Origin: a bacterium
Lineage (GTDB): Bacteria > Patescibacteriota > Dojkabacteria > SC72
Direction: 5' to 3'
NCBI GenBank assembly: GCA_021108295.1
Contig: JAIORF010000102.1
Span: forward strand, 295,963-359,962
Length of the DNA stretch: 64,000 bases
In this document: positions 1 to 64,000 of the stretch, one piece after another
Position numbering within the stretch: the first letter of the stretch is position 1
Layout: each line of letters begins with the position of its first letter
The notes under the pieces: model-generated
What the model saw: only the letters and a program-made list of their open reading frames with translations
Told to the model about the DNA's origin: nothing
The model's database searches: none
Translations under genes and position numbers: made by a program

Positions 1-3000
1 AAAGCCATCATAGCACCCTTCTTGGTAGATATCCTTCTCACCTTGTTTATCAAAACTCCTAGTACAACCATTGTGCTATCTTTCTTCTCTAATGCCAAGT
101 CTATACTTATTACTCCCTTACTCTCAAAAAATTCTTGTAAATTATCCAATGGGTGGCTGGAGAAGTATAGGCCAAGTAATTCTTTCTCCCATTGTAATAT
201 TTGAATAACTGAGGTCTTTTCAACTTGAGGTAGAGGAGTAGCTTGTATTATCCTCCTCTTTGCTTCCTTGTGATTATCTCCCACACTAAAGATATCCATT
301 TGTCCTGCACTAAAGATTTTGCTCTCTTTCTTTGCATTCTCGTAGACACTTTCCAGAAGGAGTATAAGGGCTCCTCTATCACCAAATTCATCAAGTGCTC
401 CTGCTTTAATTAGATACTCTACTGCTTTTTTAGATAACTTCTTGTCGATTAGACGATATATTAAATCATTTAAACTGGTATACTCTCCACCTTCTTCTCT
501 CTCCTTTACAATATCTTTTATCACATCTTCCCCTACATTCTTCACTGCACCTAGACCAAATCTAATATCTTTATCATCTTCTATACTGAAGTAGAAGTTA
601 CTTTTGTTAATGGTTGGGGAAAGGACATCAATACCTAGTCTTTCACACTCTTTAAGATCTATAATTATTCTCTCGAAGTTATCCAAGTCCCCCTCTAGAA
701 GTGCTGCCATGAATTCTAATGGATAGTGTGCTTTAAGATATGCTGTCCAGTAGGAAATAGTGGCGTAAGATGCACTATGTGCTTTGTTAAAACCGTAATT
801 GGCAAACTGCAAGAGTTTTACCCACAACCGTTCTACTTCTGCCATATCATAGCCTTGTTTTTTTGCACCTTTCATAAAGACAGGCTTCTCTGCTTCCATG
901 ACATCGATTAATTTTTTACCCATAGCTCTTCGTAGAATGTCAGCACCTCCTAAGGTGTAGCCCCCAACGATTTGAGCAATCTTCATAACCTGTTCTTGGT
1001 ATGTGATAACTCCATTGGTAATTTTTAGTACATCTTCTAACTCTTTAAACACATAGTCTGGATTCTGTTTCCCTTCTTTAACTGCTACATATTCTGAGAT
1101 ATATTTCATGGGTCCGGGACGATATGCTGCTAGGATGTAGCACAGATCTTCTTGAGTTGTAGGTTTAAGCGCTTTTATTGTACGCCTCATACCAGAGCTT
1201 TCCATTTGAAAAACTCCTACCGTATGGCCTTTTCTAATTATCTGAAACGTTTTCTTGTCGTGTGGATCTAGTTCTCCCAAGACAATTTTTTCCTTACGAT
1301 TAGCTTCTACCTTTTTGATAGCAGCTCCAATTACATTAAGATTACGTAATCCGAGGAAGTCAAACTTCATTAATCCTATTGATTCAATATCCTTCATCTC
1401 AAATTGAGTCATACCAATACCTCCACCATGGGCATCCCTTTGAATTGGACAGTACTCGATTACGGGGGATGGGGTTATGATAATGCCACAAGCGTGTGTA
1501 CCTACATTCCTGTGTATTCCTGTAACTTTTCTTACAATCTCTGCAAGTCTCTCTGTATCAGGAGATGTGTGAATGATTTCTGCAAATTCGGAGTTGTTCT
1601 CAATCATGTAATCTATGCCCTTTGCTTTGCCAAAGACTATCTCTACCATCTTGGACAGTTGGTCGGCCACACTTAGGTCAATTCCAATTACACGAGCTAC
1701 ATCACGAATAGCTTGTCTGGTTTGTAACTTACCAAACGTTATTATCTGCTTTACATTCTCTTCACCATATCTGTCTATGGTGTATTTTATAAGTTGGTCT
1801 CTCCCTTTATCTGCAATATCAATATCAAAATCGGGTGGAGAGTTTCTCTCCGGATTAAGGAATCTTTCAAAGTAGAGTTCCCAACCAATCGGTTCAATAT
1901 CAGTTATTTCAACACAATATGCAACCACAGAACCACAACCAGAGCCTCTCATACCTACGACAATATCATGGTCACGACAAAACATTACAAAATCTCTAAC
2001 TACTAAGAAGTAGTCGTTGTATTTCTTACTGTTAATAATTTCTAATTCATACTCTATACGCTCCTTCAAATCTTTTGTTAACTTCCCATATTTTTTCTTT
2101 GCCCCCTCAAGTGTTAACTTTTTAAGATGTGACTTAGCCGTCTGCCCTTTAGGGAGATCTAGGGTGTGTGGCTCTACTCTATCCCATGTAATATCGTAGT
2201 TCTCTATACTATCTACAATCTTTTGAGTATTCTCAATTGCCTCTGGAAGGTCTTTGAACAGCTCTTCCATTTCTTCTGGAGTCTTGACATAAAATTCATT
2301 AGTAGGCATTACACGTCTATTGGGATCGTCCCATGTTTTACCATCGTTAATACACCAAAGGATTTCTTGTATCTCTGCATCTTCTCTATTGATGTAGTGG
2401 CTATCACATGTAGCTACTATTGGTAATTTCAACTCATCTGCTATCTTAAGTAACCCTTTGTTTACAGCCTTTTGTTCCTCCATTCCATTGCGTTGAACTT
2501 CAATGTAGAAGTTGTCCTTAAAGACTTTGGCATATTTCTTTGCAGTACTAAGTGCTTCTTTTGGTTGATTATTAAGCAGGGGTCTTGATATTGGACCTGC
2601 TAGACATGCTGAGAGTGCTATTATCCCCTCTGAGTATTTAGAAAGTGTCTTGAGATCAATACGTGGTTTGTAGTAGAACCCTTCCATATGTGCAACAGAT
2701 ACAATTTTTACCAAGTTTTTGTATCCCTTTAAGTTCTTGGCTAGGAGTACTAAATGGAAATATTTATTATCTATCCCATACTCCTTCTCTTCCATACTTC
2801 GTGGTGCGACATATATTTCACAACCGAGTATTGGTTTGAGACCTGCTTTTTCCATATAGCTTTTGAATTTGTATGCACCATACATATTCCCATGGTCTGT
2901 AATCGCACAGGAAGACATATTACTTTTTTTGAGTTTTTCTATCAGGTCATCAATTTTTGTAGTAGCATCTAGTAGTGAGAATTCTGTATGAAGATGTAGA

Positions 3001-3011
3001 TGTGTAAACAT
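1..3011 (-). CDS. dnaE: DNA polymerase III alpha subunit (partial; C-terminus runs off window start)
   Basis: Minus-strand translation from the ATG at 3009-3011 gives MFTHLHLHTEFSLLDAT..., the PHP-domain N-terminus of DnaE. The frame stays open to position 1. The ORF track omits it because it is truncated at the window edge. Confidence 0.9.
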   Translation of the reverse strand, partial: MFTHLHLHTEFSLLDATTKIDDLIEKLKKSNMSSCAITDHGNMYGAYKFKSYMEKAGLKPILGCEIYVAPRSMEEKEYGIDNKYFHLVLLAKNLKGYKNLVKIVSVAHMEGFYYKPRIDLKTLSKYSEGIIALSACLAGPISRPLLNNQPKEALSTAKKYAKVFKDNFYIEVQRNGMEEQKAVNKGLLKIADELKLPIVATCDSHYINREDAEIQEILWCINDGKTWDDPNRRVMPTNEFYVKTPEEMEELFKDLPEAIENTQKIVDSIENYDITWDRVEPHTLDLPKGQTAKSHLKKLTLEGAKKKYGKLTKDLKERIEYELEIINSKKYNDYFLVVRDFVMFCRDHDIVVGMRGSGCGSVVAYCVEITDIEPIGWELYFERFLNPERNSPPDFDIDIADKGRDQLIKYTIDRYGEENVKQIITFGKLQTRQAIRDVARVIGIDLSVADQLSKMVEIVFGKAKGIDYMIENNSEFAEIIHTSPDTERLAEIVRKVTGIHRNVGTHACGIIITPSPVIEYCPIQRDAHGGGIGMTQFEMKDIESIGLMKFDFLGLRNLNVIGAAIKKVEANRKEKIVLGELDPHDKKTFQIIRKGHTVGVFQMESSGMRRTIKALKPTTQEDLCYILAAYRPGPMKYISEYVAVKEGKQNPDYVFKELEDVLKITNGVITYQEQVMKIAQIVGGYTLGGADILRRAMGKKLIDVMEAEKPVFMKGAKKQGYDMAEVERLWVKLLQFANYGFNKAHSASYATISYWTAYLKAHYPLEFMAALLEGDLDNFERIIIDLKECERLGIDVLSPTINKSNFYFSIEDDKDIRFGLGAVKNVGEDVIKDIVKEREEGGEYTSLNDLIYRLIDKKLSKKAVEYLIKAGALDEFGDRGALILLLESVYENAKKESKIFSAGQMDIFSVGDNHKEAKRRIIQATPLPQVEKTSVIQILQWEKELLGLYFSSHPLDNLQEFFESKGVISIDLALEKKDSTMVVLGVLINKVRRISTKKGAMMA

Positions 3012-3048
3012 GATTTTGTTACATAGATTATTTCTGTTATACTAAATT

Positions 3049-3774
3049 ATGCCAAACACTGTCCAAAAATTACAGCCATATGTTAAAAGTGTGAGTAGTA
3101 AGCCTCAGAGAAATTGGAAGTTTTTTCTCGTACCACTATTATTGGTAGGATATATGTTCTTTCTTTCTCCGATGGTGGAACCTACTGTTAAGGATTTTCT
3201 GTTCGCTGCTATTCGAAGTAGTAAGACCGAAAGGTTTAACTTCTTGACACCAGTATATGCCACTTCCAATATTGGACAAACCTATGCTCTCTCCGTTATT
3301 GGTGATGAAAACCCACTGGATATGGTAAGTTCTAAAACTAGATATTATGTAAAAGATCCTAGGGTATTGGCTATGTCAGAGTTTCTGGGAGACTACAACT
3401 CTCCTATGCAACCCTATGCACAGGTATTCATTGTAGAGGCTGATAGATATGGATTAGACTGGAGACTGGTTGCAAGTATTTCTGGAGTAGAGTCTGCTTT
3501 TGGCAATCTTATACCTCATACAGGATATAATAATGGTTGGGGATGGAGAGGAGGCCCTGGTGGTGCTTACAGTGTATTTGAGGACTTTGGTAAAGGTATC
3601 GAGCATGTCACAGAACGTCTAGCTCTTGGATATGGTATAACGCTTACTCCTTTTGATATTGAGCCCACATACTGTCCCCCATGTGCTAACAACCCAAGTC
3701 ACTTGTGGGCAAATGGTGTAGTTCGTTATATGAGTGAATTAAACTACTATTTAAATAATTTAGAGAATATTTAG
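3049..3774 (+). CDS. membrane-anchored lysozyme-like (SLT/glucosaminidase-type) peptidoglycan hydrolase-like protein
   Basis: N-terminal TM helix. Motif RLVASISGVESAFGN...NNGWGW...YCPP resembles the catalytic Glu-Ser region of SLT/glucosaminidase folds. A paralog lies at 56271-56882. Confidence 0.4.
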   Translation: MPNTVQKLQPYVKSVSSKPQRNWKFFLVPLLLVGYMFFLSPMVEPTVKDFLFAAIRSSKTERFNFLTPVYATSNIGQTYALSVIGDENPLDMVSSKTRYYVKDPRVLAMSEFLGDYNSPMQPYAQVFIVEADRYGLDWRLVASISGVESAFGNLIPHTGYNNGWGWRGGPGGAYSVFEDFGKGIEHVTERLALGYGITLTPFDIEPTYCPPCANNPSHLWANGVVRYMSELNYYLNNLENI

Positions 3775-3776
3775 TT

Positions 3777-4064
3777 ATGATTAAATTAGTACTGCAGATA
3801 GCGTTTATTGTCGATACTCTTATTGAAGCGCTTATTATAGTCAGGGTTTTACTATCCATATTCTCTGCAAATCTCTCTAATATGTATGTAGCATGGGTTT
3901 TCTCTGCCTCCGACATATGCATCTCTCCATTTACTGGCATTACAGCGGATACCCTAGTTATTGACAACTTCCAAATCTCTATTACTCCAGTAGTTGCACT
4001 TGTTTTCTTTGCAATTGTAGGTTTTGTTCTCTCAGAGTTACTAAAAGCTTTTAGACACGACTAA
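3777..4064 (+). CDS. YggT-family small membrane protein (putative)
   Basis: 95 aa with two TM segments. Spacing of conserved hydrophobic/Pro positions is YggT-like (…LLSIF…ISPFTGITADTL…ISITPVVALVFF). Confidence 0.4.
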   Translation: MIKLVLQIAFIVDTLIEALIIVRVLLSIFSANLSNMYVAWVFSASDICISPFTGITADTLVIDNFQISITPVVALVFFAIVGFVLSELLKAFRHD

Positions 4065-4103
4065 AACGGGCTTTTTTAACGAAAATGTGGTATAATACGC
4101 CAT

Positions 4104-4841
4104 ATGGCCAAAACGAACTTAAAACAAAGTAGTGGTCTGCCCTTTTTTTTTAATGGTGAAACTATTCTCTCTGAAGAATTTCATCCAAAAGAAACCTCCA
4201 CTATACATATTGAAGATATTAAGCCTCAGCTTCTTAATCTTGATTTAGATTGTCCAGAAACCTTTTACACCAAATACAAGGATTTTGATAATCAGGCTCA
4301 AGATCTTAAAAATGCCGATCTCCGTGTAAATATGTACTTAATGAAACCTAATTTAGCAGGTATTGAGTTTACTAAATCCAAAGCTACAAAATGTAGTAGT
4401 TTTCCAAGACTCTTTGAAATTGTCTATGGTGGTGGGAATGTGTTACTTCAAAAATATACAGGTCCAATTCAGAACAAAGTGTATAGGCTTCAGGTGAAAA
4501 AAGGTAGTAAGTTCATTGTACCCCCAGGATATTCCATTTGTTTGATTAATACTAGACAAGCTTCTACATTAATCGCTATAGAGATATCCTGTAGAAAAGC
4601 TAGAACTCGCGTAGCGCTTGAAGATAAGCGTGGCATGTCCTATTATATTATTAGGAAGAACGCTAAAGTAGAAATAGTTAGAAATCCTGCCTACAAAATT
4701 ATTAACGATATTGAGGAAATTAATATTAACAAGGTTCTTAAAAGTTGGAATATTACTGCAAAGACACCGATACTTAAACAAATATTAAGAAACCATGAAA
4801 AGTTTGATTGGATATTTAAGAAAAGCGATATGGATTTCTAG
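4104..4841 (+). CDS. hypothetical protein, cupin-like (resembles cupin-type glucose-6-phosphate isomerase but lacks the metal-binding His)
   Basis: Segment VYGGGNVLLQ...FIVPPGYSICLINT...LIAIEI parallels cupin-PGI KGKGGMLLQ...VYVPPYWAHRTVN...FLAIYP. The HxH...E...H ligands are replaced. Confidence 0.3.
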   Translation: MAKTNLKQSSGLPFFFNGETILSEEFHPKETSTIHIEDIKPQLLNLDLDCPETFYTKYKDFDNQAQDLKNADLRVNMYLMKPNLAGIEFTKSKATKCSSFPRLFEIVYGGGNVLLQKYTGPIQNKVYRLQVKKGSKFIVPPGYSICLINTRQASTLIAIEISCRKARTRVALEDKRGMSYYIIRKNAKVEIVRNPAYKIINDIEEININKVLKSWNITAKTPILKQILRNHEKFDWIFKKSDMDF

Positions 4842-6639
4842 CTTCCTCTTTCTCTTTGTTTCACTCAATTCCAACTCCGTATTAGCACAAACAGGTATTT
4901 CAACAAGTTCCACATTCTCTCACACTGTTAAAACCAATGGATATGTAGATACAACTACCACACTCACTATCACATCTGATGAGAGAGTAGTTTTAACCTA
5001 CTACACTATCACCCTCTTACAAGACAATATTGAACCAAAGGTGTTTTCAATTACAGAAAACAAATCTTTGGAAGCAACTGTATATGACAGGAATAGTGCA
5101 ACAGATATACTGATCGATTTAGACAATGCAATTGTATCTCCAGATTCTCCACAAAAGATTCGTATCACATACTCCTATCCATACGACGACACAAATATTC
5201 TAAGTTTAAAATCTAAAGTTGCAGACACCAACACTTCAGAAGTCTCCATTACATACCCAAAGAGTCTTGGAGAAATAGAGTGGATATCTGATCAAGCTGA
5301 AAGTATCAAACAGGATAATACACATTACATACTCAATATCCAATCCCCAGATTCCTCAACTATCAAACTCATTTTCAACCAAGGGATTGTGTATAGGTTT
5401 GATATATCTAAATCCTTTAACAACCAAGGAGACTCTGCGACACAATATGAGCTTCTCATACCCCAAGACTCTCAATTTCAGAAAATTATAATTGAAGAAA
5501 TGAGTGTACAACCCACCCAAGTTATACAAGACAACAATTTTAATTACCTCCTTGTATTCACAGTAGATGCTCAGACTCAGATGGATGTAAAAATCTCAGG
5601 CTATGTGATAATGGAGCATCATAATTACTACCCTACACCTGATAGTGTGTACTACGACAGTACCAGTATATATTGGAGTTTAGAAAACAAACAGATTGAG
5701 AAGGTAGAACAATATCTTAAAGAGAACGGTATTGCAACAGATTCGGTAAAGAAAGATACCCTCATCAAATATCTTTACCGCTATACAATTGAAACACTCA
5801 CTCCATCTACACACTCCACATCACTCTCAGGAGGGATAAGGAAGGGAAGTGTTGAGATATTAAAGAACCCCATTAACTGCACTCCAGAAGACTACACAGA
5901 TATACTGAAGTCCCTTTTTGATTACTACCAAATACCAAGTATATACACCATAGGATACGTCTCTGACATATCAAGCTATCAAGAAGATGGAATGTTTCAC
6001 TACTGGGTACAATCATTTGATGGAAATCAATGGTTAACTCTAGACCCATACCTCGAGGACTACTCCAAAGTTTCTCTCTTTGGTAGAGAACACTCCGATC
6101 ACATTTCAATTCTTAATCGAATATATGAACCTATCTCCCCTACACTTCCCTACTACTCTGACAATGACATTCGTTTTGAGTATGTAAATGATAGCGATGT
6201 AGTCTACTCCCCACAAAGCAATCTATCGATTAATCTAGAACCCTACTCAATATTAAACAAATATATACATGGGAGTATCTTTATAGAAAATGTAGGGAAC
6301 ACTATACTAACAGGTATAGACTTCACAGACTCTACTCCTGATATAAATCAATATATTGACTATGTAAGTAACTCTACAAGTTCCATACTACTTCCACATA
6401 TGCAAAAATATATTAACTTTCATATTCCATTCGAAGATTTAGAACAATCTTTCATCTTCACAACTGCAAACGTCAAGAATGGAGAAGAAACAATTCAATC
6501 CGAACTCCTATCTACAAACTATTCAATTACTCAGCATACTGGTTATGAAATCCTAATTCAGGTAATCTCTGCACTCTCCTTCCTTACATTCCTCGGTGCT
6601 GTATATCTTTTTCTAAATAAAGTAGTATATAAGAGATGA
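4795..6639 (+). CDS. secreted/surface protein with transglutaminase-like (Cys-His-Asp) domain and C-terminal TM anchor
   Basis: Signal peptide MKSLIGYLRKAIWISSFLFLFVSLNSNSVLA. Motif NCTPEDYTD...GMFHYWVQSFDGNQWLTLDPY fits the transglutaminase-like core C...H...D. C-terminal hydrophobic helix. Confidence 0.5.
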   Translation: MKSLIGYLRKAIWISSFLFLFVSLNSNSVLAQTGISTSSTFSHTVKTNGYVDTTTTLTITSDERVVLTYYTITLLQDNIEPKVFSITENKSLEATVYDRNSATDILIDLDNAIVSPDSPQKIRITYSYPYDDTNILSLKSKVADTNTSEVSITYPKSLGEIEWISDQAESIKQDNTHYILNIQSPDSSTIKLIFNQGIVYRFDISKSFNNQGDSATQYELLIPQDSQFQKIIIEEMSVQPTQVIQDNNFNYLLVFTVDAQTQMDVKISGYVIMEHHNYYPTPDSVYYDSTSIYWSLENKQIEKVEQYLKENGIATDSVKKDTLIKYLYRYTIETLTPSTHSTSLSGGIRKGSVEILKNPINCTPEDYTDILKSLFDYYQIPSIYTIGYVSDISSYQEDGMFHYWVQSFDGNQWLTLDPYLEDYSKVSLFGREHSDHISILNRIYEPISPTLPYYSDNDIRFEYVNDSDVVYSPQSNLSINLEPYSILNKYIHGSIFIENVGNTILTGIDFTDSTPDINQYIDYVSNSTSSILLPHMQKYINFHIPFEDLEQSFIFTTANVKNGEETIQSELLSTNYSITQHTGYEILIQVISALSFLTFLGAVYLFLNKVVYKR

Positions 6640-7052
6640 ATGACCCATTAATCTCCACAATTATTGTCCTCAGTATGATTGCCCTACTCATACTTCTTTC
6701 TAGATTGAACAGTTCTAAGAGTCTAACTAGAAGAAAGTCCACTATCTTAAAGAATCTAGCAGAACTTCAACCACATATTGAAAGCGAGAATGACTACGAG
6801 AGAAAGGATGCGATAATTAGACTTGATAATATGCTCGCGAAAGCTTTCAATTATAAATATAGAAATTCCAATAGCTGTGGCTACAATCTTAAAAAAGCAA
6901 ATAAGCTATTCAGAAAAGATACCTACCAAAAGCTTTGGGATGTACATAAATTAAGGAATAATATAGTACATAAGGATCAACTAGTTACACTAAATGAGTC
7001 TAAGAAGGCATACCATATATATAAACTCTGCATAAGAAAAATACTTAAATGA
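6636..7052 (+). CDS. hypothetical membrane-anchored protein
   Basis: 4-nt overlap (ATGA) with the upstream gene. N-terminal TM helix. No recognisable domain. Confidence 0.4.
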   Translation: MNDPLISTIIVLSMIALLILLSRLNSSKSLTRRKSTILKNLAELQPHIESENDYERKDAIIRLDNMLAKAFNYKYRNSNSCGYNLKKANKLFRKDTYQKLWDVHKLRNNIVHKDQLVTLNESKKAYHIYKLCIRKILK

Positions 7053-7612
7053 AAAAACTCTCTACAATATTACTCTCAGTTCTACTACTTACTACTTTCT
7101 TAAGTGGTACATATGCAGAGGAGGACAACCTAACAACAGATACAAAATACTTCGATATTACAATGGAAAGAACAGGACAATCTGCTTGGAACAAAGCTGT
7201 AACATATGTAATTACTGTTACTCCTAAGACAGATTCTCCCAAGACACAGATCCTTTGGAATGCTCCAACACTGATTGAGATAACTCCAAAGCATGACGAG
7301 TTTGTAGATCTCTATATGGGACAAACATACTCCTTCGAGGCAACACTCATACCAAAACGAGAGGGTAGTTATTCCATTAGTGTAAACTTAATAGCTTGGC
7401 AGCACGATACAAACTACACCAATAGTGTGAGTGATCTTATCACTTTTGATGACAGCCTAATTGCTCAACCAGTAGATCCTGGCTATACTTTTGGAAATAT
7501 TGCAAAAATCTTAATTTTCACACTACTCGCAGGGCTAGGTACTTGGGGTATAGTCATACTGCTTAAGAAGGGTCTCAAGGCTCTAACTAAATGGTTAACA
7601 CCTCCTAGTTAG
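7049..7612 (+). CDS. hypothetical secreted protein with C-terminal membrane anchor
   Basis: 4-nt overlap with the upstream gene. Signal peptide MKKLSTILLSVLLLTTFLSGTYA. C-terminal TM ...FTLLAGLGTWGIVILLKK. Confidence 0.4.
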   Translation: MKKLSTILLSVLLLTTFLSGTYAEEDNLTTDTKYFDITMERTGQSAWNKAVTYVITVTPKTDSPKTQILWNAPTLIEITPKHDEFVDLYMGQTYSFEATLIPKREGSYSISVNLIAWQHDTNYTNSVSDLITFDDSLIAQPVDPGYTFGNIAKILIFTLLAGLGTWGIVILLKKGLKALTKWLTPPS

Positions 7613-8183
7613 GTTTGAGTATTCTATATACTTTATCAATCAATGTCTCTTTAGATTCACTCTTAGGAGATGATATTGTTGTGTAGTGATTGTTCTCTAT
7701 CTGTTGTGGAGTACTGTCATGGGAAAGATGATTAACATTATCCCTACTGTTTTCTGTCAACCCTTTTATATAGCTTAATGCATTAGAGTGTGTAAAATTG
7801 TAAGGATCTCCTTTCTCCTGTCTTAATATGGCGATTTCCCTATTCTTCTCATCCAAAAGATTTTTAAGATAGAGTTCTTCTTGCCCACTATCTTCCATAT
7901 CTTGCTTAAGTTTAAACATTTTGTGTTCAGCATCTTTTGTTCTTGCTTCTAACTTGGGAAATTCCTTAACACTTTTCATTGCTTCTTTATGTTCTTCACC
8001 ATTAAGAAGTTTCTCCATTATCTCTTCTCTAGTTTGCATACCGTATTTATAAAGGGAAAGTTCTCTAGAACTTGGTTCTCTATTCATAACCAATTTAAAA
8101 ACTTCCTTAATCATAGCTATACGCTCCTTAGGGGAAGGTTGATCTTTACTAACACTATCCATTTTGAAGTCTGATAATTTCAT
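7605..8183 (-). CDS. hypothetical coiled-coil protein
   Basis: 192-aa ORF rich in charged and coiled-coil residues. No recognisable catalytic motif. Confidence 0.35.
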   Translation of the reverse strand: MKLSDFKMDSVSKDQPSPKERIAMIKEVFKLVMNREPSSRELSLYKYGMQTREEIMEKLLNGEEHKEAMKSVKEFPKLEARTKDAEHKMFKLKQDMEDSGQEELYLKNLLDEKNREIAILRQEKGDPYNFTHSNALSYIKGLTENSRDNVNHLSHDSTPQQIENNHYTTISSPKSESKETLIDKVYRILKPN

Positions 8184-8239
8184 AGGTGATTATATCATGA
8201 GAACAAGAGAAACACCTATAGTAAGTTTGTCCTGAGCTT

Positions 8240-8316
8240 TGGAGCGAGAGACGGGACTCGAACCCGCAACCCTCTGTTTGGAAAACAGATATTCTAACCA
8301 ATTGAACTACTCTCGC
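8240..8316 (-). tRNA. tRNA-Gly (anticodon UCC)
   Basis: Cloverleaf GCGAGAG-TA-GTTC...GAAT-A-TCTGT-TTTCCAA-ACAGA-...-GCGGG-TTCGAGT-CCCGT-CTCTCGC-T-CCA. CCA is encoded. Confidence 0.85.
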
Positions 8317-8340
8317 AGTTACTCAAATATATAATATGAG

Positions 8341-8829
8341 CTACTTAGACACAACCTTTTCCTTCTTTACCTCTTTTTTAACCTTTTTCTTAATCTCCTT
8401 CTTCACCTCTTTCTTCACCTCTTTCTTAATCTCCTTCTTCGCCTCTTTTTTAACCTCTTTCTTCTCATCGGTAAGATAAATGTCTGTAGTTGTACCAACC
8501 TTTAGAGCCTTCTTACCTACCCTATTTCTAAGATAATAAAGCTTAGACCTTCTTACACTACCCCTCTTAACCACTTCTACCTTCTCTAAGTTTGGTGTGT
8601 GAAAAGGAACAATCTTTTCTACACCTACACTGTAAGAAATCTTCCTTACTGTCATATTCTTGTTTATACCACTCCCTTTAATAGCGATTACAACCCCTTC
8701 AAAGATTTGTACTCTCTCCTTGCTTCCCTCTCTAATCTTCATATGTAACTTAACAGTATCCCCAACTCTAACATCAGGTCTCTTCTTGTATTGGCTTTCC
8801 TCAACACTTTTTAACATTGTACTATCCAT
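8341..8829 (-). CDS. rplS: 50S ribosomal protein L19 with Lys/Glu-rich C-terminal repeat extension
   Basis: L19 core ...[33 protein letters not shown]...[26 protein letters not shown]. Tail is (KKEVKKE)n. Confidence 0.9.
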
Positions 8830-8924
8830 TTTTCTTCTCTACTTATTTAATATAAATCAAGTGAAATTTGTCACTTAGCGGTGTAATTATAGAATAAAAT
8901 TGGGAAATATGCCACAATATACAT

Positions 8925-10463
8925 ATGATTGCAAAACAAAAAGTACTCCTCATCGTCCTAGACGGACTTGGAGTTGCACCAAAAAGTAAAGGAAATGCTG
9001 TTGTACTGGCCAATCCTTCCAACCTCTCCTCCCTTTGGAATACCAACCCACACACATACCTCCTCGCCTCTGGAGAAGCCGTAGGACTACCAAAAAATGT
9101 AAAAGGAAACAGTGAGGTAGGACACCAGAACATTGGATCAGGACAAATTGTTAACCAACACTTACCAAGAATTAATAAAGCAATTAAAACAGGATCCTTT
9201 TTCCAATGCCGTGCCTTAAACAAAGGTGTTAAACACGCACTACAAAACAAAGGAGACATCCATATTCTAGGACTATTAAGTGATGGAGCTGTACACAGCC
9301 ATATTAACCACTTCATCTCTACACTAAAGTTTTTCGCACAAATCAATTTCAAAAACAAAGTTTACTTCCATGTATTCACAGATGGTAGAGATACGCCTAC
9401 TGAAAAAGCCATAGAGTTTTTAGATAAACTACAGTTCCATATCAACAAGAACGGAGTGGGTGAGATAGCGACAATATGTGGGAGAAGATATGGTATGGAT
9501 AGGAATAGGGCTTGGGATAGAACTAAACTAGCTTACGATTTAATAACTAATAGTATTGGTGCAAAATTCGATAACTACAAAGAGGCTGTAGAAGCTTCCT
9601 ACATACAGGGCTTCTCTGACGAATTTATAAAACCAAGTGTAATTGTACAAACGAAGATTAAACCAGGAGACTCCATCCTCCATATGAATTTTAGATCAGA
9701 TAGAGCACTTCAACTTTCAAAAGCGTTTACTGATCCAAAGTTAGACACATTTCAAAAAGAACATATTCCAGGCCTTTTCTTTGCAGCAATGGTGGAGTAC
9801 AGAAAGAACTTCCCAAAGAACATCTTAGTACCAAGACAATATATAACTTTACCACTGGGGAGAATTCTCAGTGGGTATGGTTTAAAACAATTACGTATAT
9901 CTGAATCCGAAAAATTCCCTCATGTGACATACTTCTTTAACGGAGGAGTCTCTGTACGATATGAGGGTGAAGATAGGATTGAAGTCCCATCTCCCGATGT
10001 AGCTCTCTACGACGAAGTACCAGAGATGTCTGCAGATGAAATGACTGACATATTAATAAGTAGAATAAACTCAAACCTCTACGATTTCATACTAGTCAAC
10101 TTCCCTAATCCTGACATGGTAGCCCATACAGGGAATATAGAAGCCTCTATAAAAGCTGTACAAGCCGTAGACCATTACGCTACCAGCTTGATAAAAACAT
10201 TCACTAGCAAAGGAGGGTGTGTAATCATCACTGCAGACCATGGGAATGCAGAAGAACTCCTAAACCTTGATACTGGAGCAATGGATACTGAACACTCCCT
10301 TAACCCTGTACCATTCATTCTAATCGGTACCACAATCAATCCTCATGTACTACCATATGGATCACTTAGAGATATTTCTCCAACAATCTTACAACTCATG
10401 GGAATAGCACAACCAATAGAAATGACAGGAAGCAGTCTAATACGAAACTTTAGCACATTCTAA
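8925..10463 (+). CDS. gpmI: 2,3-bisphosphoglycerate-independent phosphoglycerate mutase (copy 1)
   Basis: Full-length iPGM motifs LIVLDGLG, GNSEVGHQNIGSGQIV, TDGRDTPT, ADHGNAE. Confidence 0.9.
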   Translation: MIAKQKVLLIVLDGLGVAPKSKGNAVVLANPSNLSSLWNTNPHTYLLASGEAVGLPKNVKGNSEVGHQNIGSGQIVNQHLPRINKAIKTGSFFQCRALNKGVKHALQNKGDIHILGLLSDGAVHSHINHFISTLKFFAQINFKNKVYFHVFTDGRDTPTEKAIEFLDKLQFHINKNGVGEIATICGRRYGMDRNRAWDRTKLAYDLITNSIGAKFDNYKEAVEASYIQGFSDEFIKPSVIVQTKIKPGDSILHMNFRSDRALQLSKAFTDPKLDTFQKEHIPGLFFAAMVEYRKNFPKNILVPRQYITLPLGRILSGYGLKQLRISESEKFPHVTYFFNGGVSVRYEGEDRIEVPSPDVALYDEVPEMSADEMTDILISRINSNLYDFILVNFPNPDMVAHTGNIEASIKAVQAVDHYATSLIKTFTSKGGCVIITADHGNAEELLNLDTGAMDTEHSLNPVPFILIGTTINPHVLPYGSLRDISPTILQLMGIAQPIEMTGSSLIRNFSTF

Positions 10464-11095
10464 TCCACACTCTTCTCCTTCGTACTACGCATAATCTGAA
10501 AAAGGATATATGCAACTACCACAACAATACCCGTAACAATCACAACGTTCTCATACTTTGATAACCATACACCCACCAACTCCCATCTCTCTCCCAACAA
10601 ATATCCAGCACCTGCTAGAAGTGCTGACCAAATAGTACTCCCAAGAAGTGTATATATGGAGAATTTAAGAAACGGAGTCTTCGCTACACCCGCCGGAAAA
10701 GATATAACCGTTCTAATAATAGGCATCAATCTCCCGAAAAATATAATACCACTTCCATACCTCTCAAATACTTCAAAACCCTTCTTCACATCTCTCTCTT
10801 GAATAAAGAGGTACTTACCGTACTTCTTAAGAGATCTGTTTACAAAGTCCTCTCCCCAAACTCCTAGAAAGTAGAAAGGTAATGAACCAAGATATGCACA
10901 AACAGAAGCGACAAGAATCGAAATGATAAGTACCTGATCCGTCCTAGAGGCTACAAAACCTGCAAAGGGAAGTATCAATTCACTAGGGATAGGGGCAAAG
11001 AAACTCTCAATGAACATCGCAAGACCAACTCCTAAATACCCTGTTGATTCGATAAGACTGGTAAGCCAAACAACAATATTCTCAATCATAATCAT
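10460..11095 (-). CDS. DedA/SNARE-associated family membrane protein
   Basis: FIESFFAPIPSELILPFAGF motif with multiple TM helices. Confidence 0.75.
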   Translation of the reverse strand: MIMIENIVVWLTSLIESTGYLGVGLAMFIESFFAPIPSELILPFAGFVASRTDQVLIISILVASVCAYLGSLPFYFLGVWGEDFVNRSLKKYGKYLFIQERDVKKGFEVFERYGSGIIFFGRLMPIIRTVISFPAGVAKTPFLKFSIYTLLGSTIWSALLAGAGYLLGERWELVGVWLSKYENVVIVTGIVVVVAYILFQIMRSTKEKSVD

Positions 11096-11108
11096 ATACT
11101 TAAAATTA

Positions 11109-11633
11109 CTAGAGATATTGTACCATACTATACCCCACCTCTATCTCATTCTCCTGACAAAAACCAGCATTGACTTCCAAAACATATCGATAAAAACTCT
11201 TGGAATATATTTGAGAACAATATGTAGAATCACACGGTTGCTCATCAGCCTTAATATCTACAATATAGCTTTGAGAATCAACAAAGATAATATCAATTGG
11301 TATTAACATATCCTTCATCCAAAAAGGATTCTTCACATCCTCTTCAAACACAAACAACATACCATCATAGTCACCCAAATATCTTCTAAAAGACAACCCC
11401 TCTGCCCTACTACTCTCTGTATCTACAACTTCAACATTAACTCTTATCCTAAGCCCATTAGGAACATATATTTCCAAATACTCCCCAGTATCCTCTTTTA
11501 CCTCCTCACTCTCTTCACTTTCACTACCCAGATTTATCAACTTCACATCAAACAAATCAAATTTCTCTTGAACAAGAATAAAAATCCCTACTATTACCCC
11601 AATATATATCAAAAGTTTAAGATGATTACTCAT
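11109..11633 (-). CDS. DUF192 (COG1430) domain protein with N-terminal TM
   Basis: GLSFRRYLGDYDGMLFVF...FWMKDMLIPIDIIFVD matches the DUF192 consensus. Confidence 0.6.
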   Translation of the reverse strand: MSNHLKLLIYIGVIVGIFILVQEKFDLFDVKLINLGSESEESEEVKEDTGEYLEIYVPNGLRIRVNVEVVDTESSRAEGLSFRRYLGDYDGMLFVFEEDVKNPFWMKDMLIPIDIIFVDSQSYIVDIKADEQPCDSTYCSQIYSKSFYRYVLEVNAGFCQENEIEVGYSMVQYL

Positions 11634-11656
11634 TTATCCATGATATACTCTAATAT

Positions 11657-12688
11657 ATGAAAAAGAAAGTATATATAGGATTCTCAGGGGGAGTAGATAG
11701 TTCAATTTCTGCATTCCTCTTAACAAAGAAATATGATGTAACTGCAGTAATGTTTAAAAACACACACAATGAGCAGTGTAACAAAGTAGCAGAGCAAGAG
11801 GCTAAAGCCATTACAAAGCATATTGGTATTCCACTTAAGATTGTTGATTTGCAAGAAGATTTTAAAATGAGTGTAATCTCCCCTTTTACAAAATCATACA
11901 AAGAAGGAAAAACTCCAAATCCATGTGTTAATTGTAACATTAAATTCAAATTTGGTATCTTTGCTAACTGGTGCTTTGATAATGGTGCAGACCTAATCGC
12001 TACTGGCCACTACTGTAAAACTCGCAATGGGAAATTGTACAAAGGAAGAGATCGTGAAAAGGATCAATCCTATTTCCTCAGTGGCATATCAGAGGATATC
12101 TTAAGAAAAACCCTCTTTCCCATTGGTAATATGACTAAGGAGATGGTACGAAAGAAGGCCAGAAGAATATCTCTGCCAAATATGAGTAGAAAGGACAGTC
12201 AAGAGGTATGTTTCATAGATAGCTCTCTTAGTGAGTATCTTGATGAGCATATTGTAAGCAAGGAGGGAGACATTGTAGATATTGATACACAAAAGGTTGT
12301 AGGTAAACACAAGGGTATTCATTCACTTACTTTAGGACAGAGGAGGGGTATCTTAGTAGGTGGTAGTGATTTGCCTTACTTTGTAGCTAGGAAGGATATC
12401 TCTACCAATATTATATTTGTAGCAAAGGGTAAGTACAATCCATATCTTTGGAAGGACACTTTTATTCTAAAAGATTTTAGTTTTATAAACAAAGAGAATA
12501 TTAATATTACAAAGGGCTTAACAGGAGTAGTGAGGTATAGGGCAAGGGGTAGTAAGTGTAGTGTAGATTGGAGTAGTAAAACAATTGTTTTTAAAGAAAA
12601 GGTTTGGACACCCTCTATTGGACAAAGTTTAGTACTTTACAAGAGACAGGAGTGTATTGGAGGTGGGGTGATTAGAAAGATTAAATAA
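11657..12688 (+). CDS. mnmA: tRNA-specific 2-thiouridylase MnmA
   Basis: PP-loop SGGVDSS, conserved Cys residues, DQSYFL motif. Confidence 0.85.
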   Translation: MKKKVYIGFSGGVDSSISAFLLTKKYDVTAVMFKNTHNEQCNKVAEQEAKAITKHIGIPLKIVDLQEDFKMSVISPFTKSYKEGKTPNPCVNCNIKFKFGIFANWCFDNGADLIATGHYCKTRNGKLYKGRDREKDQSYFLSGISEDILRKTLFPIGNMTKEMVRKKARRISLPNMSRKDSQEVCFIDSSLSEYLDEHIVSKEGDIVDIDTQKVVGKHKGIHSLTLGQRRGILVGGSDLPYFVARKDISTNIIFVAKGKYNPYLWKDTFILKDFSFINKENINITKGLTGVVRYRARGSKCSVDWSSKTIVFKEKVWTPSIGQSLVLYKRQECIGGGVIRKIK

Positions 12689-12725
12689 TTCATGTATAAT
12701 AATAATAAATTGATTAGTAAATATA

Positions 12726-13133
12726 ATGATTAACAATACACATGATAAAGTTATTTTAGTAGATGCAATCAATACTTTGGTAGATGAAGATACTGGGATA
12801 TTCCAAGAGATGTATGAATTACTAGAAAAGTATCCTAATAACAAAATTATTCTAACCGGAGCGAACCAAGAACAAATAGAAGAATTTGGACTTAATGATA
12901 TGCCATATGAAGTTTTTACTTTAATGCATGTTCCAGAAAAGACAGACCCACAATATTATATAAAGATGCTAGAGAAATTTGAGCTACAGGTTGAAGACGT
13001 TATCTATTTCGAGCATAATTCTGATGCATGCAAAAGTGCTGAAAGTATCGGTATTAAAACTATGTTTTACGATAGTGATAAAAAAGACTTGACTAAGTTA
13101 ACTCAATTTCTAAAAGAAAATATATTCATTTGA
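12726..13133 (+). CDS. HAD-superfamily hydrolase-like small protein (putative)
   Basis: VILVDAINTLV start and overall HAD-like layout. Motifs are weak. Confidence 0.35.
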   Translation: MINNTHDKVILVDAINTLVDEDTGIFQEMYELLEKYPNNKIILTGANQEQIEEFGLNDMPYEVFTLMHVPEKTDPQYYIKMLEKFELQVEDVIYFEHNSDACKSAESIGIKTMFYDSDKKDLTKLTQFLKENIFI

Positions 13134-13224
13134 TTTACTAGCTCAAAAATTTTCAAAAACCCCACCTAGACCCTCTCTCTCGTTGATGATATAATGCTTT
13201 GCCCTAAACTTTTAAAAGATATTC

Positions 13225-15435
13225 ATGCAAGATTTTAAAAAATATCTCAACCCTTTCTACAAGGACATAAAACAAGTACAGGACTTCTCAGATGTAGTAT
13301 TCAAAGACGACCTTGAGAAAAAGGAATACCCATATCTAGAAAACATTACAAAAATCAATGTAAAAAGCATTGAATGGCTACTCCCAAGACTAGATCAACT
13401 AACACAAGAACTAGAAGACCAAATCCAAATTGTAGAACAAGAGACAGGAGACGACGCAGCAGCCGCAAAAAGTATATACAACCAAATACTCCAAGAAATA
13501 CAAACAACAGTAGACCGGATTAATAGGGATTTGATAAAAGTAGACTCCCCATACTTCGGTAAAATCATATTCACTCCAGAAGACACTCGAACTAAGAAAG
13601 ATATGGACATTTACATAGGGAAATTCGCAATTACAGATGAAAACTCTCGTGTACCCCTAGTTGTAGACTGGAGAGCCCCCATCGCAAACCTCTACTACCA
13701 AAACAGTGGACCAACCAAAAAGGTGCACTTCCAAGCCCCCGTAGGGAAAAGGGAGGGAGAACTAAAAGAAAAAAGACAATTTGAAATATCAAGAACAAGA
13801 ATACAAAACATTTACAACGCAAAAACAGGTAACACTGCAGCGGACGCATTCCTACTCAGTCAACTCGACAGTAGAATCGGTAAAAAACTAGCAGACATTG
13901 TATCTACCATACAAGCACAACAAAATGAGATAATAAGGGAAGAAATAAACAAACCTGTGATAATACAAGGAGTAGCAGGAAGTGGTAAAACCACAATACT
14001 CCTCCATAGACTCGCATACCTCTTCTTTAACTACAAAGATAAGATTCTACCTGAAAAATCCCTAATCGTAGCCCCCAACCGAATGTTTCTAGACTACATC
14101 TCAGATGTACTACCAAATCTAGGAGTACACGGTGTCAACACCCTCACATACCTCTTCTGGGGGAAGAAAGTACTTAATTGGGATAATAGATTTAGCGTGT
14201 CCACCGAAAAAATAAACATCGAACACAAAGAATACAAAGGCTCTACCAAATTCCTCAAATTCCTTGATACATACTTTAATGACTTTGAAGAAAGTCTACT
14301 AGAAAACATCCCCTACTCTAGATCTGACATAATCTCAAGACGATACTTCGAACTCAAAGAAAGCTTCCCACACATCTCTATGAAAGAGCGCCTCAACCTT
14401 GCAATTGACTACGCATTTGCACAAAACCAATTTAAAACCAAACAAACAGGCTCCTACGACAACAGTTTAAATATACAAAACGAAAAGAAGAAGAAGATCC
14501 TTGCATACATGAAGAGAAATCTTAACCCTTACCGACTATACAAAGAAATCTTCACCAAGAAACTCATACCAAAAGACATATGCAAATACACACTCACTGG
14601 ACTTAGATACAAAAATGCTCACAGATACTTCAGGACAGAAGACCTTGCTCCAATCGTATACCTACAACTCAAAATTCAAGGGACTAGAGACTTCGAGCAA
14701 GAATACATTGTAATAGATGAATGCCAGGACCTCTCACACATTGAAATAGCAACATTAGCAAGTATTGCAAAAAATGGGAACATCACCCTAGCAGGAGATC
14801 TAGCACAATCCATAATACCACCCTTCTACATTAGAGATTGGGACACCGTCAAAAACCTCATTAAAGACATGGGACATACCGACATCAGTTACCATGAACT
14901 TAATAGGTGCTACCGTACTACAATAGAGATTATAGAATTCGCAAACAAAATATTTAGAGACAGATTCCCAAAAAGCTACAAACTACCTGAAGCAGTACTA
15001 CGACACGGAGACCCAATTAGAGATATCTCACTTACCAAAGAGCTTAAAGATGTTGGGAAAGACGAACTTAAAACCTTCCTCTCTACTATCCAACAAGAAT
15101 TTGAGAATGGAGCGACTACATGCGCTCTAGTATGCAAAGATAAACAACATGCAAGGGCAGTATATGAAAAAATCAAACCTTTTGAGGATGTAATAGGGAG
15201 AGAGGTTACAGACTTCTCTGAAAATGATTACCACAGTGGCTTACTTGTACTCCCAATATCTCGAGCTAAAGGGTTAGAATTTGATACTGTAGTAATACTA
15301 GATTTAAACGAAGAGAAATACCCAGATACAGAATACAACACCAGACTCCTCTACGTAGCGATAACTAGAACACTACATAGATTAATAATTGTAAAGAATA
15401 AAAACATCAAAGACTCTCCACTTCTAGATACCTAA
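13225..15435 (+). CDS. UvrD-like SF1 helicase, HelD (helicase IV)-like
   Basis: N-terminal VVDWRAPIANLYY motif (HelD-type). Walker A GVAGSGKTT, DECQDLS, LLYVAITRTLHRL. Confidence 0.75.
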   Translation: MQDFKKYLNPFYKDIKQVQDFSDVVFKDDLEKKEYPYLENITKINVKSIEWLLPRLDQLTQELEDQIQIVEQETGDDAAAAKSIYNQILQEIQTTVDRINRDLIKVDSPYFGKIIFTPEDTRTKKDMDIYIGKFAITDENSRVPLVVDWRAPIANLYYQNSGPTKKVHFQAPVGKREGELKEKRQFEISRTRIQNIYNAKTGNTAADAFLLSQLDSRIGKKLADIVSTIQAQQNEIIREEINKPVIIQGVAGSGKTTILLHRLAYLFFNYKDKILPEKSLIVAPNRMFLDYISDVLPNLGVHGVNTLTYLFWGKKVLNWDNRFSVSTEKINIEHKEYKGSTKFLKFLDTYFNDFEESLLENIPYSRSDIISRRYFELKESFPHISMKERLNLAIDYAFAQNQFKTKQTGSYDNSLNIQNEKKKKILAYMKRNLNPYRLYKEIFTKKLIPKDICKYTLTGLRYKNAHRYFRTEDLAPIVYLQLKIQGTRDFEQEYIVIDECQDLSHIEIATLASIAKNGNITLAGDLAQSIIPPFYIRDWDTVKNLIKDMGHTDISYHELNRCYRTTIEIIEFANKIFRDRFPKSYKLPEAVLRHGDPIRDISLTKELKDVGKDELKTFLSTIQQEFENGATTCALVCKDKQHARAVYEKIKPFEDVIGREVTDFSENDYHSGLLVLPISRAKGLEFDTVVILDLNEEKYPDTEYNTRLLYVAITRTLHRLIIVKNKNIKDSPLLDT

Positions 15436-15459
15436 TATTTCTGATACACTGTACACAGT

Positions 15460-16065
15460 ATGAAATCCATTAAGAAAAACTTCTTTGACACGCTATCTAT
15501 CACTGGATCTACACTCTTTAGCTCACCTGTAATAACTACAACACTCACAATATTGATAATTACCAAAATTACATACCCCAGTCTCATTCTCTCCTTTTTC
15601 TTCTTCTATGTATTTACTCCAGTACTAACATACTCCTACCTTAGAGGGATAGGACTCATCACTGATAAAAAGTTTGATTTCAATATTAGAAAAAGAGAAG
15701 AAAGAACTCCTTACAATATAATCCTACTACTTGGATTTCTTACAAACTACATACTAATAAATATGTACCATATCCCAGTAGTTACAGAAATAGCCTTACT
15801 CATACTAATATCCTTCTTAGCATATTCTCTAATCTCTACCTTCTGGAAGATAAGTGGACATATGACACAAACAGTACTTACCATTACCACTCTAGCATAC
15901 CTCTTCCCTAATCAAAGCATATACATCTTACTAATCGGATACCTACTCTTCATCCCATGGGTGGGTTGGTCTAGAGTATATGACAAGCATCACAATATCT
16001 ACCAAGTAATAGCTGGAACGTTGGTTACCTCCCTTCTAGCTTTCATTGTTTTCACAATTCTCTAA
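15460..16065 (+). CDS. PAP2-superfamily membrane phosphatase-like protein (putative)
   Basis: Polytopic membrane protein with SGH and SRVYDKHHNIYQVIAG, PAP2 motifs 2 and 3 with D>Q. Confidence 0.4.
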   Translation: MKSIKKNFFDTLSITGSTLFSSPVITTTLTILIITKITYPSLILSFFFFYVFTPVLTYSYLRGIGLITDKKFDFNIRKREERTPYNIILLLGFLTNYILINMYHIPVVTEIALLILISFLAYSLISTFWKISGHMTQTVLTITTLAYLFPNQSIYILLIGYLLFIPWVGWSRVYDKHHNIYQVIAGTLVTSLLAFIVFTIL

Positions 16066-16085
16066 AGATTTGATAGAATACTCAT

Positions 16086-17513
16086 ATGGAAAACTTTAGC
16101 ATTGTACAAATTAGAAAGAAATTACTTAGTAAAGATTTAAGTGCAACAGAAGTTGTAAAGTATTACCTTAGTCAGATAGGGAAGAAGGATAAGGACTTAA
16201 ATGCATATATAACGGTATGCGAGGGAGATTCTCTTAAACAAGCAAAGGAGTTCGATGACAACTTTGAAGTAGAGAGTAAGAAGAAGATGAGTGGTATACC
16301 AATTGCAGTTAAAGATATATTTAGTACAAAGGGTGTACTTACTACTGCTGCATCTCATATCTTAGACGGCTACAAGCCAGTATATGATTCTACTGTAATA
16401 AAGAGATTGAAGGATGAGGGTATGATACTACTTGGTAAGACAAACCTAGACCAGTTCTGCCATGGTTCTTCTACAGTTACCTCTTACTACGGTCCTACTA
16501 GAAACCCACATGATTTAACTAAACTACCTGGTGGTAGTAGTGGTGGTAGTAGTGCTGCTACTGCAGCAGATATGTGTGCAGGAGCATTGGGTACTGAGAC
16601 TGCAGGCTCTATTAGACTCCCTGCTTCTTGGTGTGGTGTAGTTGGTCTTAAGCCTACATATGGGAGAGTTCCTAGATACGGTGTACTGGCAATGGGTTCT
16701 TCACTGGACAGTCCTGGTTCTCTTACTAAGAGCGTAGAGGATAGTGCGTATTTATTATCCATTATGGCTGGGTATGATCCTCATGATTTTACTTCGTACA
16801 AGGATCCTATCCCCAACTACTTTGAGAATCTGAGTATGGATAGTGTCAAGGGTATGAGGTTAGCTATACCCAAGGAGTATTTAGAATTAGAACTTACAGA
16901 TGGAGTAAGAGAGAACTTTGATAAGTCAGTAAAGATTTTAAAGTCTCTTGGAGCAGAGATAGAGGAGATTAGTATTATGGATCCTAAGTTCTCTATGGCA
17001 GTTTACACAATTACTTGTAGGAGTGAAGTATCCTCCAATCTTGCTAGGTACGATGGTACTAGATTTGGTCTAGAGGGGAGTAAGAATGAGAGCGTAAGAG
17101 AATATTTCGAGTCAACAAGGGGTGAGGGATTTGGTGAAGAGCCTAAGCGTAGGGTTATGACTGGTACTTTCTCCCTCTCTGCTGGTTATGCTGATGACTA
17201 TTTCAAGAAGTCAGAGCAGGTTAGGGAATTAATTAGGGAGGATTTCAGTAAGGTGTTTAAGAAGTTTGATGCAATTGTAGCTCCTTCTACTCCTTCTACA
17301 GCACTTAGTGATAAAGATGCGGACAATCCGTTGTTTGGAGAGATAGCAGATATATTAGCAGAGGGTAGTTCAGAGGCTGGTCTACCGGGTATTAGTATTC
17401 CTAATGGTTTGGAGGATGGTATGCCTACTGGTATACAGTTCATTAGTAATCACTTAGAAGAACAGAAGATATTGGATTTAGGGTATGGGTTGGAGAAAGG
17501 GTTGGAGGGTTAG
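16086..17513 (+). CDS. gatA: Asp-tRNA(Asn)/Glu-tRNA(Gln) amidotransferase subunit A
   Basis: Amidase signature GGSSGGSSAATAA...GTETAGSIRLPAS. Confidence 0.9.
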   Translation: MENFSIVQIRKKLLSKDLSATEVVKYYLSQIGKKDKDLNAYITVCEGDSLKQAKEFDDNFEVESKKKMSGIPIAVKDIFSTKGVLTTAASHILDGYKPVYDSTVIKRLKDEGMILLGKTNLDQFCHGSSTVTSYYGPTRNPHDLTKLPGGSSGGSSAATAADMCAGALGTETAGSIRLPASWCGVVGLKPTYGRVPRYGVLAMGSSLDSPGSLTKSVEDSAYLLSIMAGYDPHDFTSYKDPIPNYFENLSMDSVKGMRLAIPKEYLELELTDGVRENFDKSVKILKSLGAEIEEISIMDPKFSMAVYTITCRSEVSSNLARYDGTRFGLEGSKNESVREYFESTRGEGFGEEPKRRVMTGTFSLSAGYADDYFKKSEQVRELIREDFSKVFKKFDAIVAPSTPSTALSDKDADNPLFGEIADILAEGSSEAGLPGISIPNGLEDGMPTGIQFISNHLEEQKILDLGYGLEKGLEG

Positions 17514-17584
17514 AGGATGAAACTGAGGAAAAGGAAAATATTGATGAAGTAACAAAATGGTGGACGTGTTAAATAGAATGGAAT

Positions 17585-18529
17585 TTAAAAATCACATCCC
17601 TCTTTCTCTAGATATCTAATAAACTCACTGGTAAGACTCTCCAGAAACACGTCTGATTTAACTGGTTTATCAATATAGCTTAATATTCTATCTTTAAAAT
17701 GCTTAACTCCCATCCACAAATTTGCGAAATGATTAAATCCTGAATTATCATTTTTTGTCCAATAATCTATTTTTTTATCAATATCATCATTTACTAAATA
17801 TGTGTTTGAAAGCGTACAAATAACAACTTCATCTAGAAATTGATCAGCATTATCTCTGCTAAAACCCTTAAGAGGTTTCAACAATTCAGGATTAATCTTT
17901 CTAAATATTGGCTGGAAGGTTCTTCTAGGTCTTAATGCAATATGTAAAGCTTCATGATAGATAGTAATTATTCTATTCAAATCTATAACTACTTCGGGAT
18001 GAACCTCTGTGAAAGCTCCATCTCCGTTACTACCGCCCTGCACCATCTTTGGGTCTGGTGAATGAGGAAGATAACAAATAATGTCTTCATCTAATCCTTC
18101 TGTAAAAACTGTCTTATATGTATTAATTACAAACGAAAACTTATCTGAAATTGCTTCACTCTTCCTAGCGATATCACTTATTAGTGGCTTAACACTAGAG
18201 GTAACTTTCGTTAACAAGTCTTTCATAACAATTCCATCTCTACTCTTTAAAAGCTCAAACTTTCTAATATAAGGTAATAAATTGGAATACTTAGATCCAG
18301 AAGAGAAACCATTATATGCCCATTCAAAGAGTTCTGTCTCGGCACTAAATCCAAATTCCTTTCTTATATCTGCATACTTAATAAGTAATTCTTCAACTTT
18401 TGCATTTACCTCAAACTCCTTTTCAAAATAGGTCCTGTGATGAGGAGAAATATATTCATTCCACTTCGAAACCGCGTCAATATGATGAAAAAGGATTGTA
18501 TCGTAGTTCGATTTGAAGGCAATATTCAT
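17585..18529 (-). CDS. hypothetical protein with HEXXH motif
   Basis: The annotated start at 18592 overlaps tRNA-Lys, so MNIAFKS... (ATG at 18527-18529) was chosen. Contains YHEALHIAL. Confidence 0.4.
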   Translation of the reverse strand: MNIAFKSNYDTILFHHIDAVSKWNEYISPHHRTYFEKEFEVNAKVEELLIKYADIRKEFGFSAETELFEWAYNGFSSGSKYSNLLPYIRKFELLKSRDGIVMKDLLTKVTSSVKPLISDIARKSEAISDKFSFVINTYKTVFTEGLDEDIICYLPHSPDPKMVQGGSNGDGAFTEVHPEVVIDLNRIITIYHEALHIALRPRRTFQPIFRKINPELLKPLKGFSRDNADQFLDEVVICTLSNTYLVNDDIDKKIDYWTKNDNSGFNHFANLWMGVKHFKDRILSYIDKPVKSDVFLESLTSEFIRYLEKEGCDF

Positions 18530-18561
18530 AAATAGATTATAGCACAGAGAAAATGCGATGT

Positions 18562-18638
18562 TGGTGAGCCGCCTGAGACTCGAACTCAGCACCTACTGCT
18601 TAAAAGGCAGTTGCTCTAACCGGATGAGCTAGCGGCCC
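18562..18638 (-). tRNA. tRNA-Lys (anticodon UUU)
   Basis: GGGCCGC...ACTGC-CTTTTAA-GCAGT...GCGGCTC-A-CCA. Confidence 0.85.
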
Positions 18639-18650
18639 GAAACTTGATGA

Positions 18651-19289
18651 TTATATCCCTTCTTCTACATATTTTGCAACCGGTTTGTAACTCCTCCTAT
18701 GTATATCACAAATACCATACCTCTCCATAGCCTCTATGTGCTTCTTAGTACCATAACCCACATGAGAATCAAAACCATACTCTGGATATTTTAAATGATA
18801 CTTCCCCATCACCCTATCCCTCTCTACCTTCGCTAATACAGAACCACAAGCAATGGAATAATGATTAAGATCACCCTCCTTAATCTTTAACATAGGGTAC
18901 TCGTTAATAAGCTCTACATTAAGACCATCTACGATAAGATAGCTAGCTTTACTACCAACCATATCCTCCACACCCCTTAGAGCAATACCCATGGCCATAA
19001 GCACAGCTTCCTGTATGCCCACCCTATCTATCTCCTTAGCACTAACCAAACCAATACCCCAACCCCATACACTCTCCTTAATTAAATCAAAAGCCTCCTC
19101 CCTTCTCTTCCTCGTCATCTTCTTACTATCCCTCACAATATCAACAATCTCAGAACTAGAATTAATAGCTACAGCCCCTGCACTAACAGGACCAGCAAAA
19201 GGTCCCCTCCCTGCCTCATCAATACCTACGACAACCCTGTAACCCTCACCCCAAAGTTTTTCCTCTAGTTTTGTATCTGGATATATCAT
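18651..19289 (-). CDS. rnhB: ribonuclease HII
   Basis: VVGIDEAGRGPFAGPVSAGAV motif. Confidence 0.9.
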   Translation of the reverse strand: MIYPDTKLEEKLWGEGYRVVVGIDEAGRGPFAGPVSAGAVAINSSSEIVDIVRDSKKMTRKRREEAFDLIKESVWGWGIGLVSAKEIDRVGIQEAVLMAMGIALRGVEDMVGSKASYLIVDGLNVELINEYPMLKIKEGDLNHYSIACGSVLAKVERDRVMGKYHLKYPEYGFDSHVGYGTKKHIEAMERYGICDIHRRSYKPVAKYVEEGI

Positions 19290-19344
19290 ATTAAAAATAT
19301 TGATTTTATGATAACATTATATCTTAACATTAACACCAATACTT

Positions 19345-20685
19345 ATGTCCACATACGATGTAGCCATTGTCGGTGCCGGTCCTGCAGGAATGTTCTGTGC
19401 ATACCAACTAATCAAGAAAAACAAAAATACTAAAATCGCCCTAATTGATATGGGAGACAGAATTAAGAACAGGAAACCAAACAATGTCATGAGCGGCATA
19501 GGAGGAGCAGGAACATTCTCAGACGGTAAACTACACTTCACAGCATATCTTTCTCACGAAAAAGCCCTACACTTAATCACTAAACAAAGATATCAGGAGA
19601 TATTAGATAGTATAGATGAAATCTTTACTAAGTTTGGTGTTAATTCTAAATATTTCCCAAATCACAACAAAGAATTAGAAAACCTACAAAAAGAAGCACA
19701 CATTAACGATGTAGAACTTGTAGTAAGAAAAACCAGACATGTAGGTAGTAACAAACTAAGAGCTGTGATAGCTAATATTGAAAAACACCTCCTTGATAAC
19801 GGTGTAGACATATTAGATAAAACTGAAATTGTTGACATATTGAAATCAAGAAATTCTATCAAGGGAGTCTTAACAAAAGATGGTAAGAAAATCGAAGCAA
19901 AAAGCGTACTACTTGCTCCAGGACGAGTAAGAGCTGCCTGGTTACAAGAACTTTGTAGTAAATACAAAATACCATACATCTACGACAAGGTAGAAGTAGG
20001 TGTACGAGTAGAATTCCCAGAAGAGATAATGAGACGACAAGCAGAAGCACTCTATGAAGTAGTGTACCGTATAAGGACTAAAACATACCATGATATTGTA
20101 AGAACCTTCTGTAGCTGTCCAAAGGGTAAGGTCTCTATCGAAGAATATGATGGATATCAATGTGTCAATGGATACTCCAATTCAAACCATGATTCCATTA
20201 ATTCCAACTTTGCATTTCTCTGCGAAGTTAACCTAACAGAGCCTGTTGAGAACTCAATTGCCTATGCCAAATCCATAGCAGAAGTAGCATCTACCATTGG
20301 AGGAAACAAACCATTGATTCAAACTCTAGCAGATCTGACGTCTGGAAGAAGAAGTACGTGGAAGAGAATATCAAAATCATTTATCAATCCATCTCTCACT
20401 GATGTCACACCAGGAGACATATCAATGGCACTACCTCATAGGATTGTCACTAACATTGTAGAAGGTTTAGAAATACTAGATCGTGTAATGCCTGGTATAA
20501 ACTCTGGCTCTACTCTACTTTACGCCCCAGAAGTTAAGTTCCGATCCTCAAAAGTAGAAACCAATAGTGGACTAGAAACATGTATTAAGAATCTGCATGT
20601 AGCAGGAGATGGAGCAGGAGTATCAGGTTCTATAACGGGGGCTGCAGTTACGGGTATCATGGCAGCTAATGGTATGAATGTTTAA
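19345..20685 (+). CDS. FAD-dependent oxidoreductase (COG2509-like uncharacterised dehydrogenase)
   Basis: N-terminal Rossmann motif DVAIVGAGPAGMFCA. Confidence 0.6.
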   Translation: MSTYDVAIVGAGPAGMFCAYQLIKKNKNTKIALIDMGDRIKNRKPNNVMSGIGGAGTFSDGKLHFTAYLSHEKALHLITKQRYQEILDSIDEIFTKFGVNSKYFPNHNKELENLQKEAHINDVELVVRKTRHVGSNKLRAVIANIEKHLLDNGVDILDKTEIVDILKSRNSIKGVLTKDGKKIEAKSVLLAPGRVRAAWLQELCSKYKIPYIYDKVEVGVRVEFPEEIMRRQAEALYEVVYRIRTKTYHDIVRTFCSCPKGKVSIEEYDGYQCVNGYSNSNHDSINSNFAFLCEVNLTEPVENSIAYAKSIAEVASTIGGNKPLIQTLADLTSGRRSTWKRISKSFINPSLTDVTPGDISMALPHRIVTNIVEGLEILDRVMPGINSGSTLLYAPEVKFRSSKVETNSGLETCIKNLHVAGDGAGVSGSITGAAVTGIMAANGMNV

Positions 20686-20715
20686 AACTAATCTCTACTA
20701 TGCTAACATATTGAT

Positions 20716-20970
20716 ATGAAGCAACTCATATTACTTTGTGCCCTAATGCTAGGAGTATTCATTACCCCACTCCATGCACAAGAAGATACAACCCCACAAC
20801 CTACCGTCCAAGAAGAAGTAGAGCTAGAAGAGACTACTAAGCTCTCTGAAGAGTTAGATATTGAGGAAAACAATTCGGACATTGGCTTCCTTACCATCCT
20901 TTTTGCAACACTTACTCCTACATTACTCATCGTAGTCACATACCTTGTCATCAAAATGAGCAGAGACTAG
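20716..20970 (+). CDS. small secreted acidic protein with C-terminal TM
   Basis: Signal peptide MKQLILLCALMLGVFITPLHA and C-terminal TM. Confidence 0.35.
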   Translation: MKQLILLCALMLGVFITPLHAQEDTTPQPTVQEEVELEETTKLSEELDIEENNSDIGFLTILFATLTPTLLIVVTYLVIKMSRD

Positions 20971-21034
20971 TCTTTCACATATCTCTTACCTATGCTACTA
21001 TATATCATATAGATAAATTAAGAATATTTTTAAT

Positions 21035-21397
21035 ATGGATAATAGTATAAGATCATTTTTCTCTGGTTTAGTATTTGGTGTAGCTGCTGGCGCAATTGCT
21101 GGTGTACTACTTGCTCCTAAGTCTGGAGTAGAGACAAGAGAGGATATAAAGAAGTTTGCAGTAGAGATGGGTGAGAAAGCAACTGCAGAGTACAACAATA
21201 TTAAGGCAGAGGTACAGAAGAGACTTGTAGTACTTAAAGCTGCAGGAGAGAAGATAGATTTAGATATCTACAAGAAGTTAGTAAATGAGGTAATCGATGA
21301 GTTTAAGAGCGATGGTTCTGTTACAGCAGATGTTGCTAAGAGACTTGGTACACAACTAAGTGGGGATTGGGATATGGTAAAGACTTCTTTGGTCTAA
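21035..21397 (+). CDS. YtxH-like (DUF948) protein
   Basis: GLVFGVAAGAIAGVLLAPKSGVETRED is typical of YtxH. Confidence 0.6.
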   Translation: MDNSIRSFFSGLVFGVAAGAIAGVLLAPKSGVETREDIKKFAVEMGEKATAEYNNIKAEVQKRLVVLKAAGEKIDLDIYKKLVNEVIDEFKSDGSVTADVAKRLGTQLSGDWDMVKTSLV

Positions 21398-21407
21398 ATA
21401 GATATTT

Positions 21408-22415
21408 ATGAAAAAGAAGATCTCAATATTCTGTGGTGGACCTTCTTCTGAGTATGAAGTGTCTCTCAATACTGCGAAATCTTTCCTAAAACATATTGAT
21501 AAGGGGAAATATACACCATACATCTTCTATATTTCCAAAGACGGCAAAGCTCTGCTTTTCAAACCAAAGAGTTTTGGAAGTATAGATATACCAGATAACG
21601 GTAAGCTCTATTCTCTTTTCGATGAAATACTCAAGCTCAAAGAGATGCATACCAATATCATTGGATTACATGGTGAATTTGGAGAAGATGGTACATTACA
21701 AAGTATATTACAATTTTTAAAGATTCCTTTTACTGGCTGTGATTCCATATCTTCCGGACTTTGCATGGATAAATATAGATCAAGTTTAGTTGTAGATAAT
21801 GTCCTTGGAGGAAAGAACTTCATAATTCCCAATATCAAGATTTATAAACTAAGGGATTTAATATCTAATTACAAATATACAGAGAGAGTATGTATTAAAC
21901 CAAACGCAAAAGGTTCTAGTGTTGGAGTATGTTTAGTAAAAAGTAAGAAAAATCTCGAAAACATCAAGAAACAACTTTCTGATTCTTTTGATAAAGACGC
22001 CGACTTTGTTGTACAACCTCTTATAGATTACGATATTGAATTAAGTTGTGGTTGTTTAGAGGAAAAAGATGGGGAATTTATAAAATTACCAGCTATAGAG
22101 ATAATTCCTCAGAGTTCGACCTTCTTTGACTACAAAGCCAAGTATACAAAAGGTGGCTCTGTTGAAATTACACCCCCTGAACACATTTCAAAAGAAATAG
22201 CAGATCAAATCTCTCAACTAGCAATAGATATTCATAAGTTACTTGGTTGTAACCTATATTCAAGATCTGATTTCTTGGTGAAGGGAGATACGATTTACTA
22301 TTTAGAAACCAATACTCTACCTGGAATGACTTCTACCTCTTTACTTCCACAGGAAGCTGACGCTATTGGTATTAACTTTACACAACTGATAGATTTCTTA
22401 ATAGAAAACAGTTAA
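21408..22415 (+). CDS. ddl: D-alanine--D-alanine ligase
   Basis: ATP-grasp fold; C-terminal SRSDFLV...YYLETNTLPGMT. Confidence 0.85.
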   Translation: MKKKISIFCGGPSSEYEVSLNTAKSFLKHIDKGKYTPYIFYISKDGKALLFKPKSFGSIDIPDNGKLYSLFDEILKLKEMHTNIIGLHGEFGEDGTLQSILQFLKIPFTGCDSISSGLCMDKYRSSLVVDNVLGGKNFIIPNIKIYKLRDLISNYKYTERVCIKPNAKGSSVGVCLVKSKKNLENIKKQLSDSFDKDADFVVQPLIDYDIELSCGCLEEKDGEFIKLPAIEIIPQSSTFFDYKAKYTKGGSVEITPPEHISKEIADQISQLAIDIHKLLGCNLYSRSDFLVKGDTIYYLETNTLPGMTSTSLLPQEADAIGINFTQLIDFLIENS

Positions 22416-22425
22416 AATATCCTAT

Positions 22426-22502
22426 GCGAGAGTAGTTCAGTTGGCTAGAATGTCTGCTTCCCAAGCAGAAGGTCGCGGGTTCGAATCCCGTCTCTCGCTC
22501 CA
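22426..22502 (+). tRNA. tRNA-Gly (anticodon CCC)
   Basis: Same scaffold as the other two tRNA-Gly. Anticodon loop TTCCCAA. CCA is encoded. Confidence 0.85.
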
Positions 22503-22586
22503 ATTAACAACAAATTAACAATTCCACTAAAAGTGTCAAAACACTCTAGAATCCTAACCCCTCATATGTTACAATACTGTTACTTG

Positions 22587-22660
22587 GCTGATGTAGCTCA
22601 GTTGGCTAGAGCATTCCCTTCGTAAGGGAGAGGTCGATGGTTCAACTCCATCCATCAGCT
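22587..22660 (+). tRNA. tRNA-Thr (anticodon CGU)
   Basis: GCTGATG...TTCCC-TTCGTAA-GGGAG...CATCAGC-T. No CCA encoded. Confidence 0.8.
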
Positions 22661-22675
22661 TTGAATATAGAAAAT

Positions 22676-23794
22676 ATGAAAACACCAAAATACACACTAA
22701 CAAACCTAATGCTCAAGTACATACTCAAATATGAACTAGCAATATCAGAACTAAACCACACAGAACTACCAAAAACTCTAAAAAAGCCCCTCATAGAAAA
22801 ACTCTACGCAGAAGAAATAGACAACGTAGCACAACTAGTAGCATACCCAATTGGATACAACAGTGCACTAAAGATATTAAGAGGACAAGAACACACAACA
22901 GGAAGAAGTAAGAAAAAAGTATTTAACAGCTTCAAAAACGCAAGAGATTACATAAGGAAATACAGTGGTACTACAGCACTAAAACCAAGCATGGAACTCG
23001 CCATACACCTAAACAAAATACTCACTAAAGGATGGAACGACGACTGGGATCAAGGAAGACTAAAAGACTTCTCTGAAAAACCAAACGATCTCTACGACAC
23101 CTGGTACACACTAAGAGACTACTACCCAAGTACCAATATGGAGAACCACTTCAATGAACTCTTTAGATGGATAACCAACAGTGAAGACAATACTCACAAA
23201 CTAATACAACTGGCCATACTAATGTACGAATTCATAGAAAAAGCACCCTTCTTTGCAGGCAACCAAATGACGTCTATTCTCGTACTAGAACTACTTACCA
23301 AAGAATATGGATACAACCCCAACATTATACTACCCTTCTCAAAAGCCATTAACTTCATAAGCGAAGACCTTAAATCTGCATTCAAAATATCCAAAGGTAA
23401 AACTGACCTAACTACATTCATAGAAGCCTTCCTCTACACCACATCCCTTACTACAATTGAAACTACAAGAGAATTTAGCGAAATATACAAAACCAAGATA
23501 CTTAAATACCCTAAAATGACAGAAGAATTAAACTCCAGACAAATGAAAATAGTTGACTACCTTACTACAAACAAGAAAGCTTCAAGAAAAGAACTAACAG
23601 ACATGATGGGAGTATCCTTCATGACAGTCTTTAGAGACTTACAAGACCTAATGGAAAAAGATTATGTAGTACAAAAAGGAAGAGGAAGAGGAACACACTA
23701 CCAACTCAAAGAAGACGAAAATATGGGAATAGAGATTCCAGAAGCACAATTACCAGTATTCGGAGAGACACAGAAAGATATTAAAGTATATTAA
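22676..23794 (+). CDS. Fic-family protein with degenerate active-site motif and C-terminal winged-helix domain
   Basis: Start moved to MKTPKYT because the upstream ATG lies inside tRNA-Thr. Fic-helix context LAILMYEFIEKAPFFAGNQMTSILVLELLTKEYGY replaces HPFx(D/E)GNGR. C-terminal wHTH ...ELTDMMGVSFMTVFRDLQDL. Confidence 0.5.
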   Translation: MKTPKYTLTNLMLKYILKYELAISELNHTELPKTLKKPLIEKLYAEEIDNVAQLVAYPIGYNSALKILRGQEHTTGRSKKKVFNSFKNARDYIRKYSGTTALKPSMELAIHLNKILTKGWNDDWDQGRLKDFSEKPNDLYDTWYTLRDYYPSTNMENHFNELFRWITNSEDNTHKLIQLAILMYEFIEKAPFFAGNQMTSILVLELLTKEYGYNPNIILPFSKAINFISEDLKSAFKISKGKTDLTTFIEAFLYTTSLTTIETTREFSEIYKTKILKYPKMTEELNSRQMKIVDYLTTNKKASRKELTDMMGVSFMTVFRDLQDLMEKDYVVQKGRGRGTHYQLKEDENMGIEIPEAQLPVFGETQKDIKVY

Positions 23795-23834
23795 AAATCT
23801 TGTAGAAATATATATTTCTTGCTAATATTCAAAC

Positions 23835-25337
23835 ATGGAAAACAGTAAATACGATGTAATAGTTGGTCTAGAAATACACATTCAGACAAAAACAAACTCA
23901 AAAATGTTCTGTACTTGCCCTACAGGATACTTCCAGAAAGAACCTAACACACACGTATGCCCAGTATGCCTAGGACTACCAGGAGCACTACCAGTACCAA
24001 ACAAACGAGCCCTTGAACTCTGTATACTCATGGGACTTGCTACAAACTGCGACATTGCACCAGAAATACACTTCGACAGGAAACACTACTTCTACCCTGA
24101 CCTACCCAAAGGATATCAAATAAGTCAGTACAAGAAACCAATATGCTCAAATGGACATGTAGAACTCTCTAATTCTACTGTAGAGATAGAAAGGATACAC
24201 CAAGAAGAAGACGTTGCTAAATCAACACACCACATTGAAACTGATACAAATAAAGAATACTCCCTAATTGACTACAACAAATCAGGAGTACCACTAATTG
24301 AGATTGTAACCAAACCATGTATCCGATCTGGAGAACAAGCAAAAGAATACGCTACAAGAATTAGACAAATAGCTAGATACCTAAACATCTCTGATGCCGA
24401 TATGGAAAAAGGTCAAATGAGATGCGAACCAAACATCTCCGTACAGAAAAAAGGTATGTGGGAACAAAAGGGGGAAGAAATAGTTCCAATAGGCAAGTAC
24501 AAACTCAATGCAAAGATAGAAATTAAAAATATAGGATCCATTACAGCCGTAGAAAAATCTATAAACTATGAAGTAAACCGACTAATTGAAGCGTTAGAAA
24601 CTAATAAAGAAATCATACAACAAACTAGAGGTTGGAACGCAAACAAAAACATGACAGAATTCCAGAGAAGCAAAGAAACTTCAGACGACTACAGATATAT
24701 GGCAGAACCAGATATCCCCATTATCGAAACCTCAAAAGAAAATATAGAGGAAATCTCTTCTGAGATAGTAGAATTACCACACGAAAGAATTAACAGATAC
24801 ATGAATAAACATATGCTCTCTGAATATGATGCAAATGTACTCAGTACAGACAGAGATGTTGCAATATTCTACGACAACCTCTTCATTGGACTCGACAAAC
24901 ACCTTAAGGATACTCCAACTAGCGCAAAACTAGCCTCGAACTGTATTACAGGTACCCTCTTCGCTTGGTTAAACGAAAAAGACATATCAATATCCAAAGC
25001 GAACCTTGATATTGCTGACCTAGTACAATGGAATCTAGCATTACATAGTAAAGAGATTACTAAGAATAAAGCGGAAGAATTACTGAAAGAATCTTTAAAC
25101 AATAACAAAAACCTAAGTGATTTACTCGACAACTTTAGAAAACAATCCGAGAAGAGTGCAGGAAACCTTACAGACATCGTCAAGGATGTAATATCTCAGA
25201 ATGAAAAGGCTGTAAAAGACTTTAAAGATGGAAACAATGCCTCTGTAGGATTCTTAATAGGACAGGTTATGCAAAAAACTCAGGGTAGTGCAGACCCAAA
25301 TGAAGCTAGATCAATTTTGATGAAGGAATTAGAATGA
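23835..25337 (+). CDS. gatB: Asp-tRNA(Asn)/Glu-tRNA(Gln) amidotransferase subunit B
   Basis: N-terminal VIVGLEIHIQTKTNSKMFCTCPT and overall GatB layout. Confidence 0.9.
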   Translation: MENSKYDVIVGLEIHIQTKTNSKMFCTCPTGYFQKEPNTHVCPVCLGLPGALPVPNKRALELCILMGLATNCDIAPEIHFDRKHYFYPDLPKGYQISQYKKPICSNGHVELSNSTVEIERIHQEEDVAKSTHHIETDTNKEYSLIDYNKSGVPLIEIVTKPCIRSGEQAKEYATRIRQIARYLNISDADMEKGQMRCEPNISVQKKGMWEQKGEEIVPIGKYKLNAKIEIKNIGSITAVEKSINYEVNRLIEALETNKEIIQQTRGWNANKNMTEFQRSKETSDDYRYMAEPDIPIIETSKENIEEISSEIVELPHERINRYMNKHMLSEYDANVLSTDRDVAIFYDNLFIGLDKHLKDTPTSAKLASNCITGTLFAWLNEKDISISKANLDIADLVQWNLALHSKEITKNKAEELLKESLNNNKNLSDLLDNFRKQSEKSAGNLTDIVKDVISQNEKAVKDFKDGNNASVGFLIGQVMQKTQGSADPNEARSILMKELE

Positions 25338-25636
25338 AAATAAACACCACCTTTCTAAAACATATAGCAAAACTCTCAAGAATCAAACTTAGTAAAAAAG
25401 AACTAGAGAAATTTACTCCACAGATGAAAACTATTCTAGAATCAGTAGATGTACTCCAAGAAGTAGACACTACAGGTATAAAACCTATGAAAAAACGACT
25501 ACCTTTCTCACAATTGAGAGAAGATATTGCAAAAGAATCTCTTACTCAAGAAAAAGTTCTAACAAATGCCAACCATACTGAAATGGGTCTAGTGAAAGTA
25601 TATGGGAAAATCTTTGATGGCATAGAAAAATCATAA
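25334..25636 (+). CDS. gatC: Asp-tRNA(Asn)/Glu-tRNA(Gln) amidotransferase subunit C
   Basis: 100 aa, 4-nt overlap with gatB, GatC-like sequence. Confidence 0.75.
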   Translation: MKINTTFLKHIAKLSRIKLSKKELEKFTPQMKTILESVDVLQEVDTTGIKPMKKRLPFSQLREDIAKESLTQEKVLTNANHTEMGLVKVYGKIFDGIEKS

Positions 25637-25670
25637 CCCTTTAATATTTCCTTAATCTCTAGTAGAATAT

Positions 25671-25758
25671 CACATTCCATGCCGAAGTGGTGGAATTGGC
25701 AGACACGCATGCCTTAGGAGCATGTAGGGGAATACCCTGTGCAGGTTCAACTCCTGTC
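25671..25758 (+). tRNA. tRNA-Leu (anticodon UAG)
   Basis: Long variable arm. Anticodon loop CTTAGGA. CCA encoded. Confidence 0.85.
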
Positions 25759-25790
25759 TTCGGCACCAATATATATTTAATAAAAAAATA

Positions 25791-26021
25791 ATGCTTAAAA
25801 TAATAGCAAAGCCCTTCCAAGAGGTCCTTCTACAAAGGAAACTTTGTGTTGGTTGTACATACCCCCTAGACAAGGCAAATAGAGTTGGAATATTAACAGA
25901 GAATAGTGATTTGGTAGAATGTAAGTGTAAACGTAGGTATGTCTTTGATAGAAAGCTCGGTCAATATAGAAGAGCTTCTCTACAAGAGGAACAGCAGTAT
26001 CTAAAAAGGTTGAAAAAGTAG
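25791..26021 (+). CDS. small basic Cys-containing (zinc-ribbon-like) protein
   Basis: CVGC...CKC arrangement and Lys/Arg-rich tail. Lies between tRNA-Leu and tRNA-Glu. Confidence 0.3.
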   Translation: MLKIIAKPFQEVLLQRKLCVGCTYPLDKANRVGILTENSDLVECKCKRRYVFDRKLGQYRRASLQEEQQYLKRLKK

Positions 26022-26049
26022 TAGTAAATATAGTAAAATGCAGAGGTAT

Positions 26050-26125
26050 GCCGCTATCGTCTAGTGGTTCAGGACAACAGGTTTTCATCCTGTAAACCGG
26101 GGTTCGATTCCCCGTAGCGGTACCA
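26050..26125 (+). tRNA. tRNA-Glu (anticodon UUC)
   Basis: GCCGCTA...ACAGG-TTTTCAT-CCTGT...TAGCGGT-A-CCA. Confidence 0.85.
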
Positions 26126-26193
26126 AAGTTAAAAAGTTTTTCATACTATCCCATTCATGCTACAATATCATCATTAACATTAATTGCCCAAAC

Positions 26194-26805
26194 ATGTACG
26201 AAGTATCGAAAAAGGATCCTAAAACCGGAACAGAAGAAACAATAAGTATACTAGGATCAATCGGAAGCTTCATTTACTCCTTTGTAGAAACAGTCGTAAT
26301 TGCACTCGTCATCGCAGTAGTCCTCTACCTCTTCATCATGACCCCACACGAAGTATTAGGAAACTCCATGCATCCTACATACCAAAACGGAGAATATCTA
26401 ATGGCAAATAAAGTACAATATCGATTCTCCGACCCACAAAGAGGAGATGTCATAATATTTAAATACTCTGACACACAAGACTTCATAAAACGAATCATCG
26501 GAATACCTGGAGACAGCGTTTCCATCAAAGATGGCAAAATATATATAAACGGAGACCAATTAAACGAAAGCCCCTACTTAGCCGACACTGTCTACACCAG
26601 TGGTGGAGAATACATTACAGAAGGACAAACCATTGCAGTTGGAGAAGGAGAATACTTCGTATGCGGAGATAATAGACCACACAGTTCTGACTCAAGAACA
26701 TTTGGACCAATAACCCAAGATAGGATCAAAGGGAAAGCATGGATAGTTTACTTACCACTCTCAGAGTTTAGGATAGTCACGCACCAAGAGTACAAAAACC
26801 TCTAG
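26194..26805 (+). CDS. lepB: signal peptidase I
   Basis: GNSMHPT (Ser nucleophile), KRIIGIPGD, GDNRPHSSDSR. Confidence 0.85.
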   Translation: MYEVSKKDPKTGTEETISILGSIGSFIYSFVETVVIALVIAVVLYLFIMTPHEVLGNSMHPTYQNGEYLMANKVQYRFSDPQRGDVIIFKYSDTQDFIKRIIGIPGDSVSIKDGKIYINGDQLNESPYLADTVYTSGGEYITEGQTIAVGEGEYFVCGDNRPHSSDSRTFGPITQDRIKGKAWIVYLPLSEFRIVTHQEYKNL

Positions 26806-26837
26806 ACACTGTCTGTGAAACATGATAGATTTGAACA

Positions 26838-27626
26838 ATGAGAATATTCGTAATAGCTAATCAAAAAGGTGGAGTTGGAAAGACTACAACAGTACTTAAT
26901 CTTGGTGCAAGTCTTGCAGACAAGGGGAAGAAAGTACTCGTCATAGACCTTGATCCACAGGCAAATCTCTCCTCTGGACTCGGCTTTACAAGACAATTTG
27001 ACAAGAAAAGCTGGAACAATACTGAAGAGGTCCCATACAAGAGCATCTATGATGTCCTCATCAACCAAACACCCATATCAAAAGTCTTTGTAACCACAAA
27101 CAATCCCAACCTCTTTTTAGTACCCTCACACCTCTCTTTGGCAGGTGCTGAAATAGAAATGGTCAATATATTGGCTAGAGAAACACTTCTCAAAAATGCT
27201 CTCTCAGAATTCAAAGAAGATATCGACTATGTCCTAATTGATTGCCCTCCATCACTTGGCTTACTCACAATTAACGCCCTTACTGCTGCAGACGATCTCA
27301 TCATCCCTATACAGTGCGAATACTTCGCATTAGAAGGGCTAGGACAGCTAATAGAGACTACAAAACTTATTAAAGGTATCAACCCTACACTCACCATAGG
27401 TGGAGTCATTCTAACCATGTTTGATAGCAGAACAAGACTCTCTACAAACGTTGTGGAAGATGTAAGGAAATATTTTAATGAGAAAGCTTTTAAAACTGTA
27501 GTACCTCGTAATGTAAGACTCTCAGAAGCCCCATCCTTTGGACAAACAATATTTGAATATGACGACACTTCTACAGGAGCACAAGCATACAAAGATTTAG
27601 CTAAAGAGTTTATAAAACGTTTTTGA
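26838..27626 (+). CDS. parA: ParA/Soj partition ATPase
   Basis: Deviant Walker A NQKGGVGKTTT. Confidence 0.9.
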   Translation: MRIFVIANQKGGVGKTTTVLNLGASLADKGKKVLVIDLDPQANLSSGLGFTRQFDKKSWNNTEEVPYKSIYDVLINQTPISKVFVTTNNPNLFLVPSHLSLAGAEIEMVNILARETLLKNALSEFKEDIDYVLIDCPPSLGLLTINALTAADDLIIPIQCEYFALEGLGQLIETTKLIKGINPTLTIGGVILTMFDSRTRLSTNVVEDVRKYFNEKAFKTVVPRNVRLSEAPSFGQTIFEYDDTSTGAQAYKDLAKEFIKRF

Positions 27627-27648
27627 ATAATTTTTTAATATAAAACTA

Positions 27649-28524
27649 ATGGCAGAAAAAACAAGAAGACTAGGAAAGGGACTCTCTGCACTAATTGATA
27701 CCAGTACTCCAACTGGGAAGATGGCAAGACAATATGTGGAAGACTTTAGTGTAGATAGAATCGTTCCTAACCCATACCAACCAAGAATGTTCGTAGATCC
27801 CAAAAAACTTATTGGTCTTGCAGACTCAATAAGGGAACATGGTGTAATACAACCCCTAATCATTACAAAAGACAAGAATTCAGACAACTACATTATCGTA
27901 GCAGGAGAAAGAAGATTTAGAGCCGTAAAACTCGCAGGATTTAATACACTACCAGTTGTAATAAAGGAGACAACTCCACTTGAGATGATTGAGTTAGCCC
28001 TTATTGAAAATATTCAAAGAGAAGACCTAAATCCACTTGAAGAATCATACTCATTCAAACAGCTTAACCAAGAATTTGGATTAACACAGGTCCAAATTGC
28101 AAAGAAAGTCGGACTAAATAGAGTAACCGTTGCAAACAAGATGAGATTGGACAAATTACCTGACAAGATAAAAGAGTTGATTCTAAACGAATCTCTCTCA
28201 GAGGGACACGCTAGAGCTCTTCTTAGTATCAGAGATGAGACTTCAATAGTAGCTGCAGCAGACATCATCATCAAGAGAGGACTCAGTGTTCGACAGACAG
28301 AAGCTCTTGTACGAAAAATGATGTTTGGTAAATCAGATGCAAGAAGAATATGGAAGAGTGTAGATGATCACACCAAGACATGTGAAGAAAGTATTGCAAA
28401 ACGATTAGGATTTAATGTTCACGTTGCAAAAATGAGTAAAGGTGGAAAGATAACAATCAGATACAAATCTATGGATGAACTTAATAAGATTGTAGACAAA
28501 TTTAAAGCTATTCCTTTAAAGTAA
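27649..28524 (+). CDS. parB: ParB/Spo0J partition protein
   Basis: LGKGLSALI, IVPNPYQPR, GERRFRA motifs. Confidence 0.9.
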   Translation: MAEKTRRLGKGLSALIDTSTPTGKMARQYVEDFSVDRIVPNPYQPRMFVDPKKLIGLADSIREHGVIQPLIITKDKNSDNYIIVAGERRFRAVKLAGFNTLPVVIKETTPLEMIELALIENIQREDLNPLEESYSFKQLNQEFGLTQVQIAKKVGLNRVTVANKMRLDKLPDKIKELILNESLSEGHARALLSIRDETSIVAAADIIIKRGLSVRQTEALVRKMMFGKSDARRIWKSVDDHTKTCEESIAKRLGFNVHVAKMSKGGKITIRYKSMDELNKIVDKFKAIPLK

Positions 28525-29260
28525 CTTCTTGTCTAAGCTTCTCATACATTAAAATAGCAGCACTTACACTCACATTCAAAGAACCTATACCCTCATTCAT
28601 AGGTATAGACACCCTCATATCAGATCTTTCCAATAAGCCAGTAGATATACCAACATCCTCAGCACCCAAGATCAAAGCTATTGGCCCTTTCAACTTCTCA
28701 CGAAAATAGGGTTGACCATCCATATCAATTGAACATATCTTTATATCCTCTTCCTTTAACTTCTTAACTGCCTCAAACAGATTCATTTCAACAAGAGGTA
28801 TACGCTCTGCGGCTCCCATAGAAATCTTAATGGTTTCATCAGTCACAAACGCCTTCTGAGATGGAGGAATAATCATACCATTTACACCAACAGCAAAAGC
28901 CGTACGCATAATAGCAGCAACATTCTGAGTATATTTAATACCATCCATAATTAGAAAAAAAGGAATCTTCTCATTCTCATATATCTGATCTAGTAAATCA
29001 CTTAAGTCCCAACTATTCTGAGAAATCATAATACCTACTACACTCTCTGAATGTGCAGTCCTAGTCTTTCTATCTAACATCTTTCTTGGAACCTTGATTA
29101 CAGGAATACGCAAATTTCCTGCGAGTTTAGCAATCTCTCTAGTCTTTTGATCTTTGTAAGCATTGGAAGCAATATATATACGCTCAAAATCCTTACCTGA
29201 GCGTAAAAGCTCAAGCAAAGCATTCTTACTCTCTATCTGAACAGTATTAGGACTACTCAT
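28508..29260 (-). CDS. TrmH/SpoU-family RNA 2'-O-methyltransferase (RlmB-like)
   Basis: SpoU methylase fold motifs. N-terminal substrate-binding region. Confidence 0.7.
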   Translation of the reverse strand: MSSPNTVQIESKNALLELLRSGKDFERIYIASNAYKDQKTREIAKLAGNLRIPVIKVPRKMLDRKTRTAHSESVVGIMISQNSWDLSDLLDQIYENEKIPFFLIMDGIKYTQNVAAIMRTAFAVGVNGMIIPPSQKAFVTDETIKISMGAAERIPLVEMNLFEAVKKLKEEDIKICSIDMDGQPYFREKLKGPIALILGAEDVGISTGLLERSDMRVSIPMNEGIGSLNVSVSAAILMYEKLRQEVTLKE

Positions 29261-29261
29261 A

Positions 29262-29528
29262 CTACTTAGATTCTACTACATCTATATAGAATTTACCTCT
29301 TTTGAATCCACTCATCTTTCTAAACTGTACTCTTCCATCAGTTTTAGCATGAATAGAGAAATCTTTTGAAAGGTATGTATTTCTACCAGGGTGAAAGACT
29401 GTACCTCTTTGTTTAACAAGGATATTCCCTGCCTTTACAACCTCGTCCGCATACTTTTTTACTCCAAGTCTCTTACCAGCAATATTGCCTGATACACTGA
29501 CTGAACCTCCTCCTGCAACTTTTGACAT
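29262..29528 (-). CDS. rpmA: 50S ribosomal protein L27
   Basis: GGGS...GKRLGVK...GNILVKQRGT.FHPG...KTDGRVQF. No N-terminal pro-extension. Confidence 0.9.
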   Translation of the reverse strand: MSKVAGGGSVSVSGNIAGKRLGVKKYADEVVKAGNILVKQRGTVFHPGRNTYLSKDFSIHAKTDGRVQFRKMSGFKRGKFYIDVVESK

Positions 29529-29549
29529 ATTTCTTAATTTACAATTAAA

Positions 29550-30713
29550 CTAGTTTCTATCTAATATGAAAATATTTCTGCAAATAATACTATTATTTCG
29601 CTCCCATTTCAAGTCCTCCCGACTATAACTCTTATTTAACACCTTCCATCTTTTACTAAATACCTCGTTAATTCCAAAGGTTTTCCACCCAGTAGCTGTC
29701 TTGTATGAAGGAATTATAGCAATCATTTTAATGTGTCTCTTACCAGTTTCTTCTAAGACAAATATTAAGGATTTATACAAAGATTTAACATCATCTAGCA
29801 AAACTTTAGCTTGAGATTCTGACACAAGCTTTGTCTGTGGTGGTCCCATATATGGTTCAAACACTACTGCGTCTAGTTCGGTATGTTTAAGTTTCCTCAA
29901 GACATCTCCTCTTGGCCTTTTAACATTAAACTCAAAGGTCTCATACAAGATATCTGAAATAAATCCACTTTCTGAAAGCCATACAATATTTTCATCCGTT
30001 GCTTTTACTGCCTCTATATCTGAATCTGAAGCTAGCACATTGTATCCAAGCATACAGGCTTCCATAGGTATAGTGCCTGACCCACAAAACGGATCCCAAA
30101 TCGTACCCTCTTTTATACCTGTTAGATTACACATAATTCTGGCTAACTTAGGAGGCAACATTCCCATCTTAGTATTTGCACTTGGTTTGTTGTAATCCCT
30201 GTAAGAGAAGCCGTCGATATCTTGTATAGCTAGTGTTCGGCCGTATAGTTGTTCATTACTGTTTTCTATTACACATAATTCAAACCCTTTCTCTATGATA
30301 GAGTTCTTTGTAACCTGTGCTGCATTTAATTCTGTCTTCTTAGGGAGTATAAATCTTGAACCAATATCTTTTGCTTTAAAGTGTTTCTTTATCTGGCTAG
30401 CCAAACTACTGAACTTGTCAGTATCAAATCTCTTTTCCCCAATATAAGACAGTCCAAATATTACTTTTCCAGAATATTCGTCTTCTAAGAAATCCTCTAA
30501 GTTCTGTACCATCTTTCCTACCCTAATGAAGCCTCCTAGCCTATTAAAGATTCTTATAGCTAAATTATCATTTAACTCTTTACTGTCTACTAGCAATATC
30601 TTCTCTGAGAAGTTTTTTATAGAATCTTTATTAAGACCAAAGCCTTCAAACACAATACTAAGTTCAGCTTGAGACAAGCCCTTGAAATTTCCTAATTGAA
30701 AAAAATATTGCAT
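29550..30713 (-). CDS. THUMP/Trm11-like class I RNA methyltransferase (COG1041/COG0116-like)
   Basis: MGMLPPKLARIMCNL...WDPFCGSGTIPMEA...LASDSD SAM-binding motifs. Confidence 0.6.
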   Translation of the reverse strand: MQYFFQLGNFKGLSQAELSIVFEGFGLNKDSIKNFSEKILLVDSKELNDNLAIRIFNRLGGFIRVGKMVQNLEDFLEDEYSGKVIFGLSYIGEKRFDTDKFSSLASQIKKHFKAKDIGSRFILPKKTELNAAQVTKNSIIEKGFELCVIENSNEQLYGRTLAIQDIDGFSYRDYNKPSANTKMGMLPPKLARIMCNLTGIKEGTIWDPFCGSGTIPMEACMLGYNVLASDSDIEAVKATDENIVWLSESGFISDILYETFEFNVKRPRGDVLRKLKHTELDAVVFEPYMGPPQTKLVSESQAKVLLDDVKSLYKSLIFVLEETGKRHIKMIAIIPSYKTATGWKTFGINEVFSKRWKVLNKSYSREDLKWERNNSIICRNIFILDRN

Positions 30714-31052
30714 CTAGCTAATCTTTTTAACCAAAACTCTTGTAATCTGAGGTCTATGGCCATAGGTTCTCCTATATCTAGATTTCGCTTTGTACTTGAA
30801 AACCTTAATCTTCTCCCCTTTCTTTTGGGAGGTAATCTCTAGTGTCACTTTTGCACCCTCTACGTTTGGAGTTCCAATTTTCACATCTTTTCCATCTACT
30901 ACTAGAAGTACATCCGTAACAACAATCTTATCCCCCTTATCTCCTTTCAACTTTCTAACCTCATACTGGTTACCTTCTTGGAGCTTAATCTGGGTTCCTG
31001 CAAGCTTAATTACTGCGAATTTCTCATTCTTCTTATCTTTTTTGTCTGCCAT
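30714..31052 (-). CDS. rplU: 50S ribosomal protein L21
   Basis: FAVIKLAGTQIKLQEG...YKAKSRYRRTYGHRPQITRVLV. Confidence 0.9.
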   Translation of the reverse strand: MADKKDKKNEKFAVIKLAGTQIKLQEGNQYEVRKLKGDKGDKIVVTDVLLVVDGKDVKIGTPNVEGAKVTLEITSQKKGEKIKVFKYKAKSRYRRTYGHRPQITRVLVKKIS

Positions 31053-31069
31053 ATTCCTACATTTCTAAT

Positions 31070-32386
31070 TTAAACTTCGTAGCTCTGAATAATATCAGTG
31101 GTATCATCTACCTTTGCGTGACGCGCTATTATACTCTGAATTACTCCTAAAGAGAATAGGGTAACCAATGTTACACTTCCTCCAGCACTTACAAGTGGTA
31201 GAGGAATACCTGTAGCTGGGATTGCTCCAGTGTTTGTAGCAATGTTTATAAATACCTCTAGTAGTAATTTCACAGTAAAACCGAGCACTATCATAGCAAA
31301 GTATGGATCATTAGTTAAGAGTATTGTTTTACTAAATCCAAAGAGTATGATTACAGCGAAGAGAAGAAGTAAGAAAATAGCGCCTACTAATCCAAATTCT
31401 TCTGCAAAGGATGCAAATATGAAGTCTGTCTGATGCTCAGGCAAAAAGCTTCTTTTACTTTGAGTACCATTTCCAAAACCCTTACCCCAGATCTTTCCTG
31501 ACCCTATCGCAATTCTTGCTTGGTTTACATTAAATCCTGCATCCCCTGTATCTTCTGCAGGATTGAGATATACCTCAATACGATCTTTTTGGTAATCTCT
31601 TAATACACTATCCCATATTGCACTTGATCCTAGTCCCAATACAATGGAAAGGAGGAAACCTATCACCACAAAGACTCTCCAAGAATCTCTGTAGAAGTAT
31701 GCGAAGATTGCGATGATGAAGGAGATAATGACAAGTACTAGCCATATTGTACTACTAAGAATTGATGCAAGTAAAAAGCCGAATGCACCCAACATGACGA
31801 TACATATGGCTATACTGTTTCTGAATTGATTATCTAGCCCTGTAAAGGCTACGAAGAACCATATAGAGAGGAGAAGTATAGACATGCTACCATCCGGTTG
31901 GAAGTAGGTTAGAAAGAATATTGGTAAAACGAGAAGCAAACTAACTACAAAGAGAATCCATTGGTTAAATCTTACTTTCAATGAAAGAACATATGCTGTA
32001 AGAAAGATAATGGTTATCTTCGCAAACTCTGATGGTTGAAGCTGTATGTCTCCGATAACTACCCATCTTTTTACATTGTTGATTATCGGTCCAAAAAGTA
32101 GTACTGCAAGAAGAGAGAGTAGCGTTATTAGGTATAGAGATAGGATAACTTGCCAACATTTTGAGTATGAGAGGTCTGTTTTTGATAGTACAAAGTATAA
32201 AAGGTACCCTACTATAATAAAAACTAACTGTTTACTTACTATAGAGGTGTCTGTAAAAGTTCCATCAGGTAGTATAGTTGTCGACAATAGAGCTATTAGC
32301 CCTATTATAGAAATGACTATACTTGGAATCAATATTTTGAGTTCAATGTTGAAATTCTTTTTTTGTTTACCTAAGAATGGCTGCAC
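31070..32386 (-). CDS. ftsW: SEDS-family peptidoglycan glycosyltransferase FtsW/RodA
   Basis: Polytopic; QARIAIGSGKIWGKGFGNGTQS...FLPEHQTDFIFA. Sits next to ftsZ. Confidence 0.8.
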   Translation of the reverse strand: MQPFLGKQKKNFNIELKILIPSIVISIIGLIALLSTTILPDGTFTDTSIVSKQLVFIIVGYLLYFVLSKTDLSYSKCWQVILSLYLITLLSLLAVLLFGPIINNVKRWVVIGDIQLQPSEFAKITIIFLTAYVLSLKVRFNQWILFVVSLLLVLPIFFLTYFQPDGSMSILLLSIWFFVAFTGLDNQFRNSIAICIVMLGAFGFLLASILSSTIWLVLVIISFIIAIFAYFYRDSWRVFVVIGFLLSIVLGLGSSAIWDSVLRDYQKDRIEVYLNPAEDTGDAGFNVNQARIAIGSGKIWGKGFGNGTQSKRSFLPEHQTDFIFASFAEEFGLVGAIFLLLLFAVIILFGFSKTILLTNDPYFAMIVLGFTVKLLLEVFINIATNTGAIPATGIPLPLVSAGGSVTLVTLFSLGVIQSIIARHAKVDDTTDIIQSYEV

Positions 32387-32395
32387 AACTCTATA

Positions 32396-33634
32396 TTACT
32401 TCTTTTTCCTCATGAATGCAGGTACATCCAATGGGTCTTTACTGTCAACTTCAAAATCTAGAGATGATTTTTCCTTTTCTGAAGACTCTTTTTCATCTGA
32501 CATATCAAATTCTAGACCACTAGATTTCTTCTCACTAGAAGGGACTTCGTCTTCTTGAAGTTTCTTTTCCATGTTAGGTGTCGTAAATCCAGTAAATACG
32601 TTAGGTGTGCTCTCCTCTTCTTCAATAGGCTGAGAGAAAGTACTGCTATCATCAGATTTCAATTCGGAGGCATATGGCTGATCTGTTTTACCAATACCTG
32701 TAGCTACAATCGTTATTATAATTTCATCACCAAGTTCTTCATTTATCTGTGCGCCAAACTTTATATTGGCAGATGGATCTACAGCCTCTTTGATAAGTTC
32801 TGAGACTAAACTAATCTCTGTTAATGACAAATTCGATCCTACAATATTGTAGAGAATCCCAGTAGCTCCCTCAATAGACATATCTAAAAGAGGACTTGTG
32901 GTTGCAAGCCTTGCAGCTTTTTCAGCCCTATCCTCTCCACTAGCACGACCAATACCCATAAGAGCGGTACCTGCGTTTTGCATTACAGATTTTGCATCAT
33001 TGAAGTCTGCATTGATATATCCTGTTTGACTAATTAGGTTTGAGATACTACTTACACCTTCTGCAAGTACAGAATCCACCATCTTCATAGCCTCAATAAA
33101 GGATACAGAGTCATCAACTATCTCAAGTAATCTCTGATTAGGGACCACTATGAGTGTATCCACTTTATCCTTAAGTGCTGCGAGTCCTTCTTCTGCTACT
33201 ACCTTTCTTCTTTCACCTTCAAAATCAAATGGTTTTGTAACAACGGCTACAGTTAAAGCTCCCATATTCTTTGCTACACCAGCTATAATTGGAGCAGCTC
33301 CAGTACCAGTTCCACCTCCCATACCTGCTGTGATAAATACCATATTCGCACCATCTACCAACTCTTGTATCTGATCTAAACTCTCTTCTGCAGATTGAGC
33401 TCCTAGTTCATGATTACCTCCAACACCCAAACCTTTAGTTAGTTCTTCTCCTAACTGTAATGTTGTAGGCGCAAGGGACTGTTTAAGAGATTGAGCATCT
33501 GTATTCAAGGAAACGAAATCTACACCTGGGATATCATAATCACCTATCATTGTGTTAACGGCATTACAGCCACCACCACCCACTCCTACGACCTTGATGT
33601 CCACTACACTATCTGCACTTGTTGTAACTAGCAT
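32396..33634 (-). CDS. ftsZ: cell division GTPase FtsZ
   Basis: GVGGGGCNAVN and tubulin signature GGGTGTG. Acidic C-terminal tail. Confidence 0.95.
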   Translation of the reverse strand: MLVTTSADSVVDIKVVGVGGGGCNAVNTMIGDYDIPGVDFVSLNTDAQSLKQSLAPTTLQLGEELTKGLGVGGNHELGAQSAEESLDQIQELVDGANMVFITAGMGGGTGTGAAPIIAGVAKNMGALTVAVVTKPFDFEGERRKVVAEEGLAALKDKVDTLIVVPNQRLLEIVDDSVSFIEAMKMVDSVLAEGVSSISNLISQTGYINADFNDAKSVMQNAGTALMGIGRASGEDRAEKAARLATTSPLLDMSIEGATGILYNIVGSNLSLTEISLVSELIKEAVDPSANIKFGAQINEELGDEIIITIVATGIGKTDQPYASELKSDDSSTFSQPIEEEESTPNVFTGFTTPNMEKKLQEDEVPSSEKKSSGLEFDMSDEKESSEKEKSSLDFEVDSKDPLDVPAFMRKKK

Positions 33635-33656
33635 TTCTATTAATTAAAAATTTATC

Positions 33657-34958
33657 TTAAGGCAGTAATGACTTGAACCAATCTGTAATTTTACCAAATA
33701 TTCCTCCCATATCAACTTTTTTACTTTCAGTATTATTAACATCCACTTCATCATCTAACGCATGTTTGATAAGGCCCTGTACACAAGAGTATGAAGGATC
33801 AGAGATTTCCTCTGTCATACCACTTAGACCAGAAGCATATCCAATTCTAGCAGGGACACCAAATACACCTTGTGTAAACTTTGTAATACCACTTAACAAA
33901 CTTGTACCTCCAGTAAGTACAATACCAGCAGGCATAGCAATCTCGTATCCAGCTCTTTCTACATTCTCTTTTGCCATATCAAATATTTCTTCACTTCTTG
34001 CTTCTACAATATCTTTTAGCATTTCTTTTGTCACTGTTTTTTCTGTTTCAATATTTATTAACGAAAGATCGAGTAAATCACCCTTAGGTTTGTCCTCTTT
34101 CTTCTCTTCAACAATCTTTCTTAGAAGAGCAGGTGTCTTATCCGTTTTCTTGTCGACTTCCATACGCTTATCAGAAAGTAATTCATCCATATTTACTTTA
34201 ATCTTTTCTGCGTCTTCTAATGACACTTGGAGACCAATTGCAATATCACTTGTAATATTGACCCCACCAAGTGGAATACAACCACTGTATATTATTGCTC
34301 CCTCTTGAAAAATAGCTATACTTGTTGTACCAGTACCAATATCGAGTAATGTAACACCCAACTCCTTCTCAGTATCAGTAAGTACTGCAGCAGCTGATGC
34401 CCATCCGGTAAATACCACATCATATACATTAAGACCTAGTTGCTCTACACACTTCTTAAGATTTTGCCAATATGAATTTGGTGCAGTAATTATATGTGTC
34501 TCTACTTCTAATCTTCCACCACTCATTCCAATTGGATATTTAATTCCACCTTGATTATCTACCATAAATTCTCTAGGGATGATGTGTATTGGATTAAGGT
34601 TTTCAGGCAAAGAGAGTGTACGAGCATTTTCAATAGCTCTGTATGTGTCATCAATGGTAATCTCTGAACCTGCCACTGCGACAACCCCCTTATTATTAAG
34701 ACTGGTAACTAAATCTCCATTAATGGATACATAAACATCTGAAACAGTAACCCCTGCCATTCTTTCTGCAGCATTTACACTCTCAGAAATTGCATTTGTA
34801 GCTTCATCAATATTTACAACAACACCTTTCTTAATTCCCTTACTTGGATGTGAACATACTCCAATTACGGTTGGTTTACTATCCTCTTCCACTGCTGATA
34901 TTACTGTAGTGATCTTCGATGTACCTACATCAATTGCTGTTATAATTTTTCGTGCCAT
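33657..34958 (-). CDS. ftsA: cell division protein FtsA
   Basis: Actin-like ATPase. IDVGTSKITTVI and LDIGTGTTSIAIF motifs. Confidence 0.9.
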   Translation of the reverse strand: MARKIITAIDVGTSKITTVISAVEEDSKPTVIGVCSHPSKGIKKGVVVNIDEATNAISESVNAAERMAGVTVSDVYVSINGDLVTSLNNKGVVAVAGSEITIDDTYRAIENARTLSLPENLNPIHIIPREFMVDNQGGIKYPIGMSGGRLEVETHIITAPNSYWQNLKKCVEQLGLNVYDVVFTGWASAAAVLTDTEKELGVTLLDIGTGTTSIAIFQEGAIIYSGCIPLGGVNITSDIAIGLQVSLEDAEKIKVNMDELLSDKRMEVDKKTDKTPALLRKIVEEKKEDKPKGDLLDLSLINIETEKTVTKEMLKDIVEARSEEIFDMAKENVERAGYEIAMPAGIVLTGGTSLLSGITKFTQGVFGVPARIGYASGLSGMTEEISDPSYSCVQGLIKHALDDEVDVNNTESKKVDMGGIFGKITDWFKSLLP

Positions 34959-35044
34959 TTGTTTTACTTGATAGAAATTACATCAAAAAGAACTCTGTTT
35001 TCGTAGTACTAATATAATAAAAAACAGGAATAGATGCAAGTACC

Positions 35045-35824
35045 TTAGAGAAGTTCCATAACAGGTCTTTCAAATCTCATGTCTAAATATTTATATTCTA
35101 TACTCTCGATATTAACCTTTTCTAATATCAAATACAATTTTGCAAGCTGCTCATCAAAACTATTAGCAGACTCTATCACTATTTCTCTCGGTCCATCCGA
35201 GATTCTTAAAACATCTTCATCCACCTCTATTGTAGATATTTCCCAGACGAATTCTTCCAGAACTTGTACTACCTGAGATATCTCACTATCAAATATTAAT
35301 CTCTTGTCTGCTACAATGTTTTGACTTGTAGACAACTGTATACCATTTTCAAGATTGCAGACTTCATATTCAGACTCTTTTTCAAGTATTAGACCCTCTT
35401 GGGAGAAAATGTAACAATTTTCTCCATATTCAAGGTAGTACATAGGATTATATTCTTCTATAGTAAGAGTAATAGAATTGGGAAAAATCTTTTGTGCATC
35501 AACATCTTTCACATACCCATTAACCTCAAATATTTCCTGTTTAAGTTCTTTTAGATCCAACGAGAAGTATCCTTCCCCTAAATATTTATCTGTAGCTTCT
35601 GATAGATTTGTTACATATTGTAGCTCTTTGCTGTGTTCAATCTTTTTGATTTGGAATACTCCTAACCATGTTAGTAAAGTAATCGTAAGTATTATTATAA
35701 GGATTATAATAAAAGGTTTGAGTATTTTAAACCATTTCTTACGAGAGAGTTTTTTATAAAAGGATATCTTTAGGGTAGTTTCTTCTTTATCCTTATGACG
35801 GTTTTTGAATTGAGCAATGTCCAT
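35045..35824 (-). CDS. ftsQ: FtsQ/DivIB-like cell division protein (TM + POTRA)
   Basis: Single N-terminal TM followed by a POTRA-like region. Lies upstream of ftsA. Confidence 0.55.
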   Translation of the reverse strand: MDIAQFKNRHKDKEETTLKISFYKKLSRKKWFKILKPFIIILIIILTITLLTWLGVFQIKKIEHSKELQYVTNLSEATDKYLGEGYFSLDLKELKQEIFEVNGYVKDVDAQKIFPNSITLTIEEYNPMYYLEYGENCYIFSQEGLILEKESEYEVCNLENGIQLSTSQNIVADKRLIFDSEISQVVQVLEEFVWEISTIEVDEDVLRISDGPREIVIESANSFDEQLAKLYLILEKVNIESIEYKYLDMRFERPVMELL

Positions 35825-35857
35825 ATATGTATATTAACATATTTTACTACCACTTCT

Positions 35858-37117
35858 TTACCCAGTAAGATTCTCCATTCTGTTTAACAAATATTCAGAT
35901 ATCGGAATCTCCATATTAGTATTGGGATCATCAATAGAAAAAGTCTCTAGTTTTTCTAAAACAGCACCTAATTCTCGTTCCACTTGTTCTCTATTCATCT
36001 CGAATGTCTCTGCAATTTCAGACGGATGATGGGGATTATTAACAAAAGCAATTCCAAAACGTAAACAAACTAATCTGTATTCTCTCTCGGACAGGTTCTC
36101 ACATAAAAGATATGGTAATTCACATAAGTCTGTTAGACTTGTTGCTAATTCCTTGTCAGATATCTCACTTATATTCAACTTAAGGATACTCCCAGATTCT
36201 ATCGACCACAAAACGGAGCTACTTATCTGTTGCGCTTGCTGTTTTGACATATCAAATATCCTCGAGATTCCCCGAAAAGTCATAACATCTCCAAGAATTC
36301 CAGATCTAAGCATATAGATTCCAAAAGTACGCAGATTTCTTACTTTGCAATACCTTAAAATCTTTTTAAGAGTTTCTGAAACTTCCATCCTCTCGTCAAG
36401 CATACTTAAACCATCATTTTCTTTGGAAAGATAATTATGCGCCTTATCTCTATCTCTAAAATCGACAGATTCATCATTTAACGAAAAGGGTTCGTTCATT
36501 GCCCTCACTGCTGCAACCCTATTTTCTATCTTTACTTTGCTATATCCAAGTTCTATGCAACGACTTCGTACTCCCTCTTCTGTAAGTAATTCATCAAGTT
36601 TAAACACATCTTCGGACATATTCACAGGAACTTGAATCAAATTCCCGTGTTCTTGTAAGTGGCTCGATATTGCTTCTTTTATCCACCATATAGCATAGGT
36701 AGAAAACCTTTTATTCCTACTAGCCTTCTCTAAATCAAATTTCCTTAAAGCAATGACTATTCCCCATCGACCTTCCTGAAGAAGTTCTTCTCTTTCTGCA
36801 TGTTTGCTATAACCTCTTTGTTTTTTATACAAACTTAGAACCAATCCTCCATTTCTACAAACAAACTCCTTTTCAATCTCATAAATCTCCTCTTGTAACG
36901 AATTATCTTCCTTATGAACTTCAAACTCTTTTCTTAATATTGCATATCGTTCTAATTGAGCTCTCTCTTCCTCTGGTGTAAACAGAGGATACTCAGCCGT
37001 CAATCTTTTCATTTCGGCAAAAAGCCAACTATCTGAGGTATCAAGATATACCTCCTTCTCTGGAATTCCTTCTGCTCTTACAATTTCTTTATCTACACTC
37101 TTTATCTTATGTGTCAT
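35858..37117 (-). CDS. RNA polymerase sigma-70 family factor (paralog 1)
   Basis: Region 2 LLQEGRWGIVIALRKFDLEKASRNKRFSTYAIWWIKEAISSHL. Region 4 LSEREYRLVCLRFGIA...SEIAETFEMNREQVERELGAVLEKL. Confidence 0.75.
   Translation of the reverse strand: MTHKIKSVDKEIVRAEGIPEKEVYLDTSDSWLFAEMKRLTAEYPLFTPEEERAQLERYAILRKEFEVHKEDNSLQEEIYEIEKEFVCRNGGLVLSLYKKQRGYSKHAEREELLQEGRWGIVIALRKFDLEKASRNKRFSTYAIWWIKEAISSHLQEHGNLIQVPVNMSEDVFKLDELLTEEGVRSRCIELGYSKVKIENRVAAVRAMNEPFSLNDESVDFRDRDKAHNYLSKENDGLSMLDERMEVSETLKKILRYCKVRNLRTFGIYMLRSGILGDVMTFRGISRIFDMSKQQAQQISSSVLWSIESGSILKLNISEISDKELATSLTDLCELPYLLCENLSEREYRLVCLRFGIAFVNNPHHPSEIAETFEMNREQVERELGAVLEKLETFSIDDPNTNMEIPISEYLLNRMENLTG
36047..36175. repeat. 129-nt segment 100% identical to 37355-37483 (inside sigma paralog 1)
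   Basis: Direct read-through comparison. The surrounding gene sequence is only ~55-60% identical at the protein level. Confidence 0.85.
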
Positions 37118-37166
37118 GACTTAAATAGATCTAGTGGGGAGTAAAATATAATTATATTACAGTTCC

Positions 37167-38426
37167 TTACTTCGTAAAATTTCTTAAATTAGACAAATAC
37201 TCAGATACTGTAATCTCCGTATTAGTATTGGGATCATCTATGAGAAGAACTTCCAATTTCTCCATAATGGTGTCCAATTCTTGCTCTACTTGTTCTGTAT
37301 TTGTTTTTAATGTTTCTGCAATTTCAGACAATGGACAAGGTTTATTATCAATAAGAGCAATTCCAAAACGTAAACAAACTAATCTGTATTCTCTCTCGGA
37401 CAGGTTCTCACATAAAAGATATGGTAATTCACATAAGTCTGTTAGACTTGTTGCTAATTCCTTGTCAGATATCTCACTTATATCCAATTTACCAATCCTT
37501 CCATATACTACATTTCTTCGTACTCCATCAGTTATTTGCCTTACTCTCTCTCGTGATATGTTAAATATCTTTCCAACCTCTTCTAGTGTCATACCACATC
37601 CAAGAACTCCAGCTTTAAGCATAAACATTCCGAAATCCCGTATGTTTTTCTCTTTGTAATACTTAAGAATTTTCTTGGAGACTTCTGTAACCAACAGTCT
37701 ATTTTCTACTCGTCTACGAGTTGCCTCCCAGTCATTATTTGAAAGCTTCTGATATCCATTCTTACAATTCTCAGGTTCTTCATCTAATGACTCCTGCGAT
37801 GCTGCTCTAACTGCTGCAATTAACGCTTTCGTTTTTTGTTCTTTATACCCAAGCTCTTCACAACGGGCTCGAACAGCCTTTTCCGTTAATGGTAATGGAC
37901 AATTAAGTTTTGACAAAGCCCAATGAGTACTTGCAGAAACTCGCATTACACTTCTATTTTCTCTCTGATATCGCTCCATGAACGATTTAAGCCACCAACA
38001 TGCATAAGTAGAGAATTTTTTATTTCCTCCTATCTTGGCTAAATCAAACTTTCTTAAAGCCCAAACTATTGCCCAGCGACCTTCTTGGATAAGGTCATCT
38101 GCATCTGCAAATTTAGCAGGGTCCTTTATTTTACTATATTGTTTTAGAATTAATCCTCCATTTCTACAAACAAACTCGTTTTCAATCTCATTAATTTGAT
38201 CCTCAATTTTAGACACATTCCCATTATTACTATCCTTTAACTCTTTTCTCAATTTTGCATATCGTTCTAATTGAGCTCGCTCAACCTCTGGTGCAAATAC
38301 TGGGTACTCAGCTATCCATCTTTTTGTCTCGATAAAAATCCTACTCCTTGAGTTATCAAGATAATCCTCAGTTCTTTCCATTGTTATTGTAGATCCTTCA
38401 ACCTCACTCCCTGCATTGTTTAGCAT
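37167..38426 (-). CDS. RNA polymerase sigma-70 family factor (paralog 2)
   Basis: Region 2 LIQEGRWAIVWALRKFDLAKIGGNKKFSTYACWWLKSFMERY. Region 4 LSEREYRLVCLRFGIAL...SEIAETLKTNTEQVEQELDTIMEKL. Confidence 0.75.
   Translation of the reverse strand: MLNNAGSEVEGSTITMERTEDYLDNSRSRIFIETKRWIAEYPVFAPEVERAQLERYAKLRKELKDSNNGNVSKIEDQINEIENEFVCRNGGLILKQYSKIKDPAKFADADDLIQEGRWAIVWALRKFDLAKIGGNKKFSTYACWWLKSFMERYQRENRSVMRVSASTHWALSKLNCPLPLTEKAVRARCEELGYKEQKTKALIAAVRAASQESLDEEPENCKNGYQKLSNNDWEATRRRVENRLLVTEVSKKILKYYKEKNIRDFGMFMLKAGVLGCGMTLEEVGKIFNISRERVRQITDGVRRNVVYGRIGKLDISEISDKELATSLTDLCELPYLLCENLSEREYRLVCLRFGIALIDNKPCPLSEIAETLKTNTEQVEQELDTIMEKLEVLLIDDPNTNTEITVSEYLSNLRNFTK
37355..37483. repeat. 129-nt segment 100% identical to 36047-36175 (inside sigma paralog 2)
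   Basis: As above. Encodes ...ISEISDKELATSLTDLCELPYLLCENLSEREYRLVCLRFGIA. Confidence 0.85.
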
Positions 38427-38458
38427 GTTCTAATTAGTCTAGTGGGGAGTAAATAAAT

Positions 38459-38535
38459 TGGAGCGAGAGACGGGATTCGAACCCGCGACCTACACATTGG
38501 CAATGTGTCGTTCTAGCCAACTGAACTACTCTCGC
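38459..38535 (-). tRNA. tRNA-Gly (anticodon GCC)
   Basis: Same scaffold as the other tRNA-Gly. Anticodon loop TTGCCAA. CCA encoded. Confidence 0.85.
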
Positions 38536-38539
38536 CTAC

Positions 38540-38615
38540 TGGTGCCTAGACCCAGGCTTGAACTGGGGACCCCATGTTTTTCAGACATGTGCTCTACCAA
38601 CTGAGCTATCTAGGC
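38540..38615 (-). tRNA. tRNA-Phe (anticodon GAA)
   Basis: GCCTAGA...CATGT-CTGAAAA-ACATG...TCTAGGC-A-CCA. Confidence 0.85.
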
Positions 38616-38625
38616 AACAGATGTA

Positions 38626-39717
38626 TTATATACTGTTTCTAACCAAATCTTCAACCTCTTTTCTAAATCTCTCTTTACTAAATCTCTCTACACTCTTTAC
38701 CATACTCCCAATATCCCAGCTCATACTCACCAACCTCTCTAAACCCTCTCTAAAACTCTCTACTGTATTCTCAGTGTAAAAGCCCCCATTAACTCCCTCT
38801 ACTACACTCTCCATATACCCACCCTTCTTGAGAGCCAATACAGGAGTACCACAACTAATACTCTCTACAGGAAATATCCCAAAATCCTCAATTCCAGAGA
38901 CAAGAAAACCACTAGCCTGAGACATTATTTTATACTTCTCACTATCACTAATCCTACCCACAAATTCAATATTGCTACTACCCCTAGCCAACCTCTTTAA
39001 ACGCTTACTACCTCTACCCTCACCAATTACCTTTAAATTAAACTTTAATTCTTTAGCACACTCTATGAGGAACTCTCCCCCCTTGTTCTCTGCAAAAGGA
39101 GCACCCGCTACAAAGTAATTCCCCCTATCCTGATATTCAATCAATTTACCACTATACAAATTAACAGGAGGATATATTACCCTCTCTACATCTCTGCCCC
39201 AATATCTTTTACACCTCTGTGCAACAAACTTAGAATTAGAAACAAGAATATCTGGTCTAGAAGAAGACATAACGTCCCAAATACGAAGGTAATTAAGAAA
39301 TGGAGCCTTCAAAAGCCCATACTTACTGTAAATATCTTTTAAATCCCATAAGTACCTCAAAGGAGTATGAATATATGAAATATGTAAACTCTCCTGAGAA
39401 GTAATACACCCCTTGGCTATACCATGACTAGACGATATTACAAGATCGTAATTAGACAAATCGAAGGTCTCTACAGCTACTGGCCAAAGAGGTAGATAAA
39501 AAGTATATAACTTTTGAATAAAGGGAAATCTATTTAAAAACGAAAACCTAACCTCCCTATCTCTTAAATACCTCTCTACAAACTTCTTACTCCCATACAA
39601 AGAAAATATATCAGCCTCAGGAAAAAGATTAGCCAATTCTAAATTAACCACATTTGCACCACCCATTGAAAATAGATTCTCGACTACCAATGCAATTTTA
39701 AAACCCTTACTTTTCAT
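38626..39717 (-). CDS. glycosyltransferase family 4 (GT-B, EX7E motif)
   Basis: GIEDFGIFPVESISCGTPVLALKKGGYMESVVEGVNGGF. Confidence 0.75.
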   Translation of the reverse strand: MKSKGFKIALVVENLFSMGGANVVNLELANLFPEADIFSLYGSKKFVERYLRDREVRFSFLNRFPFIQKLYTFYLPLWPVAVETFDLSNYDLVISSSHGIAKGCITSQESLHISYIHTPLRYLWDLKDIYSKYGLLKAPFLNYLRIWDVMSSSRPDILVSNSKFVAQRCKRYWGRDVERVIYPPVNLYSGKLIEYQDRGNYFVAGAPFAENKGGEFLIECAKELKFNLKVIGEGRGSKRLKRLARGSSNIEFVGRISDSEKYKIMSQASGFLVSGIEDFGIFPVESISCGTPVLALKKGGYMESVVEGVNGGFYTENTVESFREGLERLVSMSWDIGSMVKSVERFSKERFRKEVEDLVRNSI

Positions 39718-40420
39718 AAACTACAACAGTACCAAATTTCCTCCTAGTAATCTCTGGCTTACTAGTAATTATAACCCCGGCAACAAGAATTAGGAAACCA
39801 CCCGCTAAAAATGGAATATGCTTACGCTCAAGAGCAGTCTGAGTAAGCTCTCCAAACCTATATGCTCCATCCATAGGTTTAGTAGTCAACACATTGTAAG
39901 GAGGACTACCATCAGTTATAAGTACAGATTGGAATAGGTCATCACTACCAGTAAATTCCCACACCAAAGAAATATCCGCATCACCCTTTGTAACTATCTC
40001 AAACTCTAGTCTAGCAAAAAGGTCAGAGTCCCCAGAGGTCTTATAAAGGACACCACTACCCGATTGTGTAAACCCTGTAAGCATCACTACACCATCGGTA
40101 TTATCCAGCGTACTTTCATCATCAGGCCACTGATCGAAGAGAGAATTATTTCTACTAGCCTTAGATATTTGGAGAACTTCTGGATCAAAACTAATAACCA
40201 TCCTTGCTTTGCTTAAATCATATTCACCACTATCTATTAGTACATCTACTATGAAACCCTCTTCTCTATTCTTTACAACACCACTACTTGGATAAAGCTC
40301 AAAACTTGGTGAAGATGCCTTTACTACTGGAGAAAAGAGCATAGGACAAACTACTATACTGAAAACAATAAAAAGTTTTATAAAATCTTTTTTGACTATC
40401 ATATTAGAAAATATTACCAT
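39707..40420 (-). CDS. secreted protein with C-terminal membrane anchor (cohesin-like fold possible)
   Basis: Signal peptide ...FSPVVKASSP. C-terminal TM FLAGGFLILVAGVIIT. 11-nt overlap with the GT4 gene. Confidence 0.35.
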   Translation of the reverse strand: MVIFSNMIVKKDFIKLFIVFSIVVCPMLFSPVVKASSPSFELYPSSGVVKNREEGFIVDVLIDSGEYDLSKARMVISFDPEVLQISKASRNNSLFDQWPDDESTLDNTDGVVMLTGFTQSGSGVLYKTSGDSDLFARLEFEIVTKGDADISLVWEFTGSDDLFQSVLITDGSPPYNVLTTKPMDGAYRFGELTQTALERKHIPFLAGGFLILVAGVIITSKPEITRRKFGTVVVYEK

Positions 40421-40447
40421 AAAAGAAATAAGATTAGGAATACTACC

Positions 40448-41245
40448 ATGGATACAATAAAAATATTAACACTTTCGATTATACAGGGTATAACAGAATT
40501 GTTACCAGTATCAAGCAGTGGACACGTACTTGTAATAGGTAGACTCCTCAATCTTGATATATCTAATCACACAGCATTCCTTTCAACCTTGCACCTAGGT
40601 ACAACACTCGCTATTATAGTTTTCTTTAGAGAAGAACTCTTCGAGAACTTCTTTACTAAATCTAAACTCACGTTCTTTCTTAAACTACTCTTAGCCTCTC
40701 TACCTGTAGCAATGATTGGCTTTCTCTTCGAAGACTACATTGCCCAGTTCTATTATGGGAACCTCACCATCGCGATATTACTCATTGTTGTTGGTACGCT
40801 TTTTATAATCGCAGAAAACATTAACTTTAAAACAGTTAATCTTAAACCAAAAGAAGTACCACTTAGAAAAATGATACTGATTGGTATTGGCCAAACACTG
40901 GCACTAATACCTGGAACTTCTAGATCTGGAATTACAACTCTTAGTGGCATGATGTGCGGATTAAGTAAATATAGTGCCCTAAAATTCGGATTTATTCTAG
41001 GGATACCCATACTACTTGGAAGTAGTCTCTACGAGATTATCAAATCATACATAGAGACACCAGACAACTCTATAACCACAACCTCCCTCTCTATTGTGAA
41101 AATGCTTCCTGCAATAGCGATGACCTTTCTAGTCGGATATTTTGCACTATATGTTATAGAGAGATTTCAAAAGAAAAAATGGTTAACAATCTTTGGAATT
41201 TATAGATTAACAGTTGGATTATTAATATTAATATTTACTATATAA
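40448..41245 (+). CDS. uppP: undecaprenyl-diphosphatase
   Basis: GITELLPVSSSGH and PGTSRSGITTLSGM motifs. Confidence 0.85.
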   Translation: MDTIKILTLSIIQGITELLPVSSSGHVLVIGRLLNLDISNHTAFLSTLHLGTTLAIIVFFREELFENFFTKSKLTFFLKLLLASLPVAMIGFLFEDYIAQFYYGNLTIAILLIVVGTLFIIAENINFKTVNLKPKEVPLRKMILIGIGQTLALIPGTSRSGITTLSGMMCGLSKYSALKFGFILGIPILLGSSLYEIIKSYIETPDNSITTTSLSIVKMLPAIAMTFLVGYFALYVIERFQKKKWLTIFGIYRLTVGLLILIFTI

Positions 41246-42884
41246 CCCTATTAAGATCCATCCCTGTCATAATATCTGGAAGAGTAGCACCCATACTACT
41301 TAATGCTGTAGGAGCTATATCCGCAAGAATACCTGTAGGTTTAGCACTATCCCCAGTACCTATCTTCACAACATCCCTACCATCCTTGCCCTCTACCTGA
41401 TCCATACTTTCAATTATTGTAAATGGTACTGGATTATTCGTATGGGCCCTATGAATCTCTTTGGTAGTACGATCTATCATCGTCTCACAATTCCCGTGAT
41501 CAGCAGTAATCATCACAGAACCTCCCACACTTAATGTTGCCCTAGCTATATCTGCTGTACAACTATCTGTTATCTCATTGGCTTTAATCGTTGCTCTAAA
41601 ATCCCCCGTATGACCCAACATATCAGGATTTGCGAAATTCACCAACACAAAACCATAGTTATACTTCGCATTATTCTTAATCCTATTAACAGTCTCATCC
41701 CTAATTATCAAAGCACTCATTTCGGGAGTCTCGGCATAGGTATTTACACGAGGAGAAGGAATATTGAAAAAATCTTCACCCACATGTTCCTTCTCTACAC
41801 CACCATTAAAGAAATATGTCACATGCATATGCTTTTCTGTCTCAGACACATGTAATTGATTAATTCCATTATCTGCAAGATATTGAGCCAAAGAGAGTTT
41901 AACTTTGTTTGGTGGGAATATTACCTTAGCAGGAAGTCCCTCTTCATATCCTGTCATAGTTACAAAACAGATATTCTCAGGAAAAGACCTTCTAGGAAAA
42001 TGCGTCCAATCTTTCAAAACAAATGACTTAGTTATCTGCCTAGCCCTATCCTCTCTGAAATTCCAAAAAAGTATAGCATCCCCAGTCTCTACCTTACCTA
42101 CTGGTTTTCCCCTTCCATCTACAGCTACTGTAGGTAAAAGAAACTGATCAGTGACACCCTTCTTGTAAGAATCTTGCACAGCCTTTATCGGATCAACAAA
42201 AGTACTACCTGAAAGACCTACCATAGCGTCATATGCTAGCTTTGTCCTCTCCCAACGACTATCCCTATCCATCCCATAAAACCTCCCCTGCAAAGAAGCA
42301 ATATGACCAACACCAAGATCTTCCATCTTCTTTTTAAGCTTAGTCAAATACCAATACCCGTCAGTTGCAGGAGTATCCCGCCCATCAAGGATCACGTGAA
42401 CATATGGATCTACACCACGAGTCTTACAAAGTTCAAGAAGTGAGAACAAATGCTTAATATGGCCATGTACACCAGCAGCACTCAATATCCCCACTAGATG
42501 CAATCGAGAATTATTCTCCTTCATATGCTTAAACATATCTTTTACAGCGTCATTATTATCCAACTCATGATGAGCAAGAGCCTCATTAATTCTAGGCAAT
42601 GACTGATACACAACCTGACCCGCACCCATATTCAAGTGCCCAACCTCACTATTGCCTACAACCTCACTAGGTAGACCTACATGTGTACCGGATGCATGAA
42701 TTAGAGTAGATTTCCCATTGGTCCAAGCTGTATCCAAAAACGGAGTCTTAGCTGTAAGCACAGCATTTCCCATTTTATCTGGATGAACTCCAAAACCATC
42801 AAGGATGATTAATGTAACCAGCTTCTCAGCCCCCACATTACCTCCACTCTCTTTTATCTTTTGTTTATTAAAAAGTCCAAACAT
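41238..42884 (-). CDS. gpmI: 2,3-bisphosphoglycerate-independent phosphoglycerate mutase (copy 2)
   Basis: LIILDGFGV, GNSEVGHLNMGAGQVV, DGRDTP, ADHGNCE motifs. Start trimmed to MFGLFNKQK (42882-42884). The longer Cys-rich N-terminal ORF overlaps prfB and is not credible. Confidence 0.8.
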   Translation of the reverse strand: MFGLFNKQKIKESGGNVGAEKLVTLIILDGFGVHPDKMGNAVLTAKTPFLDTAWTNGKSTLIHASGTHVGLPSEVVGNSEVGHLNMGAGQVVYQSLPRINEALAHHELDNNDAVKDMFKHMKENNSRLHLVGILSAAGVHGHIKHLFSLLELCKTRGVDPYVHVILDGRDTPATDGYWYLTKLKKKMEDLGVGHIASLQGRFYGMDRDSRWERTKLAYDAMVGLSGSTFVDPIKAVQDSYKKGVTDQFLLPTVAVDGRGKPVGKVETGDAILFWNFREDRARQITKSFVLKDWTHFPRRSFPENICFVTMTGYEEGLPAKVIFPPNKVKLSLAQYLADNGINQLHVSETEKHMHVTYFFNGGVEKEHVGEDFFNIPSPRVNTYAETPEMSALIIRDETVNRIKNNAKYNYGFVLVNFANPDMLGHTGDFRATIKANEITDSCTADIARATLSVGGSVMITADHGNCETMIDRTTKEIHRAHTNNPVPFTIIESMDQVEGKDGRDVVKIGTGDSAKPTGILADIAPTALSSMGATLPDIMTGMDLNRVI

Positions 42885-42924
42885 ACTATGATATACATAT
42901 TTACATAGTATATAATAGATTGCA

Positions 42925-44001
42925 ATGAATACCCTCACAAAAAAAGATTTAGAAAACACAAAAAGACTTCTTGAATCAATCATTAACTCACTGAAACTCA
43001 CTGAGAAAGAACAAAAACTTAAAGAATTAGAAAAGGACTCCTTGAAGACCGACTTCTGGTCAGACAATGTACAAGCACAAAACACCATGAAGCAAATAGA
43101 AAGCATACGCAAAGAAAAAGACACATCAACTACACTCACCAACGACATTGATTCACTAATTGAATTGTATGAGATAGAAGAGAATAAAGAACAACTAACA
43201 GAAGAATACAACAATATCCATAGTAGAATAAAAGACTTTGAGAAACTTAAATTCCTCTCAGGCAAATATGACAACAACAATATTCTACTAAGTATTCATG
43301 CAGGACAAGGAGGAACTGAATCCAATGACTGGGCTTCTATGCTTCTTCGAATGTACCAAATGTATTGTGATAAAAAAGGTTGGAAATATGAGATAGAAAA
43401 TGCAGTAAGTGGAACTGAAACTGGAATATCTAGTATTACAATGAGAATTACTGGAGAATATGTATATGGACTACTCAAGGAAGAACACGGTACACACAGA
43501 CTTGTAAGAATTTCTCCCTTTAATGCACAGGGCTTGAGACAAACCACATTCGCTGGAGTTGAGATAATACCAATACTTGAAAAGATAGACACCGACATAG
43601 AAATACCTGAAAACGATATAGAGTTTAAAGCTGTAAGAGCTAGTGGACCAGGAGGACAGAAAGTAAACAAAACCTCCTCTGCTGTACAAATTACACATAC
43701 ACCTACAGGAATTACAGTTCACTCCTCTACACAAAGAAACCAACTACAAAACAGAGAGAATGCAATGAACCTACTCAAATCAAAACTTGCAAAGATTCTA
43801 GAAGAAGAAAGAATAGAAGAAATAGATCAAATTAAAGGCAATTACAAACAAGCAAGTTGGGGTAATCAGATACGAAACTATGTACTACACCCATATAAAT
43901 TGGTGAAAGATTTAAGAACAAACATTGAAAGTAGTAATCCCCAATTTATACTAGATGGCAATCTTGATGAATTTGTTGAAGCGCAACTAAGAATACAGTA
44001 G
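42925..44001 (+). CDS. prfB: peptide chain release factor 2 (uninterrupted ORF, no programmed frameshift)
   Basis: SPF tripeptide motif (RISPFNAQGLRQTTFAG) and GGQ (SGPGGQKVNKTSS). Confidence 0.85.
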   Translation: MNTLTKKDLENTKRLLESIINSLKLTEKEQKLKELEKDSLKTDFWSDNVQAQNTMKQIESIRKEKDTSTTLTNDIDSLIELYEIEENKEQLTEEYNNIHSRIKDFEKLKFLSGKYDNNNILLSIHAGQGGTESNDWASMLLRMYQMYCDKKGWKYEIENAVSGTETGISSITMRITGEYVYGLLKEEHGTHRLVRISPFNAQGLRQTTFAGVEIIPILEKIDTDIEIPENDIEFKAVRASGPGGQKVNKTSSAVQITHTPTGITVHSSTQRNQLQNRENAMNLLKSKLAKILEEERIEEIDQIKGNYKQASWGNQIRNYVLHPYKLVKDLRTNIESSNPQFILDGNLDEFVEAQLRIQ

Positions 44002-44030
44002 TATATATAAAGTAAATTAATACTGCTCAA

Positions 44031-44966
44031 TTGCTCATGATCAAATTTGATTCCGTTACCAAAAGATACAACCAGCACATTATCGCTCTGGAAAACGTAT
44101 GCTTTGAGCTTGATCAAGGAGACTTCTGCTACATTACAGGCCCTTCAGGTGCTGGGAAGTCTACAATACTTAAACTTCTCATCAAAGAGGAAACTCCTAC
44201 CTCAGGCAATATCTTCTACGAAGATATTGAAGTTCCTAAAATTCCCCATACAATGCTTCCTTCTTACAGACAAAAGTTAGGTGTAGTATTTCAAGATATG
44301 AAATTACTCGACACACGCACACTTGAAGAGAATATTGCATTTGCCTTAGAAATACTAAATACACAACCACTAAAGATTAAGGACACTACGGACTACCTTC
44401 TAGAATTAGTAAATCTTGAGGATAGACGCAACCTACTACCTACCCAGCTATCAGGAGGAGAACAACAAAGAGGAGCAATAGCTAGAGCACTCGCAAGTAA
44501 CCCTTCCCTATTTATTGCAGATGAACCTACGGGGAATTTAGATAAAGACAATTCCCTTATGATTCTAGATATACTGAAGAAAATAAACCAATCAGGAACT
44601 ACAGTCATAGTAATTACTCACGACATGGGATTAGTTGACACATCTAATGGCTCCTCACGAAAAATTCATTTAGAAAAGGGAAAGGTTGCTTCAGACAGTC
44701 AACCACAAAAGAAGAAATCTCCAAAACCAACTGTCAAGAAAGTAAAGAAGAATACAAAGACCAAGATGGACTCACAACTTTCTTCACTCAGTAAAGGACT
44801 AGTTGCGAAATTAGAAAAAAGTGCTATTTATTCAAATGAGATACTACTCAGTCTAACTCAGAAAGACCTTAAAACTCTCAAGCTTTCAAGAAAAGAAGGT
44901 AAGGAGTTAGAAAAATATATTAAAAATTACTTAAGTAAGAAACAAAATGAAACAAAAGGTAACTAA
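44031..44966 (+). CDS. ftsE: cell division ATP-binding protein FtsE with ~90-aa Lys-rich C-terminal extension
   Basis: Walker A GPSGAGKST, ABC signature LSGGEQQRGAIARAL, Walker B FIADEPTGNLD. Confidence 0.85.
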   Translation: MLMIKFDSVTKRYNQHIIALENVCFELDQGDFCYITGPSGAGKSTILKLLIKEETPTSGNIFYEDIEVPKIPHTMLPSYRQKLGVVFQDMKLLDTRTLEENIAFALEILNTQPLKIKDTTDYLLELVNLEDRRNLLPTQLSGGEQQRGAIARALASNPSLFIADEPTGNLDKDNSLMILDILKKINQSGTTVIVITHDMGLVDTSNGSSRKIHLEKGKVASDSQPQKKKSPKPTVKKVKKNTKTKMDSQLSSLSKGLVAKLEKSAIYSNEILLSLTQKDLKTLKLSRKEGKELEKYIKNYLSKKQNETKGN

Positions 44967-45855
44967 ACCAAGAAGAAACAAATGGTTCACACTATCTACA
45001 ATATTTGTAACTGCCATTGTATTTACAATCTCATCTTTCTTTATCAGTCTTGCCATAATTGGGAAGAGGGCTGTTAACTACTACGAACAAAAAGCTCAAG
45101 TCATTATCTTTTTTGATAAAGAAACTCCTCAGGAGGAAATCTTTGCTGTAAGAGACAAGATAGATGATCCAGAGCTAATAGAATCTATAGACTATCTCTC
45201 ACAAGAGGATGCTCTAGTAATTTATCAAGAAGACTTTGCAGACAGTCCTGACCTAATCTCTACAATTACAGCTGATGCACTACCTCCTAGTTTAGAGGTC
45301 AGAGCAGTCTCTATTGACTCTCTTCTTGAAGTAATTGAGATGATAAATCTGGAAAAAGATACCAATGTATATATTGATGATGTCATGTATTTCAAAGATG
45401 TCGTTGATAATATGAAAACACTCTCTGGCATTATCAATGTCGGTGCAATCGTCGTAATCAGTGCCTTGACACTAATTACATTCTTTCTAATCAGAGTAAC
45501 TACTGGCTTAAATATTAAACTTCACCAAGAGGAAATTAAGATAATGCATCTAGTAGGTGGTACTGACTCCTTTATCAAAACCCCATTCCTAGTGGAAGGA
45601 GCACTCTACGGTCTCCTTGGTGGTCTCCTAGCTTCATCTTTAATACTAATCCCATGGTATCTAATCGTCTTCTACTCACAAGGCGCAGACTTTTGGTACT
45701 GGATATCACAACTTCTAGTGGATTTCGACTTACAATTCTTAAATGAATTCAACCCACTCTTTATTCTGGTATACTATATTATACACATTAGCACTGGTGT
45801 ACTTCTCGGTGTAATTAGTAGCTACAGTGCAGTACATAAATATCTTAATAATTAA
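44947..45855 (+). CDS. ftsX: cell division permease FtsX
   Basis: N-terminal TM, periplasmic loop, three C-terminal TMs. 20-nt overlap with ftsE. Confidence 0.8.
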   Translation: MKQKVTKPRRNKWFTLSTIFVTAIVFTISSFFISLAIIGKRAVNYYEQKAQVIIFFDKETPQEEIFAVRDKIDDPELIESIDYLSQEDALVIYQEDFADSPDLISTITADALPPSLEVRAVSIDSLLEVIEMINLEKDTNVYIDDVMYFKDVVDNMKTLSGIINVGAIVVISALTLITFFLIRVTTGLNIKLHQEEIKIMHLVGGTDSFIKTPFLVEGALYGLLGGLLASSLILIPWYLIVFYSQGADFWYWISQLLVDFDLQFLNEFNPLFILVYYIIHISTGVLLGVISSYSAVHKYLNN

Positions 45856-45858
45856 CAA

Positions 45859-47151
45859 ATGAGACTTAGAATAAAGAAAAATAAAACATACCTTCTCTTT
45901 TTACTAATTCCGGCCCTCATCCTCATACTCCTCTTCTCACAAAGGAATGACATTCTCGCAGAGGAGACTCTTTGTCCATCATATATTGATCCTGATTCCA
46001 TAGAATGTTTAGATTACCTAAGAGATCAGTTGAGTGACATTAATAGTTCCAATAGCAATATTCAAGGCCAACTTGAAGACGAAGCATACAAACAACTCTC
46101 TCTTCAAGGAAAGATTGAATATATTGACGAACAAATTGCACAGACAGAGTTGGCAATTCAAAGTGCAGAGCTTGAAATAGCGGCATTCAATATTGAGATT
46201 AAGATAATGGAAGATAGCATAGGAGAGATAGAAGATGATATCGCATTGAGTATGCAAGAAATTAATCAAATGGAAAAGTCTGTTAATCTTCGTCTTACAG
46301 AGTCTTACAAATACACCTTCATAGGCCCTCTTGAGATCTTCCTTAATAGTTCAAACTTAGATCATATTCTAAGAAAGACAAAGTACCTACTTATTACAAA
46401 AGACCAAGATGTTGAACAATTAACAATATTAAGTGATAAAGAAGCAATTCTTCTTTCTGAAGAGGAAGAGCTTTCTCTACAGAGCGCTGCATTACAACAA
46501 GTACGAAATGATTTAGAGTCTGAACAAAAAGAAATCTTGGTACAAAGAATGGAACTCAATGAACAAAAGGACGAAAAAGCATATCTCCTATCAGAATCCA
46601 TTAAGAAAGAGGAGGCACTACTAGCATCGTGGGATGCCAACAGAATAAAACAGGGACTACTTGACGAAGCAGTTATGCAATATATCGCGGAACATGGTGA
46701 TGAGATGGCTGATTACGGATGGGTAAGTACTGGGGACTGGATTGGTAACTTGGGAGGTTTGGCAAATGGGTGTAGTACAGGACCACACATCCACTTCTCA
46801 ATTGATTACATGAATTCAGGATACTATCATGGCTATGGTCAGATAGACCCATGGGGTGGATATCTCACAAAGGGACCCGATTGGTGGACCATATGGGGTG
46901 GCTGGAAATATTACTATATCAGAAGTAATTCTCTTAGAGTACCTCTCTCTGGGATGGTTGTTCTTACACAAGACCATCACATTCTTCCTAGGAAGTCTAT
47001 CGATATTTATAGTTTGAACGGTTATGGTTCCCCTGTCTATGCTGCCATGTCTGGGAATCTATTCAAAGGTACAGATAGGTGTGGAGATACTTACGCCGTT
47101 ATCGAGAACTCTAGTACAGGCTTAAGGACTGCATATTTCCATCTTCAGTAG
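45859..47151 (+). CDS. EnvC/PcsB-like coiled-coil protein with M23 (LytM) peptidase motifs in apparently permuted order
   Basis: N-terminal TM, ~250 aa coiled coil. WVSTGDWIGNLGGLANGCSTGPHIHFSI comes first. HHILPRKSIDIYSLNGYGSPVYAAMSGNL...GDTYAVIENSSTGLRTAYFHLQ* comes last. Confidence 0.65.
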   Translation: MRLRIKKNKTYLLFLLIPALILILLFSQRNDILAEETLCPSYIDPDSIECLDYLRDQLSDINSSNSNIQGQLEDEAYKQLSLQGKIEYIDEQIAQTELAIQSAELEIAAFNIEIKIMEDSIGEIEDDIALSMQEINQMEKSVNLRLTESYKYTFIGPLEIFLNSSNLDHILRKTKYLLITKDQDVEQLTILSDKEAILLSEEEELSLQSAALQQVRNDLESEQKEILVQRMELNEQKDEKAYLLSESIKKEEALLASWDANRIKQGLLDEAVMQYIAEHGDEMADYGWVSTGDWIGNLGGLANGCSTGPHIHFSIDYMNSGYYHGYGQIDPWGGYLTKGPDWWTIWGGWKYYYIRSNSLRVPLSGMVVLTQDHHILPRKSIDIYSLNGYGSPVYAAMSGNLFKGTDRCGDTYAVIENSSTGLRTAYFHLQ

Positions 47152-47218
47152 TATTACCTTTGATAAGTATTCTTCTTTCTGCTAGACTATCTCATTATAA
47201 CTTCTAATAATTATCTAT

Positions 47219-48055
47219 ATGTCAAAAGCTAAGAGTAAGAAAAAGGTTACAAAAGCAAAATCTTCCCCAAAGAAAAGTCTTAAATCCTTCAAGATAAAGT
47301 TTGAGAAACCAACTTGGGCTGGAATTAAAGAAAGTAAAATTACAAGGTATTCACTTCTAGTTCTCGCAATACTTGTATGTTTTGTAATTGTCGACTTCGG
47401 TGTTCAATATCTTAATAATGATTACAGTGCTGTAGTTGTTAATGGAGTAAGAATATCAAGAAAGGAATATTACTACAGGCTAGACCAAGCATATGGTAGT
47501 TCAATTTCTGCACAGCTTATTCAAGAAGAGTTAGTAAGGCAAGAAGCACTCACAGAGAATGTAGTTGTATCTGAAGAGGAAGTACAGGAAGAGATAGATA
47601 AGATTGCAGAGCAACTTGGTGGTAGTGACCAGCTTGATATTTCCCTAGAGGCTTACAATTTAACCATTGAAGATCTTAAAGAGCAAATTAAGATTGATTT
47701 ATTGGCAAACAAGATACTAGAACCCGGTATTGAGTACAGCGAGGAGGATGTTAAAGCTTTCTTCGAGCAGTACAGCAATGTAATTTTCGCAGAAGAAGCT
47801 TCCGCTTTAGAAGAGGGAGAACTTCTTGATTACGACACCTTCAGAGAGAAGACTTTAGAGATATATCTTCAGCAAGAGGTTGAGAGTGCAAAATCTACAT
47901 GGTTAATGGAATTAGAGGGTAGTGCAAAGATACAAAACAATGCAGTAGATCGTCCTGAGTACGAGATACTGGGTGCTACTAGAAATATTGTAACCAATAT
48001 TATAGATGAGGCTAATACCAACAACGAGATTAAGGAAGTCATAATAGAGGAATAG
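47219..48055 (+). CDS. SurA-N-domain-like periplasmic chaperone-like protein (no PPIase domain)
   Basis: Lys-rich N-terminus plus TM. SurA_N-like VVNGVRISRKEYYYRL... Confidence 0.4.
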   Translation: MSKAKSKKKVTKAKSSPKKSLKSFKIKFEKPTWAGIKESKITRYSLLVLAILVCFVIVDFGVQYLNNDYSAVVVNGVRISRKEYYYRLDQAYGSSISAQLIQEELVRQEALTENVVVSEEEVQEEIDKIAEQLGGSDQLDISLEAYNLTIEDLKEQIKIDLLANKILEPGIEYSEEDVKAFFEQYSNVIFAEEASALEEGELLDYDTFREKTLEIYLQQEVESAKSTWLMELEGSAKIQNNAVDRPEYEILGATRNIVTNIIDEANTNNEIKEVIIEE

Positions 48056-48103
48056 GTAGATGTTTTAGAATGTAAAGAGGGGGCATATGCCCCCTTTTGT
48101 TTT

Positions 48104-48688
48104 TTACTTAGGTTCTACCAACCCATATCCACCCTGCTCTCTCTTGTAAACCATTGATAGTTTACCAGTAACCCTACTCGTAAAGAGTAGTTGGTTGTAT
48201 CCTGATAGCTCCATTCTCTCTATTGCTTCTCCTTCTTCTATTGGAGATGTGTCTGTAATCTGTTTTCTAGTTGCAATTTGAGGTATGTATGCGTAGTAAT
48301 CTTCTATTTCTTCTTCATCTTCTATCTCCTTAATTGATCGCTGAGCTTCTAATATTTTCCATGATTCTTTTCCTTCCCAGAAGGTTTTCTTGTCTTGGTA
48401 TCTTTTAAGTCGTCTTGCTAATACATCCGTAGCTTTATCAATATTTTTATACATATCTGCCCCTATGTGTTCTACTCTTACTTTAGCTTTAGGAAGAAAT
48501 ATATTTATATCAACACGAAAGTTATCCTTTACACCTCTCCTATTAATATTTTCTTTGAGAAACACCTCTATACTCGTAGCTCTTTTCCAGAGGTCTTTGT
48601 ACTTAGAAATCTTCTCTCTACAGTACTCCTTTAGGGGTTCGGTTGGTTCCATACCGATAAAGGTTATTTGTATATCTTTGGAGGTCAT
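48104..48688 (-). CDS. hpf: ribosome hibernation promoting factor (long form)
   Basis: N-terminal RaiA/HPF fold (IQITFIGMEPTEPLKEYCREKISKY...DMYKNIDKATDVLARRLKRY). C-terminal dimerisation domain ...LLFTSRVTGKLSMVYKREQGGYGLVEP. Confidence 0.8.
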   Translation of the reverse strand: MTSKDIQITFIGMEPTEPLKEYCREKISKYKDLWKRATSIEVFLKENINRRGVKDNFRVDINIFLPKAKVRVEHIGADMYKNIDKATDVLARRLKRYQDKKTFWEGKESWKILEAQRSIKEIEDEEEIEDYYAYIPQIATRKQITDTSPIEEGEAIERMELSGYNQLLFTSRVTGKLSMVYKREQGGYGLVEPK

Positions 48689-48774
48689 TGTAAGCGTACG
48701 TTACAATTTATATATATTACATTATACATAATAGTTGATAAAATAGAATAGGGAATATATAATCACAGTAGTAA

Positions 48775-48846
48775 TCCGCGATAGCTCAATGGTAGAGCAA
48801 CTGACTGTTAATCAGTGGGTTGTAGGTTCGAGTCCTACTCGCGGAG
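48775..48846 (+). tRNA. tRNA-Asn (anticodon GUU)
   Basis: TCCGCGA...ACTGA-CTGTTAA-TCAGT...TCGCGGA-G. No CCA encoded. Confidence 0.8.
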
Positions 48847-49054
48847 TATTATTTAGAGTATATATACCCCCTTTTAGAGTATCAAAGAAAACGGGCCCAA
48901 TATCTTGTGTTCTCCAATAAAACGGAGAAAAAGATATCAGGCCCTAAAGCATTTTTTAAATATGTTTTTCTTTTTCAAGAAAACCTCCTTTGAGTGCCTC
49001 CTAATGGAAGCAAGGCACTCTTGGTTTAAGCTAGATCTTTTTAAAAGATCTACT

Positions 49055-50683
49055 TTACTCCTGTAGGCTATCTAGCCATTCGCAAAGTCCGAAGACTTCA
49101 CAGGAGCTGTCATACCAATTCCCCGCTGTTTCAACCCCTGAACATGGGTTGGAGAAGATCATTTTGGCTCCTAGGCGTTTACCTAGCTCCCAGGTTTGTG
49201 GTTCACAGCCATAAGCACACTTCTCAGCCAGTTCTTTCTCTGTGTAGAAGTGGTCTTTGGGAGCTTCCAGTTGGCAGATTGTGGTCCAGTTATCATGATC
49301 CGAACCTAGCCGGCGAAACAAATGCATCCACCGATCCGTTCTTACCGGAATACATGGTTCGCATTCCGCACGTTCGGGCCAAAGGACTATTTCTCCACTG
49401 AGAAACAATTCCGCTACCTCAAGGAAGTTTTCCTTTTCCCAAACGAAAGTATCGCATTCTCTTGACACTTCTTGGGTGTCAATGTATTTCACGTCACAGA
49501 CATAAGCCTTAAAACAATCTGAAAGATCTATTCGACCCTCAGATCCCTCTTGAGTCTTGGTTACTTCCCTACTACCAGGATCACTCCCCTCATCAGTGTC
49601 GCAGACGTGTGCCGTAAACTCGGAGTCTACAAACTCTTGAGTCCAGTCTCTGGCAGTTACCTGCGTTCCATAGAGAGTAAAGGTACCATCGCCATTGTCA
49701 ATCCAGTCATCTTCCCAAACCGGATCACCAATATCATACCAATCGCCGTACTCTTTCCCCTGATCAATTGTTGTCTCACAGGTGGCCGTTCCGGTTTTGG
49801 TAACTTCCCGGCTTCCAGGATCACTCCCCTCATCAGTGTCGCAGACGTGTGCCGTAAACTCGGAGTCTACAAACTCTTGAGTCCAGTCTCTGGCAGTTAC
49901 CTGCGTTCCATAGAGAGTAAAAGTTCCATCGCCATTGTCAACCCAGTTTTCTTCCCAGACCGGATCACCAATATCATACCAATCGCCGTACTCTTTCCCC
50001 TGATCAATTGTCGTCTCACAGGTGGGCGTCCTAGTTTCGGTTACTTCCCGGCTACCAGGATCGCTCCCCTCATCAGTGTCGCAAATATGAGTCTCGTCAT
50101 ATTTATCTACGACTTCCTGCGTCCAGTCCACAGCAGTGGCTTGGGTGCCGGTTTGGGTAAAAGTCCCATCACCGTTGTCGATCCAGTCATTATTCCATAC
50201 AGGATCTCCAACGTCGTACCACTCTCCGTACACCTTATCTAAGGTGACGGTTTCCGAACAAAGTACATAACACTTCTCCACCGTGAACGTATACTGTGTT
50301 GAAGTTGCCCTCAACACCCATCCCCAATTTAGAAACCCTATCCTCTTCCACTCATACACCACCGAATGGGTAGTGTGGACACCAGGAACAATATCTTCCA
50401 CTAATGTCTCCATGTGGATAGTGCCCCAGCCGGTATCGTCATCTACGACTTCACCGTCTACAAGGGTTTCTGACTTATAGAACCTGTTGTGTGAACCCAC
50501 CCATGTTGATTTTATGGTGGCTTCCTCACACACGTCAGTATTAGTTGACATCCCTTGAAAATGACATGCCAAAGGCCTGTCTACGGGCATTGCTGCTACC
50601 GACTTAACGGAGAAACTTGAAAACCCAAGCACTCCCACTACCAGTAGTAATACTGCTGTTAATAGAACATTTTTCTTCTTCAT
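49055..50683 (-). CDS. secreted Cys-containing protein with three 80-aa tandem repeats
   Basis: Start moved to MKKKNVLL (ATG at 50681-50683, preceded by AAGGAAAG). Signal peptide present. Repeats TCETTIDQGKEYGDWYDIGDPVWE.NW.DNGDGTFT.YGTQVTARDWTQEFVD...CDTDEGSDPGSREVT x3. Cys-rich C-terminal domain. Confidence 0.6.
   Translation of the reverse strand: MKKKNVLLTAVLLLVVGVLGFSSFSVKSVAAMPVDRPLACHFQGMSTNTDVCEEATIKSTWVGSHNRFYKSETLVDGEVVDDDTGWGTIHMETLVEDIVPGVHTTHSVVYEWKRIGFLNWGWVLRATSTQYTFTVEKCYVLCSETVTLDKVYGEWYDVGDPVWNNDWIDNGDGTFTQTGTQATAVDWTQEVVDKYDETHICDTDEGSDPGSREVTETRTPTCETTIDQGKEYGDWYDIGDPVWEENWVDNGDGTFTLYGTQVTARDWTQEFVDSEFTAHVCDTDEGSDPGSREVTKTGTATCETTIDQGKEYGDWYDIGDPVWEDDWIDNGDGTFTLYGTQVTARDWTQEFVDSEFTAHVCDTDEGSDPGSREVTKTQEGSEGRIDLSDCFKAYVCDVKYIDTQEVSRECDTFVWEKENFLEVAELFLSGEIVLWPERAECEPCIPVRTDRWMHLFRRLGSDHDNWTTICQLEAPKDHFYTEKELAEKCAYGCEPQTWELGKRLGAKMIFSNPCSGVETAGNWYDSSCEVFGLCEWLDSLQE
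49559..50278. repeat. 3 x 240-bp tandem direct repeats (units 1 and 2 ~97% identical, unit 3 diverged) inside the secreted-protein gene
   Basis: Units begin with ggttacttccctactaccagg (49559), ggtaacttcccggcttccagg (49799) and ggttacttcccggctaccagg (50039). Confidence 0.8.
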
Positions 50684-51009
50684 CGTTCTTTCCTTTTTCT
50701 CTAGTCTAATAGGACACATCCAACTTTCTTGACAATATCACCTCCTTAAAGGTTCTTACATAACATATTTAATATTTACTTTTTAAAGATCTCTTTAGTT
50801 TGCTTTCATTAAGAAAAAGTTCTCAAACTACTCACAAACCCAAATTTGATTGACAATACAAAATTGTACAATCGCTATAATATAGCCTATAATACGCAGA
50901 TTGTCAATCTACAAACACCCTCACAGACTTCTTTTTCTATGAAAGATTTTGTATAATATAACCTTACACATTGTAGAATGTGAAGTATTTATATTACACC
51001 TAAGTAACC

Positions 51010-51606
51010 ATGAAAATAGCTATAATCCTCCTCTATGGTCTATACGACCCCAAAAATACTAACTACCAAGCATATTTCGACTTTCTAATTACAGAAATTA
51101 AAAAACAGAAATTCGACAAAGTAATACTCTGTGGAGGCTATACATTCCCTCATATAGAAAATATCTCTGAAGCAGAATCTGCAAAAAGATATCTACAATC
51201 AAAATCTCAGTATGATGACTACATCCTCGAGGATAAGTCTATAAACACTAATCAAAACTTAGAATTTGCCTCAAAACACATATCTAGCAAAGACGACTTG
51301 TTTGTATACGGCGATTGGATAAGGATAGCAAAAATATCTTGGATATCTGCACACTTCCTTCTTAAAGAAAGCCTTGAGAACATCTTTAATGCAATGATGC
51401 AATTTGTATACAAAAAGGAGCCCTACAAACCATTCACCATGAAGAACCTAACTGTAATAGGGTATGATTTCAAAGGAAAATCTAAAGAAGAGATGGTAGG
51501 ACAAACTTTCGCGACTCTCTTCGATGTCATTTCTCTATACAACAAAGACTTTGAGAAACAAAATATAGATCAAAGAAAGAAAGATTTCGGATTAAATAAC
51601 TCTTAA
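51010..51606 (+). CDS. DUF218 (YdcF-like) domain protein
   Basis: KVILCGGYTFPHIENISEAESAKRYL matches the DUF218 core. Confidence 0.5.
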   Translation: MKIAIILLYGLYDPKNTNYQAYFDFLITEIKKQKFDKVILCGGYTFPHIENISEAESAKRYLQSKSQYDDYILEDKSINTNQNLEFASKHISSKDDLFVYGDWIRIAKISWISAHFLLKESLENIFNAMMQFVYKKEPYKPFTMKNLTVIGYDFKGKSKEEMVGQTFATLFDVISLYNKDFEKQNIDQRKKDFGLNNS

Positions 51607-51612
51607 CACCCT

Positions 51613-52233
51613 ATGGAACAAAATCTATTAGACAACCTAAAACAAATACACTCAGAAGTTATCAAGAACTACAAAGCTATTCCTAAACTAACTGAACTAC
51701 AAGCAGAAGCAAACAAGGCTTTTGACAAGCGAATAGAACAACTTCTTTCAAAGAAAGATCTTGTAAGGAAAATAAAGGTACCTAAGATACATATCAAGCT
51801 CTGGAAACACAAAGATAAAAGAATCAAGATACCTATAAACTGGAAATATCTTCTAAGTGCACCCTTTATATACGGTATGTTCACTCCCTCAGTAGTCTTT
51901 CATATTGCAATAGAGATATATCATCAAATATGTTTCAGACTCTACGGTATTCCTCTTGTAGACTCTAAGGAATACTTTATATACGATCGACAACTTTTCG
52001 ATATGTTAAATACCTGGGAGAAGATAAATTGTAAATATTGTAGCTATATTAACAACCTTATTCGATATAGTGCAGAGATAGGAGGTCGTACAGAGAGATA
52101 TTGGTGTCCAATAAAGTACTACCGAAGGGTTGATAATGTACATTCACAGTATACAAAGTTTGTAGATGGTGATGACGAGAAGGAAATGAGAGAGAAATGG
52201 GAAGAACTACGTGATTTTTCGGATTTGGAGTAG
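51613..52233 (+). CDS. hypothetical membrane-associated Cys-containing protein
   Basis: Central hydrophobic segment. C...CKYC...WCP residues. No family recognised. Lies between two DUF218 genes. Confidence 0.35.
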   Translation: MEQNLLDNLKQIHSEVIKNYKAIPKLTELQAEANKAFDKRIEQLLSKKDLVRKIKVPKIHIKLWKHKDKRIKIPINWKYLLSAPFIYGMFTPSVVFHIAIEIYHQICFRLYGIPLVDSKEYFIYDRQLFDMLNTWEKINCKYCSYINNLIRYSAEIGGRTERYWCPIKYYRRVDNVHSQYTKFVDGDDEKEMREKWEELRDFSDLE

Positions 52234-52876
52234 ATATATGAAAAACTTACACATTAGAATAACAACAATACTCCTAATCCTACTCACCTACTTCGTTCTA
52301 GTACCCTCACTAATCCTCCAATACGGTAAAAGCAAAATATATACAGACATCAGTAAAATACCAACCTACAACATAGCCATAGTCTTTGGAGCTGGACTAA
52401 AACCAGACGGAACACCAAACGATATGCTAGAAGACAGACTAGACACAGCAGTTGAACTCTACAACGAAGGGAAAATAGAAAAACTCCTCCTCTCTGGAGA
52501 CAACTCCCTAGAAGAATACAACGAACCACAAGCAATGTACGAATACCTCACACTCATCAAAGAACTACCACCAGAAGATGTAGTACGCGACTTTGCAGGA
52601 CTAAGAACATATGACACATGTGCAAGAGCTAAAAACATTTGGAATATAGATGAAGCAATACTCATATCACAAGGCTACCACCTCTCAAGAGCAATATTCA
52701 CATGCAATACGCTAGGAGTAGAAAGTACAGGATTCTCTGCTACCAAAGATATATACATAGGAGAGACATACTACAAACTAAGAGAAATACTAGCTATACA
52801 CAAAGCCCTAATAGACATATATATAATCCACCCTGAATACATAGGGGGAGAAGTAGAGACAGATTTCCTTAATTAA
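52211..52876 (+). CDS. SanA/YdcF-family (DUF218) membrane-anchored protein
   Basis: N-terminal TM. IAIVFGAGLKPDGTPNDMLEDRLDTAVELYNEGKIEKLLLSGDN...TYDTCARA...ISQGYHLSRAIFTC. Confidence 0.6.
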   Translation: MIFRIWSRYMKNLHIRITTILLILLTYFVLVPSLILQYGKSKIYTDISKIPTYNIAIVFGAGLKPDGTPNDMLEDRLDTAVELYNEGKIEKLLLSGDNSLEEYNEPQAMYEYLTLIKELPPEDVVRDFAGLRTYDTCARAKNIWNIDEAILISQGYHLSRAIFTCNTLGVESTGFSATKDIYIGETYYKLREILAIHKALIDIYIIHPEYIGGEVETDFLN

Positions 52877-53877
52877 ACAAACTTCATACCCATAGCTTTC
52901 TCCACTTCACTGATTACCTCCCTTGCATTAGCCTTAGCCAACCTCTTACCCTTCTCTAATACCCCTAATACATAATCATCAGATACTGAAGCCTTCTTCT
53001 TCTGAAAAGCCTTTAGAAACCCTTCCATCACCTCCATCAAAAGGCTCTTAAACTCACCCATTACCTGCTCCCCATCCAAATGCTTCTGTAAGATACTCTC
53101 AAATTCATTTTTCTGTTCATCAGTAGATACATAATCAGCAATTAGCTTCAAACTCTTTAAATCCTCACTCATATCCCCTGCAAAAGCACTCTTTGCTCGC
53201 TTAATCTTCTTGAGAGAAACATCAATATCATCATCCAGTAATATTGCACCATTAGGCTCACTCTTACTCATCTTCTTACCACTACCAGTAAGTGAAAGGA
53301 TATTGATTCCTTCACCACTATCAAGTGGCTTTGAAGCTAGAAATACATCCCCATACTTTTTGTTAAAACGCTTTACCAAATCATTTGTAACCTCTAAATG
53401 AACATACTGATCCTTGCCCACAGGAACATACCTAGAACCCTGAAGTAATATATCAGCAGCCATCATTACAGGGTAAAAAGCAAGAAGAGTATTAGCTGTA
53501 GCTTCACCATTCCCTTTTTTAATTTTCTCTTTAAGAGTAGGTACTCTAAGTAGTTCTGCTACTGTAATTAATCTAGAAAGATATATGGTCAACTTACTAA
53601 CCTCATCCATTATCTGACTCTGCACAAAAAGATCCACCTTCTTTGGATCTAGACCAGCTGCAATGTAATCTTTGATAACGGAAAGAACATTACCCTGAGT
53701 TTCACTAGGCTCTTCAGTTGTAAGACTGTGTAAATCTGCAACAAAAATCATTGGCTTGCCCAATGAACCATCTTGCATAATGCGAAGTATTGGATCAACA
53801 ACACCTATTAGATTAGCAATACTCATACCAGAAGTAGCTCTCATTCCAGTAAATATATCTGTTTTGTAATTTTTCAT
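52873..53877 (-). CDS. trpS: tryptophan--tRNA ligase
   Basis: Class I aaRS. N-terminal TGMRATSGMSIANLIG (HIGH-region variant) and KMSKS (GSGKKMSKSEPN). Confidence 0.9.
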   Translation of the reverse strand: MKNYKTDIFTGMRATSGMSIANLIGVVDPILRIMQDGSLGKPMIFVADLHSLTTEEPSETQGNVLSVIKDYIAAGLDPKKVDLFVQSQIMDEVSKLTIYLSRLITVAELLRVPTLKEKIKKGNGEATANTLLAFYPVMMAADILLQGSRYVPVGKDQYVHLEVTNDLVKRFNKKYGDVFLASKPLDSGEGINILSLTGSGKKMSKSEPNGAILLDDDIDVSLKKIKRAKSAFAGDMSEDLKSLKLIADYVSTDEQKNEFESILQKHLDGEQVMGEFKSLLMEVMEGFLKAFQKKKASVSDDYVLGVLEKGKRLAKANAREVISEVEKAMGMKFV

Positions 53878-53920
53878 TTTATTTTTATTTAATTAATTAA
53901 TTAATATATTGTACAGATTC

Positions 53921-53952
53921 TTGTGAAAAACAAAAACCCCACATATGTGGGG
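53921..53952 (-). terminator. intrinsic terminator of the trpS leader
   Basis: CCCCACAUAUGUGGGG hairpin (53937-53952) followed on the minus strand by UUUUUGUUUUUC. Confidence 0.6.
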
Positions 53953-53981
53953 TATATAATTCATATGAAAAAACAAAATTA

Positions 53982-54038
53982 CTACCCCAAAAGGTAGCTC
54001 CACCAAAACATTATTGTATTAATCTTATTGTTTTCCAT
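53982..54038 (-). CDS. putative trpS leader peptide MENNKINTIMFWWSYLLG (tandem Trp codons at 54000-54005)
   Basis: 18 codons plus UAG. The two UGG codons sit on segment 1 of the attenuator and the stop codon lies inside segment 2. A TATAAT lies 5 nt upstream of the AUG, which could make the mRNA leaderless. Confidence 0.5.
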   Translation of the reverse strand: MENNKINTIMFWWSYLLG

Positions 54039-54122
54039 ACGTTATTATACAACATCCCTACATTTTAAACTACTTGAGAATAATGTAACATGTATTAGAA
54101 ATTAAAATTAATATACACACCA

Positions 54123-54503
54123 ATGACAAAGAACAAACAAATATACAAATGTGGAATATGTGGAAATGTTGTAGAAATACTACACGAAGGATCAGATACT
54201 CTTGTATGCTGCAAGAAGCCAATGAGACTACTACAAGAACAAAATGACGAACATGGATTAGAAAAACATGTACCAATAGTTAAGCAAAATGGACAAACTG
54301 TAATTGTTACAGTAGGCAGTACTACACACCCTATGGAGGACTCACACTATATCGAATGGGTTGAGTTAATAGTAGATGGAGAAATACTAAGAAAACATTT
54401 TACTCCTACGGATAAGGCAGAGGTCAAGTTTTTAATTACTCGACCATCCCTTGAGATAAGGGCTAGAGCATACTGCAACGTACATGGGCTTTGGAGAAGT
54501 TAA
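54123..54503 (+). CDS. dfx: desulfoferrodoxin / superoxide reductase (2Fe-SOR)
   Basis: N-terminal desulforedoxin-like YKCGICGNVVEILHEGSDTLVCCKKPM. Neelaredoxin domain EKHVP...HPMEDSHYIEW...CNVHGLW. Confidence 0.85.
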   Translation: MTKNKQIYKCGICGNVVEILHEGSDTLVCCKKPMRLLQEQNDEHGLEKHVPIVKQNGQTVIVTVGSTTHPMEDSHYIEWVELIVDGEILRKHFTPTDKAEVKFLITRPSLEIRARAYCNVHGLWRS

Positions 54504-56182
54504 AGTGACTCTCTAGCTGTCTCTAACAATTCTAGAAGCAATGTAGCATCCTCCTCGTCTGCAATATTAACTTGCAACGCACTATCAAAAATAGTCGGTG
54601 TAATCTTTGTCTGAATCAATTCCCCCTCTTTGAAATAGTGTGTAAGAACCATCCCCTGCCTTGTACCTATCCATGGAGTCTGATCAAAGTAAAGATTACC
54701 AAGACCATAAAAGATTACTCCATCTCCATACAACTCATACGTCTGTGGCTGATGTGCCTGTGTACCAACTACAATATCTGCACCATAATCAATGGCCTTT
54801 CTAAAAGTCGAAGCCTGTCTATAAACTGGCTTGTAACACAAAGGATAAATCTCATCAGAAGGAGGATAGCTATAACACTCACTAAATTGGAAATCTACAA
54901 TTACAACATCAACCTCATCCCTTATCTCCTCAATATTCTCCTGCATCTTACTCTCAGAGTAAAAATTAGCACCAGCACGAGAAGTATTTGCAATTGCGCT
55001 TGTACCAAGCACACTATCGAAGTAATTATAACCAAGAAATGCTATCTTACTCCCATCAATCTCTACAACATATGGCTTAGCACTATCTTCTGCATCCAAT
55101 CCCCCACCAAAATAGGCTATATCCTCTTCAATATATGTATTTATAGTTTCAGTATTATACTTACTACCAAAATCATTATTATGATTTCCCGTAAGCTCTA
55201 CTACATCCACACCACTTGCAAACAATGTCTCTATATACTCCGGTCTTGAACAAAACTTCATACCACTGTAGCTAGTACAACCCTCTACAAACGAGGTCTC
55301 ACTAGAAACATGGGTAAGATCAGCATCAGCTAGAAATTCTCCTATCAATTCTGCAGGATAGTCATAATCCTTCTTCTGATCCATTACTTGCCCCAACCTT
55401 CTAGTAAGAGCAGTAACTCCAGTCATATTAACCTTAGCTATACCATCTACACCAAAACCGTTACTATCAATATTTACATTCTTTTGTATAATACTAGCGA
55501 TAAAGGCAAGATTGTACTGCTTAGACTCAATAGTCAGTGATACAGGCAAACCACTATCGAACGTATCAAGATAATACTTACCCTCCACCTTAAGTAACTT
55601 AAGTTCTTTACTCAACTCTTCGGGTTTAATTAAACCGATATGATTACCCTCTCCCCCCTCTATACTCTCAATCATACTCTCCACTACCTCTAAGGATATT
55701 TCAGGATAGAAAGAGGTGAGAAACCCTTCATACTCTTCATATGCCAAAATGGATATTAACGTTGAAAAACGCCCACCTATTAGCTCTTTACTAGAGATGG
55801 AATCATCTATCCAATACATATGCCCTACAGGCAAAAGATACTCAGAGAAGAGTGTATACTCCCCTATACCATAATCAATACTTACATCCGCACTCTGTTT
55901 ATTCTCTACAATATTAAACCTTGAAACACCATTAAACTTAATCTTCATTAAATCCGTACTAACCCTTTCCCTATACTCTTCTTTTACTAACTCTCCAATA
56001 TATACATCAAATGTCTCATACATGACTTGGGTCGAATTACCACCCACTACAAAGTCTATTGCATGTTTGGCTAAAGCCCCATCAGTAATGAAGAAATAGA
56101 GAAAAATAGCTAAAAATGGTATAATAGGTATAGGTAGATATATATACCATCTACTTTCCCCTTTCTTTAACTCTTTCTTCAT
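54500..56182 (-). CDS. CapA/PGA-biosynthesis family metallophosphoesterase-like protein
   Basis: Start taken at MKKELKK (56180-56182). N-terminal TM. C-terminal IVVGTQAHQPQTYELYGDGVIFYGLGNLYFDQ is typical of the PGA_cap/CapA family. Confidence 0.6.
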   Translation of the reverse strand: MKKELKKGESRWYIYLPIPIIPFLAIFLYFFITDGALAKHAIDFVVGGNSTQVMYETFDVYIGELVKEEYRERVSTDLMKIKFNGVSRFNIVENKQSADVSIDYGIGEYTLFSEYLLPVGHMYWIDDSISSKELIGGRFSTLISILAYEEYEGFLTSFYPEISLEVVESMIESIEGGEGNHIGLIKPEELSKELKLLKVEGKYYLDTFDSGLPVSLTIESKQYNLAFIASIIQKNVNIDSNGFGVDGIAKVNMTGVTALTRRLGQVMDQKKDYDYPAELIGEFLADADLTHVSSETSFVEGCTSYSGMKFCSRPEYIETLFASGVDVVELTGNHNNDFGSKYNTETINTYIEEDIAYFGGGLDAEDSAKPYVVEIDGSKIAFLGYNYFDSVLGTSAIANTSRAGANFYSESKMQENIEEIRDEVDVVIVDFQFSECYSYPPSDEIYPLCYKPVYRQASTFRKAIDYGADIVVGTQAHQPQTYELYGDGVIFYGLGNLYFDQTPWIGTRQGMVLTHYFKEGELIQTKITPTIFDSALQVNIADEEDATLLLELLETARESL

Positions 56183-56194
56183 ACTATCAATATA

Positions 56195-56222
56195 CCACAG
56201 AAGAAGGCCTGGCATAGGGGTG
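56195..56222. promoter_or_regulatory. copy A of conserved GCCTGGCATAGG-core element (between divergent capA-like and SLT-like genes)
   Basis: Forward ...atataccacagaagaaggcctggcataggggtgtatggtataat. Flanked by TGgTATATT (leftward, 6 nt before the capA ATG) and TGGTATAAT (rightward). Confidence 0.5.
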
Positions 56223-56270
56223 TATGGTATAATATACTATGGGGTGTTACATAAGATTATATTAATAATA

Positions 56271-56882
56271 ATGAAAAATACCTTACAAATAAACAAAAAG
56301 AAGATATTACCCGTTATTACAGGGATACTGTTTGTGGCACTAACTTTAAAAAGTGTTAGTGAAGCTACACCTACATCAATATTAAATCTCGACTATTCTA
56401 GAGATATTACAGTTTCTGCTGCAAATACAGTAGAGATAGAACAAAGCAATATAGAAGATTTAGATATTAACAAAACACATAACACTACCAACACAACTAT
56501 TGCTTCAGCAAGCAATCAAGTAAAAATTGAGAATATTAGGAAATATCTAACAAAGAGGAACTCTCCACTAGCTGACTATGCTAAGGAGTTTGTAGATGCT
56601 GCAAACCATTACGGTATTGACTATAGACTAGTAGCCGCTATCTCCATTATCGAATCTAGTGGTGGTATTCACTGTTTTAGAACCTATAACGCCTGGGGTT
56701 GGGGTAAAAGTGGATTTGACTCATGGGAAGACGGAATATGGAGTGTATCTAAGGGTCTTGGGAAATACTACGCTGGTGGTAGAGATACCCCAGAAAAAAT
56801 TGCAACTAGATACTGTCCTCCAAATGCAGTTAAGTGGGGAAATAATGTATCATACATTATGAACCTAATTGAAAATCAATAA
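56271..56882 (+). CDS. lysozyme-like (SLT/glucosaminidase-type) peptidoglycan hydrolase-like protein, paralog 2
   Basis: Start taken at MKNTLQINKKK (signal/TM). YRLVAAISIIESSGG...YNAWGWGKSG...YCPP shared with 3049-3774. Confidence 0.4.
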   Translation: MKNTLQINKKKILPVITGILFVALTLKSVSEATPTSILNLDYSRDITVSAANTVEIEQSNIEDLDINKTHNTTNTTIASASNQVKIENIRKYLTKRNSPLADYAKEFVDAANHYGIDYRLVAAISIIESSGGIHCFRTYNAWGWGKSGFDSWEDGIWSVSKGLGKYYAGGRDTPEKIATRYCPPNAVKWGNNVSYIMNLIENQ

Positions 56883-56885
56883 CTT

Positions 56886-57578
56886 ATGCAAACTAAGTTA
56901 GCAAAGTATACAATCAGTTACCTCAATGAGCAGGAGTATCATTATCTCAAAAACGAAATCTTCACCAACAATTGTTACTCCTTTGAAACTGACAAGGAAG
57001 ACCCACTCATTATTGATGTTGGAGCACACATTGGCTTATCTATCCTCTATTTCAAAAGAGAATACCCCAACTCAAGAATAGTTGCTTTTGAACCAAATCC
57101 AATTACAGTTCAAGTGCTTAATGAGAATATCTTTAATAATAATCTCGATGATATAGAGATACACGAAAGTGCCATATGGGTAGAAGATGGGATTAAGAAA
57201 ATGTATATCGACAACACAGAACAAGATAGATACTCTGTCGCTTCTTTCAACAAGAATTGTTGGAATGGTACTGTAAAAAGCAAATTGATTAGTGTAAAGA
57301 CAGAAAGATTAGACAAATATGTAAACCAAGATATTGATTTACTCAAGCTAGATATTGAAGGAGCTGAGCAAAGGGTACTGAAGAGTATAAAAAGGTATTT
57401 CTGTAATATTAAGAATATCATTTTCGAATATCACCCTACACATGGCCAAGACATCAAGAAGATATTAGAACTTTTAGATACACATTATGACATTCGCATA
57501 TATCAAAATGGCAAAGAAATTAAAAAGAATATTCCCAACAACAAACTCTTACTAGTAAATGCTACCTATAAAAAGTAA
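56886..57578 (+). CDS. FkbM-family SAM-dependent methyltransferase
   Basis: IIDVGAHIGLSILYF...RIVAFEPNP...LKLDIEGAEQRVL. Confidence 0.7.
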   Translation: MQTKLAKYTISYLNEQEYHYLKNEIFTNNCYSFETDKEDPLIIDVGAHIGLSILYFKREYPNSRIVAFEPNPITVQVLNENIFNNNLDDIEIHESAIWVEDGIKKMYIDNTEQDRYSVASFNKNCWNGTVKSKLISVKTERLDKYVNQDIDLLKLDIEGAEQRVLKSIKRYFCNIKNIIFEYHPTHGQDIKKILELLDTHYDIRIYQNGKEIKKNIPNNKLLLVNATYKK

Positions 57579-58581
57579 GTATCTTACCAAAAAATCTTCC
57601 CCACTTACTTCTAAATATTTTGTATAGAGCGTCACCCAACTTCTTAGGCTCGTGTCTAACCAAACTTCTAGTAAGTGTATCTCCCTTAACCTCCTGAATT
57701 ATAGAGTTCGCTACTAAATCACCTCTTACAATAACCCTATCACCACCATCTGAAAGATCATCTTTAAAAACCTCTTCTCCATCCTCTTTATATCTCCTAA
57801 AGGCATCTTCAGGTAATCTACCATTATTAATCAAAACAAAATCAAACTTCCTTCCTACATAACCCTCCATCATCTCAAGCATACTTTTTTGTGTAAACCC
57901 CCTAGTCTGTCCAATCTTGGACATAAGGTTGGGGATAAAGATAAGGCTAGCTTTTGTTTCTTGCAATGCCTGTGCAATACCAGGAACAATAATATTAGCT
58001 AAAGTTGTTGTATACATATCACCTGGACCTATAATTATAAAATCAGACTCCATTATCTTCTCTATAGCACCCTTATACGCCTTTACTTTCGAGCTAAGAT
58101 AGAACTTCGTAATACTTTTATCAACCTCTGGCTCATCAATTAGATGCTCCCCTTCTACCTTACTCCCATCATCATATTCCGCAACCAGCTTTGTATCATC
58201 AAGTGTCACCGGTAAAATACTCCCTCTCACACTAAATAGATATTTAAACGCTCCAATCGCTTCTATCTCCGAACCTGCAATATCAACCATTGCAATCATC
58301 AAAAGATTTCCCAGTGTATGACCTTTCAGTCCATTACCATCTGAGAATCGATAGGTAAATAAGTCCCTAATCCAATTATTCTCATTCTCCTCTGACAGTG
58401 CAATTATCGATTTCCTTAAATCACTTAGTGGTAATATTCCAAACTCATCTCTAATTACTGCGTTACTTCCTCCATCATCCATCATTCCAACAATGACAGA
58501 GAGATCCAACTCCCCATATCGTTTAAGTCCCTCTAAGACATTTGACGTACCCGTTCCTCCACCTATTAGTGTAATATTCAT
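57562..58581 (-). CDS. YvcK/CofD-like (UPF0052, gluconeogenesis factor family) protein
   Basis: ITLIGGGTGTSNVLEGLKRYGELDLSVIVGMMDDGGSNAVIRDEFGILPLSDLRKSIIAL. Confidence 0.75.
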   Translation of the reverse strand: MNITLIGGGTGTSNVLEGLKRYGELDLSVIVGMMDDGGSNAVIRDEFGILPLSDLRKSIIALSEENENNWIRDLFTYRFSDGNGLKGHTLGNLLMIAMVDIAGSEIEAIGAFKYLFSVRGSILPVTLDDTKLVAEYDDGSKVEGEHLIDEPEVDKSITKFYLSSKVKAYKGAIEKIMESDFIIIGPGDMYTTTLANIIVPGIAQALQETKASLIFIPNLMSKIGQTRGFTQKSMLEMMEGYVGRKFDFVLINNGRLPEDAFRRYKEDGEEVFKDDLSDGGDRVIVRGDLVANSIIQEVKGDTLTRSLVRHEPKKLGDALYKIFRSKWGRFFGKILTFYR

Positions 58582-58638
58582 ATCTAATTATACACAAAGA
58601 TTTCATTAATGTAATGTGGTATAATGGGATATTAATAT

Positions 58639-59178
58639 GTGAATTATCGCAATATGGCTTTAAAAGTTGGCTCAAAGGTTTTTTACCCCACACATGGTGC
58701 AGGATTTATAAAGGATAAGAAGTATATAGAGTTTAATGGTGAAGAGAAAGAGTACTTCGTGTTTGATTTAATCAATAGTCCTTTAGCTATTTCTACCCCC
58801 GTAGAGAATCTTGAGATGCTTGGTATCAGACCTGTACTTAAGTCAACAGAGATTAAAGCAAAAGTTAAAATTCTTAAAAAAACTCCTACCATTAATCCTA
58901 AGAATAAAGATTTCAACGAATTAATCTCTATTTTCGAAGATTTAAACAAGAATGCTGATATTGATTCTGCTATTAGAGTTATACAGCATTGTAATTTTGT
59001 TAAAGCAGAAAGAATTGCAGATGGAAGACTCATTCCTGTTACAATCGAGAAAGAACTTGATAAAGCAATACTAGATATTGTTGGAGAATTGGCTATTTCT
59101 GCAGGGATTAAACTTACTACAGCAGCAGAACAGTTAATGAAGGTCACAGGGATAGAAGAAATTGAAGTAGAGGATTAA
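58639..59178 (+). CDS. CarD/CdnL-family RNA polymerase-binding transcription factor
   Basis: N-terminal KVGSKVFYPTHGAGFI...YFVFDL...ISTPVENLEMLGIRPV is a CarD_CdnL_TRCF-like domain. Confidence 0.7.
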   Translation: MNYRNMALKVGSKVFYPTHGAGFIKDKKYIEFNGEEKEYFVFDLINSPLAISTPVENLEMLGIRPVLKSTEIKAKVKILKKTPTINPKNKDFNELISIFEDLNKNADIDSAIRVIQHCNFVKAERIADGRLIPVTIEKELDKAILDIVGELAISAGIKLTTAAEQLMKVTGIEEIEVED

Positions 59179-59197
59179 TTAACCCACTACTCAACTC

Positions 59198-62155
59198 CTA
59201 CTTCTCAACCGTCAGAGAAACCTTTGCTTTACCCAACTCAAACCTATTACCAACTACACTATCCCCTACCTCAAAACAACTCAACTTCAAATCTTTTTGA
59301 TTTTCACTAAGATATTTCTCTACAATACCCCTAACTTCATCCTCATCAATATTAACAACAAGTTTTATACTATCCTCATAATTAATACCCTCCCCCTTCT
59401 TCCTAGCATTCTGATACTTCCTTACAAAATCATTTATATACCCCTCACTCACAAGCTCCTCTGTTAGATTAATATCCAATGAGACATACTTCTCGTACTC
59501 ACCAATTGTAACAAGACCCTCAACTGGCTTCTCACTATACTCTATCTCTTTTACATTGAGCTCTGATTGTACAATATCTCTAAGAAACTCTTTCTCAATT
59601 GCTACATATACCTTAGACAAAGGTTGTCTTAATTTGAGACCATTATCCTCCCTAATCTTAAGACCATTAGAACATATCTCTCTAACTACCTCCATCTCTC
59701 TTAACAACTCCACATCTATATCTTTCTGTTGAAATACAGGATAATCCTCCAGATGCACAGACTCCAATGCTCCATCTACCCCAGTCTTTACTACAAGATT
59801 TTGATACATCTCTTCAGTAAGAAACGGCATCTGTGGTGCAAATGTTTTAGCAAACAAAACCATAGTTGCATAAAGAGTTTGTAAAGCATCTGTATTACCA
59901 TCTGCAAACCTACCCCTAGACCGTCTAATCCACCACTTAGATATATTATCAATACACGGCTGAATTAACTTCACAGACGCAGGAATATTGTACTCCTCTA
60001 AAGCCTCTGCATATTTCTGAGTAGTCTGCTTCATATATGATTCAATCCACTTATCTAATTTCTCTTCAGAAGTAAATTCTGTAGTAGTTGGCGCCCAATC
60101 ATGCATATTGCTATACAAAGATAGATATCTATAGGTATTCCAAATCGGAATTAACACATCCTTGACCTGATCATTTAAAATATCATCTGACCAATGAATA
60201 TCTCCACCTACCATTATTGAGGAGGACATGATATACAATCGCAATGCCTCACCACCCTTCTCTTCTAAAACAAGTCTAGGATCAGGGTAATTCTCGTACG
60301 ACTTACTCATCTTCCTACCATCATTACCGAACATAACCCCAGTACAAATTACATTCTTATACGGCACATCATCAAAAAGCATTAGAGACATTCTAAAGAG
60401 GACATTAAACCATGCTCTAATCTGTCCAGTATATTCAACAATGAAGTCAGCTGGGTATGCCTGTTCGAAAGCTTCTTTGTTTTCAAATGGATAGTGATGC
60501 TCTGCAAAAGGTACACTACCAGAATCCATCCAACAATCTAATACCTCAGGAATTCTGTGATACTCTTTACCATCTTTCTTAAACACCAATTTATCACACA
60601 CATCCCTATGAAGTGTCATTTTCTTACCCTCAATCCTATACTCCACCTTCCCATCCTCAGTATTAATCTTTTCAATTTGATCAGTATACTCCATCATCTC
60701 TTCTATACTTCCTACCACTATCTGCTCTCCATCTTTACTTTCCCATACTGGCATAACAGTTGCCCAGTATCTACTTCTTGAAATTGCCCAATCAGGAGCA
60801 GTTTCCAATACATTCTTAAATCTTTTCTTAAATGTCTCTGGTATCCAATTTATCTTCTCCTGTAATTTAAGCATCTTAGGTTTAATTTCCTGAATATCTA
60901 CAAAATATGAATCTTGAGACATATATATCAATGGGTTCTTACCTCTGTAGAACGGTAACCTATGCACATATTTCTCACTTCGAAGTAGCTTCCCTTGCTT
61001 TTCTAAATCCTTAGCAACCATAGGGGAAGCATCCCGAATGTATACACCCTTCCAATTTCCATCTAACATATTCCCTGCTTCATCTATATGTACTACATCA
61101 CTTAGCCCCCACTCCTTCCCTAAATTGAAATCCACTTCACCAAATCCAGGTGCTACATGCAATATTCCAGTACCCTCATCCTCAATTACTTCATCCGAAA
61201 GATACACCTTCCAGTCTTTCTCACTAACCTTGTCTACAAAGAAGTCATATGCCGGCTCATACTCGAAACCTTCCAACTCTTTTCCTTTAAGTTCATGTAC
61301 TACCTCATACTCTTCTTCACCAAAGGTATACTCCAATCTACTTGTAGCTACTACTAGGTACTCATCCTTAAACTTCACTATGGAGTAATCAAGATCCTCG
61401 TTCACAACCAAAGCAAAGTTTGCAGGTATAGTCCATGGGGTCGTTGTCCAAACAAGAAGTCTAAGTGGTTTCTTATTTGTATATTTATCAAACTCTTTTG
61501 TCTTAAGCGAAAACTTCACAAATATTGAAAGATCTTCTACATCTTCATAGGTGTCATCCATAGTGACTTCAAAGTTTGATACTGGTGTACAGGTATCTGT
61601 TGAATACATAGAAACTCTTTTCCCTTTGTATATCAAATCCTTATCCCAAATCTGTTTGAAGGCCCATATTACAGACTCATTAAATTCTGGATCCATAGTC
61701 CTGTATGCATTATCCAAATCTACCCATCTACCTAATTTCTCGATATACCATCTCCAGTCCGAAATCCCTTGTTCAACATATGCTCTACACTCCTGTACAT
61801 ACTTATCTACCCCTATCCTTGTCTCCACATCCACCCTATCTTTTACTTCCAACTTCTTATTCACTCTTGCCTCAATTGGTAATCCATGACAATCCCATCC
61901 CCACACTCTTCGCACCCTATATCCTTTCATTGTCCAATATCTTGGGATTATATCCTTAGGTATTGATACCAACAATGATCCGTAGTGTGGAGTACCTGTA
62001 ACAAATGGAGGACCATCTACAAATGAATATCTCTTATCCTCTGACCTATTCTCAATACTCTTCTTAAAGATATTTCCCTTTTTCCAAAACTCATTTATCC
62101 TATCTTCCATCACACTAAACTGTGCTCTTGGATTTACTTCTGGTATTTTTCCCAT
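59198..62155 (-). CDS. ileS: isoleucine--tRNA ligase (type 2, eukaryote/archaea-like)
   Basis: FVDGPPFVTGTPHYGSLL (HIGH-region variant of type-2 IleRS). KMSKS (GRKMSKSYENYPDP). 985 aa. Confidence 0.9.
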   Translation of the reverse strand: MGKIPEVNPRAQFSVMEDRINEFWKKGNIFKKSIENRSEDKRYSFVDGPPFVTGTPHYGSLLVSIPKDIIPRYWTMKGYRVRRVWGWDCHGLPIEARVNKKLEVKDRVDVETRIGVDKYVQECRAYVEQGISDWRWYIEKLGRWVDLDNAYRTMDPEFNESVIWAFKQIWDKDLIYKGKRVSMYSTDTCTPVSNFEVTMDDTYEDVEDLSIFVKFSLKTKEFDKYTNKKPLRLLVWTTTPWTIPANFALVVNEDLDYSIVKFKDEYLVVATSRLEYTFGEEEYEVVHELKGKELEGFEYEPAYDFFVDKVSEKDWKVYLSDEVIEDEGTGILHVAPGFGEVDFNLGKEWGLSDVVHIDEAGNMLDGNWKGVYIRDASPMVAKDLEKQGKLLRSEKYVHRLPFYRGKNPLIYMSQDSYFVDIQEIKPKMLKLQEKINWIPETFKKRFKNVLETAPDWAISRSRYWATVMPVWESKDGEQIVVGSIEEMMEYTDQIEKINTEDGKVEYRIEGKKMTLHRDVCDKLVFKKDGKEYHRIPEVLDCWMDSGSVPFAEHHYPFENKEAFEQAYPADFIVEYTGQIRAWFNVLFRMSLMLFDDVPYKNVICTGVMFGNDGRKMSKSYENYPDPRLVLEEKGGEALRLYIMSSSIMVGGDIHWSDDILNDQVKDVLIPIWNTYRYLSLYSNMHDWAPTTTEFTSEEKLDKWIESYMKQTTQKYAEALEEYNIPASVKLIQPCIDNISKWWIRRSRGRFADGNTDALQTLYATMVLFAKTFAPQMPFLTEEMYQNLVVKTGVDGALESVHLEDYPVFQQKDIDVELLREMEVVREICSNGLKIREDNGLKLRQPLSKVYVAIEKEFLRDIVQSELNVKEIEYSEKPVEGLVTIGEYEKYVSLDINLTEELVSEGYINDFVRKYQNARKKGEGINYEDSIKLVVNIDEDEVRGIVEKYLSENQKDLKLSCFEVGDSVVGNRFELGKAKVSLTVEK

Positions 62156-62159
62156 TTGA

Positions 62160-62420
62160 TTACTTTTAATATTATTTAAACAAAAAGCCCCTCATTAGAA
62201 ACTAATATACTTTAACATATTAATCTCTAACAAGGGGCGTATTTTACGCGGTACCACCCTTAGTTCTAAATTACATTACTGTAATCTACTTTTAAACCAC
62301 CTACATGGTTTGGATATATTTCGGTTATCTTCCGTTAGATTCTACTTACCCTAAGGCTTTCTTTCCACCACTCACCAGTGATAGCTGGGTCAATGTGTTA
62401 ACAAATTATATCACACCAAG
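62160..62420 (-). promoter_or_regulatory. T-box riboswitch leader upstream of ileS
   Basis: Minus-strand RNA contains AACUAAGGGUGGUACCGCG (forward 62247-62265), matching the T-box consensus AAUUAGGGUGGNACCGCG. It is immediately followed by the terminator helix GCCCCUUGUUAGA...UCUAAUGAGGGGC and CUUUUUGUUU. Leader length to the ATG is ~245 nt. Confidence 0.7.
62178..62239 (-). terminator. T-box leader intrinsic terminator
   Basis: Hairpin gcccctcattaga...tctaacaaggggc (62187-62239) with the U-run at 62178-62186 on the minus strand. Confidence 0.6.
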
Positions 62421-62433
62421 CCTGGCATAGGAA
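62405..62433. promoter_or_regulatory. copy B of GCCTGGCATAGG element with extended -10 TGATATAAT oriented toward the ileS T-box leader
   Basis: Minus-strand reading CCTATGCCAGGCTTGGTGTGATATAATTTGT. Confidence 0.5.
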
Positions 62434-62490
62434 TTTATTCTGTTGTATAGGGGGAAAAGAAGCAAATATACGCTTAAACCACACTATAGG

Positions 62491-62525
62491 AGGCCTATGC
62501 CAGGCCTGCTGTGATATACTGTCCT
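62491..62525. promoter_or_regulatory. copy C of the element (inverted relative to B) with extended -10 TGATATACT oriented toward pepF
   Basis: Forward GGCCTATGCCAGGCCTGCTGTGATATACTGTCCTC, then ATG at 62527. Confidence 0.5.
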
Positions 62526-62526
62526 C

Positions 62527-64000
62527 ATGAATTGGAATCTAAAACTTCTTTACAAGGGTCTTGATGATCCCCAGATAGACAAGGATATTGAGCTATCTAC
62601 TCGGGCTGTTAACACCTTCATCTCAAACTGGAAAGGGAACAAGGAATATCTTAAAGACATCTCTACCCTCAAAAAAGCATTAGATGAGAAAGAACAGCTT
62701 TTCACAAAGTATGGGATATTAACAAAGCCCCACTACTACCTATTTCTTAGGAAGGAAACTGACTTAAACAATACGGAGCTCAAGGCAAGGATTAACAAAA
62801 TTTCTCAAAAAGGGATTAGATTAGGAAATGACTTGCAGTTTTTCTCTATAGATCTGTCTAAAATACCAAAGGCTCAACAAGAAATCTTTATAAATGCTAC
62901 AGAGCTTAGAGAGTACAAACATTACTTAGAAACACTTTTTGCGAATGCTAAATATATCCTCACAGACAAGGAGGAAAAGGTCTTTAATCTTACTGCTAGC
63001 ACGTCTTTTGGGAATTGGACTCGTATGATAGAAGAGCTACTTTCGAAACAGAGCGTTACGATAATTGATGAGGAGCAAAAGAGAAAGAAAGTCTCTTACA
63101 ATGAGATCTCTAAGTATCTTGATTCTACAAACAAGAGTGTAAGAGACAAAGCAGCTAAGGAGTTGAACAAAGTAAACAAGAAATATATTGAAATTGCGGA
63201 GTATGAGATGAATTCCATACTGGAAAGAAAACAGATAGGTGATGAGTACAGAGGGATTGAGAGAGTAGATCTTTCAAGACATTTGAGTGACGATATGGAT
63301 AGTGAAGTGGTAGATAGTTTGGTGGAGGTAGTTACTAAGAATTTCGATATATCAAAAGCTTACTACAAGAAGAAAGCCAAGATGCTAAAACAAAAAACTC
63401 TTGGATATCATGAGAGAAATGTACCTGTAGGAAAGATAGATACGAAGTATGATTTTGATACAAGTATTGCCCTAGTTAAGAAAGTGTTTGGTAATCTAGA
63501 CTCTGAGTTTGAGAAAATTGTAAAAGACTTTGAAAAGAATGGTCAGTTTGATGTGTTTCCTAAGGCTAACAAAAGTGGTGGTGCATATTGTATTTCTACG
63601 AATAAGAACTTACCTACATATCTACTGCTTAATCATAATGGGAAGCTAAACGATGTCCTCACTATCGCTCATGAGTCTGGTCATGGTATTCATTCGGAGT
63701 TGGTAAAAGGACAAAATTCTTTTAACGACGGCTATTCTCTAGCACTGGCAGAAGTAGCTAGTACATTCTTTGAAGACTTTGTATTGAAAGAAGTTTTAGA
63801 AGATATTAAAGATGAGAAACTGAGAAAGGTTGTTTTAATGGAAAGAAGGAATGGGGATATTAGTACGATATTTAGACAGGTAGCTTTCTATAATTTCGAA
63901 ATGGAACTACATACAACCTTTCGAGAGAAAGGATATCTTTCCCATAGTGAAATCTCTGATATCTTTGTAAAGCATATGGTGTCTTACTTAGGGGATAGTG
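62527..64000 (+). CDS. pepF: oligoendopeptidase F / M3-family metallopeptidase (partial; runs off window end)
   Basis: MNWNLKLLYKG... The open frame reaches the window end. Zinc motif IAHESGHGIH (HEXXH). Confidence 0.8.
   Translation, partial: MNWNLKLLYKGLDDPQIDKDIELSTRAVNTFISNWKGNKEYLKDISTLKKALDEKEQLFTKYGILTKPHYYLFLRKETDLNNTELKARINKISQKGIRLGNDLQFFSIDLSKIPKAQQEIFINATELREYKHYLETLFANAKYILTDKEEKVFNLTASTSFGNWTRMIEELLSKQSVTIIDEEQKRKKVSYNEISKYLDSTNKSVRDKAAKELNKVNKKYIEIAEYEMNSILERKQIGDEYRGIERVDLSRHLSDDMDSEVVDSLVEVVTKNFDISKAYYKKKAKMLKQKTLGYHERNVPVGKIDTKYDFDTSIALVKKVFGNLDSEFEKIVKDFEKNGQFDVFPKANKSGGAYCISTNKNLPTYLLLNHNGKLNDVLTIAHESGHGIHSELVKGQNSFNDGYSLALAEVASTFFEDFVLKEVLEDIKDEKLRKVVLMERRNGDISTIFRQVAFYNFEMELHTTFREKGYLSHSEISDIFVKHMVSYLGDS

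Follow-up and report, generated by a model that had tools for sequence, protein, structure and literature searches.

Background

Transcription attenuators of TrpRS genes are described in Streptomyces, where a short ORF with Trp codons and a set of alternative hairpins precede the synthetase gene in S. coelicolor (trpRS1), S. avermitilis (trpS2) and S. lividans (trpL2-trpS) (PMC8079986, PMC1262725; Vecchione & Sello 2010, as cited elsewhere). The logic is that a ribosome stalling at UGG signals low Trp-tRNA, and that this raises TrpRS. In the S. lividans trpL2-trpS system the leader peptide is transcribed leaderless (PMC8079986). Leader-peptide transcription attenuation of an aminoacyl-tRNA synthetase (aaRS) operon via cognate codons is also known from pheST of E. 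coli, with its leader pheM (PMC1262725), and the polycysteine short ORFs of mycobacteria are an example of a leaderless sensory ORF on which a stalled ribosome remodels downstream RNA according to how much of the cognate amino acid is available (bioRxiv 10.1101/834739). In Firmicutes, T-box leaders (RF00230) likewise make a choice between terminator and antiterminator on aaRS genes in response to tRNA charging.

The CPR/Patescibacteria have tiny genomes, are generally without amino-acid biosynthesis, and their gene regulation is almost unexplored. Our literature search returned no paper tying this group to leader peptides or to transcription attenuation. Here we describe a leader in front of trpS in the Dojkabacteria which has the short Trp-codon ORF and alternative hairpins of the Streptomyces systems, and which is very probably a ribosome-mediated transcription attenuator tying trpS expression to the supply of charged tRNA-Trp.

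Results and discussion

Anatomy of the trpS leader

The elements of the locus, all but one on the minus strand of the 64 kb window (the whole stretch of DNA analysed), are collected in Table 1. The original prediction was of an 18-codon ORF with adjacent UGG UGG codons upstream of trpS, with TATAAT 5 nt before its AUG and its UAG stop inside segment 2 of three mutually exclusive hairpins, the last a terminator followed by a U-run. The ORF is present essentially where it had been placed, the spacing of TATAAT and the position of the stop codon were confirmed by reading, and all three hairpins were found, 1:2 and the terminator by hairpin scan. One point requires correction: the UGG pair had been assigned to segment 1, and it lies 1-4 nt 5' of that segment. 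Even so, a ribosome whose A site holds UGG would extend over segment 1. Two conserved elements, the P0 helix and an invariant block downstream of the terminator, were absent from the original prediction. P0 is an additional long-range helix, in which codons 3-5 of the leader ORF pair with GUUUUGUU.

Table 1. Positions of the trpS leader elements and neighbouring genes in the window
Feature	Position	Strand	Remarks
Desulfoferrodoxin gene, upstream neighbour	54123-54503	+	Divergent from trpS
-10 promoter box TATAAT (P1)	54049-54044	-	5-nt spacer AACGU, then leader AUG; read directly
Leader ORF, 18 codons and UAG	54038-53982	-	Translation MENNKINTIMFWWSYLLG, then stop
Ends of leader ORF	AUG 54038-54036; UAG 53984-53982	-	
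P0 5' strand (long-range helix), codons 3-5	54025-54032	-	AACAAUAA here; AACAAAAC in most relatives
Tandem Trp codons UGG UGG (codons 12-13), regulatory	54005-54000	-	
Segment 1, GCUACCU	53992-53998	-	5' arm of anti-antiterminator hairpin 1:2; hairpin scan, RNAalifold
Hairpin 1:2, GCUACCU/GGGUAGU	53998-53981	-	Hairpin scan
Segment 2, UGGGGUAGUAAUUU	53976-53989	-	Partner is segment 1 or segment 3; UAG stop inside
P0 3' strand, UUUUGUU	53972-53979	-	Overlaps 3' part of segment 2
Segment 3, GAAUUAUAUACCCCA	53948-53962	-	Antiterminator 3' arm; CCCC doubles as terminator 5' arm
Intrinsic terminator, ACCCCAC-AUAU-GUGGGGU then UUUUGUUUUU	Stem-loop 53953-53936; U-run to 53926	-	Hairpin scan
18-nt block TGTACAATATATTAATTA	53898-53915	-	Between terminator and trpS; invariant among relatives
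trpS, tryptophan--tRNA ligase, 334 aa	53877-52873	-	Putatively regulated gene; TIGR00233

The trpS product is a genuine TrpRS, scoring 238.9 bits with TIGR00233, for which the cut-off is 176.75, and its homologues in Dojkabacteria/Patescibacteria carry the name tryptophan--tRNA ligase. Its closest relatives are from these same groups, in agreement with the suspicion, voiced from the letters of the window, that the genome is CPR-like. The tandem UGG had been judged unlikely by chance, and so it proves: Trp codons make up 1.10% of window codons, WW is found at 4 of 18,019 positions, and the chance of WW within an ORF of 18 codons is about 0.002. The terminator is similarly unusual. Its stem has 7 bp, five of them G-C pairs, with the loop AUAU, and a strict scan for strong hairpins followed by a U-run found only two in the whole 64 kb (0.7 in shuffles), of which this is the only one placed in a 5' region. 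Since the desulfoferrodoxin gene is divergent from trpS, the terminator ends no upstream gene and can act only on a transcript started in the intergenic region.

Where would such a transcript begin? From the sequence, transcription is predicted to start at or adjoining the leader AUG, giving a leaderless mRNA, as had been thought possible. The position of TATAAT fits the leaderless signature TANNNT about 12 bp ahead of the start (PMC3160421), and the spacing TATAAT-N5/6-AUG is invariant among relatives. SD-like motifs occur at only 4 of 56 genes in the window, and 6 of its 12 TATAAT-N4-8-ATG sites open ORFs of 192-379 aa. In lineages without the leader, trpS itself starts 5-8 nt past TATAAT.

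Conservation and covariation

For comparison we used 13 distinct homologous leaders from Dojkabacteria trpS loci, at which TrpS has 64-100% identity with the query. All 13 orthologous loci retain the leader ORF with its Trp codons, together with the three hairpins. Every leader has TATAAT-N5/6-AUG and an in-frame Trp codon, with the frame open from AUG to that codon, and the tandem Trp pair is kept in 12 of 13, reading UGG UGU in L096/L097. Invariant throughout are AUG, UGGUG, GGGGUAG, UUUUGUU, the G/C core of the terminator and its U-run, and the spacer between segments 2 and 3 has diverged (identity 0.58). Within the ORF the sole indel is of 3 nt (L015, L103) and preserves the frame; third positions are the most variable in codons 2-11 (identity 0.71/0.70/0.52 for the three positions), and the Trp codons are the most conserved codons, at 0.97 against 0.64 for codons 2-11. 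The frame-preserving indel, the variation at third positions and the leaderless setting of the promoter offer indirect support for translation of the ORF.

Covariation in homologous leaders had been proposed as a check, and compensatory substitutions are found in both the terminator and the antiterminator. The terminator stem is 100% paired over the 13 sequences, with UA(7)/AU(6) and CG/UG/UA covariation, two pairs being altered on both sides. The antiterminator helix 2:3 (GGGGUA../..UACCCC) is 95.4% paired, and contains an AU(5)/GC(5) swap at a position used by no other helix; when partner columns are slid by 1-3, pairing falls to 31-67%. Independent covariation events are few, mostly a single split between two subclades, and 13 sequences are too few for formal significance. 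Helix 1:2 (93% pairing of segment 1) and P0 (92% pairing of its two strands) vary so little that covariation can neither support nor test them.

Distribution, a natural deletion and the 18-nt block

The leader is limited to one monophyletic TrpS clade, in which it is present at every sampled locus except in one lineage. A covariance model of the leader (R1), searched against 78 sources (307 kb), recovered only its training set and duplicates, with none outside the Dojkabacteria clade; the matches lie only ahead of trpS, once per locus. A scan for a WW-containing ORF plus terminator at about 40 loci with TrpS below 60% identity gave nothing comparable, and the leader DNA pattern had 0 matches in viral contigs.

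The exceptional lineage is informative. L107 and L108, which are without the leader, are nested inside the leader-bearing TrpS clade, and their promoter region is collinear with that of L103, except that the trpS ATG occupies the place of the leader ATG. L107 has lost the ORF, the terminator and the 18-nt block together. This lineage has lost the leader by a precise deletion, which joined trpS to the leader's own promoter. As P1 is kept while the leader is lost, P1 serves trpS. L107 is thereby a compact, naturally 'deleted' control.

The block co-occurs strictly with the leader, being found in 17 of 17 leader-bearing loci and in 0 of 93 others. Its end lies 16 nt from the trpS ATG in 15 of the 17 loci, the exceptions being L015, at 17 nt, and the window, at 20 nt, and it contains the -10-like hexamer TACAAT, ahead of which no -35 element holds its position, L098 having a 10-nt deletion there. 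Candidate functions are those of a second promoter, an operator or an element for translation initiation; in the first case the attenuator would be only part of trpS control. Two other roles were rejected. Paired with the trpS start, the block yields no consensus RNA structure and energies no better than those of shuffles, and as a general promoter motif it is not convincing, TGTACAAT occurring 8 times in the window (3.25 expected), mostly within genes.

Could the ORF and its terminator then be an independent small gene, for a small hydrophobic peptide or a small RNA, with trpS having a promoter of its own, inside or close to the TGTACAATATAT block, and no attenuation at all? The invariance of the block, its fixed distance to the trpS ATG and the TACAAT inside it would suit such an arrangement, as would the conserved aromatic C-terminus of the peptide, FWW(F/Y)YL, and the third-position bias, which suggests some coding constraint; moreover, attenuator-derived RNAs and leader peptides that act in trans are known in Sinorhizobium (PMC6614838, PMC7298713). 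However, the codons conserved at the C-terminus fall exactly on segments 1 and 2, so their conservation can be put down to pairing of the RNA, and the stop codon moves (16, 17 or 19 codons) while the RNA is unchanged. A simple small gene has no need of an antiterminator, here one that carries a compensatory AU/GC swap, and the element is found only ahead of trpS, once per locus. The supposed promoter in the block has no position-conserved -35 element, and L107 discarded the block along with the ORF and terminator, keeping P1 for trpS. We therefore regard the independent gene as quite improbable.

More speculatively, the locus may combine two layers of control and not be a plain attenuator. Here the block TGTACAATATATWAATTA, kept at 16 nt from the trpS AUG where Shine-Dalgarno sequences are nearly absent from the genome, would be a new element, either an SD-independent translation-initiation or standby site for the read-through mRNA, or an operator or second promoter setting basal trpS expression, and either the aromatic peptide or the leader RNA left by termination (about 110 nt) might act in trans like rnTrpL/peTrpL of Sinorhizobium. 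We consider this two-layer scheme rather unlikely.

Predicted folds and ribosome states

The free full-length leader is predicted to fold as 1:2 plus terminator in 13/13 sequences; P0 is present in these minimum free energy folds, and RNAalifold recovers 1:2 and 3:4 unguided. To represent a ribosome, positions under its footprint were masked. With the ribosome modelled with UGG-1 in the A site, the antiterminator forms in 13/13 nascent RNAs at any footprint from +9 to +18, and with the ribosome on UGG-2 it again forms in 13/13 at footprints up to +15. When the ribosome is modelled on the stop codon, it forms in 0/13. The spacing between the Trp codons and segments 1 and 2 is thus precisely the one that yields the switch in masked folding.

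Whether the antiterminator could compete with the terminator had been raised as a possible weakness. Its predicted energies are -9.8 to -17.9 kcal/mol and those of the terminator -8.2 to -12.0, so that in the model its stability at least equals that of the terminator. (Energies obtained by forcing the terminator were disregarded, as 4 sequences gave a value equal to that of the antiterminator, the constraint evidently not holding.) Once segment 4 is included, a stalled ribosome leaves the antiterminator as the thermodynamic optimum in only 7/13 sequences, and the switch must therefore be kinetic, as in E. coli. With neither ribosome nor segment 4, 2:3 is also preferred in 7/13 nascent RNAs, so termination of an untranslated leader hangs on the order of co-transcriptional folding. 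Ribosome-mediated attenuation, as originally put forward, is supported by these results together with the conservation described above, and it withstood every computational refutation test named with the original prediction, all of which were run.

A model for control of trpS

On this basis, we propose that a TATAAT-driven transcript starts at or adjoining the leader AUG, and that a 70S ribosome loads on the 5'-terminal AUG. When Trp-tRNA is ample, the ribosome would reach UAG and mask segment 2, leaving segment 3 to pair with segment 4; the terminator would then form and RNA polymerase halt at the U-run, about 48 nt ahead of trpS. If the leader is untranslated, P0 and 1:2 would lock segment 2, with the same outcome, P0 presumably strengthening the anti-antiterminator. 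When Trp-tRNA is scarce, the ribosome would stall with UGG in its A site, masking segment 1 and not segment 2; 2:3 would form once segment 3 is made, and the polymerase, meeting no terminator, would read through into trpS. Since the switch would act on an intrinsic terminator that lies 48 nt before trpS, control would be transcriptional, a difference from the mycobacterial polycysteine ORFs.

What reads the switch? A sensor other than the ribosome could be imagined, be it T-box-like recognition of tRNA-Trp, a TRAP-like protein or a small-molecule riboswitch, with the ORF incidental. Firmicutes aaRS genes are typically under T-boxes (PMC1262725), and UGG could in principle serve as a specifier codon. 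T-box leaders, however, read uncharged tRNA directly through Stem I and a T-box bulge of about 200 nt, and the trpS leader gives no T-box signal: RF00230 had no match at E <= 10 in the 401-nt region 53800-54200, and none at gathering score in the window or at 20 distant trpS loci. The predicted 5' end is only 33 nt from UGG, which leaves no space for Stem I, and the base following UGG UGG differs among leaders (A, U, C), while in a T-box the UGGN would be matched to an unchanging discriminator base. TRAP-dependent attenuation, as in the Bacillus trp operon, was likewise rejected, as 53925-54038 holds one UAG and one GAG where 9-11 (G/U)AG triplets spaced 2-3 nt and overlapping the antiterminator would be expected. 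A weak match to the trpB ncRNA motif (RF04312; 18 bits, E = 5.3) was rejected too, being far below the gathering score of 59 and to a family that belongs to Firmicutes and Fusobacteria (PMC11109978). Rfam scans at permissive and gathering thresholds of the region, the window, the 20 distant trpS loci and 10 leader loci returned only tRNAs, sub-threshold Trp_leader and chance matches. A non-ribosomal sensor would also leave unexplained why the AUG is invariant and stands at leaderless distance, why the frame is preserved and why the stop lies inside segment 2, and we hold it to be very improbable.

A ribosome might, alternatively, report general translation stress, such as a translation or TrpRS inhibitor, in the manner of antibiotic-responsive leader peptides, and not Trp-tRNA specifically. 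The Streptomyces counterpart reportedly is antibiotic-induced and controls an indolmycin-resistant auxiliary TrpRS, an account attributed to Kitabatake 2002 and to Vecchione & Sello 2010; one lineage of the present leaders (L096/L097), moreover, has a single Trp codon. Against this, the Trp codons are the most conserved codons of the ORF and sit at just the spacing that gives the switch, and the gene downstream looks, from its context, like the syntenic housekeeping trpS of the lineage. A general stress sensor thus seems highly improbable, and sensing of Trp-tRNA by the translating ribosome is the reading we retain.

If it is correct, low charged tRNA-Trp should raise TrpRS synthesis, and scavenging Dojkabacteria would track tRNA-Trp charging and tune synthetase levels to it. 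The attenuator would further imply transcription-translation coupling, intrinsic termination and translation from a 5'-terminal AUG in this lineage. For annotators, the leader provides a concrete RNA family, with an alignment of 13 sequences, a structure and a covariance model.

Comparison with known systems

A Trp attenuator on trpS is apparently new to the Dojkabacteria group, and no Rfam family covers the leader, which reaches the gathering score of none. Leaderless Trp leader peptides before trpS are known in Streptomyces, so the novelty is taxonomic and not mechanistic; a classical mechanism is extended to a new phylum, and nothing is overturned.

The pheST attenuator of E. coli differs in its Phe codons, its SD-led ORF and its gamma-proteobacterial host, and has no sequence relationship to the trpS leader. 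As for E. coli trpL (RF00513 Trp_leader), both leaders have tandem UGG near the end of a short ORF, a four-segment 1:2/2:3/3:4 topology, a U-run terminator, and a stop codon positioned so that a finished ribosome blocks segment 2. RF00513 is also the best Rfam match, at 23.5 bits (E = 0.014 in the 401-nt search), below its gathering score of 41, and it gave no match at E <= 1 in 10 other leader-bearing loci; the likeness is one of analogy, not membership. The E. coli leader has biosynthetic targets and an SD-led ORF, whereas here the target is an aaRS, the ORF appears leaderless and there is the extra helix P0.

The Streptomyces trpS attenuators have a TrpRS gene as their target, but their host is a GC-rich Actinobacterium and the present one a Patescibacterium of 37% GC. 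S. coelicolor trpRS1 is an auxiliary, antibiotic-resistant copy, in contrast to the apparently housekeeping trpS considered here. In S. lividans, TrpL2 has a single Trp codon and lacks a U-run, where the Dojkabacteria leader has tandem UGG and a canonical U-run terminator, and at the level of the peptides the Streptomyces MMTRTCTQLWRAA is without resemblance to MENNKINTIMFWWSYLLG. The Dojkabacteria leader is likely to have an origin independent from the Streptomyces leaders.

Anatomy of the trpS leader

Direct reading of the minus strand of positions 52700-54500 bears out the original prediction: a TATAAT box 5 nt before an AUG, an 18-codon ORF with UGG UGG and a UAG stop, hairpins, a terminator with its U-run, and finally trpS. 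Segments 1:2 form the anti-antiterminator, 2:3 the antiterminator and 3:4 the terminator, the CCCC of segment 3 doubling as the 5' arm of the last. The 1:2 hairpin and the terminator are both recovered by a consensus scan and together make up the MFE fold of the free window leader. Because the neighbouring desulfoferrodoxin gene is divergently transcribed, the terminator cannot be that of an upstream gene.

Features of the leader region, in window coordinates
Feature	Position	Strand	Basis or remark
-10 box, perfect TATAAT, then AACGU	54049-54044	-	direct reading
Leader AUG	54038-54036	-	direct reading
Leader ORF, 18 codons, peptide MENNKINTIMFWWSYLLG	stop UAG 53984-53982	-	direct reading
UGG UGG, codons 12-13	54005-54000	-	direct reading
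Segment 1, GCUACCU, pairs with segment 2 GGGUAGU (53987-53981)	53998-53992	-	direct reading
Segment 2, longer form UGGGGUAGUAAUUU, pairs with segment 3	53989-53976	-	direct reading
Segment 3, GAAUUAUAUACCCCA	53962-53948	-	direct reading
P0 strands	54025-54032 with 53972-53979	-	encloses hairpin 1:2
Terminator hairpin, then UUUUGUUUUU	53953-53936	-	direct reading and scan
Invariant block TGTACAATATAT(A/T)AATTA, between terminator and trpS	53915-53898	-	sequence comparison
trpS, genuine TrpRS	start 53877	-	TIGR00233 238.9 bits, cut-off 176.75
Desulfoferrodoxin gene, next upstream of leader, divergent	54123-54503	+	

Tandem UGG had been judged unlikely by chance at this place, and the codon usage of the window agrees: across its 55 long ORFs TGG makes up 1.10% of codons and WW is seen 4 times in 18,019 positions, which gives a probability of about 0.002 for an ORF as long as the leader's. 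A strict scan of the 64 kb (stem of 6 bp or more with four or more G-C pairs, then 6 or more U in 8) returned two terminators against 0.7 in shuffles, the leader's being one of them, so strong hairpin and U-run terminators are rare in this genome. The other lies at 48075-48098 on the plus strand (AAGAGGGGGCATATGCCCCCTTTT then GTTTTTTA), 19 nt past the stop codon of a gene.

The gene neighbourhood varies among relatives. In the window the desulfoferrodoxin gene is convergent with that of a 571-aa PGA_cap-family protein (54500-56215, minus strand), their 3' ends overlapping by 4 nt (54500-54503). Several relatives (L001, L002, L103) are without the desulfoferrodoxin gene; in these the PGA_cap gene is the immediate upstream neighbour of the leader and shares its strand. 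An 86-aa protein with an Amphi-Trp domain (PF20068) is encoded near trpS in L103 (3130-3390) and L106 (3730-3990).

Conservation and covariation

The TrpS of the window matches a MAG protein at 100% identity; the nearest relatives that carry a name are Candidatus Dojkabacteria/Patescibacteria, in line with the earlier guess of a CPR-like genome. TrpS, not the leader, served as bait in collecting loci from a genome collection, a metagenome scan and twelve contig look-ups. When the 350 nt preceding trpS were scanned blind in about 40 loci, a short ORF with WW plus a terminator turned up wherever TrpS was at least 68% identical, and in no locus at identities of 53% or below. With the contig look-ups, the total is 13 distinct leaders from 18 loci, with the peptides MENNKINTIMFWWSYLLG, MENNKINTMMFWWFYLLG, MENNKVNTKMFWWFYLLG, MENRIVRTNITWWLYLLG, MNNKTFDTRVFWCSYLLG, MKNKTLGVKRFWWCSL, MINKTLNTNFWWYYL, MKNKTLNTNLIWWFYLLG, MINKILNTRVWWFYL, MRNKTLNTNMIWWFYLKG, MRNKTIYTSNIWWFYL, MKNKTIYTSKVWWFYL and MENKTIYTNIFWWYYL. 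The leader ORF, a Trp codon and the hairpins, first proposed for the window, are thus kept in orthologous loci, and TATAAT-(5 or 6 nt)-ATG is present in 13/13.

The leader alignment (A2) shows no variation in the ATG, TGGTG, GGGGTAG, TTTTGTT, the core of the terminator or its U-run; drift is seen in codons 2-11 (identity 0.64) and in the spacer that separates segments 2 and 3 (0.58). The sole indel within the ORF is of 3 nt, and identity by codon position in codons 2-11 is 0.71/0.70/0.52, the third position being the most variable; both fit a translated leader frame. As stop codon the leaders use the UAG of segment 2 or one that comes sooner, in the 1:2 loop, the RNA being unchanged. One lineage, represented by two independent samples (L096/L097), has UGG UGU (Trp-Cys) in place of tandem Trp. 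Its leaders (about 1340-1454) have all helices intact and a longer, more stable antiterminator (-17.9 kcal/mol).

Across the 13 leaders the terminator is paired in 100% of cells, compared with only 31-67% in slid controls, and covaries at two pairs, UA(7)/AU(6) and CG(11)/UG(1)/UA(1). The antiterminator (95.4% paired) shows AU(5)/GC(5) at a pair exclusive to 2:3 and UA(7)/AU(2) at another. For each helix the covariation score was reached by 0/500 shuffles. Compensatory changes of the kind sought in homologous leaders therefore occur in both 2:3 and 3:4, but independent events are few because most follow a single split between two subclades. Helix 1:2 is 93% paired and near-invariant. An extra long-range helix, P0, seen in MFE folds, joins leader codons 3-5 (AACAAAAC in most relatives) to an invariant GUUUUGUU just past the stop; it is 92% paired and likewise invariant, and its pairing may be the reason for the invariance of these nucleotides. 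Unguided RNAalifold recovers 1:2 and 3:4. Complementarity also exists between the A-rich 5' stretch of P0 and UUGUUUU, the terminator U-run, and it is this U-run pairing that RNAalifold picked.

Ribosome-masked folding

The 13 leaders were folded with the mRNA masked where a ribosome would sit. Free full-length leaders fold into 1:2 plus terminator in all 13. Placing the first UGG in the A site, before segment 4 is made, gives GGGG-CCCC pairing in 13/13 for footprints of +9 to +18 nt. Placing the second UGG there gives it in 13/13 for footprints up to +15, and placing the stop codon there gives it in 0/13. The antiterminator (-9.8 to -17.9 kcal/mol) is equal to or stronger than the terminator (-8.2 to -12.0 kcal/mol) and is thus competitive in masked folds, as predicted. 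Once segment 4 is present, however, it is the global optimum in only 7/13, which means that the choice has to be made kinetically. In 7/13 leaders 2:3 is also the preferred fold of nascent RNA free of ribosomes. A pause site synchronising polymerase and ribosome might be provided by the 1:2 hairpin and the U-rich stretch that follows it, which a scan flagged as terminator-like.

Distribution and a natural deletion

In 307 kb of sequence, the whole window and the distant trpS loci among it, a covariance model built from the 13 leaders (R1) found nothing beyond these and duplicates of them. In a neighbour-joining TrpS tree, drawn without bootstrap values, leader-bearing sequences form one clade with the leader-lacking L099 outside, and the L107 lineage, which also lacks the leader, is nested within it beside L098. 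L107 (1463-1501) and L108 carry a TrpS (P0029) 67% identical to the query. L107 is collinear with L103 from the 3' end of the PGA_cap gene that lies upstream, across the intergenic stretch, to TATAAT, but the ATG 6 nt downstream of this shared TATAAT is that of trpS. The collinearity indicates that ORF, hairpins, terminator and downstream block were lost together while trpS kept the leader promoter. Judged from sequence, these loci are in effect a precise natural deletion of the attenuator, which argues that the TATAAT promoter (P1) serves trpS and that an essential gene can work with its start placed 5-6 nt past TATAAT.

SD-like motifs precede only 4/56 long ORFs of the window. Of its 12 exact TATAAT-N4-8-ATG sites, 6 are the starts of ORFs of 192-379 aa, and 18/56 ORFs have, 4-8 nt ahead of a start codon, a hexamer that agrees with the -10 consensus at 5/6 positions or more. 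ATGs of this type are found, for example, at 4104 (+), 8183 (-), 18529 (-), 42925 (+) and 58581 (-). The genome appears to depend on initiation that is leaderless or SD-independent. In lineages lacking the leader (L017, L018, L099, L107) trpS itself begins 5-8 nt past TATAAT. The arrangement is the one published as the signature of bacterial leaderless genes, in which TANNNT lies about 12 bp ahead of the start (PMC3160421).

A conserved block before trpS

The 18-nt block is present in all 17 leader loci (L001, L002, L003, L015, L016, L095-L098, L100, L101, L103-L106, L109, L110) and in 0/93 others; in L107 it is gone along with the leader. Its end lies 16 nt from the trpS ATG in 15/17 loci, 17 in L015 and 20 in the window; the sequence of these 16 nt is variable. 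Elsewhere in the window the motif is not common, and no conserved RNA structure joins it to the trpS start region; if that region departs from shuffles at all, it has less structure than they do. The block may act as a second promoter, as an operator or as an SD-independent translation-initiation element. A palindromic ATTGTACAAT resembling its start is found at 50863-50872, in a divergent intergenic region flanked by one gene whose end is near 50737 (-) and another whose start is at 51010 (+), and in several relatives (L003, L098, L106) a similar TTGTACA precedes the leader promoter.

Comparison with known systems

Anatomy, conservation, compensatory changes and masked folds together support the attenuator interpretation, and we infer that trpS is probably controlled by ribosome-mediated attenuation. 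Rfam scans detected no T-box in the leader region, the window or distant trpS loci, and a match to the trpB motif was at chance level; the triplet repeats of TRAP-type control are absent from the leader on direct reading. The best Rfam match of the window leader is Trp_leader, at 23.5 bits against a gathering score of 41, and this was not repeated in the other leader loci searched. The leader therefore belongs to no curated family, yet would work like classical attenuators. A literature search returned no paper that treats CPR/Patescibacteria together with attenuation or leader peptides, which is absence of evidence, not proof.

Vecchione and Sello reportedly described, in 2010, a classical attenuator before trpS in Streptomyces. 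Classical attenuators in this position are already known from that genus (PMC1262725), and leader peptides of S. lividans, including TrpL2 before trpS, involve leaderless transcription (PMC8079986). Mycobacterial leaderless poly-Cys ORFs differ in acting on translation, not termination (bioRxiv 10.1101/834739). In E. coli trp the attenuation decision is kinetic too, as is required for the Dojkabacteria leader.

Follow-up and report, generated by a model that had tools for sequence, protein, structure and literature searches.

The window analysed here is a stretch of 64,000 nt of DNA from an uncultivated CPR-type bacterium. It contains three copies (A, B and C) of a GC-rich 12-nt box, the exact 12-mer GCCTGGCATAGG, embedded in the promoters of capA, the divergent hyp203-fkbM operon, the ileS T-box leader and pepF. 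The features concerned, with window coordinates and strand, are listed below.

56189-56199, minus strand: extended -10 element of capA (PGA_cap), TGTGGTATATT, 12 nt from copy A and followed after 6 nt by the ATG at 56182; leaderless, well supported.
56207-56218, plus strand: box copy A, an exact match to GCCTGGCATAGG, with a palindromic core GCCTGGC (centre 56210), between back-to-back divergent promoters.
56225-56233, plus strand: extended -10 element of the hyp203-fkbM operon, TGgTATAAT, 9 nt from copy A; gene start at ATG 56271.
62236-62189, minus strand: terminator of the ileS leader, part of the T-box leader.
62230-62402, minus strand: ileS T-box leader (RF00230, 47 bits, E=3e-8), starting directly after the copy B promoter.
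62405-62415, minus strand: extended -10 element of the ileS T-box leader, TGTGATATAAT, 9 nt from copy B; the orthologous -10 is present in 9/9 species.
62407-62518, no strand assigned: mirrored unit of 112 bp, two 25-nt arms with a 62-nt spacer between them.
62420-62431, plus strand: box copy B, read on the minus strand as CCTATGCCAGGC, 9 nt upstream of the ileS -10.
62481-62493, plus strand: upstream box ACACTATAGGAGG (CTATRGG), conserved at the pepF promoter in both clades and flanking a 13-nt slot that holds the variable box.
62494-62505, minus strand: box copy C, read on the plus strand as CCTATGCCAGGC, 9 nt upstream of the pepF -10.
62510-62520, plus strand: extended -10 element of pepF, TGTGATATACT, 9 nt from copy C and followed after 6 nt by the ATG at 62527; leaderless, well supported.

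The three exact copies compare with 0.00 expected from 100 dinucleotide shuffles of the 64 kb, and all three fall in intergenic DNA (7.6% of the window), each near an extended -10 element, which bears out the claim of an earlier note on this DNA that three intergenic copies exist. Its view of the box as non-random, promoter-embedded and unlike a -35 box is supported as well. A search of the window allowing up to two mismatches gave only one extra match, which is intragenic and attributable to chance, and GCCAGRC is absent elsewhere in the 64 kb on both strands. Most of the similarity of about 25 bp that had been described among the copies is an ordinary extended -10 (TGTGRTATA) that also occurs at unrelated promoters of the genome; the specific part is 12-17 nt. 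Copies A and C have 17 nt in common at 94% identity, or 23 of 25 identical positions when a 3-nt indel is allowed and the -10 is included. The flank of copy A had been given as TATATCACA and is actually TATACCACAG plus 3 extra nt. Judged by their sequence, the three copies are of non-independent origin.

Compared with the 11-bp palindrome ATGCC-W-GGCAT, the window copies match at 10 of 11 positions, the symmetry of the window copies alone being weakly significant. All versions of the box fit the palindrome TGYCWGRCA, with the core GCCWGGC, and the box appears to be a lineage-specific, promoter-embedded palindromic element. Relaxed searches of the window with ATGCCWGGCAT (up to two mismatches) and RTGYCWGRCAY (up to one mismatch) returned matches at chance level and no additional promoter sites. 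Checked by eye, the box fits neither a DnaA-box nor a CRP-like site, an NrdR-box or a LexA-box. A mini-ORF reading MPGL(L/V) from an ATG within the box was also considered and rejected: a Shine-Dalgarno-like AGGAGG is found at copy C only, 3 nt away, and the frames are a trivial consequence of the repeat.

None of the four extended -10 promoters with the box (pepF, the ileS T-box leader, capA and the divergent hyp203-fkbM) has a -35 element, and most promoters of the window likewise have none and rely on TGn-TATAAT. At all four the box occupies approximately -33 to -22, centred at -25 to -30, and its position is the same in relatives. Across the window, a TANNNT hexamer lies 4-8 nt before the start in 21 of 51 genes, compared with 12% of random positions, while a Shine-Dalgarno-like sequence precedes 2 of the 51; the mRNAs of this genome are mostly leaderless and lack a Shine-Dalgarno sequence. 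Leaderless starts had been proposed at copies A and C, and for the pepF and capA mRNAs they are well supported: the arrangement TATACT-N6-ATG of pepF is kept in 8 species, and the capA start is backed by the 560-aa form in NCBI (protein MCD4811843.1). The proposal fails on the plus-strand side of copy A, where the ATG at 56239, 5 nt past the -10, is out of frame with the real start at ATG 56271. The predicted 5' ends lie at 62527 (plus), about 62398 (minus), 56182 (minus) and about 56240 (plus).

It was also suggested that the box serves an alternative sigma factor as its upstream recognition element; either of the tandem sigma-70-like paralogs at 35858-38426 would be a candidate. The window does encode two divergent sigma paralogs and the promoters with the box have no TTGACA-type -35, but a sigma element needs a fixed spacing (about +/-1 nt) and a fixed orientation, whereas the box-to-hexamer spacing ranges over 7-18 nt across species. 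Measured from the GCCAGRC core, the -10 hexamer lies 9, 9, 12 and 14 nt away in the window, including the promoter of opposite orientation, and 7, 10, 10, 15 and 18 nt away in the L008/L022 species. Moreover, copy A stands at promoters of both orientations and the box core is palindromic; the conserved core at -30 to -22 lies in the spacer zone and not at -35; and orthologous promoters exist without the box in L006, L010, L007 and other relatives, so that the element is not retained with the promoter. We consider recognition by a sigma paralog very unlikely.

Upstream of ileS, the T-box leader named in the earlier note is confirmed by the RF00230 match, the terminator and an Ile specifier: the leader has the conserved AGGGUGGUACCGCG and an ultrashort stem I whose loop, CUAUCA, includes AUC (Ile). 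The RF00230 score is under the Rfam gathering cut-off because stem I is ultrashort or truncated. Copies B and C lie within an inverted repeat (62407-62431 and 62494-62518) that is 92% complementary (23/25) with 62 nt between the arms; the near-perfect inverted repeat described earlier is thus borne out, at a length of 25 nt. Each arm of the resulting 112-bp unit consists of the box, 4 nt and the TGTGATATA of an outward-facing promoter. As DNA the unit folds at -21 kcal/mol (z = -3.7), and its sequence is identical in three independent samples. The strain is present in samples SRR15668622, SRR7181581 and ERZ26872907. The possibility that the spacer is a decayed ogg gene was rejected: tblastn finds nothing beyond HYRR-MPG (E=2.3), and the flanking DNA is random.

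This arrangement, a short segment flanked by inverted repeats, is reminiscent of an invertible promoter switch, and TGGCA inside the box recalls the -24 element of sigma-54; we take the chance that the box is such a -24 element, or the 62-nt segment between copies B and C such a switch, to be close to negligible. Sigma-54 promoters have GG at -24 and GC at -12 (TGGCAC-N5-TTGCW); TGGCAT is present here, but the -12 positions of the three copies read TGTA, TTTA and TCCT, with no GC or TTGC, and the box orientations would point inward. A switch should be seen in both orientations, but the segment has one orientation in 3 samples of this strain, 2 of L008 and 4 of L011; in addition, 62 bp is very short for a recombinase synapse, and the window holds no recombinase gene.

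Comparison with nine related genomes separates the box from the promoters it sits in. The -10 elements of pepF, ileS and hyp203 are conserved in 8-9 species, most of which lack the box, have another in its place or keep a degenerate one. In L006 (assembly GCA_021107795.1), the closest relative with an IleS 89% identical, a deletion took most of the box and fused both promoters, leaving the proximal half and bringing the ileS and pepF -10 elements to 19 nt from each other, compared with 92 nt in the window. L010 (assembly GCA_041741255.1) has a degenerate box only. The loss in L006 and the decay in L010 indicate that the box is dispensable. L008 has a perfect 23-nt inverted repeat (23/23; 28 nt at 96%) and boxes at extra promoters; its arms match ATGCCWGGCAT at 10 of 11 positions and are of a hybrid type, GTCTGGC, and the L022 site is a perfect match to that palindrome. 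Related forms stand at the position of copy C in L008, in L010 (degenerate) and in L006 (proximal half), which on sequence grounds marks the pepF copy as ancestral.

More distant relatives have another box, GGGTTAGACAC, in the same slot, and this version is conserved across five species (IleS 74-84% identity) amid a diverged spacer. The pepF slot between CTATRGG and TATACT-N6-ATG reads CCTATGCCAGGCC in the window and GGGGTTAGACACC in L011, with a box-to--10 distance of 31 nt in both. L011, L024 and L007 carry 2-3 box copies in the pepF-ileS spacer, among them the perfect palindrome GGTGTCAGACACC of L024. The box types differ symmetrically in both half-sites, GTC/GAC compared with GCC/GGC. The set of adjoining genes overlaps between species but also differs: pepF, ileS and capA with hyp-fkbM in the window, but pepF, an adh gene, a trpS leader peptide and the ogg promoter (GGTCAGACC) in the L008/L022 species, where the trpS leader peptide has two tandem promoters with GGCCAGGCCTTG (L022 positions 3129 and 3195). 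In L007, L011, L015 and L023 the region upstream of capA is different; the adjacent hyp203 -10 is kept and the box is missing there. Motif, positions, promoters, cross-species distribution and variable spacing are all direct observations.

Wider scans gave no further family members. A scan of a genome collection, which did not include the source genome, for the box followed by N2-9-TGTGRTATA found two unrelated matches, one within Thermoplasmata coding sequence and one in a MAG of high GC; a metagenome scan with the 19-mer of the L008 arm, which did not include the L008 sample, found five chance matches on unrelated contigs of higher GC (41-59%); and a scan of viral contigs found no match.

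We tentatively propose, at a little under an even chance, that the box is an operator for a putative dimeric regulator, probably a repressor, whose sites would have arisen by local and inverted copying of a promoter module of about 25 nt. Operator function had been suggested in the earlier note and is the best-supported of the predicted readings. The box overlaps or adjoins the core promoter at several promoters, as an operator should, and the symmetric half-site change, together with the L008 hybrid GTCTGGC, is the pattern expected of a dimeric binder. What we infer here is that a protein binds, how it affects expression and by what mechanism the copies arose: a dimeric DNA-binding regulator would bind the box and overlap the RNA polymerase footprint, with repression as the simplest outcome, and would couple pepF (peptide breakdown), ileS (Ile-tRNA charging) and capA. 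The pepF copy would have come first, and the ileS and capA copies would have followed by copying of a 25-28-nt module comprising the box and the extended -10, the ileS copy being made inverted and so giving the 25-nt inverted repeat.

Several observations weigh against an operator, among them the dispensability of the box in relatives and the imperfect palindrome of the window copies. The centre-to-centre distances of paired sites, 79, 149 and 66 bp, have no common helical phase, and likeness within a genome exceeds what an 11-bp site needs (25-nt arms, and 23-nt perfect arms in L008). No transcription factor gene was found next to box sites by Pfam scans of all window ORFs or at the loci of relatives; the only DNA-binding candidates of the window are ParB, a Fic-HTH_DeoR protein and the two sigma paralogs. 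Genes of 86-94 aa adjoining pepF/ileS in L007, L011 and L015 were considered as regulators and rejected, being acidic and low-complexity with no Pfam domain.

The excess likeness of copies within a genome fits neutral copying as well as selection, and the main rival to the operator reading is a neutral one: promoter copying would have produced the copies as a by-product, the box hitch-hiking and binding nothing. The divergent extended -10s (TATATCACA ... TGTGATATA) would form a quasi-palindrome whose arms template switching or short-patch gene conversion extends and homogenises, at times copying the module; mutation by template switching at quasipalindromes is an established process (PMC7202029). 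Arm identity past the need of a binding site (23/25 in the window, 23/23 in L008 and 12-13 nt in L011/L024), concerted change of the arms between lineages, and promoters kept while the box is deleted (L006) or decayed (L010) all agree with this, and L006, with only the outer CAGRCCTG...CAGG left, resembles a palindrome-mediated deletion. Neutral copying does not account well, however, for the conservation of the GGGTTAGACAC version in five species while the spacer diverged, for box changes that are symmetric between half-sites, or for the L011/L024 arms, which stand at unequal distances from their -10s (6 vs 16 nt); and local template switching leaves unexplained the box at unlinked promoters, 6.2 kb off in the window and at the ogg and trpS-leader promoters in the L008 species. 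We regard neutral copying as a realistic possibility, if an unlikely one.

Another possibility is that the B-C unit is a small mobile element, non-autonomous and of the MITE, Correia or REPIN type, bounded by 25-nt terminal inverted repeats and carrying outward promoters, with copy A as a solo end. The 25-nt inverted ends of the 112-bp unit begin TA|TATCACA, the unit is present in the window and missing from L006, and a 30-nt piece recurs within a coding region of another species: window positions 62480-62509 match an intragenic L022 site at 23/30, where the best of 300 shuffles reached 21/30. An in-frame insertion of such an element into L022 ogg was examined and rejected, the gene having no indel relative to its L023 ortholog. 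However, the outer 9-11 nt of the supposed terminal repeats are orthologous -10 elements, present in relatives without the unit (including L006 and L010), so the unit is no clean insertion. Nor do the "empty" sites of L006 and L010 reveal a target-site duplication; the 62-nt interior is unrepeated in the 72 kb examined, where only the arms repeat and only 3 box copies occur, and the window has no transposase or RAYT gene. A mobile origin appears distinctly unlikely.

Since GCCWGGC contains CCWGG, the box might instead be a DNA methylation or restriction-modification target whose methylation state modulates the promoters, to which we give only very slight credence. The box core is a strict 7-bp palindrome, and CCWGG is rarer than expected in the window (34 vs 57 +/- 7 under an order-3 Markov model). 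But no gene for DNA methylation or restriction turned up in the window (neither FkbM nor UPF0020 is a DNA methyltransferase), conservation of the box reaches past the 7-mer, and the GTCAGAC and GTTAGAC variants of relatives do not contain CCWGG.

Among known systems, the box resembles the classical palindromic operators of local HTH or RHH repressors, being a short dyad in 1-3 copies between divergent promoters, over the RNA polymerase footprint, with half-sites that change symmetrically and a small target set that shifts between species. It differs from them in that no cognate regulator is encoded nearby, the window palindromes are imperfect, the shared flank is in excess and the nearest relative can do without the box. 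Like activator sites of the Pho-box type, it lies approximately 10 nt upstream of the -10 at promoters without a -35. Pho boxes are direct repeats with fixed spacing, unlike this box, which is palindromic and variably spaced, and the -10s here are already TG-extended and near consensus. With Correia elements and REPINs the locus shares a unit of about 110 bp with inverted ends of about 25 nt and outward-reading -10-like sequences at the ends, but it has no target duplication, conserved interior or multi-copy family in the 72 kb, and the ends are orthologous -10s. Near-identical promoter sequence before non-homologous genes, with the capA promoter rebuilt with the module, also recalls putative mobile promoters, which by definition share 50-100 nt at >=80% identity ahead of genes that are not homologous (Matus-Garcia et al. 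2012; PMC3488235); the module common to the copies here is only 25-28 nt.

A bolder extension of the operator reading, which we hold to be improbable, is that the box reveals a regulon, the first to be recognised in a Dojkabacteria-like CPR lineage. A putative dimeric regulator would then control amino-acid supply genes (pepF, ileS and the trpS leader) and capA from a fixed slot in mirrored divergent promoters, its specificity would have switched symmetrically (GTC/GAC to GCC/GGC), and genes would have been recruited by copying of a 25-nt leaderless promoter-plus-operator cassette and not by point mutation. CPR/Patescibacteria have tiny genomes with few regulators, and to our knowledge almost nothing is known of their transcriptional regulation. 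If the operator reading is true, a slot common to pepF and aminoacyl-tRNA synthetase genes would offer a handle on the sensing of amino-acid supply; if the copies are neutral, the locus still illustrates clearly how an inverted repeat grows between divergent promoters. In both cases, the box is a local, lineage-specific feature of a CPR-type bacterium and no new class of system. Its natural variants in close relatives, with the box present, deleted, swapped or duplicated, form a ready-made mutational series.

The 12-nt sequence GCCTGGCATAGG, referred to here as the box, has three exact matches in the window, compared with 0.00 in dinucleotide shuffles. All three fall within intergenic DNA, which makes up 7.6% of the window; this bears out the claim of a non-random intergenic element made in the earlier note. 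Allowing up to two mismatches adds a single intragenic match, attributable to chance, and neither strand of the 64 kb has the 7-mer core GCCAGRC outside the three copies. Copies A and C are 94% identical over 17 nt, and copies B and C lie within a 25-nt inverted repeat whose arms are 92% complementary and 62 nt apart. The element is real, non-random and promoter-specific.

Box copies, with their gene-ward readings, and the ileS leader
56207-56218, plus strand: copy A, exact match to GCCTGGCATAGG; toward capA, CCTATGCCAGGC-cttcttc-TGTGGTATATT-gatagt-ATG
62420-62431, plus strand: copy B, exact match to GCCTGGCATAGG; toward ileS, CCTATGCCAGGC-ttgg-TGTGATATAAT-(T-box leader)
62494-62505, minus strand: copy C, exact match to GCCTGGCATAGG; toward pepF, CCTATGCCAGGC-ctgc-TGTGATATACT-gtcctc-ATG
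62189-62402, minus strand: ileS T-box leader, RF00230, 47 bits, E=3e-8 (Rfam gathering score 93)

On the opposite side of copy A, 9 nt away, TGgTATAAT at 56225-56233 is the -10 of a 203-aa hypothetical gene (hyp203, ATG 56271), which is followed by an FkbM-type methyltransferase gene.

The source genome is a CPR/Patescibacteria-type MAG, and the best named relatives of its IleS and CapA are Dojkabacteria (~57% identity). A TANNNT element ends 4-8 nt upstream of the start codon in 21 of 51 window genes (10 of the 21 TG-extended) versus 12% of random positions, and only 2 of 51 have a Shine-Dalgarno-like sequence, so that extended -10 promoters with leaderless mRNAs are the norm here; a -35 element is usually missing. 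The hexamers flanking the box copies are real promoters, and the leaderless start proposed for pepF held up, TATACT-N6-ATG being kept in eight species; nine keep the ileS -10 with the AACACAT that follows it. For capA the leaderless start also stands, at ATG 56182, where NCBI starts CapA (MCD4811843.1, 560 aa), which makes the longer ORF from an ATG within the box an artefact. ATG 56239, the plus-strand start also proposed for copy A, does not share the reading frame of the gene and was dropped. One of the two genes with a Shine-Dalgarno sequence, encoding 554 aa, lies downstream of a 290-nt divergent intergenic region that contains a 10-nt inverted repeat at 50848-50909 (GATTGACAAT / ATTGTCAATC), a minus-strand promoter of canonical form (TTGACA-N17-TATATT) and, face to face with it, a plus-strand TTGACA.

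The ileS leader, named as a T-box in the earlier note, is a genuine one, with an intrinsic terminator through which it probably acts on transcription. Stem I is ultrashort (CCCAG-CUAUCA-CUGG, its loop containing AUC) and in this the leader resembles actinobacterial ileS T-boxes, from which it differs in having the intrinsic terminator and a CPR-type host. A second leader, upstream of trpS (53926-54049, minus strand, between dfx at 54123-54503 and trpS at 52873-53877), looks from its sequence like a leader-peptide attenuator: the -10 TATAAT (54049..54044) is followed after 5 nt by a leaderless 18-aa ORF, MENNKINTIMFWWSYLLG* (54038..53982), with tandem Trp codons, and then by a hairpin, CCCCACATATGTGGGG (53952..53937), and a T-run. 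An antiterminator could form by pairing of TTGGGG, from the last leader codons, with the terminator's left arm. The WW-containing peptide and terminator are conserved at loci L007, L011, L015 and L023 of related species, and the L022 peptide retains one Trp (FWC).

Syntenic loci from nine related species were compared, and IleS, CofD and PepF identities place them in two groups: clade 1 (L011, L015, L024, L025) and clade 2, with three lineages of similar depth (the window strain with L006; L007 alone; L008 with L010). In the pepF-ileS spacer of L006, whose IleS is 89% identical, the -10 elements are 19 nt apart versus 92 nt in the window and only the promoter-proximal CAGRCCTG...CAGG of the box region is kept, which looks like a palindrome-mediated deletion. 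L010 has a single degenerate copy, TGGaATAGGAA, between back-to-back -10 elements. L008 and L009 have a perfect 23-nt inverted repeat, AGGGATGTCTGGCATACTGGTAC, with arms ~122 nt apart, each adjoining a leaderless promoter that faces outward and serves pepF on one side and an inserted adh gene on the other. Another box type, GGGTTAGACAC(C), is found once in L015 and L025, three times in L007, and as an inverted pair around a central palindrome in L011 (GGTGTTAAACACC) and L024 (the perfect GGTGTCAGACACC). At the pepF promoter both types occupy one 13-nt slot, bounded by a conserved CTATRGG box and the -10, with a box-to--10 distance of 31 nt in the window and L011 alike. The box is lineage-specific and dispensable. 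The central palindrome belongs to a ~35-nt conserved block in mid-spacer in clade 1 (L011 9640-9680, L024 2343-2385; CTTAGGTGTYARACACC..AAAAGGGCCTT), which also holds a second small dyad, AAGGGCCTT, and might serve as an auxiliary operator or represent a small RNA feature.

The capA promoter module with its box is present only in the window strain among the capA/hyp203 loci compared; L007, L011, L015 and L023 all retain the hyp203 -10. On L022, a second contig of the L008 species from the same sample, boxed promoters GGCCAGGCCTTG-N-TGTATAWT lie at 3129 and 3195, the latter driving the trpS leader peptide, and a box, GGTCAGACC, lies 11 nt upstream of the ogg -10. Within the ogg-like HhH-GPD gene (2820-2850, site 2824) a box copy with its upstream flank, ACACTATAGGAGGGGGATGCCTGGCATACA, encodes IHYRRGMPGIH with no indel in the ogg protein at that site; it matches the window pepF promoter (62480-62509) at 23/30 nt, compared with at most 21/30 in 300 shuffles. 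TATAGT follows on the opposite strand after 10 nt, so an antisense or internal promoter facing trpS may lie here. Each box-positive species thus carries several boxed promoters. They have pepF in common, and the targets of either one include a gene for an aminoacyl-tRNA synthetase: ileS for the window strain, trpS for the L008 species.

Box cores read GCCWGGC in the window and L022, GTCTGGC in the L008 arms, GTCAGAC at the L024 centre and the L022 ogg promoter, and GTTAGAC / GTTAAAC in the L011 type. All are accommodated by the palindrome TGYCWGRCA, their differences are mostly symmetric between half-sites, and they form one family. The main rival to an operator is an account by copying alone, in which the arms were homogenised, with no protein bound, by quasipalindrome template switching (PMC7202029) or by short-patch conversion acting between extended -10 promoters in mirrored arrangement. 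It would suit arms that exceed the length of a binding site, and the loss of the box in L006 and L010. It sits poorly with the symmetric half-site changes, conservation of GGGTTAGACAC in five species and recurrence at unlinked promoters, and we consider it unlikely.

Most likely, the box is an operator-type element that spreads by promoter-module copying. Our tentative fuller reading is an operator for a putative dimeric regulator, with new sites arising by copying of the pepF promoter module: in two independent events (window, L008) inverted onto the partner promoter, and once to capA. Such an operator would overlap the polymerase footprint of promoters without a -35, making repression by the bound regulator the simplest outcome; the regulator may instead be an activator substituting for the -35, as at the Pho box. 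Domain searches of window ORFs and of small genes beside pepF or ileS in relatives identified no regulator gene.

The earlier note had suggested an operator or a sigma-paralog recognition element; the operator fits best and the sigma element is excluded, because spacing to the -10 varies from 7 to 18 nt, both orientations are served, the box is palindromic with its conserved core at -30..-22, and promoters survive without it. A sigma-54 promoter was rejected because no copy has GC at -12. Against an invertible switch, sets of three, two and four independent samples each show a single orientation, the segment is just 62 bp and no recombinase is encoded nearby; this reading was rejected too. A MITE/REPIN is excluded by an outer arm part that is the orthologous -10, no target duplication and an interior unique in the 72 kb examined; no transposase gene was found in the window. 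The shared module falls short of the length that the published definition of a PMP requires.

Tandem sigma-70-like paralogs of 419 aa each (35858-37117 and 37167-38426, minus strand) differ in their Pfam matches, one showing only region 2 and the other only region 4, and both are preceded by the identical sequence TTTACTCCCCACTAGA. CCWGG is depleted in the window (34 observed vs 57 +/- 7 expected). Paralogous cofactor-independent phosphoglycerate mutase genes with iPGM_N and Metalloenzyme domains lie at 8925-10463 (plus) and 41238-43280 (minus); as called, the latter carries a ~150-aa N-terminal extension that overlaps an ORF on the plus strand (42925-44001), which points to a probable error in its start.

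What the first reader, a model, noticed from the sequence alone, without database searches (positions are those of the whole stretch)
62160..62420. T-box riboswitch with canonical antiterminator box upstream of type-2 ileS
The minus-strand leader contains AACUAAGGGUGGUACCGCG, a near-perfect T-box consensus. Its UGGU bulge is complementary to an ACCA 3' end. A GC-rich hairpin plus U-run terminator follows, and the leader is ~245 nt. T-box control is characteristic of Firmicutes and a few other phyla. Finding it here, alongside a mechanistically different Trp leader-peptide attenuator at trpS only 8 kb away, is an interesting regulatory combination.
Basis: partly seen in the sequence, partly recalled or inferred. 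Interest (0 to 1): 0.5.

Follow-up and report, generated by a model that had tools for sequence, protein, structure and literature searches.

The report
Short-stem T-box terminator switch at ileS
The leader of the isoleucyl-tRNA synthetase gene in this ultrasmall (Dojkabacteria/CPR) bacterium is a real tRNA-sensing T-box riboswitch, but of the stripped-down short-Stem-I type so far described as a translational switch in Actinobacteria, here joined to a transcription terminator.

Summary
The T-box motif, UGGU bulge, hairpin plus U-run and a ~243-nt leader lie on the minus strand at 62398-62178, upstream of a type-2 ileS (59198-62155).

It is a T-box, but not a canonical one. Rfam RF00230 scores 47.2 bits (gathering score 93; E 3e-7 window-wide) because 76 Stem I model positions are replaced by 6 nt. 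Stem I is a K-turn-like base, a 4-bp helix and a 6-nt apical loop CUAUCA (Ile specifier AUC plus A). Stem II with its S-turn, the IIA/B pseudoknot, Stem III and the antiterminator follow.

Across 28 distinct leaders from Dojkabacteria-like genomes and metagenomes, 99.6% of pair cells are paired and 18 of 28 pairs show compensatory changes. All 37 AT-rich leaders end in a 20-26 bp terminator (13 bp in L080) that overlaps the antiterminator, followed by a U-run.

This is the Class III ("ultrashort") decoding architecture, described as translational and Actinobacterial, here with a transcriptional expression platform in Patescibacteria.

Side findings: a conserved trpS leader-peptide attenuator, in-situ replacement of ileS behind a retained leader, and a smaller aspS T-box in relatives.

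Verdict: a new variant of a known kind, of moderate interest.

The parts
62405..62413 (-). Extended -10 promoter element TGATATAAT; predicted transcription start about 62398
   Evidence: Read from the sequence. TGATATAAT (TGATATACT in L007) lies 7-9 nt upstream of Stem I in 10 of 10 distinct genome-derived leaders. The start site is inferred, not mapped.
62369..62397 (-). Ultrashort Stem I: C-stem CAC/GUG, K-turn-like AUU bulge with tandem GA/GA, 4-bp helix CCAG/CUGG, 6-nt apical loop CUAUCA
   Evidence: The Rfam alignment deletes 76 Stem I model positions. RNAalifold on an unfitted MAFFT alignment predicts both helices. Pair counts are 100% paired with compensatory changes in 4 of 7 pairs. 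The K-turn is inferred from sequence only.
62380..62382 (-). Specifier codon AUC (Ile), followed by the conserved purine A at 62379
   Evidence: AUCA is present in all 12 genome-derived leaders found independently of any leader pattern, through IleRS. In the 29 metagenome loci it was part of the search pattern. It matches the downstream ileS.
62336..62367 (-). Stem II: lower helix UGGA/UCUA, S-turn strands AAGAA and AGUAGA, upper helix GCC/GGU
   Evidence: lower helix 100% paired, 3 of 4 pairs with double changes; upper helix 98.8% paired, 3 of 3 pairs with double changes. The S-turn motifs are invariant or nearly so, but they were part of the metagenome search pattern.
62313..62334 (-). Stem IIA hairpin (62334-62322) and IIB pseudoknot: loop GAUA (62329-62326) pairs with UAUC (62316-62313)
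   Evidence: Twelve different loop tetramers are seen, and nearly all have a Watson-Crick partner in the same register. A strict Watson-Crick partner is found in 21 of 27 distinct sequences, against a mean of 2.6 (max 8) after shuffling and 1.9% with mismatched partners. All 4 IIB pairs show double changes.
62295..62310 (-). Extra hairpin AACCAUGUAGGUGGUU between the pseudoknot and Stem III; not part of the Rfam model
   Evidence: Rfam treats it as an insertion. It is present in most relatives with varied stems (GACC/GGUC, AGCUA/UAGUU), is absent from the L006/L009/L074 and L077/L083 types, and is the only hairpin in the L004/L005 type. Read by eye; not formally counted.
62266..62289 (-). Stem III (GUAGAUUAC AGUAAU GUAAUUUAG) with loop AGUAAU
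   Evidence: Aligned to the Rfam Stem III at high posterior probability. The loop AGUAAU/AGCAAU recurs in most relatives. Stem III is absent in the L004- and L006-type leaders.
62233..62260 (-). T-box antiterminator: A1 AGGG/CCCU, 7-nt bulge UGGUACC (UGGU at 62256-62253), A2 GCGUA/UACGC
   Evidence: A1 is invariant, and 2 of the 3 counted A2 pairs show double changes (GC to AU in 11 sequences). The constrained fold is -7.0 kcal/mol.
62178..62238 (-). Intrinsic terminator: 23-bp hairpin (62238-62187) plus U-run UUUUUGUUU (62186-62178). Its 5' arm overlaps the A1 3' strand and the last 2 nt of A2
   Evidence: -29.8 kcal/mol. The same geometry (start 2 nt before the A1 3' strand, then a U-run) is found in 37 of 37 AT-rich leaders, with different stem sequences.
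59198..62155 (-). ileS, type-2 isoleucyl-tRNA synthetase (985 aa), monocistronic
   Evidence: TIGR00392 764 bits; Pfam tRNA-synt_1, Anticodon_1 and DUF5915. It is flanked by a divergent peptidase-M3 gene from 62527(+) and a convergent CarD-like gene at 58639-59178(+).

Best explanation
This is a tRNA-Ile-sensing T-box riboswitch that controls ileS by transcription attenuation. Transcription starts about 7 nt after an extended -10 promoter. The nascent RNA forms a very short Stem I that presents the Ile codon AUC (plus a 3' A) in a 6-nt apical loop. Stem II, through its S-turn, and the IIA/B pseudoknot pack against it to form the anticodon-binding pocket, as in the solved Actinobacterial ileS T-boxes. 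There is no distal platform to dock the tRNA elbow. If the bound tRNA-Ile(GAU) is uncharged, its 3' ACCA pairs with UGGU in the T-box bulge and stabilises the weak antiterminator (about -7 kcal/mol), so RNA polymerase reads through into ileS. If the tRNA is charged, or absent, the far more stable 23-bp terminator (about -30 kcal/mol) forms instead; it uses the same CCCU strand. Transcription then stops at the U-run, about 23 nt before the start codon. What is shown: sequence motifs, helices with covariation, mutually exclusive terminator and antiterminator, and the gene context. What is inferred: tRNA binding, the charge-sensing outcome, the transcription start site, and that termination rather than translation is the regulated step.
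For: RF00230 matches end to end, with the antiterminator and Stem III at high posterior (E 2.4e-9 locally; 3.1e-7 window-wide). The AUC+A specifier matches the regulated gene. UGGU is complementary to ACCA; A73 in bacterial tRNA-Ile is general knowledge, not tested here. The leader is conserved upstream of ileS in 11 of 12 genome loci whose IleRS is at least 55% identical and for which upstream DNA is available, and in 28 further metagenome loci. On 28 distinct sequences, 99.6% of cells are paired (85.4% in shuffles, 0 of 500 reaching the observed value; 30-47% when partners are slid), 18 of 28 pairs have double changes, and the covariation score is 0.469 against 0.182. RNAalifold recovers the same nested helices on an unfitted alignment. 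The pseudoknot passes an independent shuffle control. In 37 of 37 AT-rich leaders a terminator of -21 to -35 kcal/mol starts 2 nt before the A1 3' strand and is followed by a U-run, while the antiterminator is only -3.6 to -7.2 kcal/mol. These values resemble those TBDB reports for transcriptional T-boxes (PMC7778990 and its preprint). The hairpin ends 23-35 nt before the start codon and contains no ribosome-binding site.
Against: The Rfam score is only half the family's gathering score. Reviews state that transcriptional T-boxes generally need the elbow-binding platform for fast tRNA capture and treat short Stem I as a feature of translational T-boxes (PMC7583486; PMC10482949). By that view, a platform-less T-box ought to work poorly co-transcriptionally. 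No tRNA-Ile gene is on any contig I hold, so the anticodon and discriminator match is assumed. Alignment A3 was hand-registered, and the IIB 3' strand was located by complementarity. The metagenome sequences were retrieved with a pattern that fixes the unpaired motifs, so conservation of those motifs in that set is circular. There is no experimental evidence.
Confidence: 0.82

Rival explanations
1. It is a translational switch like the Actinobacterial ultrashort ileS T-boxes. The long hairpin would act as a sequestrator that blocks ribosome access, and the U-run would be incidental.
For: The decoding domain has the Class III architecture, which the literature associates with translational control. 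A GC-rich leader caught by the same motif pattern (L065) shows no terminator in the 67 nt available.
Against: The hairpin ends 23-35 nt upstream of the start codon and does not include a Shine-Dalgarno-like sequence or the AUG. A U-run directly follows the hairpin in 37 of 37 AT-rich leaders even though the stem sequences differ. The region between the U-run and the AUG is not conserved.
Confidence: 0.07
2. It is an ordinary canonical (Class I) T-box with a long Stem I, as in Firmicutes ileS leaders, and the low Rfam score is only sequence divergence.
For: The antiterminator box is near consensus, and Stem II, IIA/B and Stem III are all present.
Against: Only 29 nt lie between the predicted start site and Stem II. 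The promoter sits 7-9 nt upstream of Stem I in 10 of 10 leaders, so there is no room for a ~90-nt Stem I. Rfam deletes 76 model positions. The specifier is in a 6-nt terminal loop closed by a covarying 4-bp helix.
Confidence: 0.02
3. It is a decaying or non-functional remnant, or a chance match, with the terminator acting constitutively or not at all.
For: One complete Dojkabacteria genome (L013) and all other CPR lineages sampled do without it.
Against: Covariation across 28 distinct sequences maintains every helix. The specifier and the bulge are invariant. The leader was kept intact even where the ileS coding sequence itself was replaced. The window-wide E-value is 3.1e-7.
Confidence: 0.02

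Closest known systems
Class III ('ultrashort Stem I') ileS T-box riboswitches of Actinobacteria (Mycobacterium tuberculosis, M. smegmatis, Nocardia farcinica)
   Same: Short Stem I without the elbow-docking double T-loop platform. The Ile specifier plus a 3' purine sits in a 5-6-nt apical loop. Stem II with an S-turn, the IIA/B pseudoknot, Stem III and a T-box bulge UGGN are all present. It controls ileS only (PMC10482949, PMC7583486, bioRxiv 10.1101/2023.02.28.530422). One motif pattern retrieved both the AT-rich leaders and a GC-rich Actinobacteria-like one, L065.
   Different: The expression platform is an intrinsic terminator plus U-run, not a Shine-Dalgarno sequestrator (against PMC1262725). 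The host is Patescibacteria (Dojkabacteria), not Actinobacteria. It is AT-rich. There is a K-turn-like GA/GA base in Stem I, and an extra hairpin lies between the pseudoknot and Stem III. I could not align it to the solved RNAs because no reference sequence was available to me.
Class I canonical transcriptional T-boxes (Bacillus subtilis tyrS; Firmicutes ileS leaders; Rfam RF00230)
   Same: Terminator/antiterminator switch with the same geometry and similar energies. Same T-box consensus, Stem II S-turn, IIA/B pseudoknot and Stem III. It regulates an aminoacyl-tRNA synthetase gene.
   Different: The long Stem I is missing: no specifier internal loop, AG bulge or distal loop platform (76 model positions deleted). 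The score is 47 bits against a gathering score of 93.
Class II glyQS T-boxes
   Same: A reduced T-box acting at transcription termination.
   Different: glyQS keeps the long Stem I and its platform and drops Stem II. This leader does the reverse.

Membership tests
T-box leader (Rfam RF00230) | The covariance model reaches the curated gathering score | tested here: not met
   47.2 bits against 93. The match is nonetheless significant (E 3.1e-7 window-wide), and the deficit is explained by the deleted Stem I.
T-box leader (Rfam RF00230) | Antiterminator with a 7-nt bulge carrying UGGN complementary to the tRNA 3' NCCA | tested here: met
   AGGG-UGGUACC-GCG...CGC-CCCU at 62260-62233. A1 is 4 of 4 and A2 3 of 3 paired in all leaders, and A2 covaries.
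T-box leader (Rfam RF00230) | Specifier codon matching the amino acid of the regulated gene, followed by a purine | tested here: met
   AUC followed by A at 62382-62379, upstream of ileS. Invariant in the 12 leaders found through IleRS alone.
T-box leader (Rfam RF00230) | A mutually exclusive terminator (or sequestrator) that shares a strand with the antiterminator | tested here: met
   The terminator 5' arm starts 2 nt before the A1 3' strand in 37 of 37 leaders: -21 to -35 kcal/mol against -3.6 to -7.2 for the antiterminator.
T-box leader (Rfam RF00230) | Long Stem I with a distal platform (interdigitated T-loops) that stacks on the tRNA elbow | tested here: not met
   Stem I is 29 nt in total, and 76 model positions are deleted.
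T-box leader (Rfam RF00230) | Binding of uncharged cognate tRNA causes read-through | not testable with these tools
   This needs in vitro transcription or reporter assays. No tRNA-Ile gene is on any held contig.
Class III / ultrashort ileS T-box | Short Stem I with the specifier in a penta- or hexanucleotide apical loop and no elbow platform | tested here: met
   6-nt loop CUAUCA closed by the covarying 4-bp helix CCAG/CUGG. Definition from PMC10482949.
Class III / ultrashort ileS T-box | Stem II with an S-turn, plus the IIA/B pseudoknot | tested here: met
   That they are functionally required is not testable here.
Class III / ultrashort ileS T-box | Regulates ileS and responds to tRNA-Ile | tested here: met
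   The downstream gene is IleRS wherever enough downstream DNA is held, in two (possibly three) IleRS lineages. The tRNA response is inferred.
Class III / ultrashort ileS T-box | Translational expression platform (Shine-Dalgarno sequestrator and anti-sequestrator) | tested here: not met
   There is an intrinsic terminator plus U-run, and no ribosome-binding site lies in the hairpin. The literature says Class III 'mostly' regulates translation, so this feature may not be strictly defining.
Type-2 isoleucyl-tRNA synthetase | IleRS catalytic core with the type-2 C-terminal domain in place of the zinc-binding C-terminus of type 1 | tested here: met
   TIGR00392 764 bits. The next-best matches are MupA/MupB (511-519 bits). 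Pfam finds DUF5915 at residues 865-985 and no zf-FPG_IleRS.

The most novel reading that the evidence does not exclude
Dojkabacteria carry a previously undescribed, lineage-specific set of transcription-terminating T-boxes that have no tRNA-elbow docking platform. The ileS leader combines a Class-III decoding module with a terminator. Close relatives also have an aspS leader with neither a long Stem I nor a Stem II. If both work as they appear to, the assumed kinetic requirement for the elbow contact in co-transcriptional tRNA sensing is not general. Something else would have to buy the time for tRNA capture, such as the unusually long terminator, the extra hairpins, or slow or pausing polymerase in these organisms.
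Probability: 0.5. Interest if true: 0.68.

Novelty: new variant of a known kind. Interest (0 to 1): 0.55.

Why it matters
There are three reasons.

(1) Mechanism. Current reviews argue that transcriptional T-boxes need the Stem I elbow platform so that tRNA binds before polymerase reaches the terminator, and that short Stem I's are tolerated only in translational T-boxes. A conserved, covarying, platform-less T-box joined to a terminator is a natural counter-example. It is only ~220 nt long and easy to test in vitro.

(2) Distribution and annotation. T-boxes are usually listed for Firmicutes, Actinobacteria, Chloroflexi, Deinococcus-Thermus and a few Proteobacteria, and I found no paper linking them to Patescibacteria/CPR. 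At 47 bits against a gathering score of 93, Rfam-based pipelines miss this class. TBDB's short-Stem-I model was applied to Actinobacteria (and to Stem-I-truncated Class I hits). RNA-based regulation in CPR genomes may therefore be under-counted.

(3) Evolution. The same decoding module occurs in Actinobacteria and in a CPR lineage, in both cases at ileS and next to a trpS leader-peptide attenuator. The leader also survives replacement of the ileS gene behind it. This suggests T-box leaders behave as portable regulatory cassettes.

Tried and rejected
- The default Rfam gathering-score scan found no T-box. Only the E-value mode did.
- A plain MAFFT alignment of whole leaders (A1) misaligned the L006/L009 long Stem II and the L012 insertion. 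It was not used for counts. I used a hand-registered, N-padded alignment (A3) and checked it against RNAalifold on an unfitted alignment.
- I considered building a covariance model. It was not needed, because regex anchors and Rfam sufficed.
- I looked for a tRNA-Ile gene in the window and in 40 loci and found none.
- I tried to read Sherwood 2015 (PMC4313828), Sherwood 2018 (PMC5899468), Vitreschak 2008 (PMC2271356) and Suddala & Zhang 2019 (PMC6641993). None is held. I therefore cannot exclude that a few short-Stem-I T-boxes with terminators were already listed for Actinobacteria.
- I tried to obtain an M. tuberculosis or N. farcinica T-box sequence from paper texts and supplements for a direct alignment. 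None was available.
- I tried to place the second IleRS lineage among the fetched genome loci. The best match was only 46% identical (Peregrinibacteria), so its origin is unresolved.
- For the aspS mini-leader I first read AAC (Asn) in a 7-nt loop as the specifier. I rejected this because the triplet is not conserved (UAC, UAA in relatives), whereas GAC/GAU plus A is.
- Two 3-mismatch T-box-core hits in the window (50212 and 56033) lie inside ORFs and are at the chance level.

Full report
**1. What is in the sequence**

All features are on the minus strand.

- The string AACUAAGGGUGGUACCGCG lies at 62265-62247.
- Its UGGU (62256-62253) is complementary to ACCA.
- A perfectly paired 23-bp hairpin (62238-62187) is followed by UUUUUGUUU (62186-62178).
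- The ileS ATG is at 62155.
- An extended -10 element TGATATAAT (62413-62405) puts the 5' end of the RNA near 62398, so the leader is about 243 nt.

The exact 13-nt T-box core occurs once in the window. The only other hits need three mismatches, lie inside ORFs, and are at the chance level. The leader folds much better than shuffled sequence (z = -5.05).

**2.

Rfam's default scan of the window reports nine tRNAs and no T-box. In E-value mode, RF00230 matches 62402-62230(-) end to end at 47.2 bits. E is 2.4e-9 on the 501-nt stretch and 3.1e-7 for the whole window against all 4227 families. There it is the only non-tRNA hit.

The score is half the gathering score of 93. The alignment shows why: 76 model positions of Stem I are replaced by 6 nt. 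Stem II, Stem IIA, Stem III and the antiterminator align at high posterior probability. So this is a T-box, but not a canonical one.

**3. Gene and organism**

The downstream ORF (59198-62155) is IleRS: TIGR00392 scores 764 bits against a cutoff of 621. It has the DUF5915 C-terminal domain and no zinc-finger C-terminus, and its next-best matches are MupA/MupB, so it is type 2.

The gene is monocistronic. It sits between a divergent oligoendopeptidase-F-like gene (from 62527, + strand) and a convergent CarD-like gene.

The closest IleRS loci in a one-genome-per-species collection are Candidatus Dojkabacteria/Patescibacteria MAGs, at up to 89% identity.

**4. Anatomy (coordinates)**

| Element | Coordinates (minus strand) | Description |
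|---|---|---|
| Stem I | 62397-62369 | 3-bp C-stem CAC/GUG; AUU bulge and tandem GA/GA (K-turn-like, from sequence only); 4-bp helix CCAG/CUGG; 6-nt apical loop CUAUCA holding AUC (62382-62380) plus A |
| Stem II | 62367-62336 | Lower helix; conserved S-turn strands AAGAA and AGUAGA; short upper helix |
| Stem IIA | 62334-62322 | Loop GAUA pairs with UAUC (62316-62313) to form the IIB pseudoknot |
| Extra hairpin | 62310-62295 | Not in the Rfam model |
| Stem III | 62289-62266 | Loop AGUAAU |
| Antiterminator | 62260-62233 | A1 AGGG/CCCU; bulge UGGUACC; A2 GCGUA/UACGC |
| Terminator + U-run | 62238-62178 | 23-bp hairpin, then UUUUUGUUU |

The terminator's 5' arm begins 2 nt before the A1 3' strand, so terminator and antiterminator exclude each other. 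The energies are -29.8 and -7.0 kcal/mol.

**5. Comparative evidence**

The leader sits upstream of ileS in 11 of the 12 genome loci whose IleRS is at least 55% identical and for which upstream DNA is available. It is absent from one complete Dojkabacteria genome (L013). It is also absent from the Daviesbacteria, Peregrinibacteria, Gracilibacteria, Berkelbacteria and other loci. A Dehalococcoidales locus has a canonical long T-box.

A metagenome scan with a pattern made only of the unpaired motifs returned 29 more loci. Twenty-eight are AT-rich with the same architecture. One is GC-rich and Actinobacteria-like.

Results on a hand-registered alignment of 28 distinct leaders (A3):

- 99.6% of pair cells are standard pairs, against 85.4% in column shuffles (0 of 500 reach the observed value) and 30-47% when partners are slid by 1-3 columns.
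- 18 of 28 pairs show changes on both sides.
- The covariation score is 0.469 against 0.182.
- Every helix except the invariant A1 covaries.

I had to locate the IIB 3' strand by complementarity, so I ran a separate control. A strict Watson-Crick 4-mer partner is found in 21 of 27 distinct sequences. The mean after shuffling the downstream segment is 2.6 (max 8). The rate is 1.9% when a loop is paired with another sequence's downstream segment.

RNAalifold, run on a plain MAFFT alignment of eight leaders with no structural input from me, predicts the same Stem I, Stem II and IIA helices.

All 37 AT-rich leaders have a terminator of 20-26 bp (13 bp in L080), at -21 to -35 kcal/mol. In all of them it starts at the same position relative to A1 and is followed by a U-run, although the stem sequences differ. 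The antiterminators are -3.6 to -7.2 kcal/mol.

The promoter is at a fixed distance in 10 of 10 genome-derived leaders. That leaves no room for a long Stem I.

**6. Mechanism**

The best-supported reading is classical T-box antitermination with a reduced decoding module. The tRNA-Ile(GAU) anticodon pairs with AUC in the apical loop, held in a pocket made with the Stem II S-turn and the pseudoknot. An uncharged 3' ACCA pairs with UGGU and stabilises the antiterminator. Otherwise the terminator forms and transcription stops at 62186-62178.

The helices, motifs, mutual exclusivity and gene context are shown. tRNA binding, charge discrimination, the start site and the level of control are inferred.

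A translational mechanism is unlikely. The hairpin ends 23-35 nt before the start codon, contains no ribosome-binding site, and is always followed directly by a U-run.

**7. Comparison with what is known**

In the four-class scheme of PMC10482949, the decoding domain is Class III: a short Stem I, the specifier in a 5-6-nt apical loop, and dependence on Stem II. That class is exemplified by the N. farcinica and M. tuberculosis ileS leaders and is said to regulate 'mostly' translation.

[quoted passage not shown] It explains the short Stem I of translational T-boxes by their relaxed kinetic demands.
- PMC1262725 describes the Actinobacterial ileS T-boxes as having Shine-Dalgarno-sequestering hairpins 'instead of terminators'.
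- TBDB ran its short-Stem-I model on Actinobacteria and on Stem-I-truncated Class I hits.
- I found no paper that mentions T-boxes together with Patescibacteria or CPR.

[quoted passage not shown] It fails two tests: the Rfam score threshold and the long Stem I. It matches Class III in its decoding domain but not in its expression platform or host.

One caveat applies. I could not read Sherwood et al. 2015, whose abstract (from my memory) says 'many', not all, of the Actinobacterial leaders were predicted to be translational. A few terminator-type short leaders may already be on record.

**8. The 'regulatory combination'**

The trpS leader (about 54052-53925, minus strand) does encode MENNKINTIMFWWSYLLG*, followed by CCCCACAUAUGUGGGG plus a U-run. 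A relative keeps WW at the same positions with a different terminator stem. However, PMC1262725 reports the same pairing in Actinobacteria: classical attenuators at trpS and unusual T-boxes at ileS. The combination has a precedent.

**9. Side findings**

(a) In five metagenome loci the genes on both sides of ileS are syntenic with the window at 56-73% identity and the leader is conserved. L077's terminator is identical to the window's. Yet IleRS is only 38-42% identical, and it is also type 2. The coding sequence was evidently replaced in situ behind a retained leader.

(b) Contig L073 and four relatives carry a second, much smaller T-box upstream of a non-discriminating AspRS.
- Rfam gives 47.1 bits, covering only Stem III and the antiterminator.
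- About 45 nt precede Stem III.
- A GAC/GAU+A triplet lies near the 5' end.
- The bulge reads UGGU or UGGC.
- A terminator is present.
- There is no Stem II and no long Stem I.
This lies outside the four described classes. It rests on only four distinct sequences and is not in the window.

(c) More distant relatives (L012, L015) read CGGU in the bulge, and L080 lacks the pseudoknot.

**10. Verdict**

This is a real, conserved, structurally well-supported T-box. I rate it a new variant of a known kind, a Class-III decoding module with a terminator in a CPR lineage, and of moderate interest. It is a ready-made test case for whether the tRNA-elbow contact is really needed for co-transcriptional sensing.

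Noticed in passing
window 53925-54052 (minus strand), upstream of trpS (52873-53877): A Trp leader-peptide attenuator. It has an extended -10 box, an 18-codon ORF MENNKINTIMFWWSYLLG* with tandem UGG codons, then CCCCACAUAUGUGGGG plus a U-run. The GGGG at the end of the ORF could pair with the terminator's CCCC. L078 conserves it as MRNKTLNTNMIWWFYLKG* with a different terminator stem, CCCCUCUUUGAGGGG.
   Followed up: partly
L077, L071, L060, L059, L070 compared with window 56100-63999: The genes flanking ileS are syntenic with the window at 56-73% identity and the T-box leader is conserved (L077's terminator is identical). IleRS, however, is only 38-42% identical, and it is also type 2 with DUF5915. 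This points to in-situ replacement of the ileS coding sequence behind a retained leader. Which lineage is ancestral is unresolved.
   Followed up: partly
L073:853-1000(+); also L085, L086, L087, L088, L089, L090 upstream of the AspRS gene: A second, minimal T-box-like leader upstream of a non-discriminating AspRS. It has a promoter, about 45 nt containing GAC or GAU plus A near the 5' end, Stem III, GGGG-UGG(U/C)ACC, and a terminator plus U-run. There is no Stem II, no pseudoknot and no long Stem I, so it lies outside the four described T-box classes. It is conserved in 4 distinct sequences and absent from a relative at 68% identity. The window has no aspS.
   Followed up: partly
L012:2262-2454 and L015:2817-2983: More distant Patescibacteria ileS leaders of the same short-Stem-I terminator type. 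Their bulge reads ACGGUAC (CGGU, with C opposite tRNA A76) and their specifier loop is 7 nt, UUAUCA(C/G). L012 has an inserted hairpin UCGCGAAAGCGA where the K-turn would be.
   Followed up: no
L004/L005/L057/L064 type, L006/L009/L074 type, L077/L083 type and L080, compared with window 62266-62310: The two hairpins between the pseudoknot and the T-box are modular. Some relatives keep only the first, some only the second, and some neither. L080 lacks the IIA/B pseudoknot altogether. Where Stem III is present, its loop is nearly always AGUAAU, which hints at a tertiary contact.
   Followed up: no
L013 (Dojkabacteria KatS3mg084, complete genome) and L016-L055: The ileS T-box is patchy. It is absent from one complete Dojkabacteria genome and from all other CPR lineages sampled (Daviesbacteria, Peregrinibacteria, Gracilibacteria, Berkelbacteria). 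A Dehalococcoidales locus (L038) has a canonical long T-box.
   Followed up: partly
window 62230-62402; L073:800-956: Both Dojkabacteria T-boxes score about 47 bits against an RF00230 gathering score of 93. Rfam-based genome annotation will therefore miss this whole group.
   Followed up: yes
L065 (1.3-kb GC-rich metagenome contig): The motif pattern derived from the AT-rich leaders also retrieved a GC-rich leader. It has the same Stem I/Stem II/IIA-B arrangement (7-nt loop UGAUCAC, IIB UCGG/CCGG) and no terminator in the 67 nt available. It is presumably of the Actinobacterial translational type, which would link the two groups by homology of the decoding domain.
   Followed up: no
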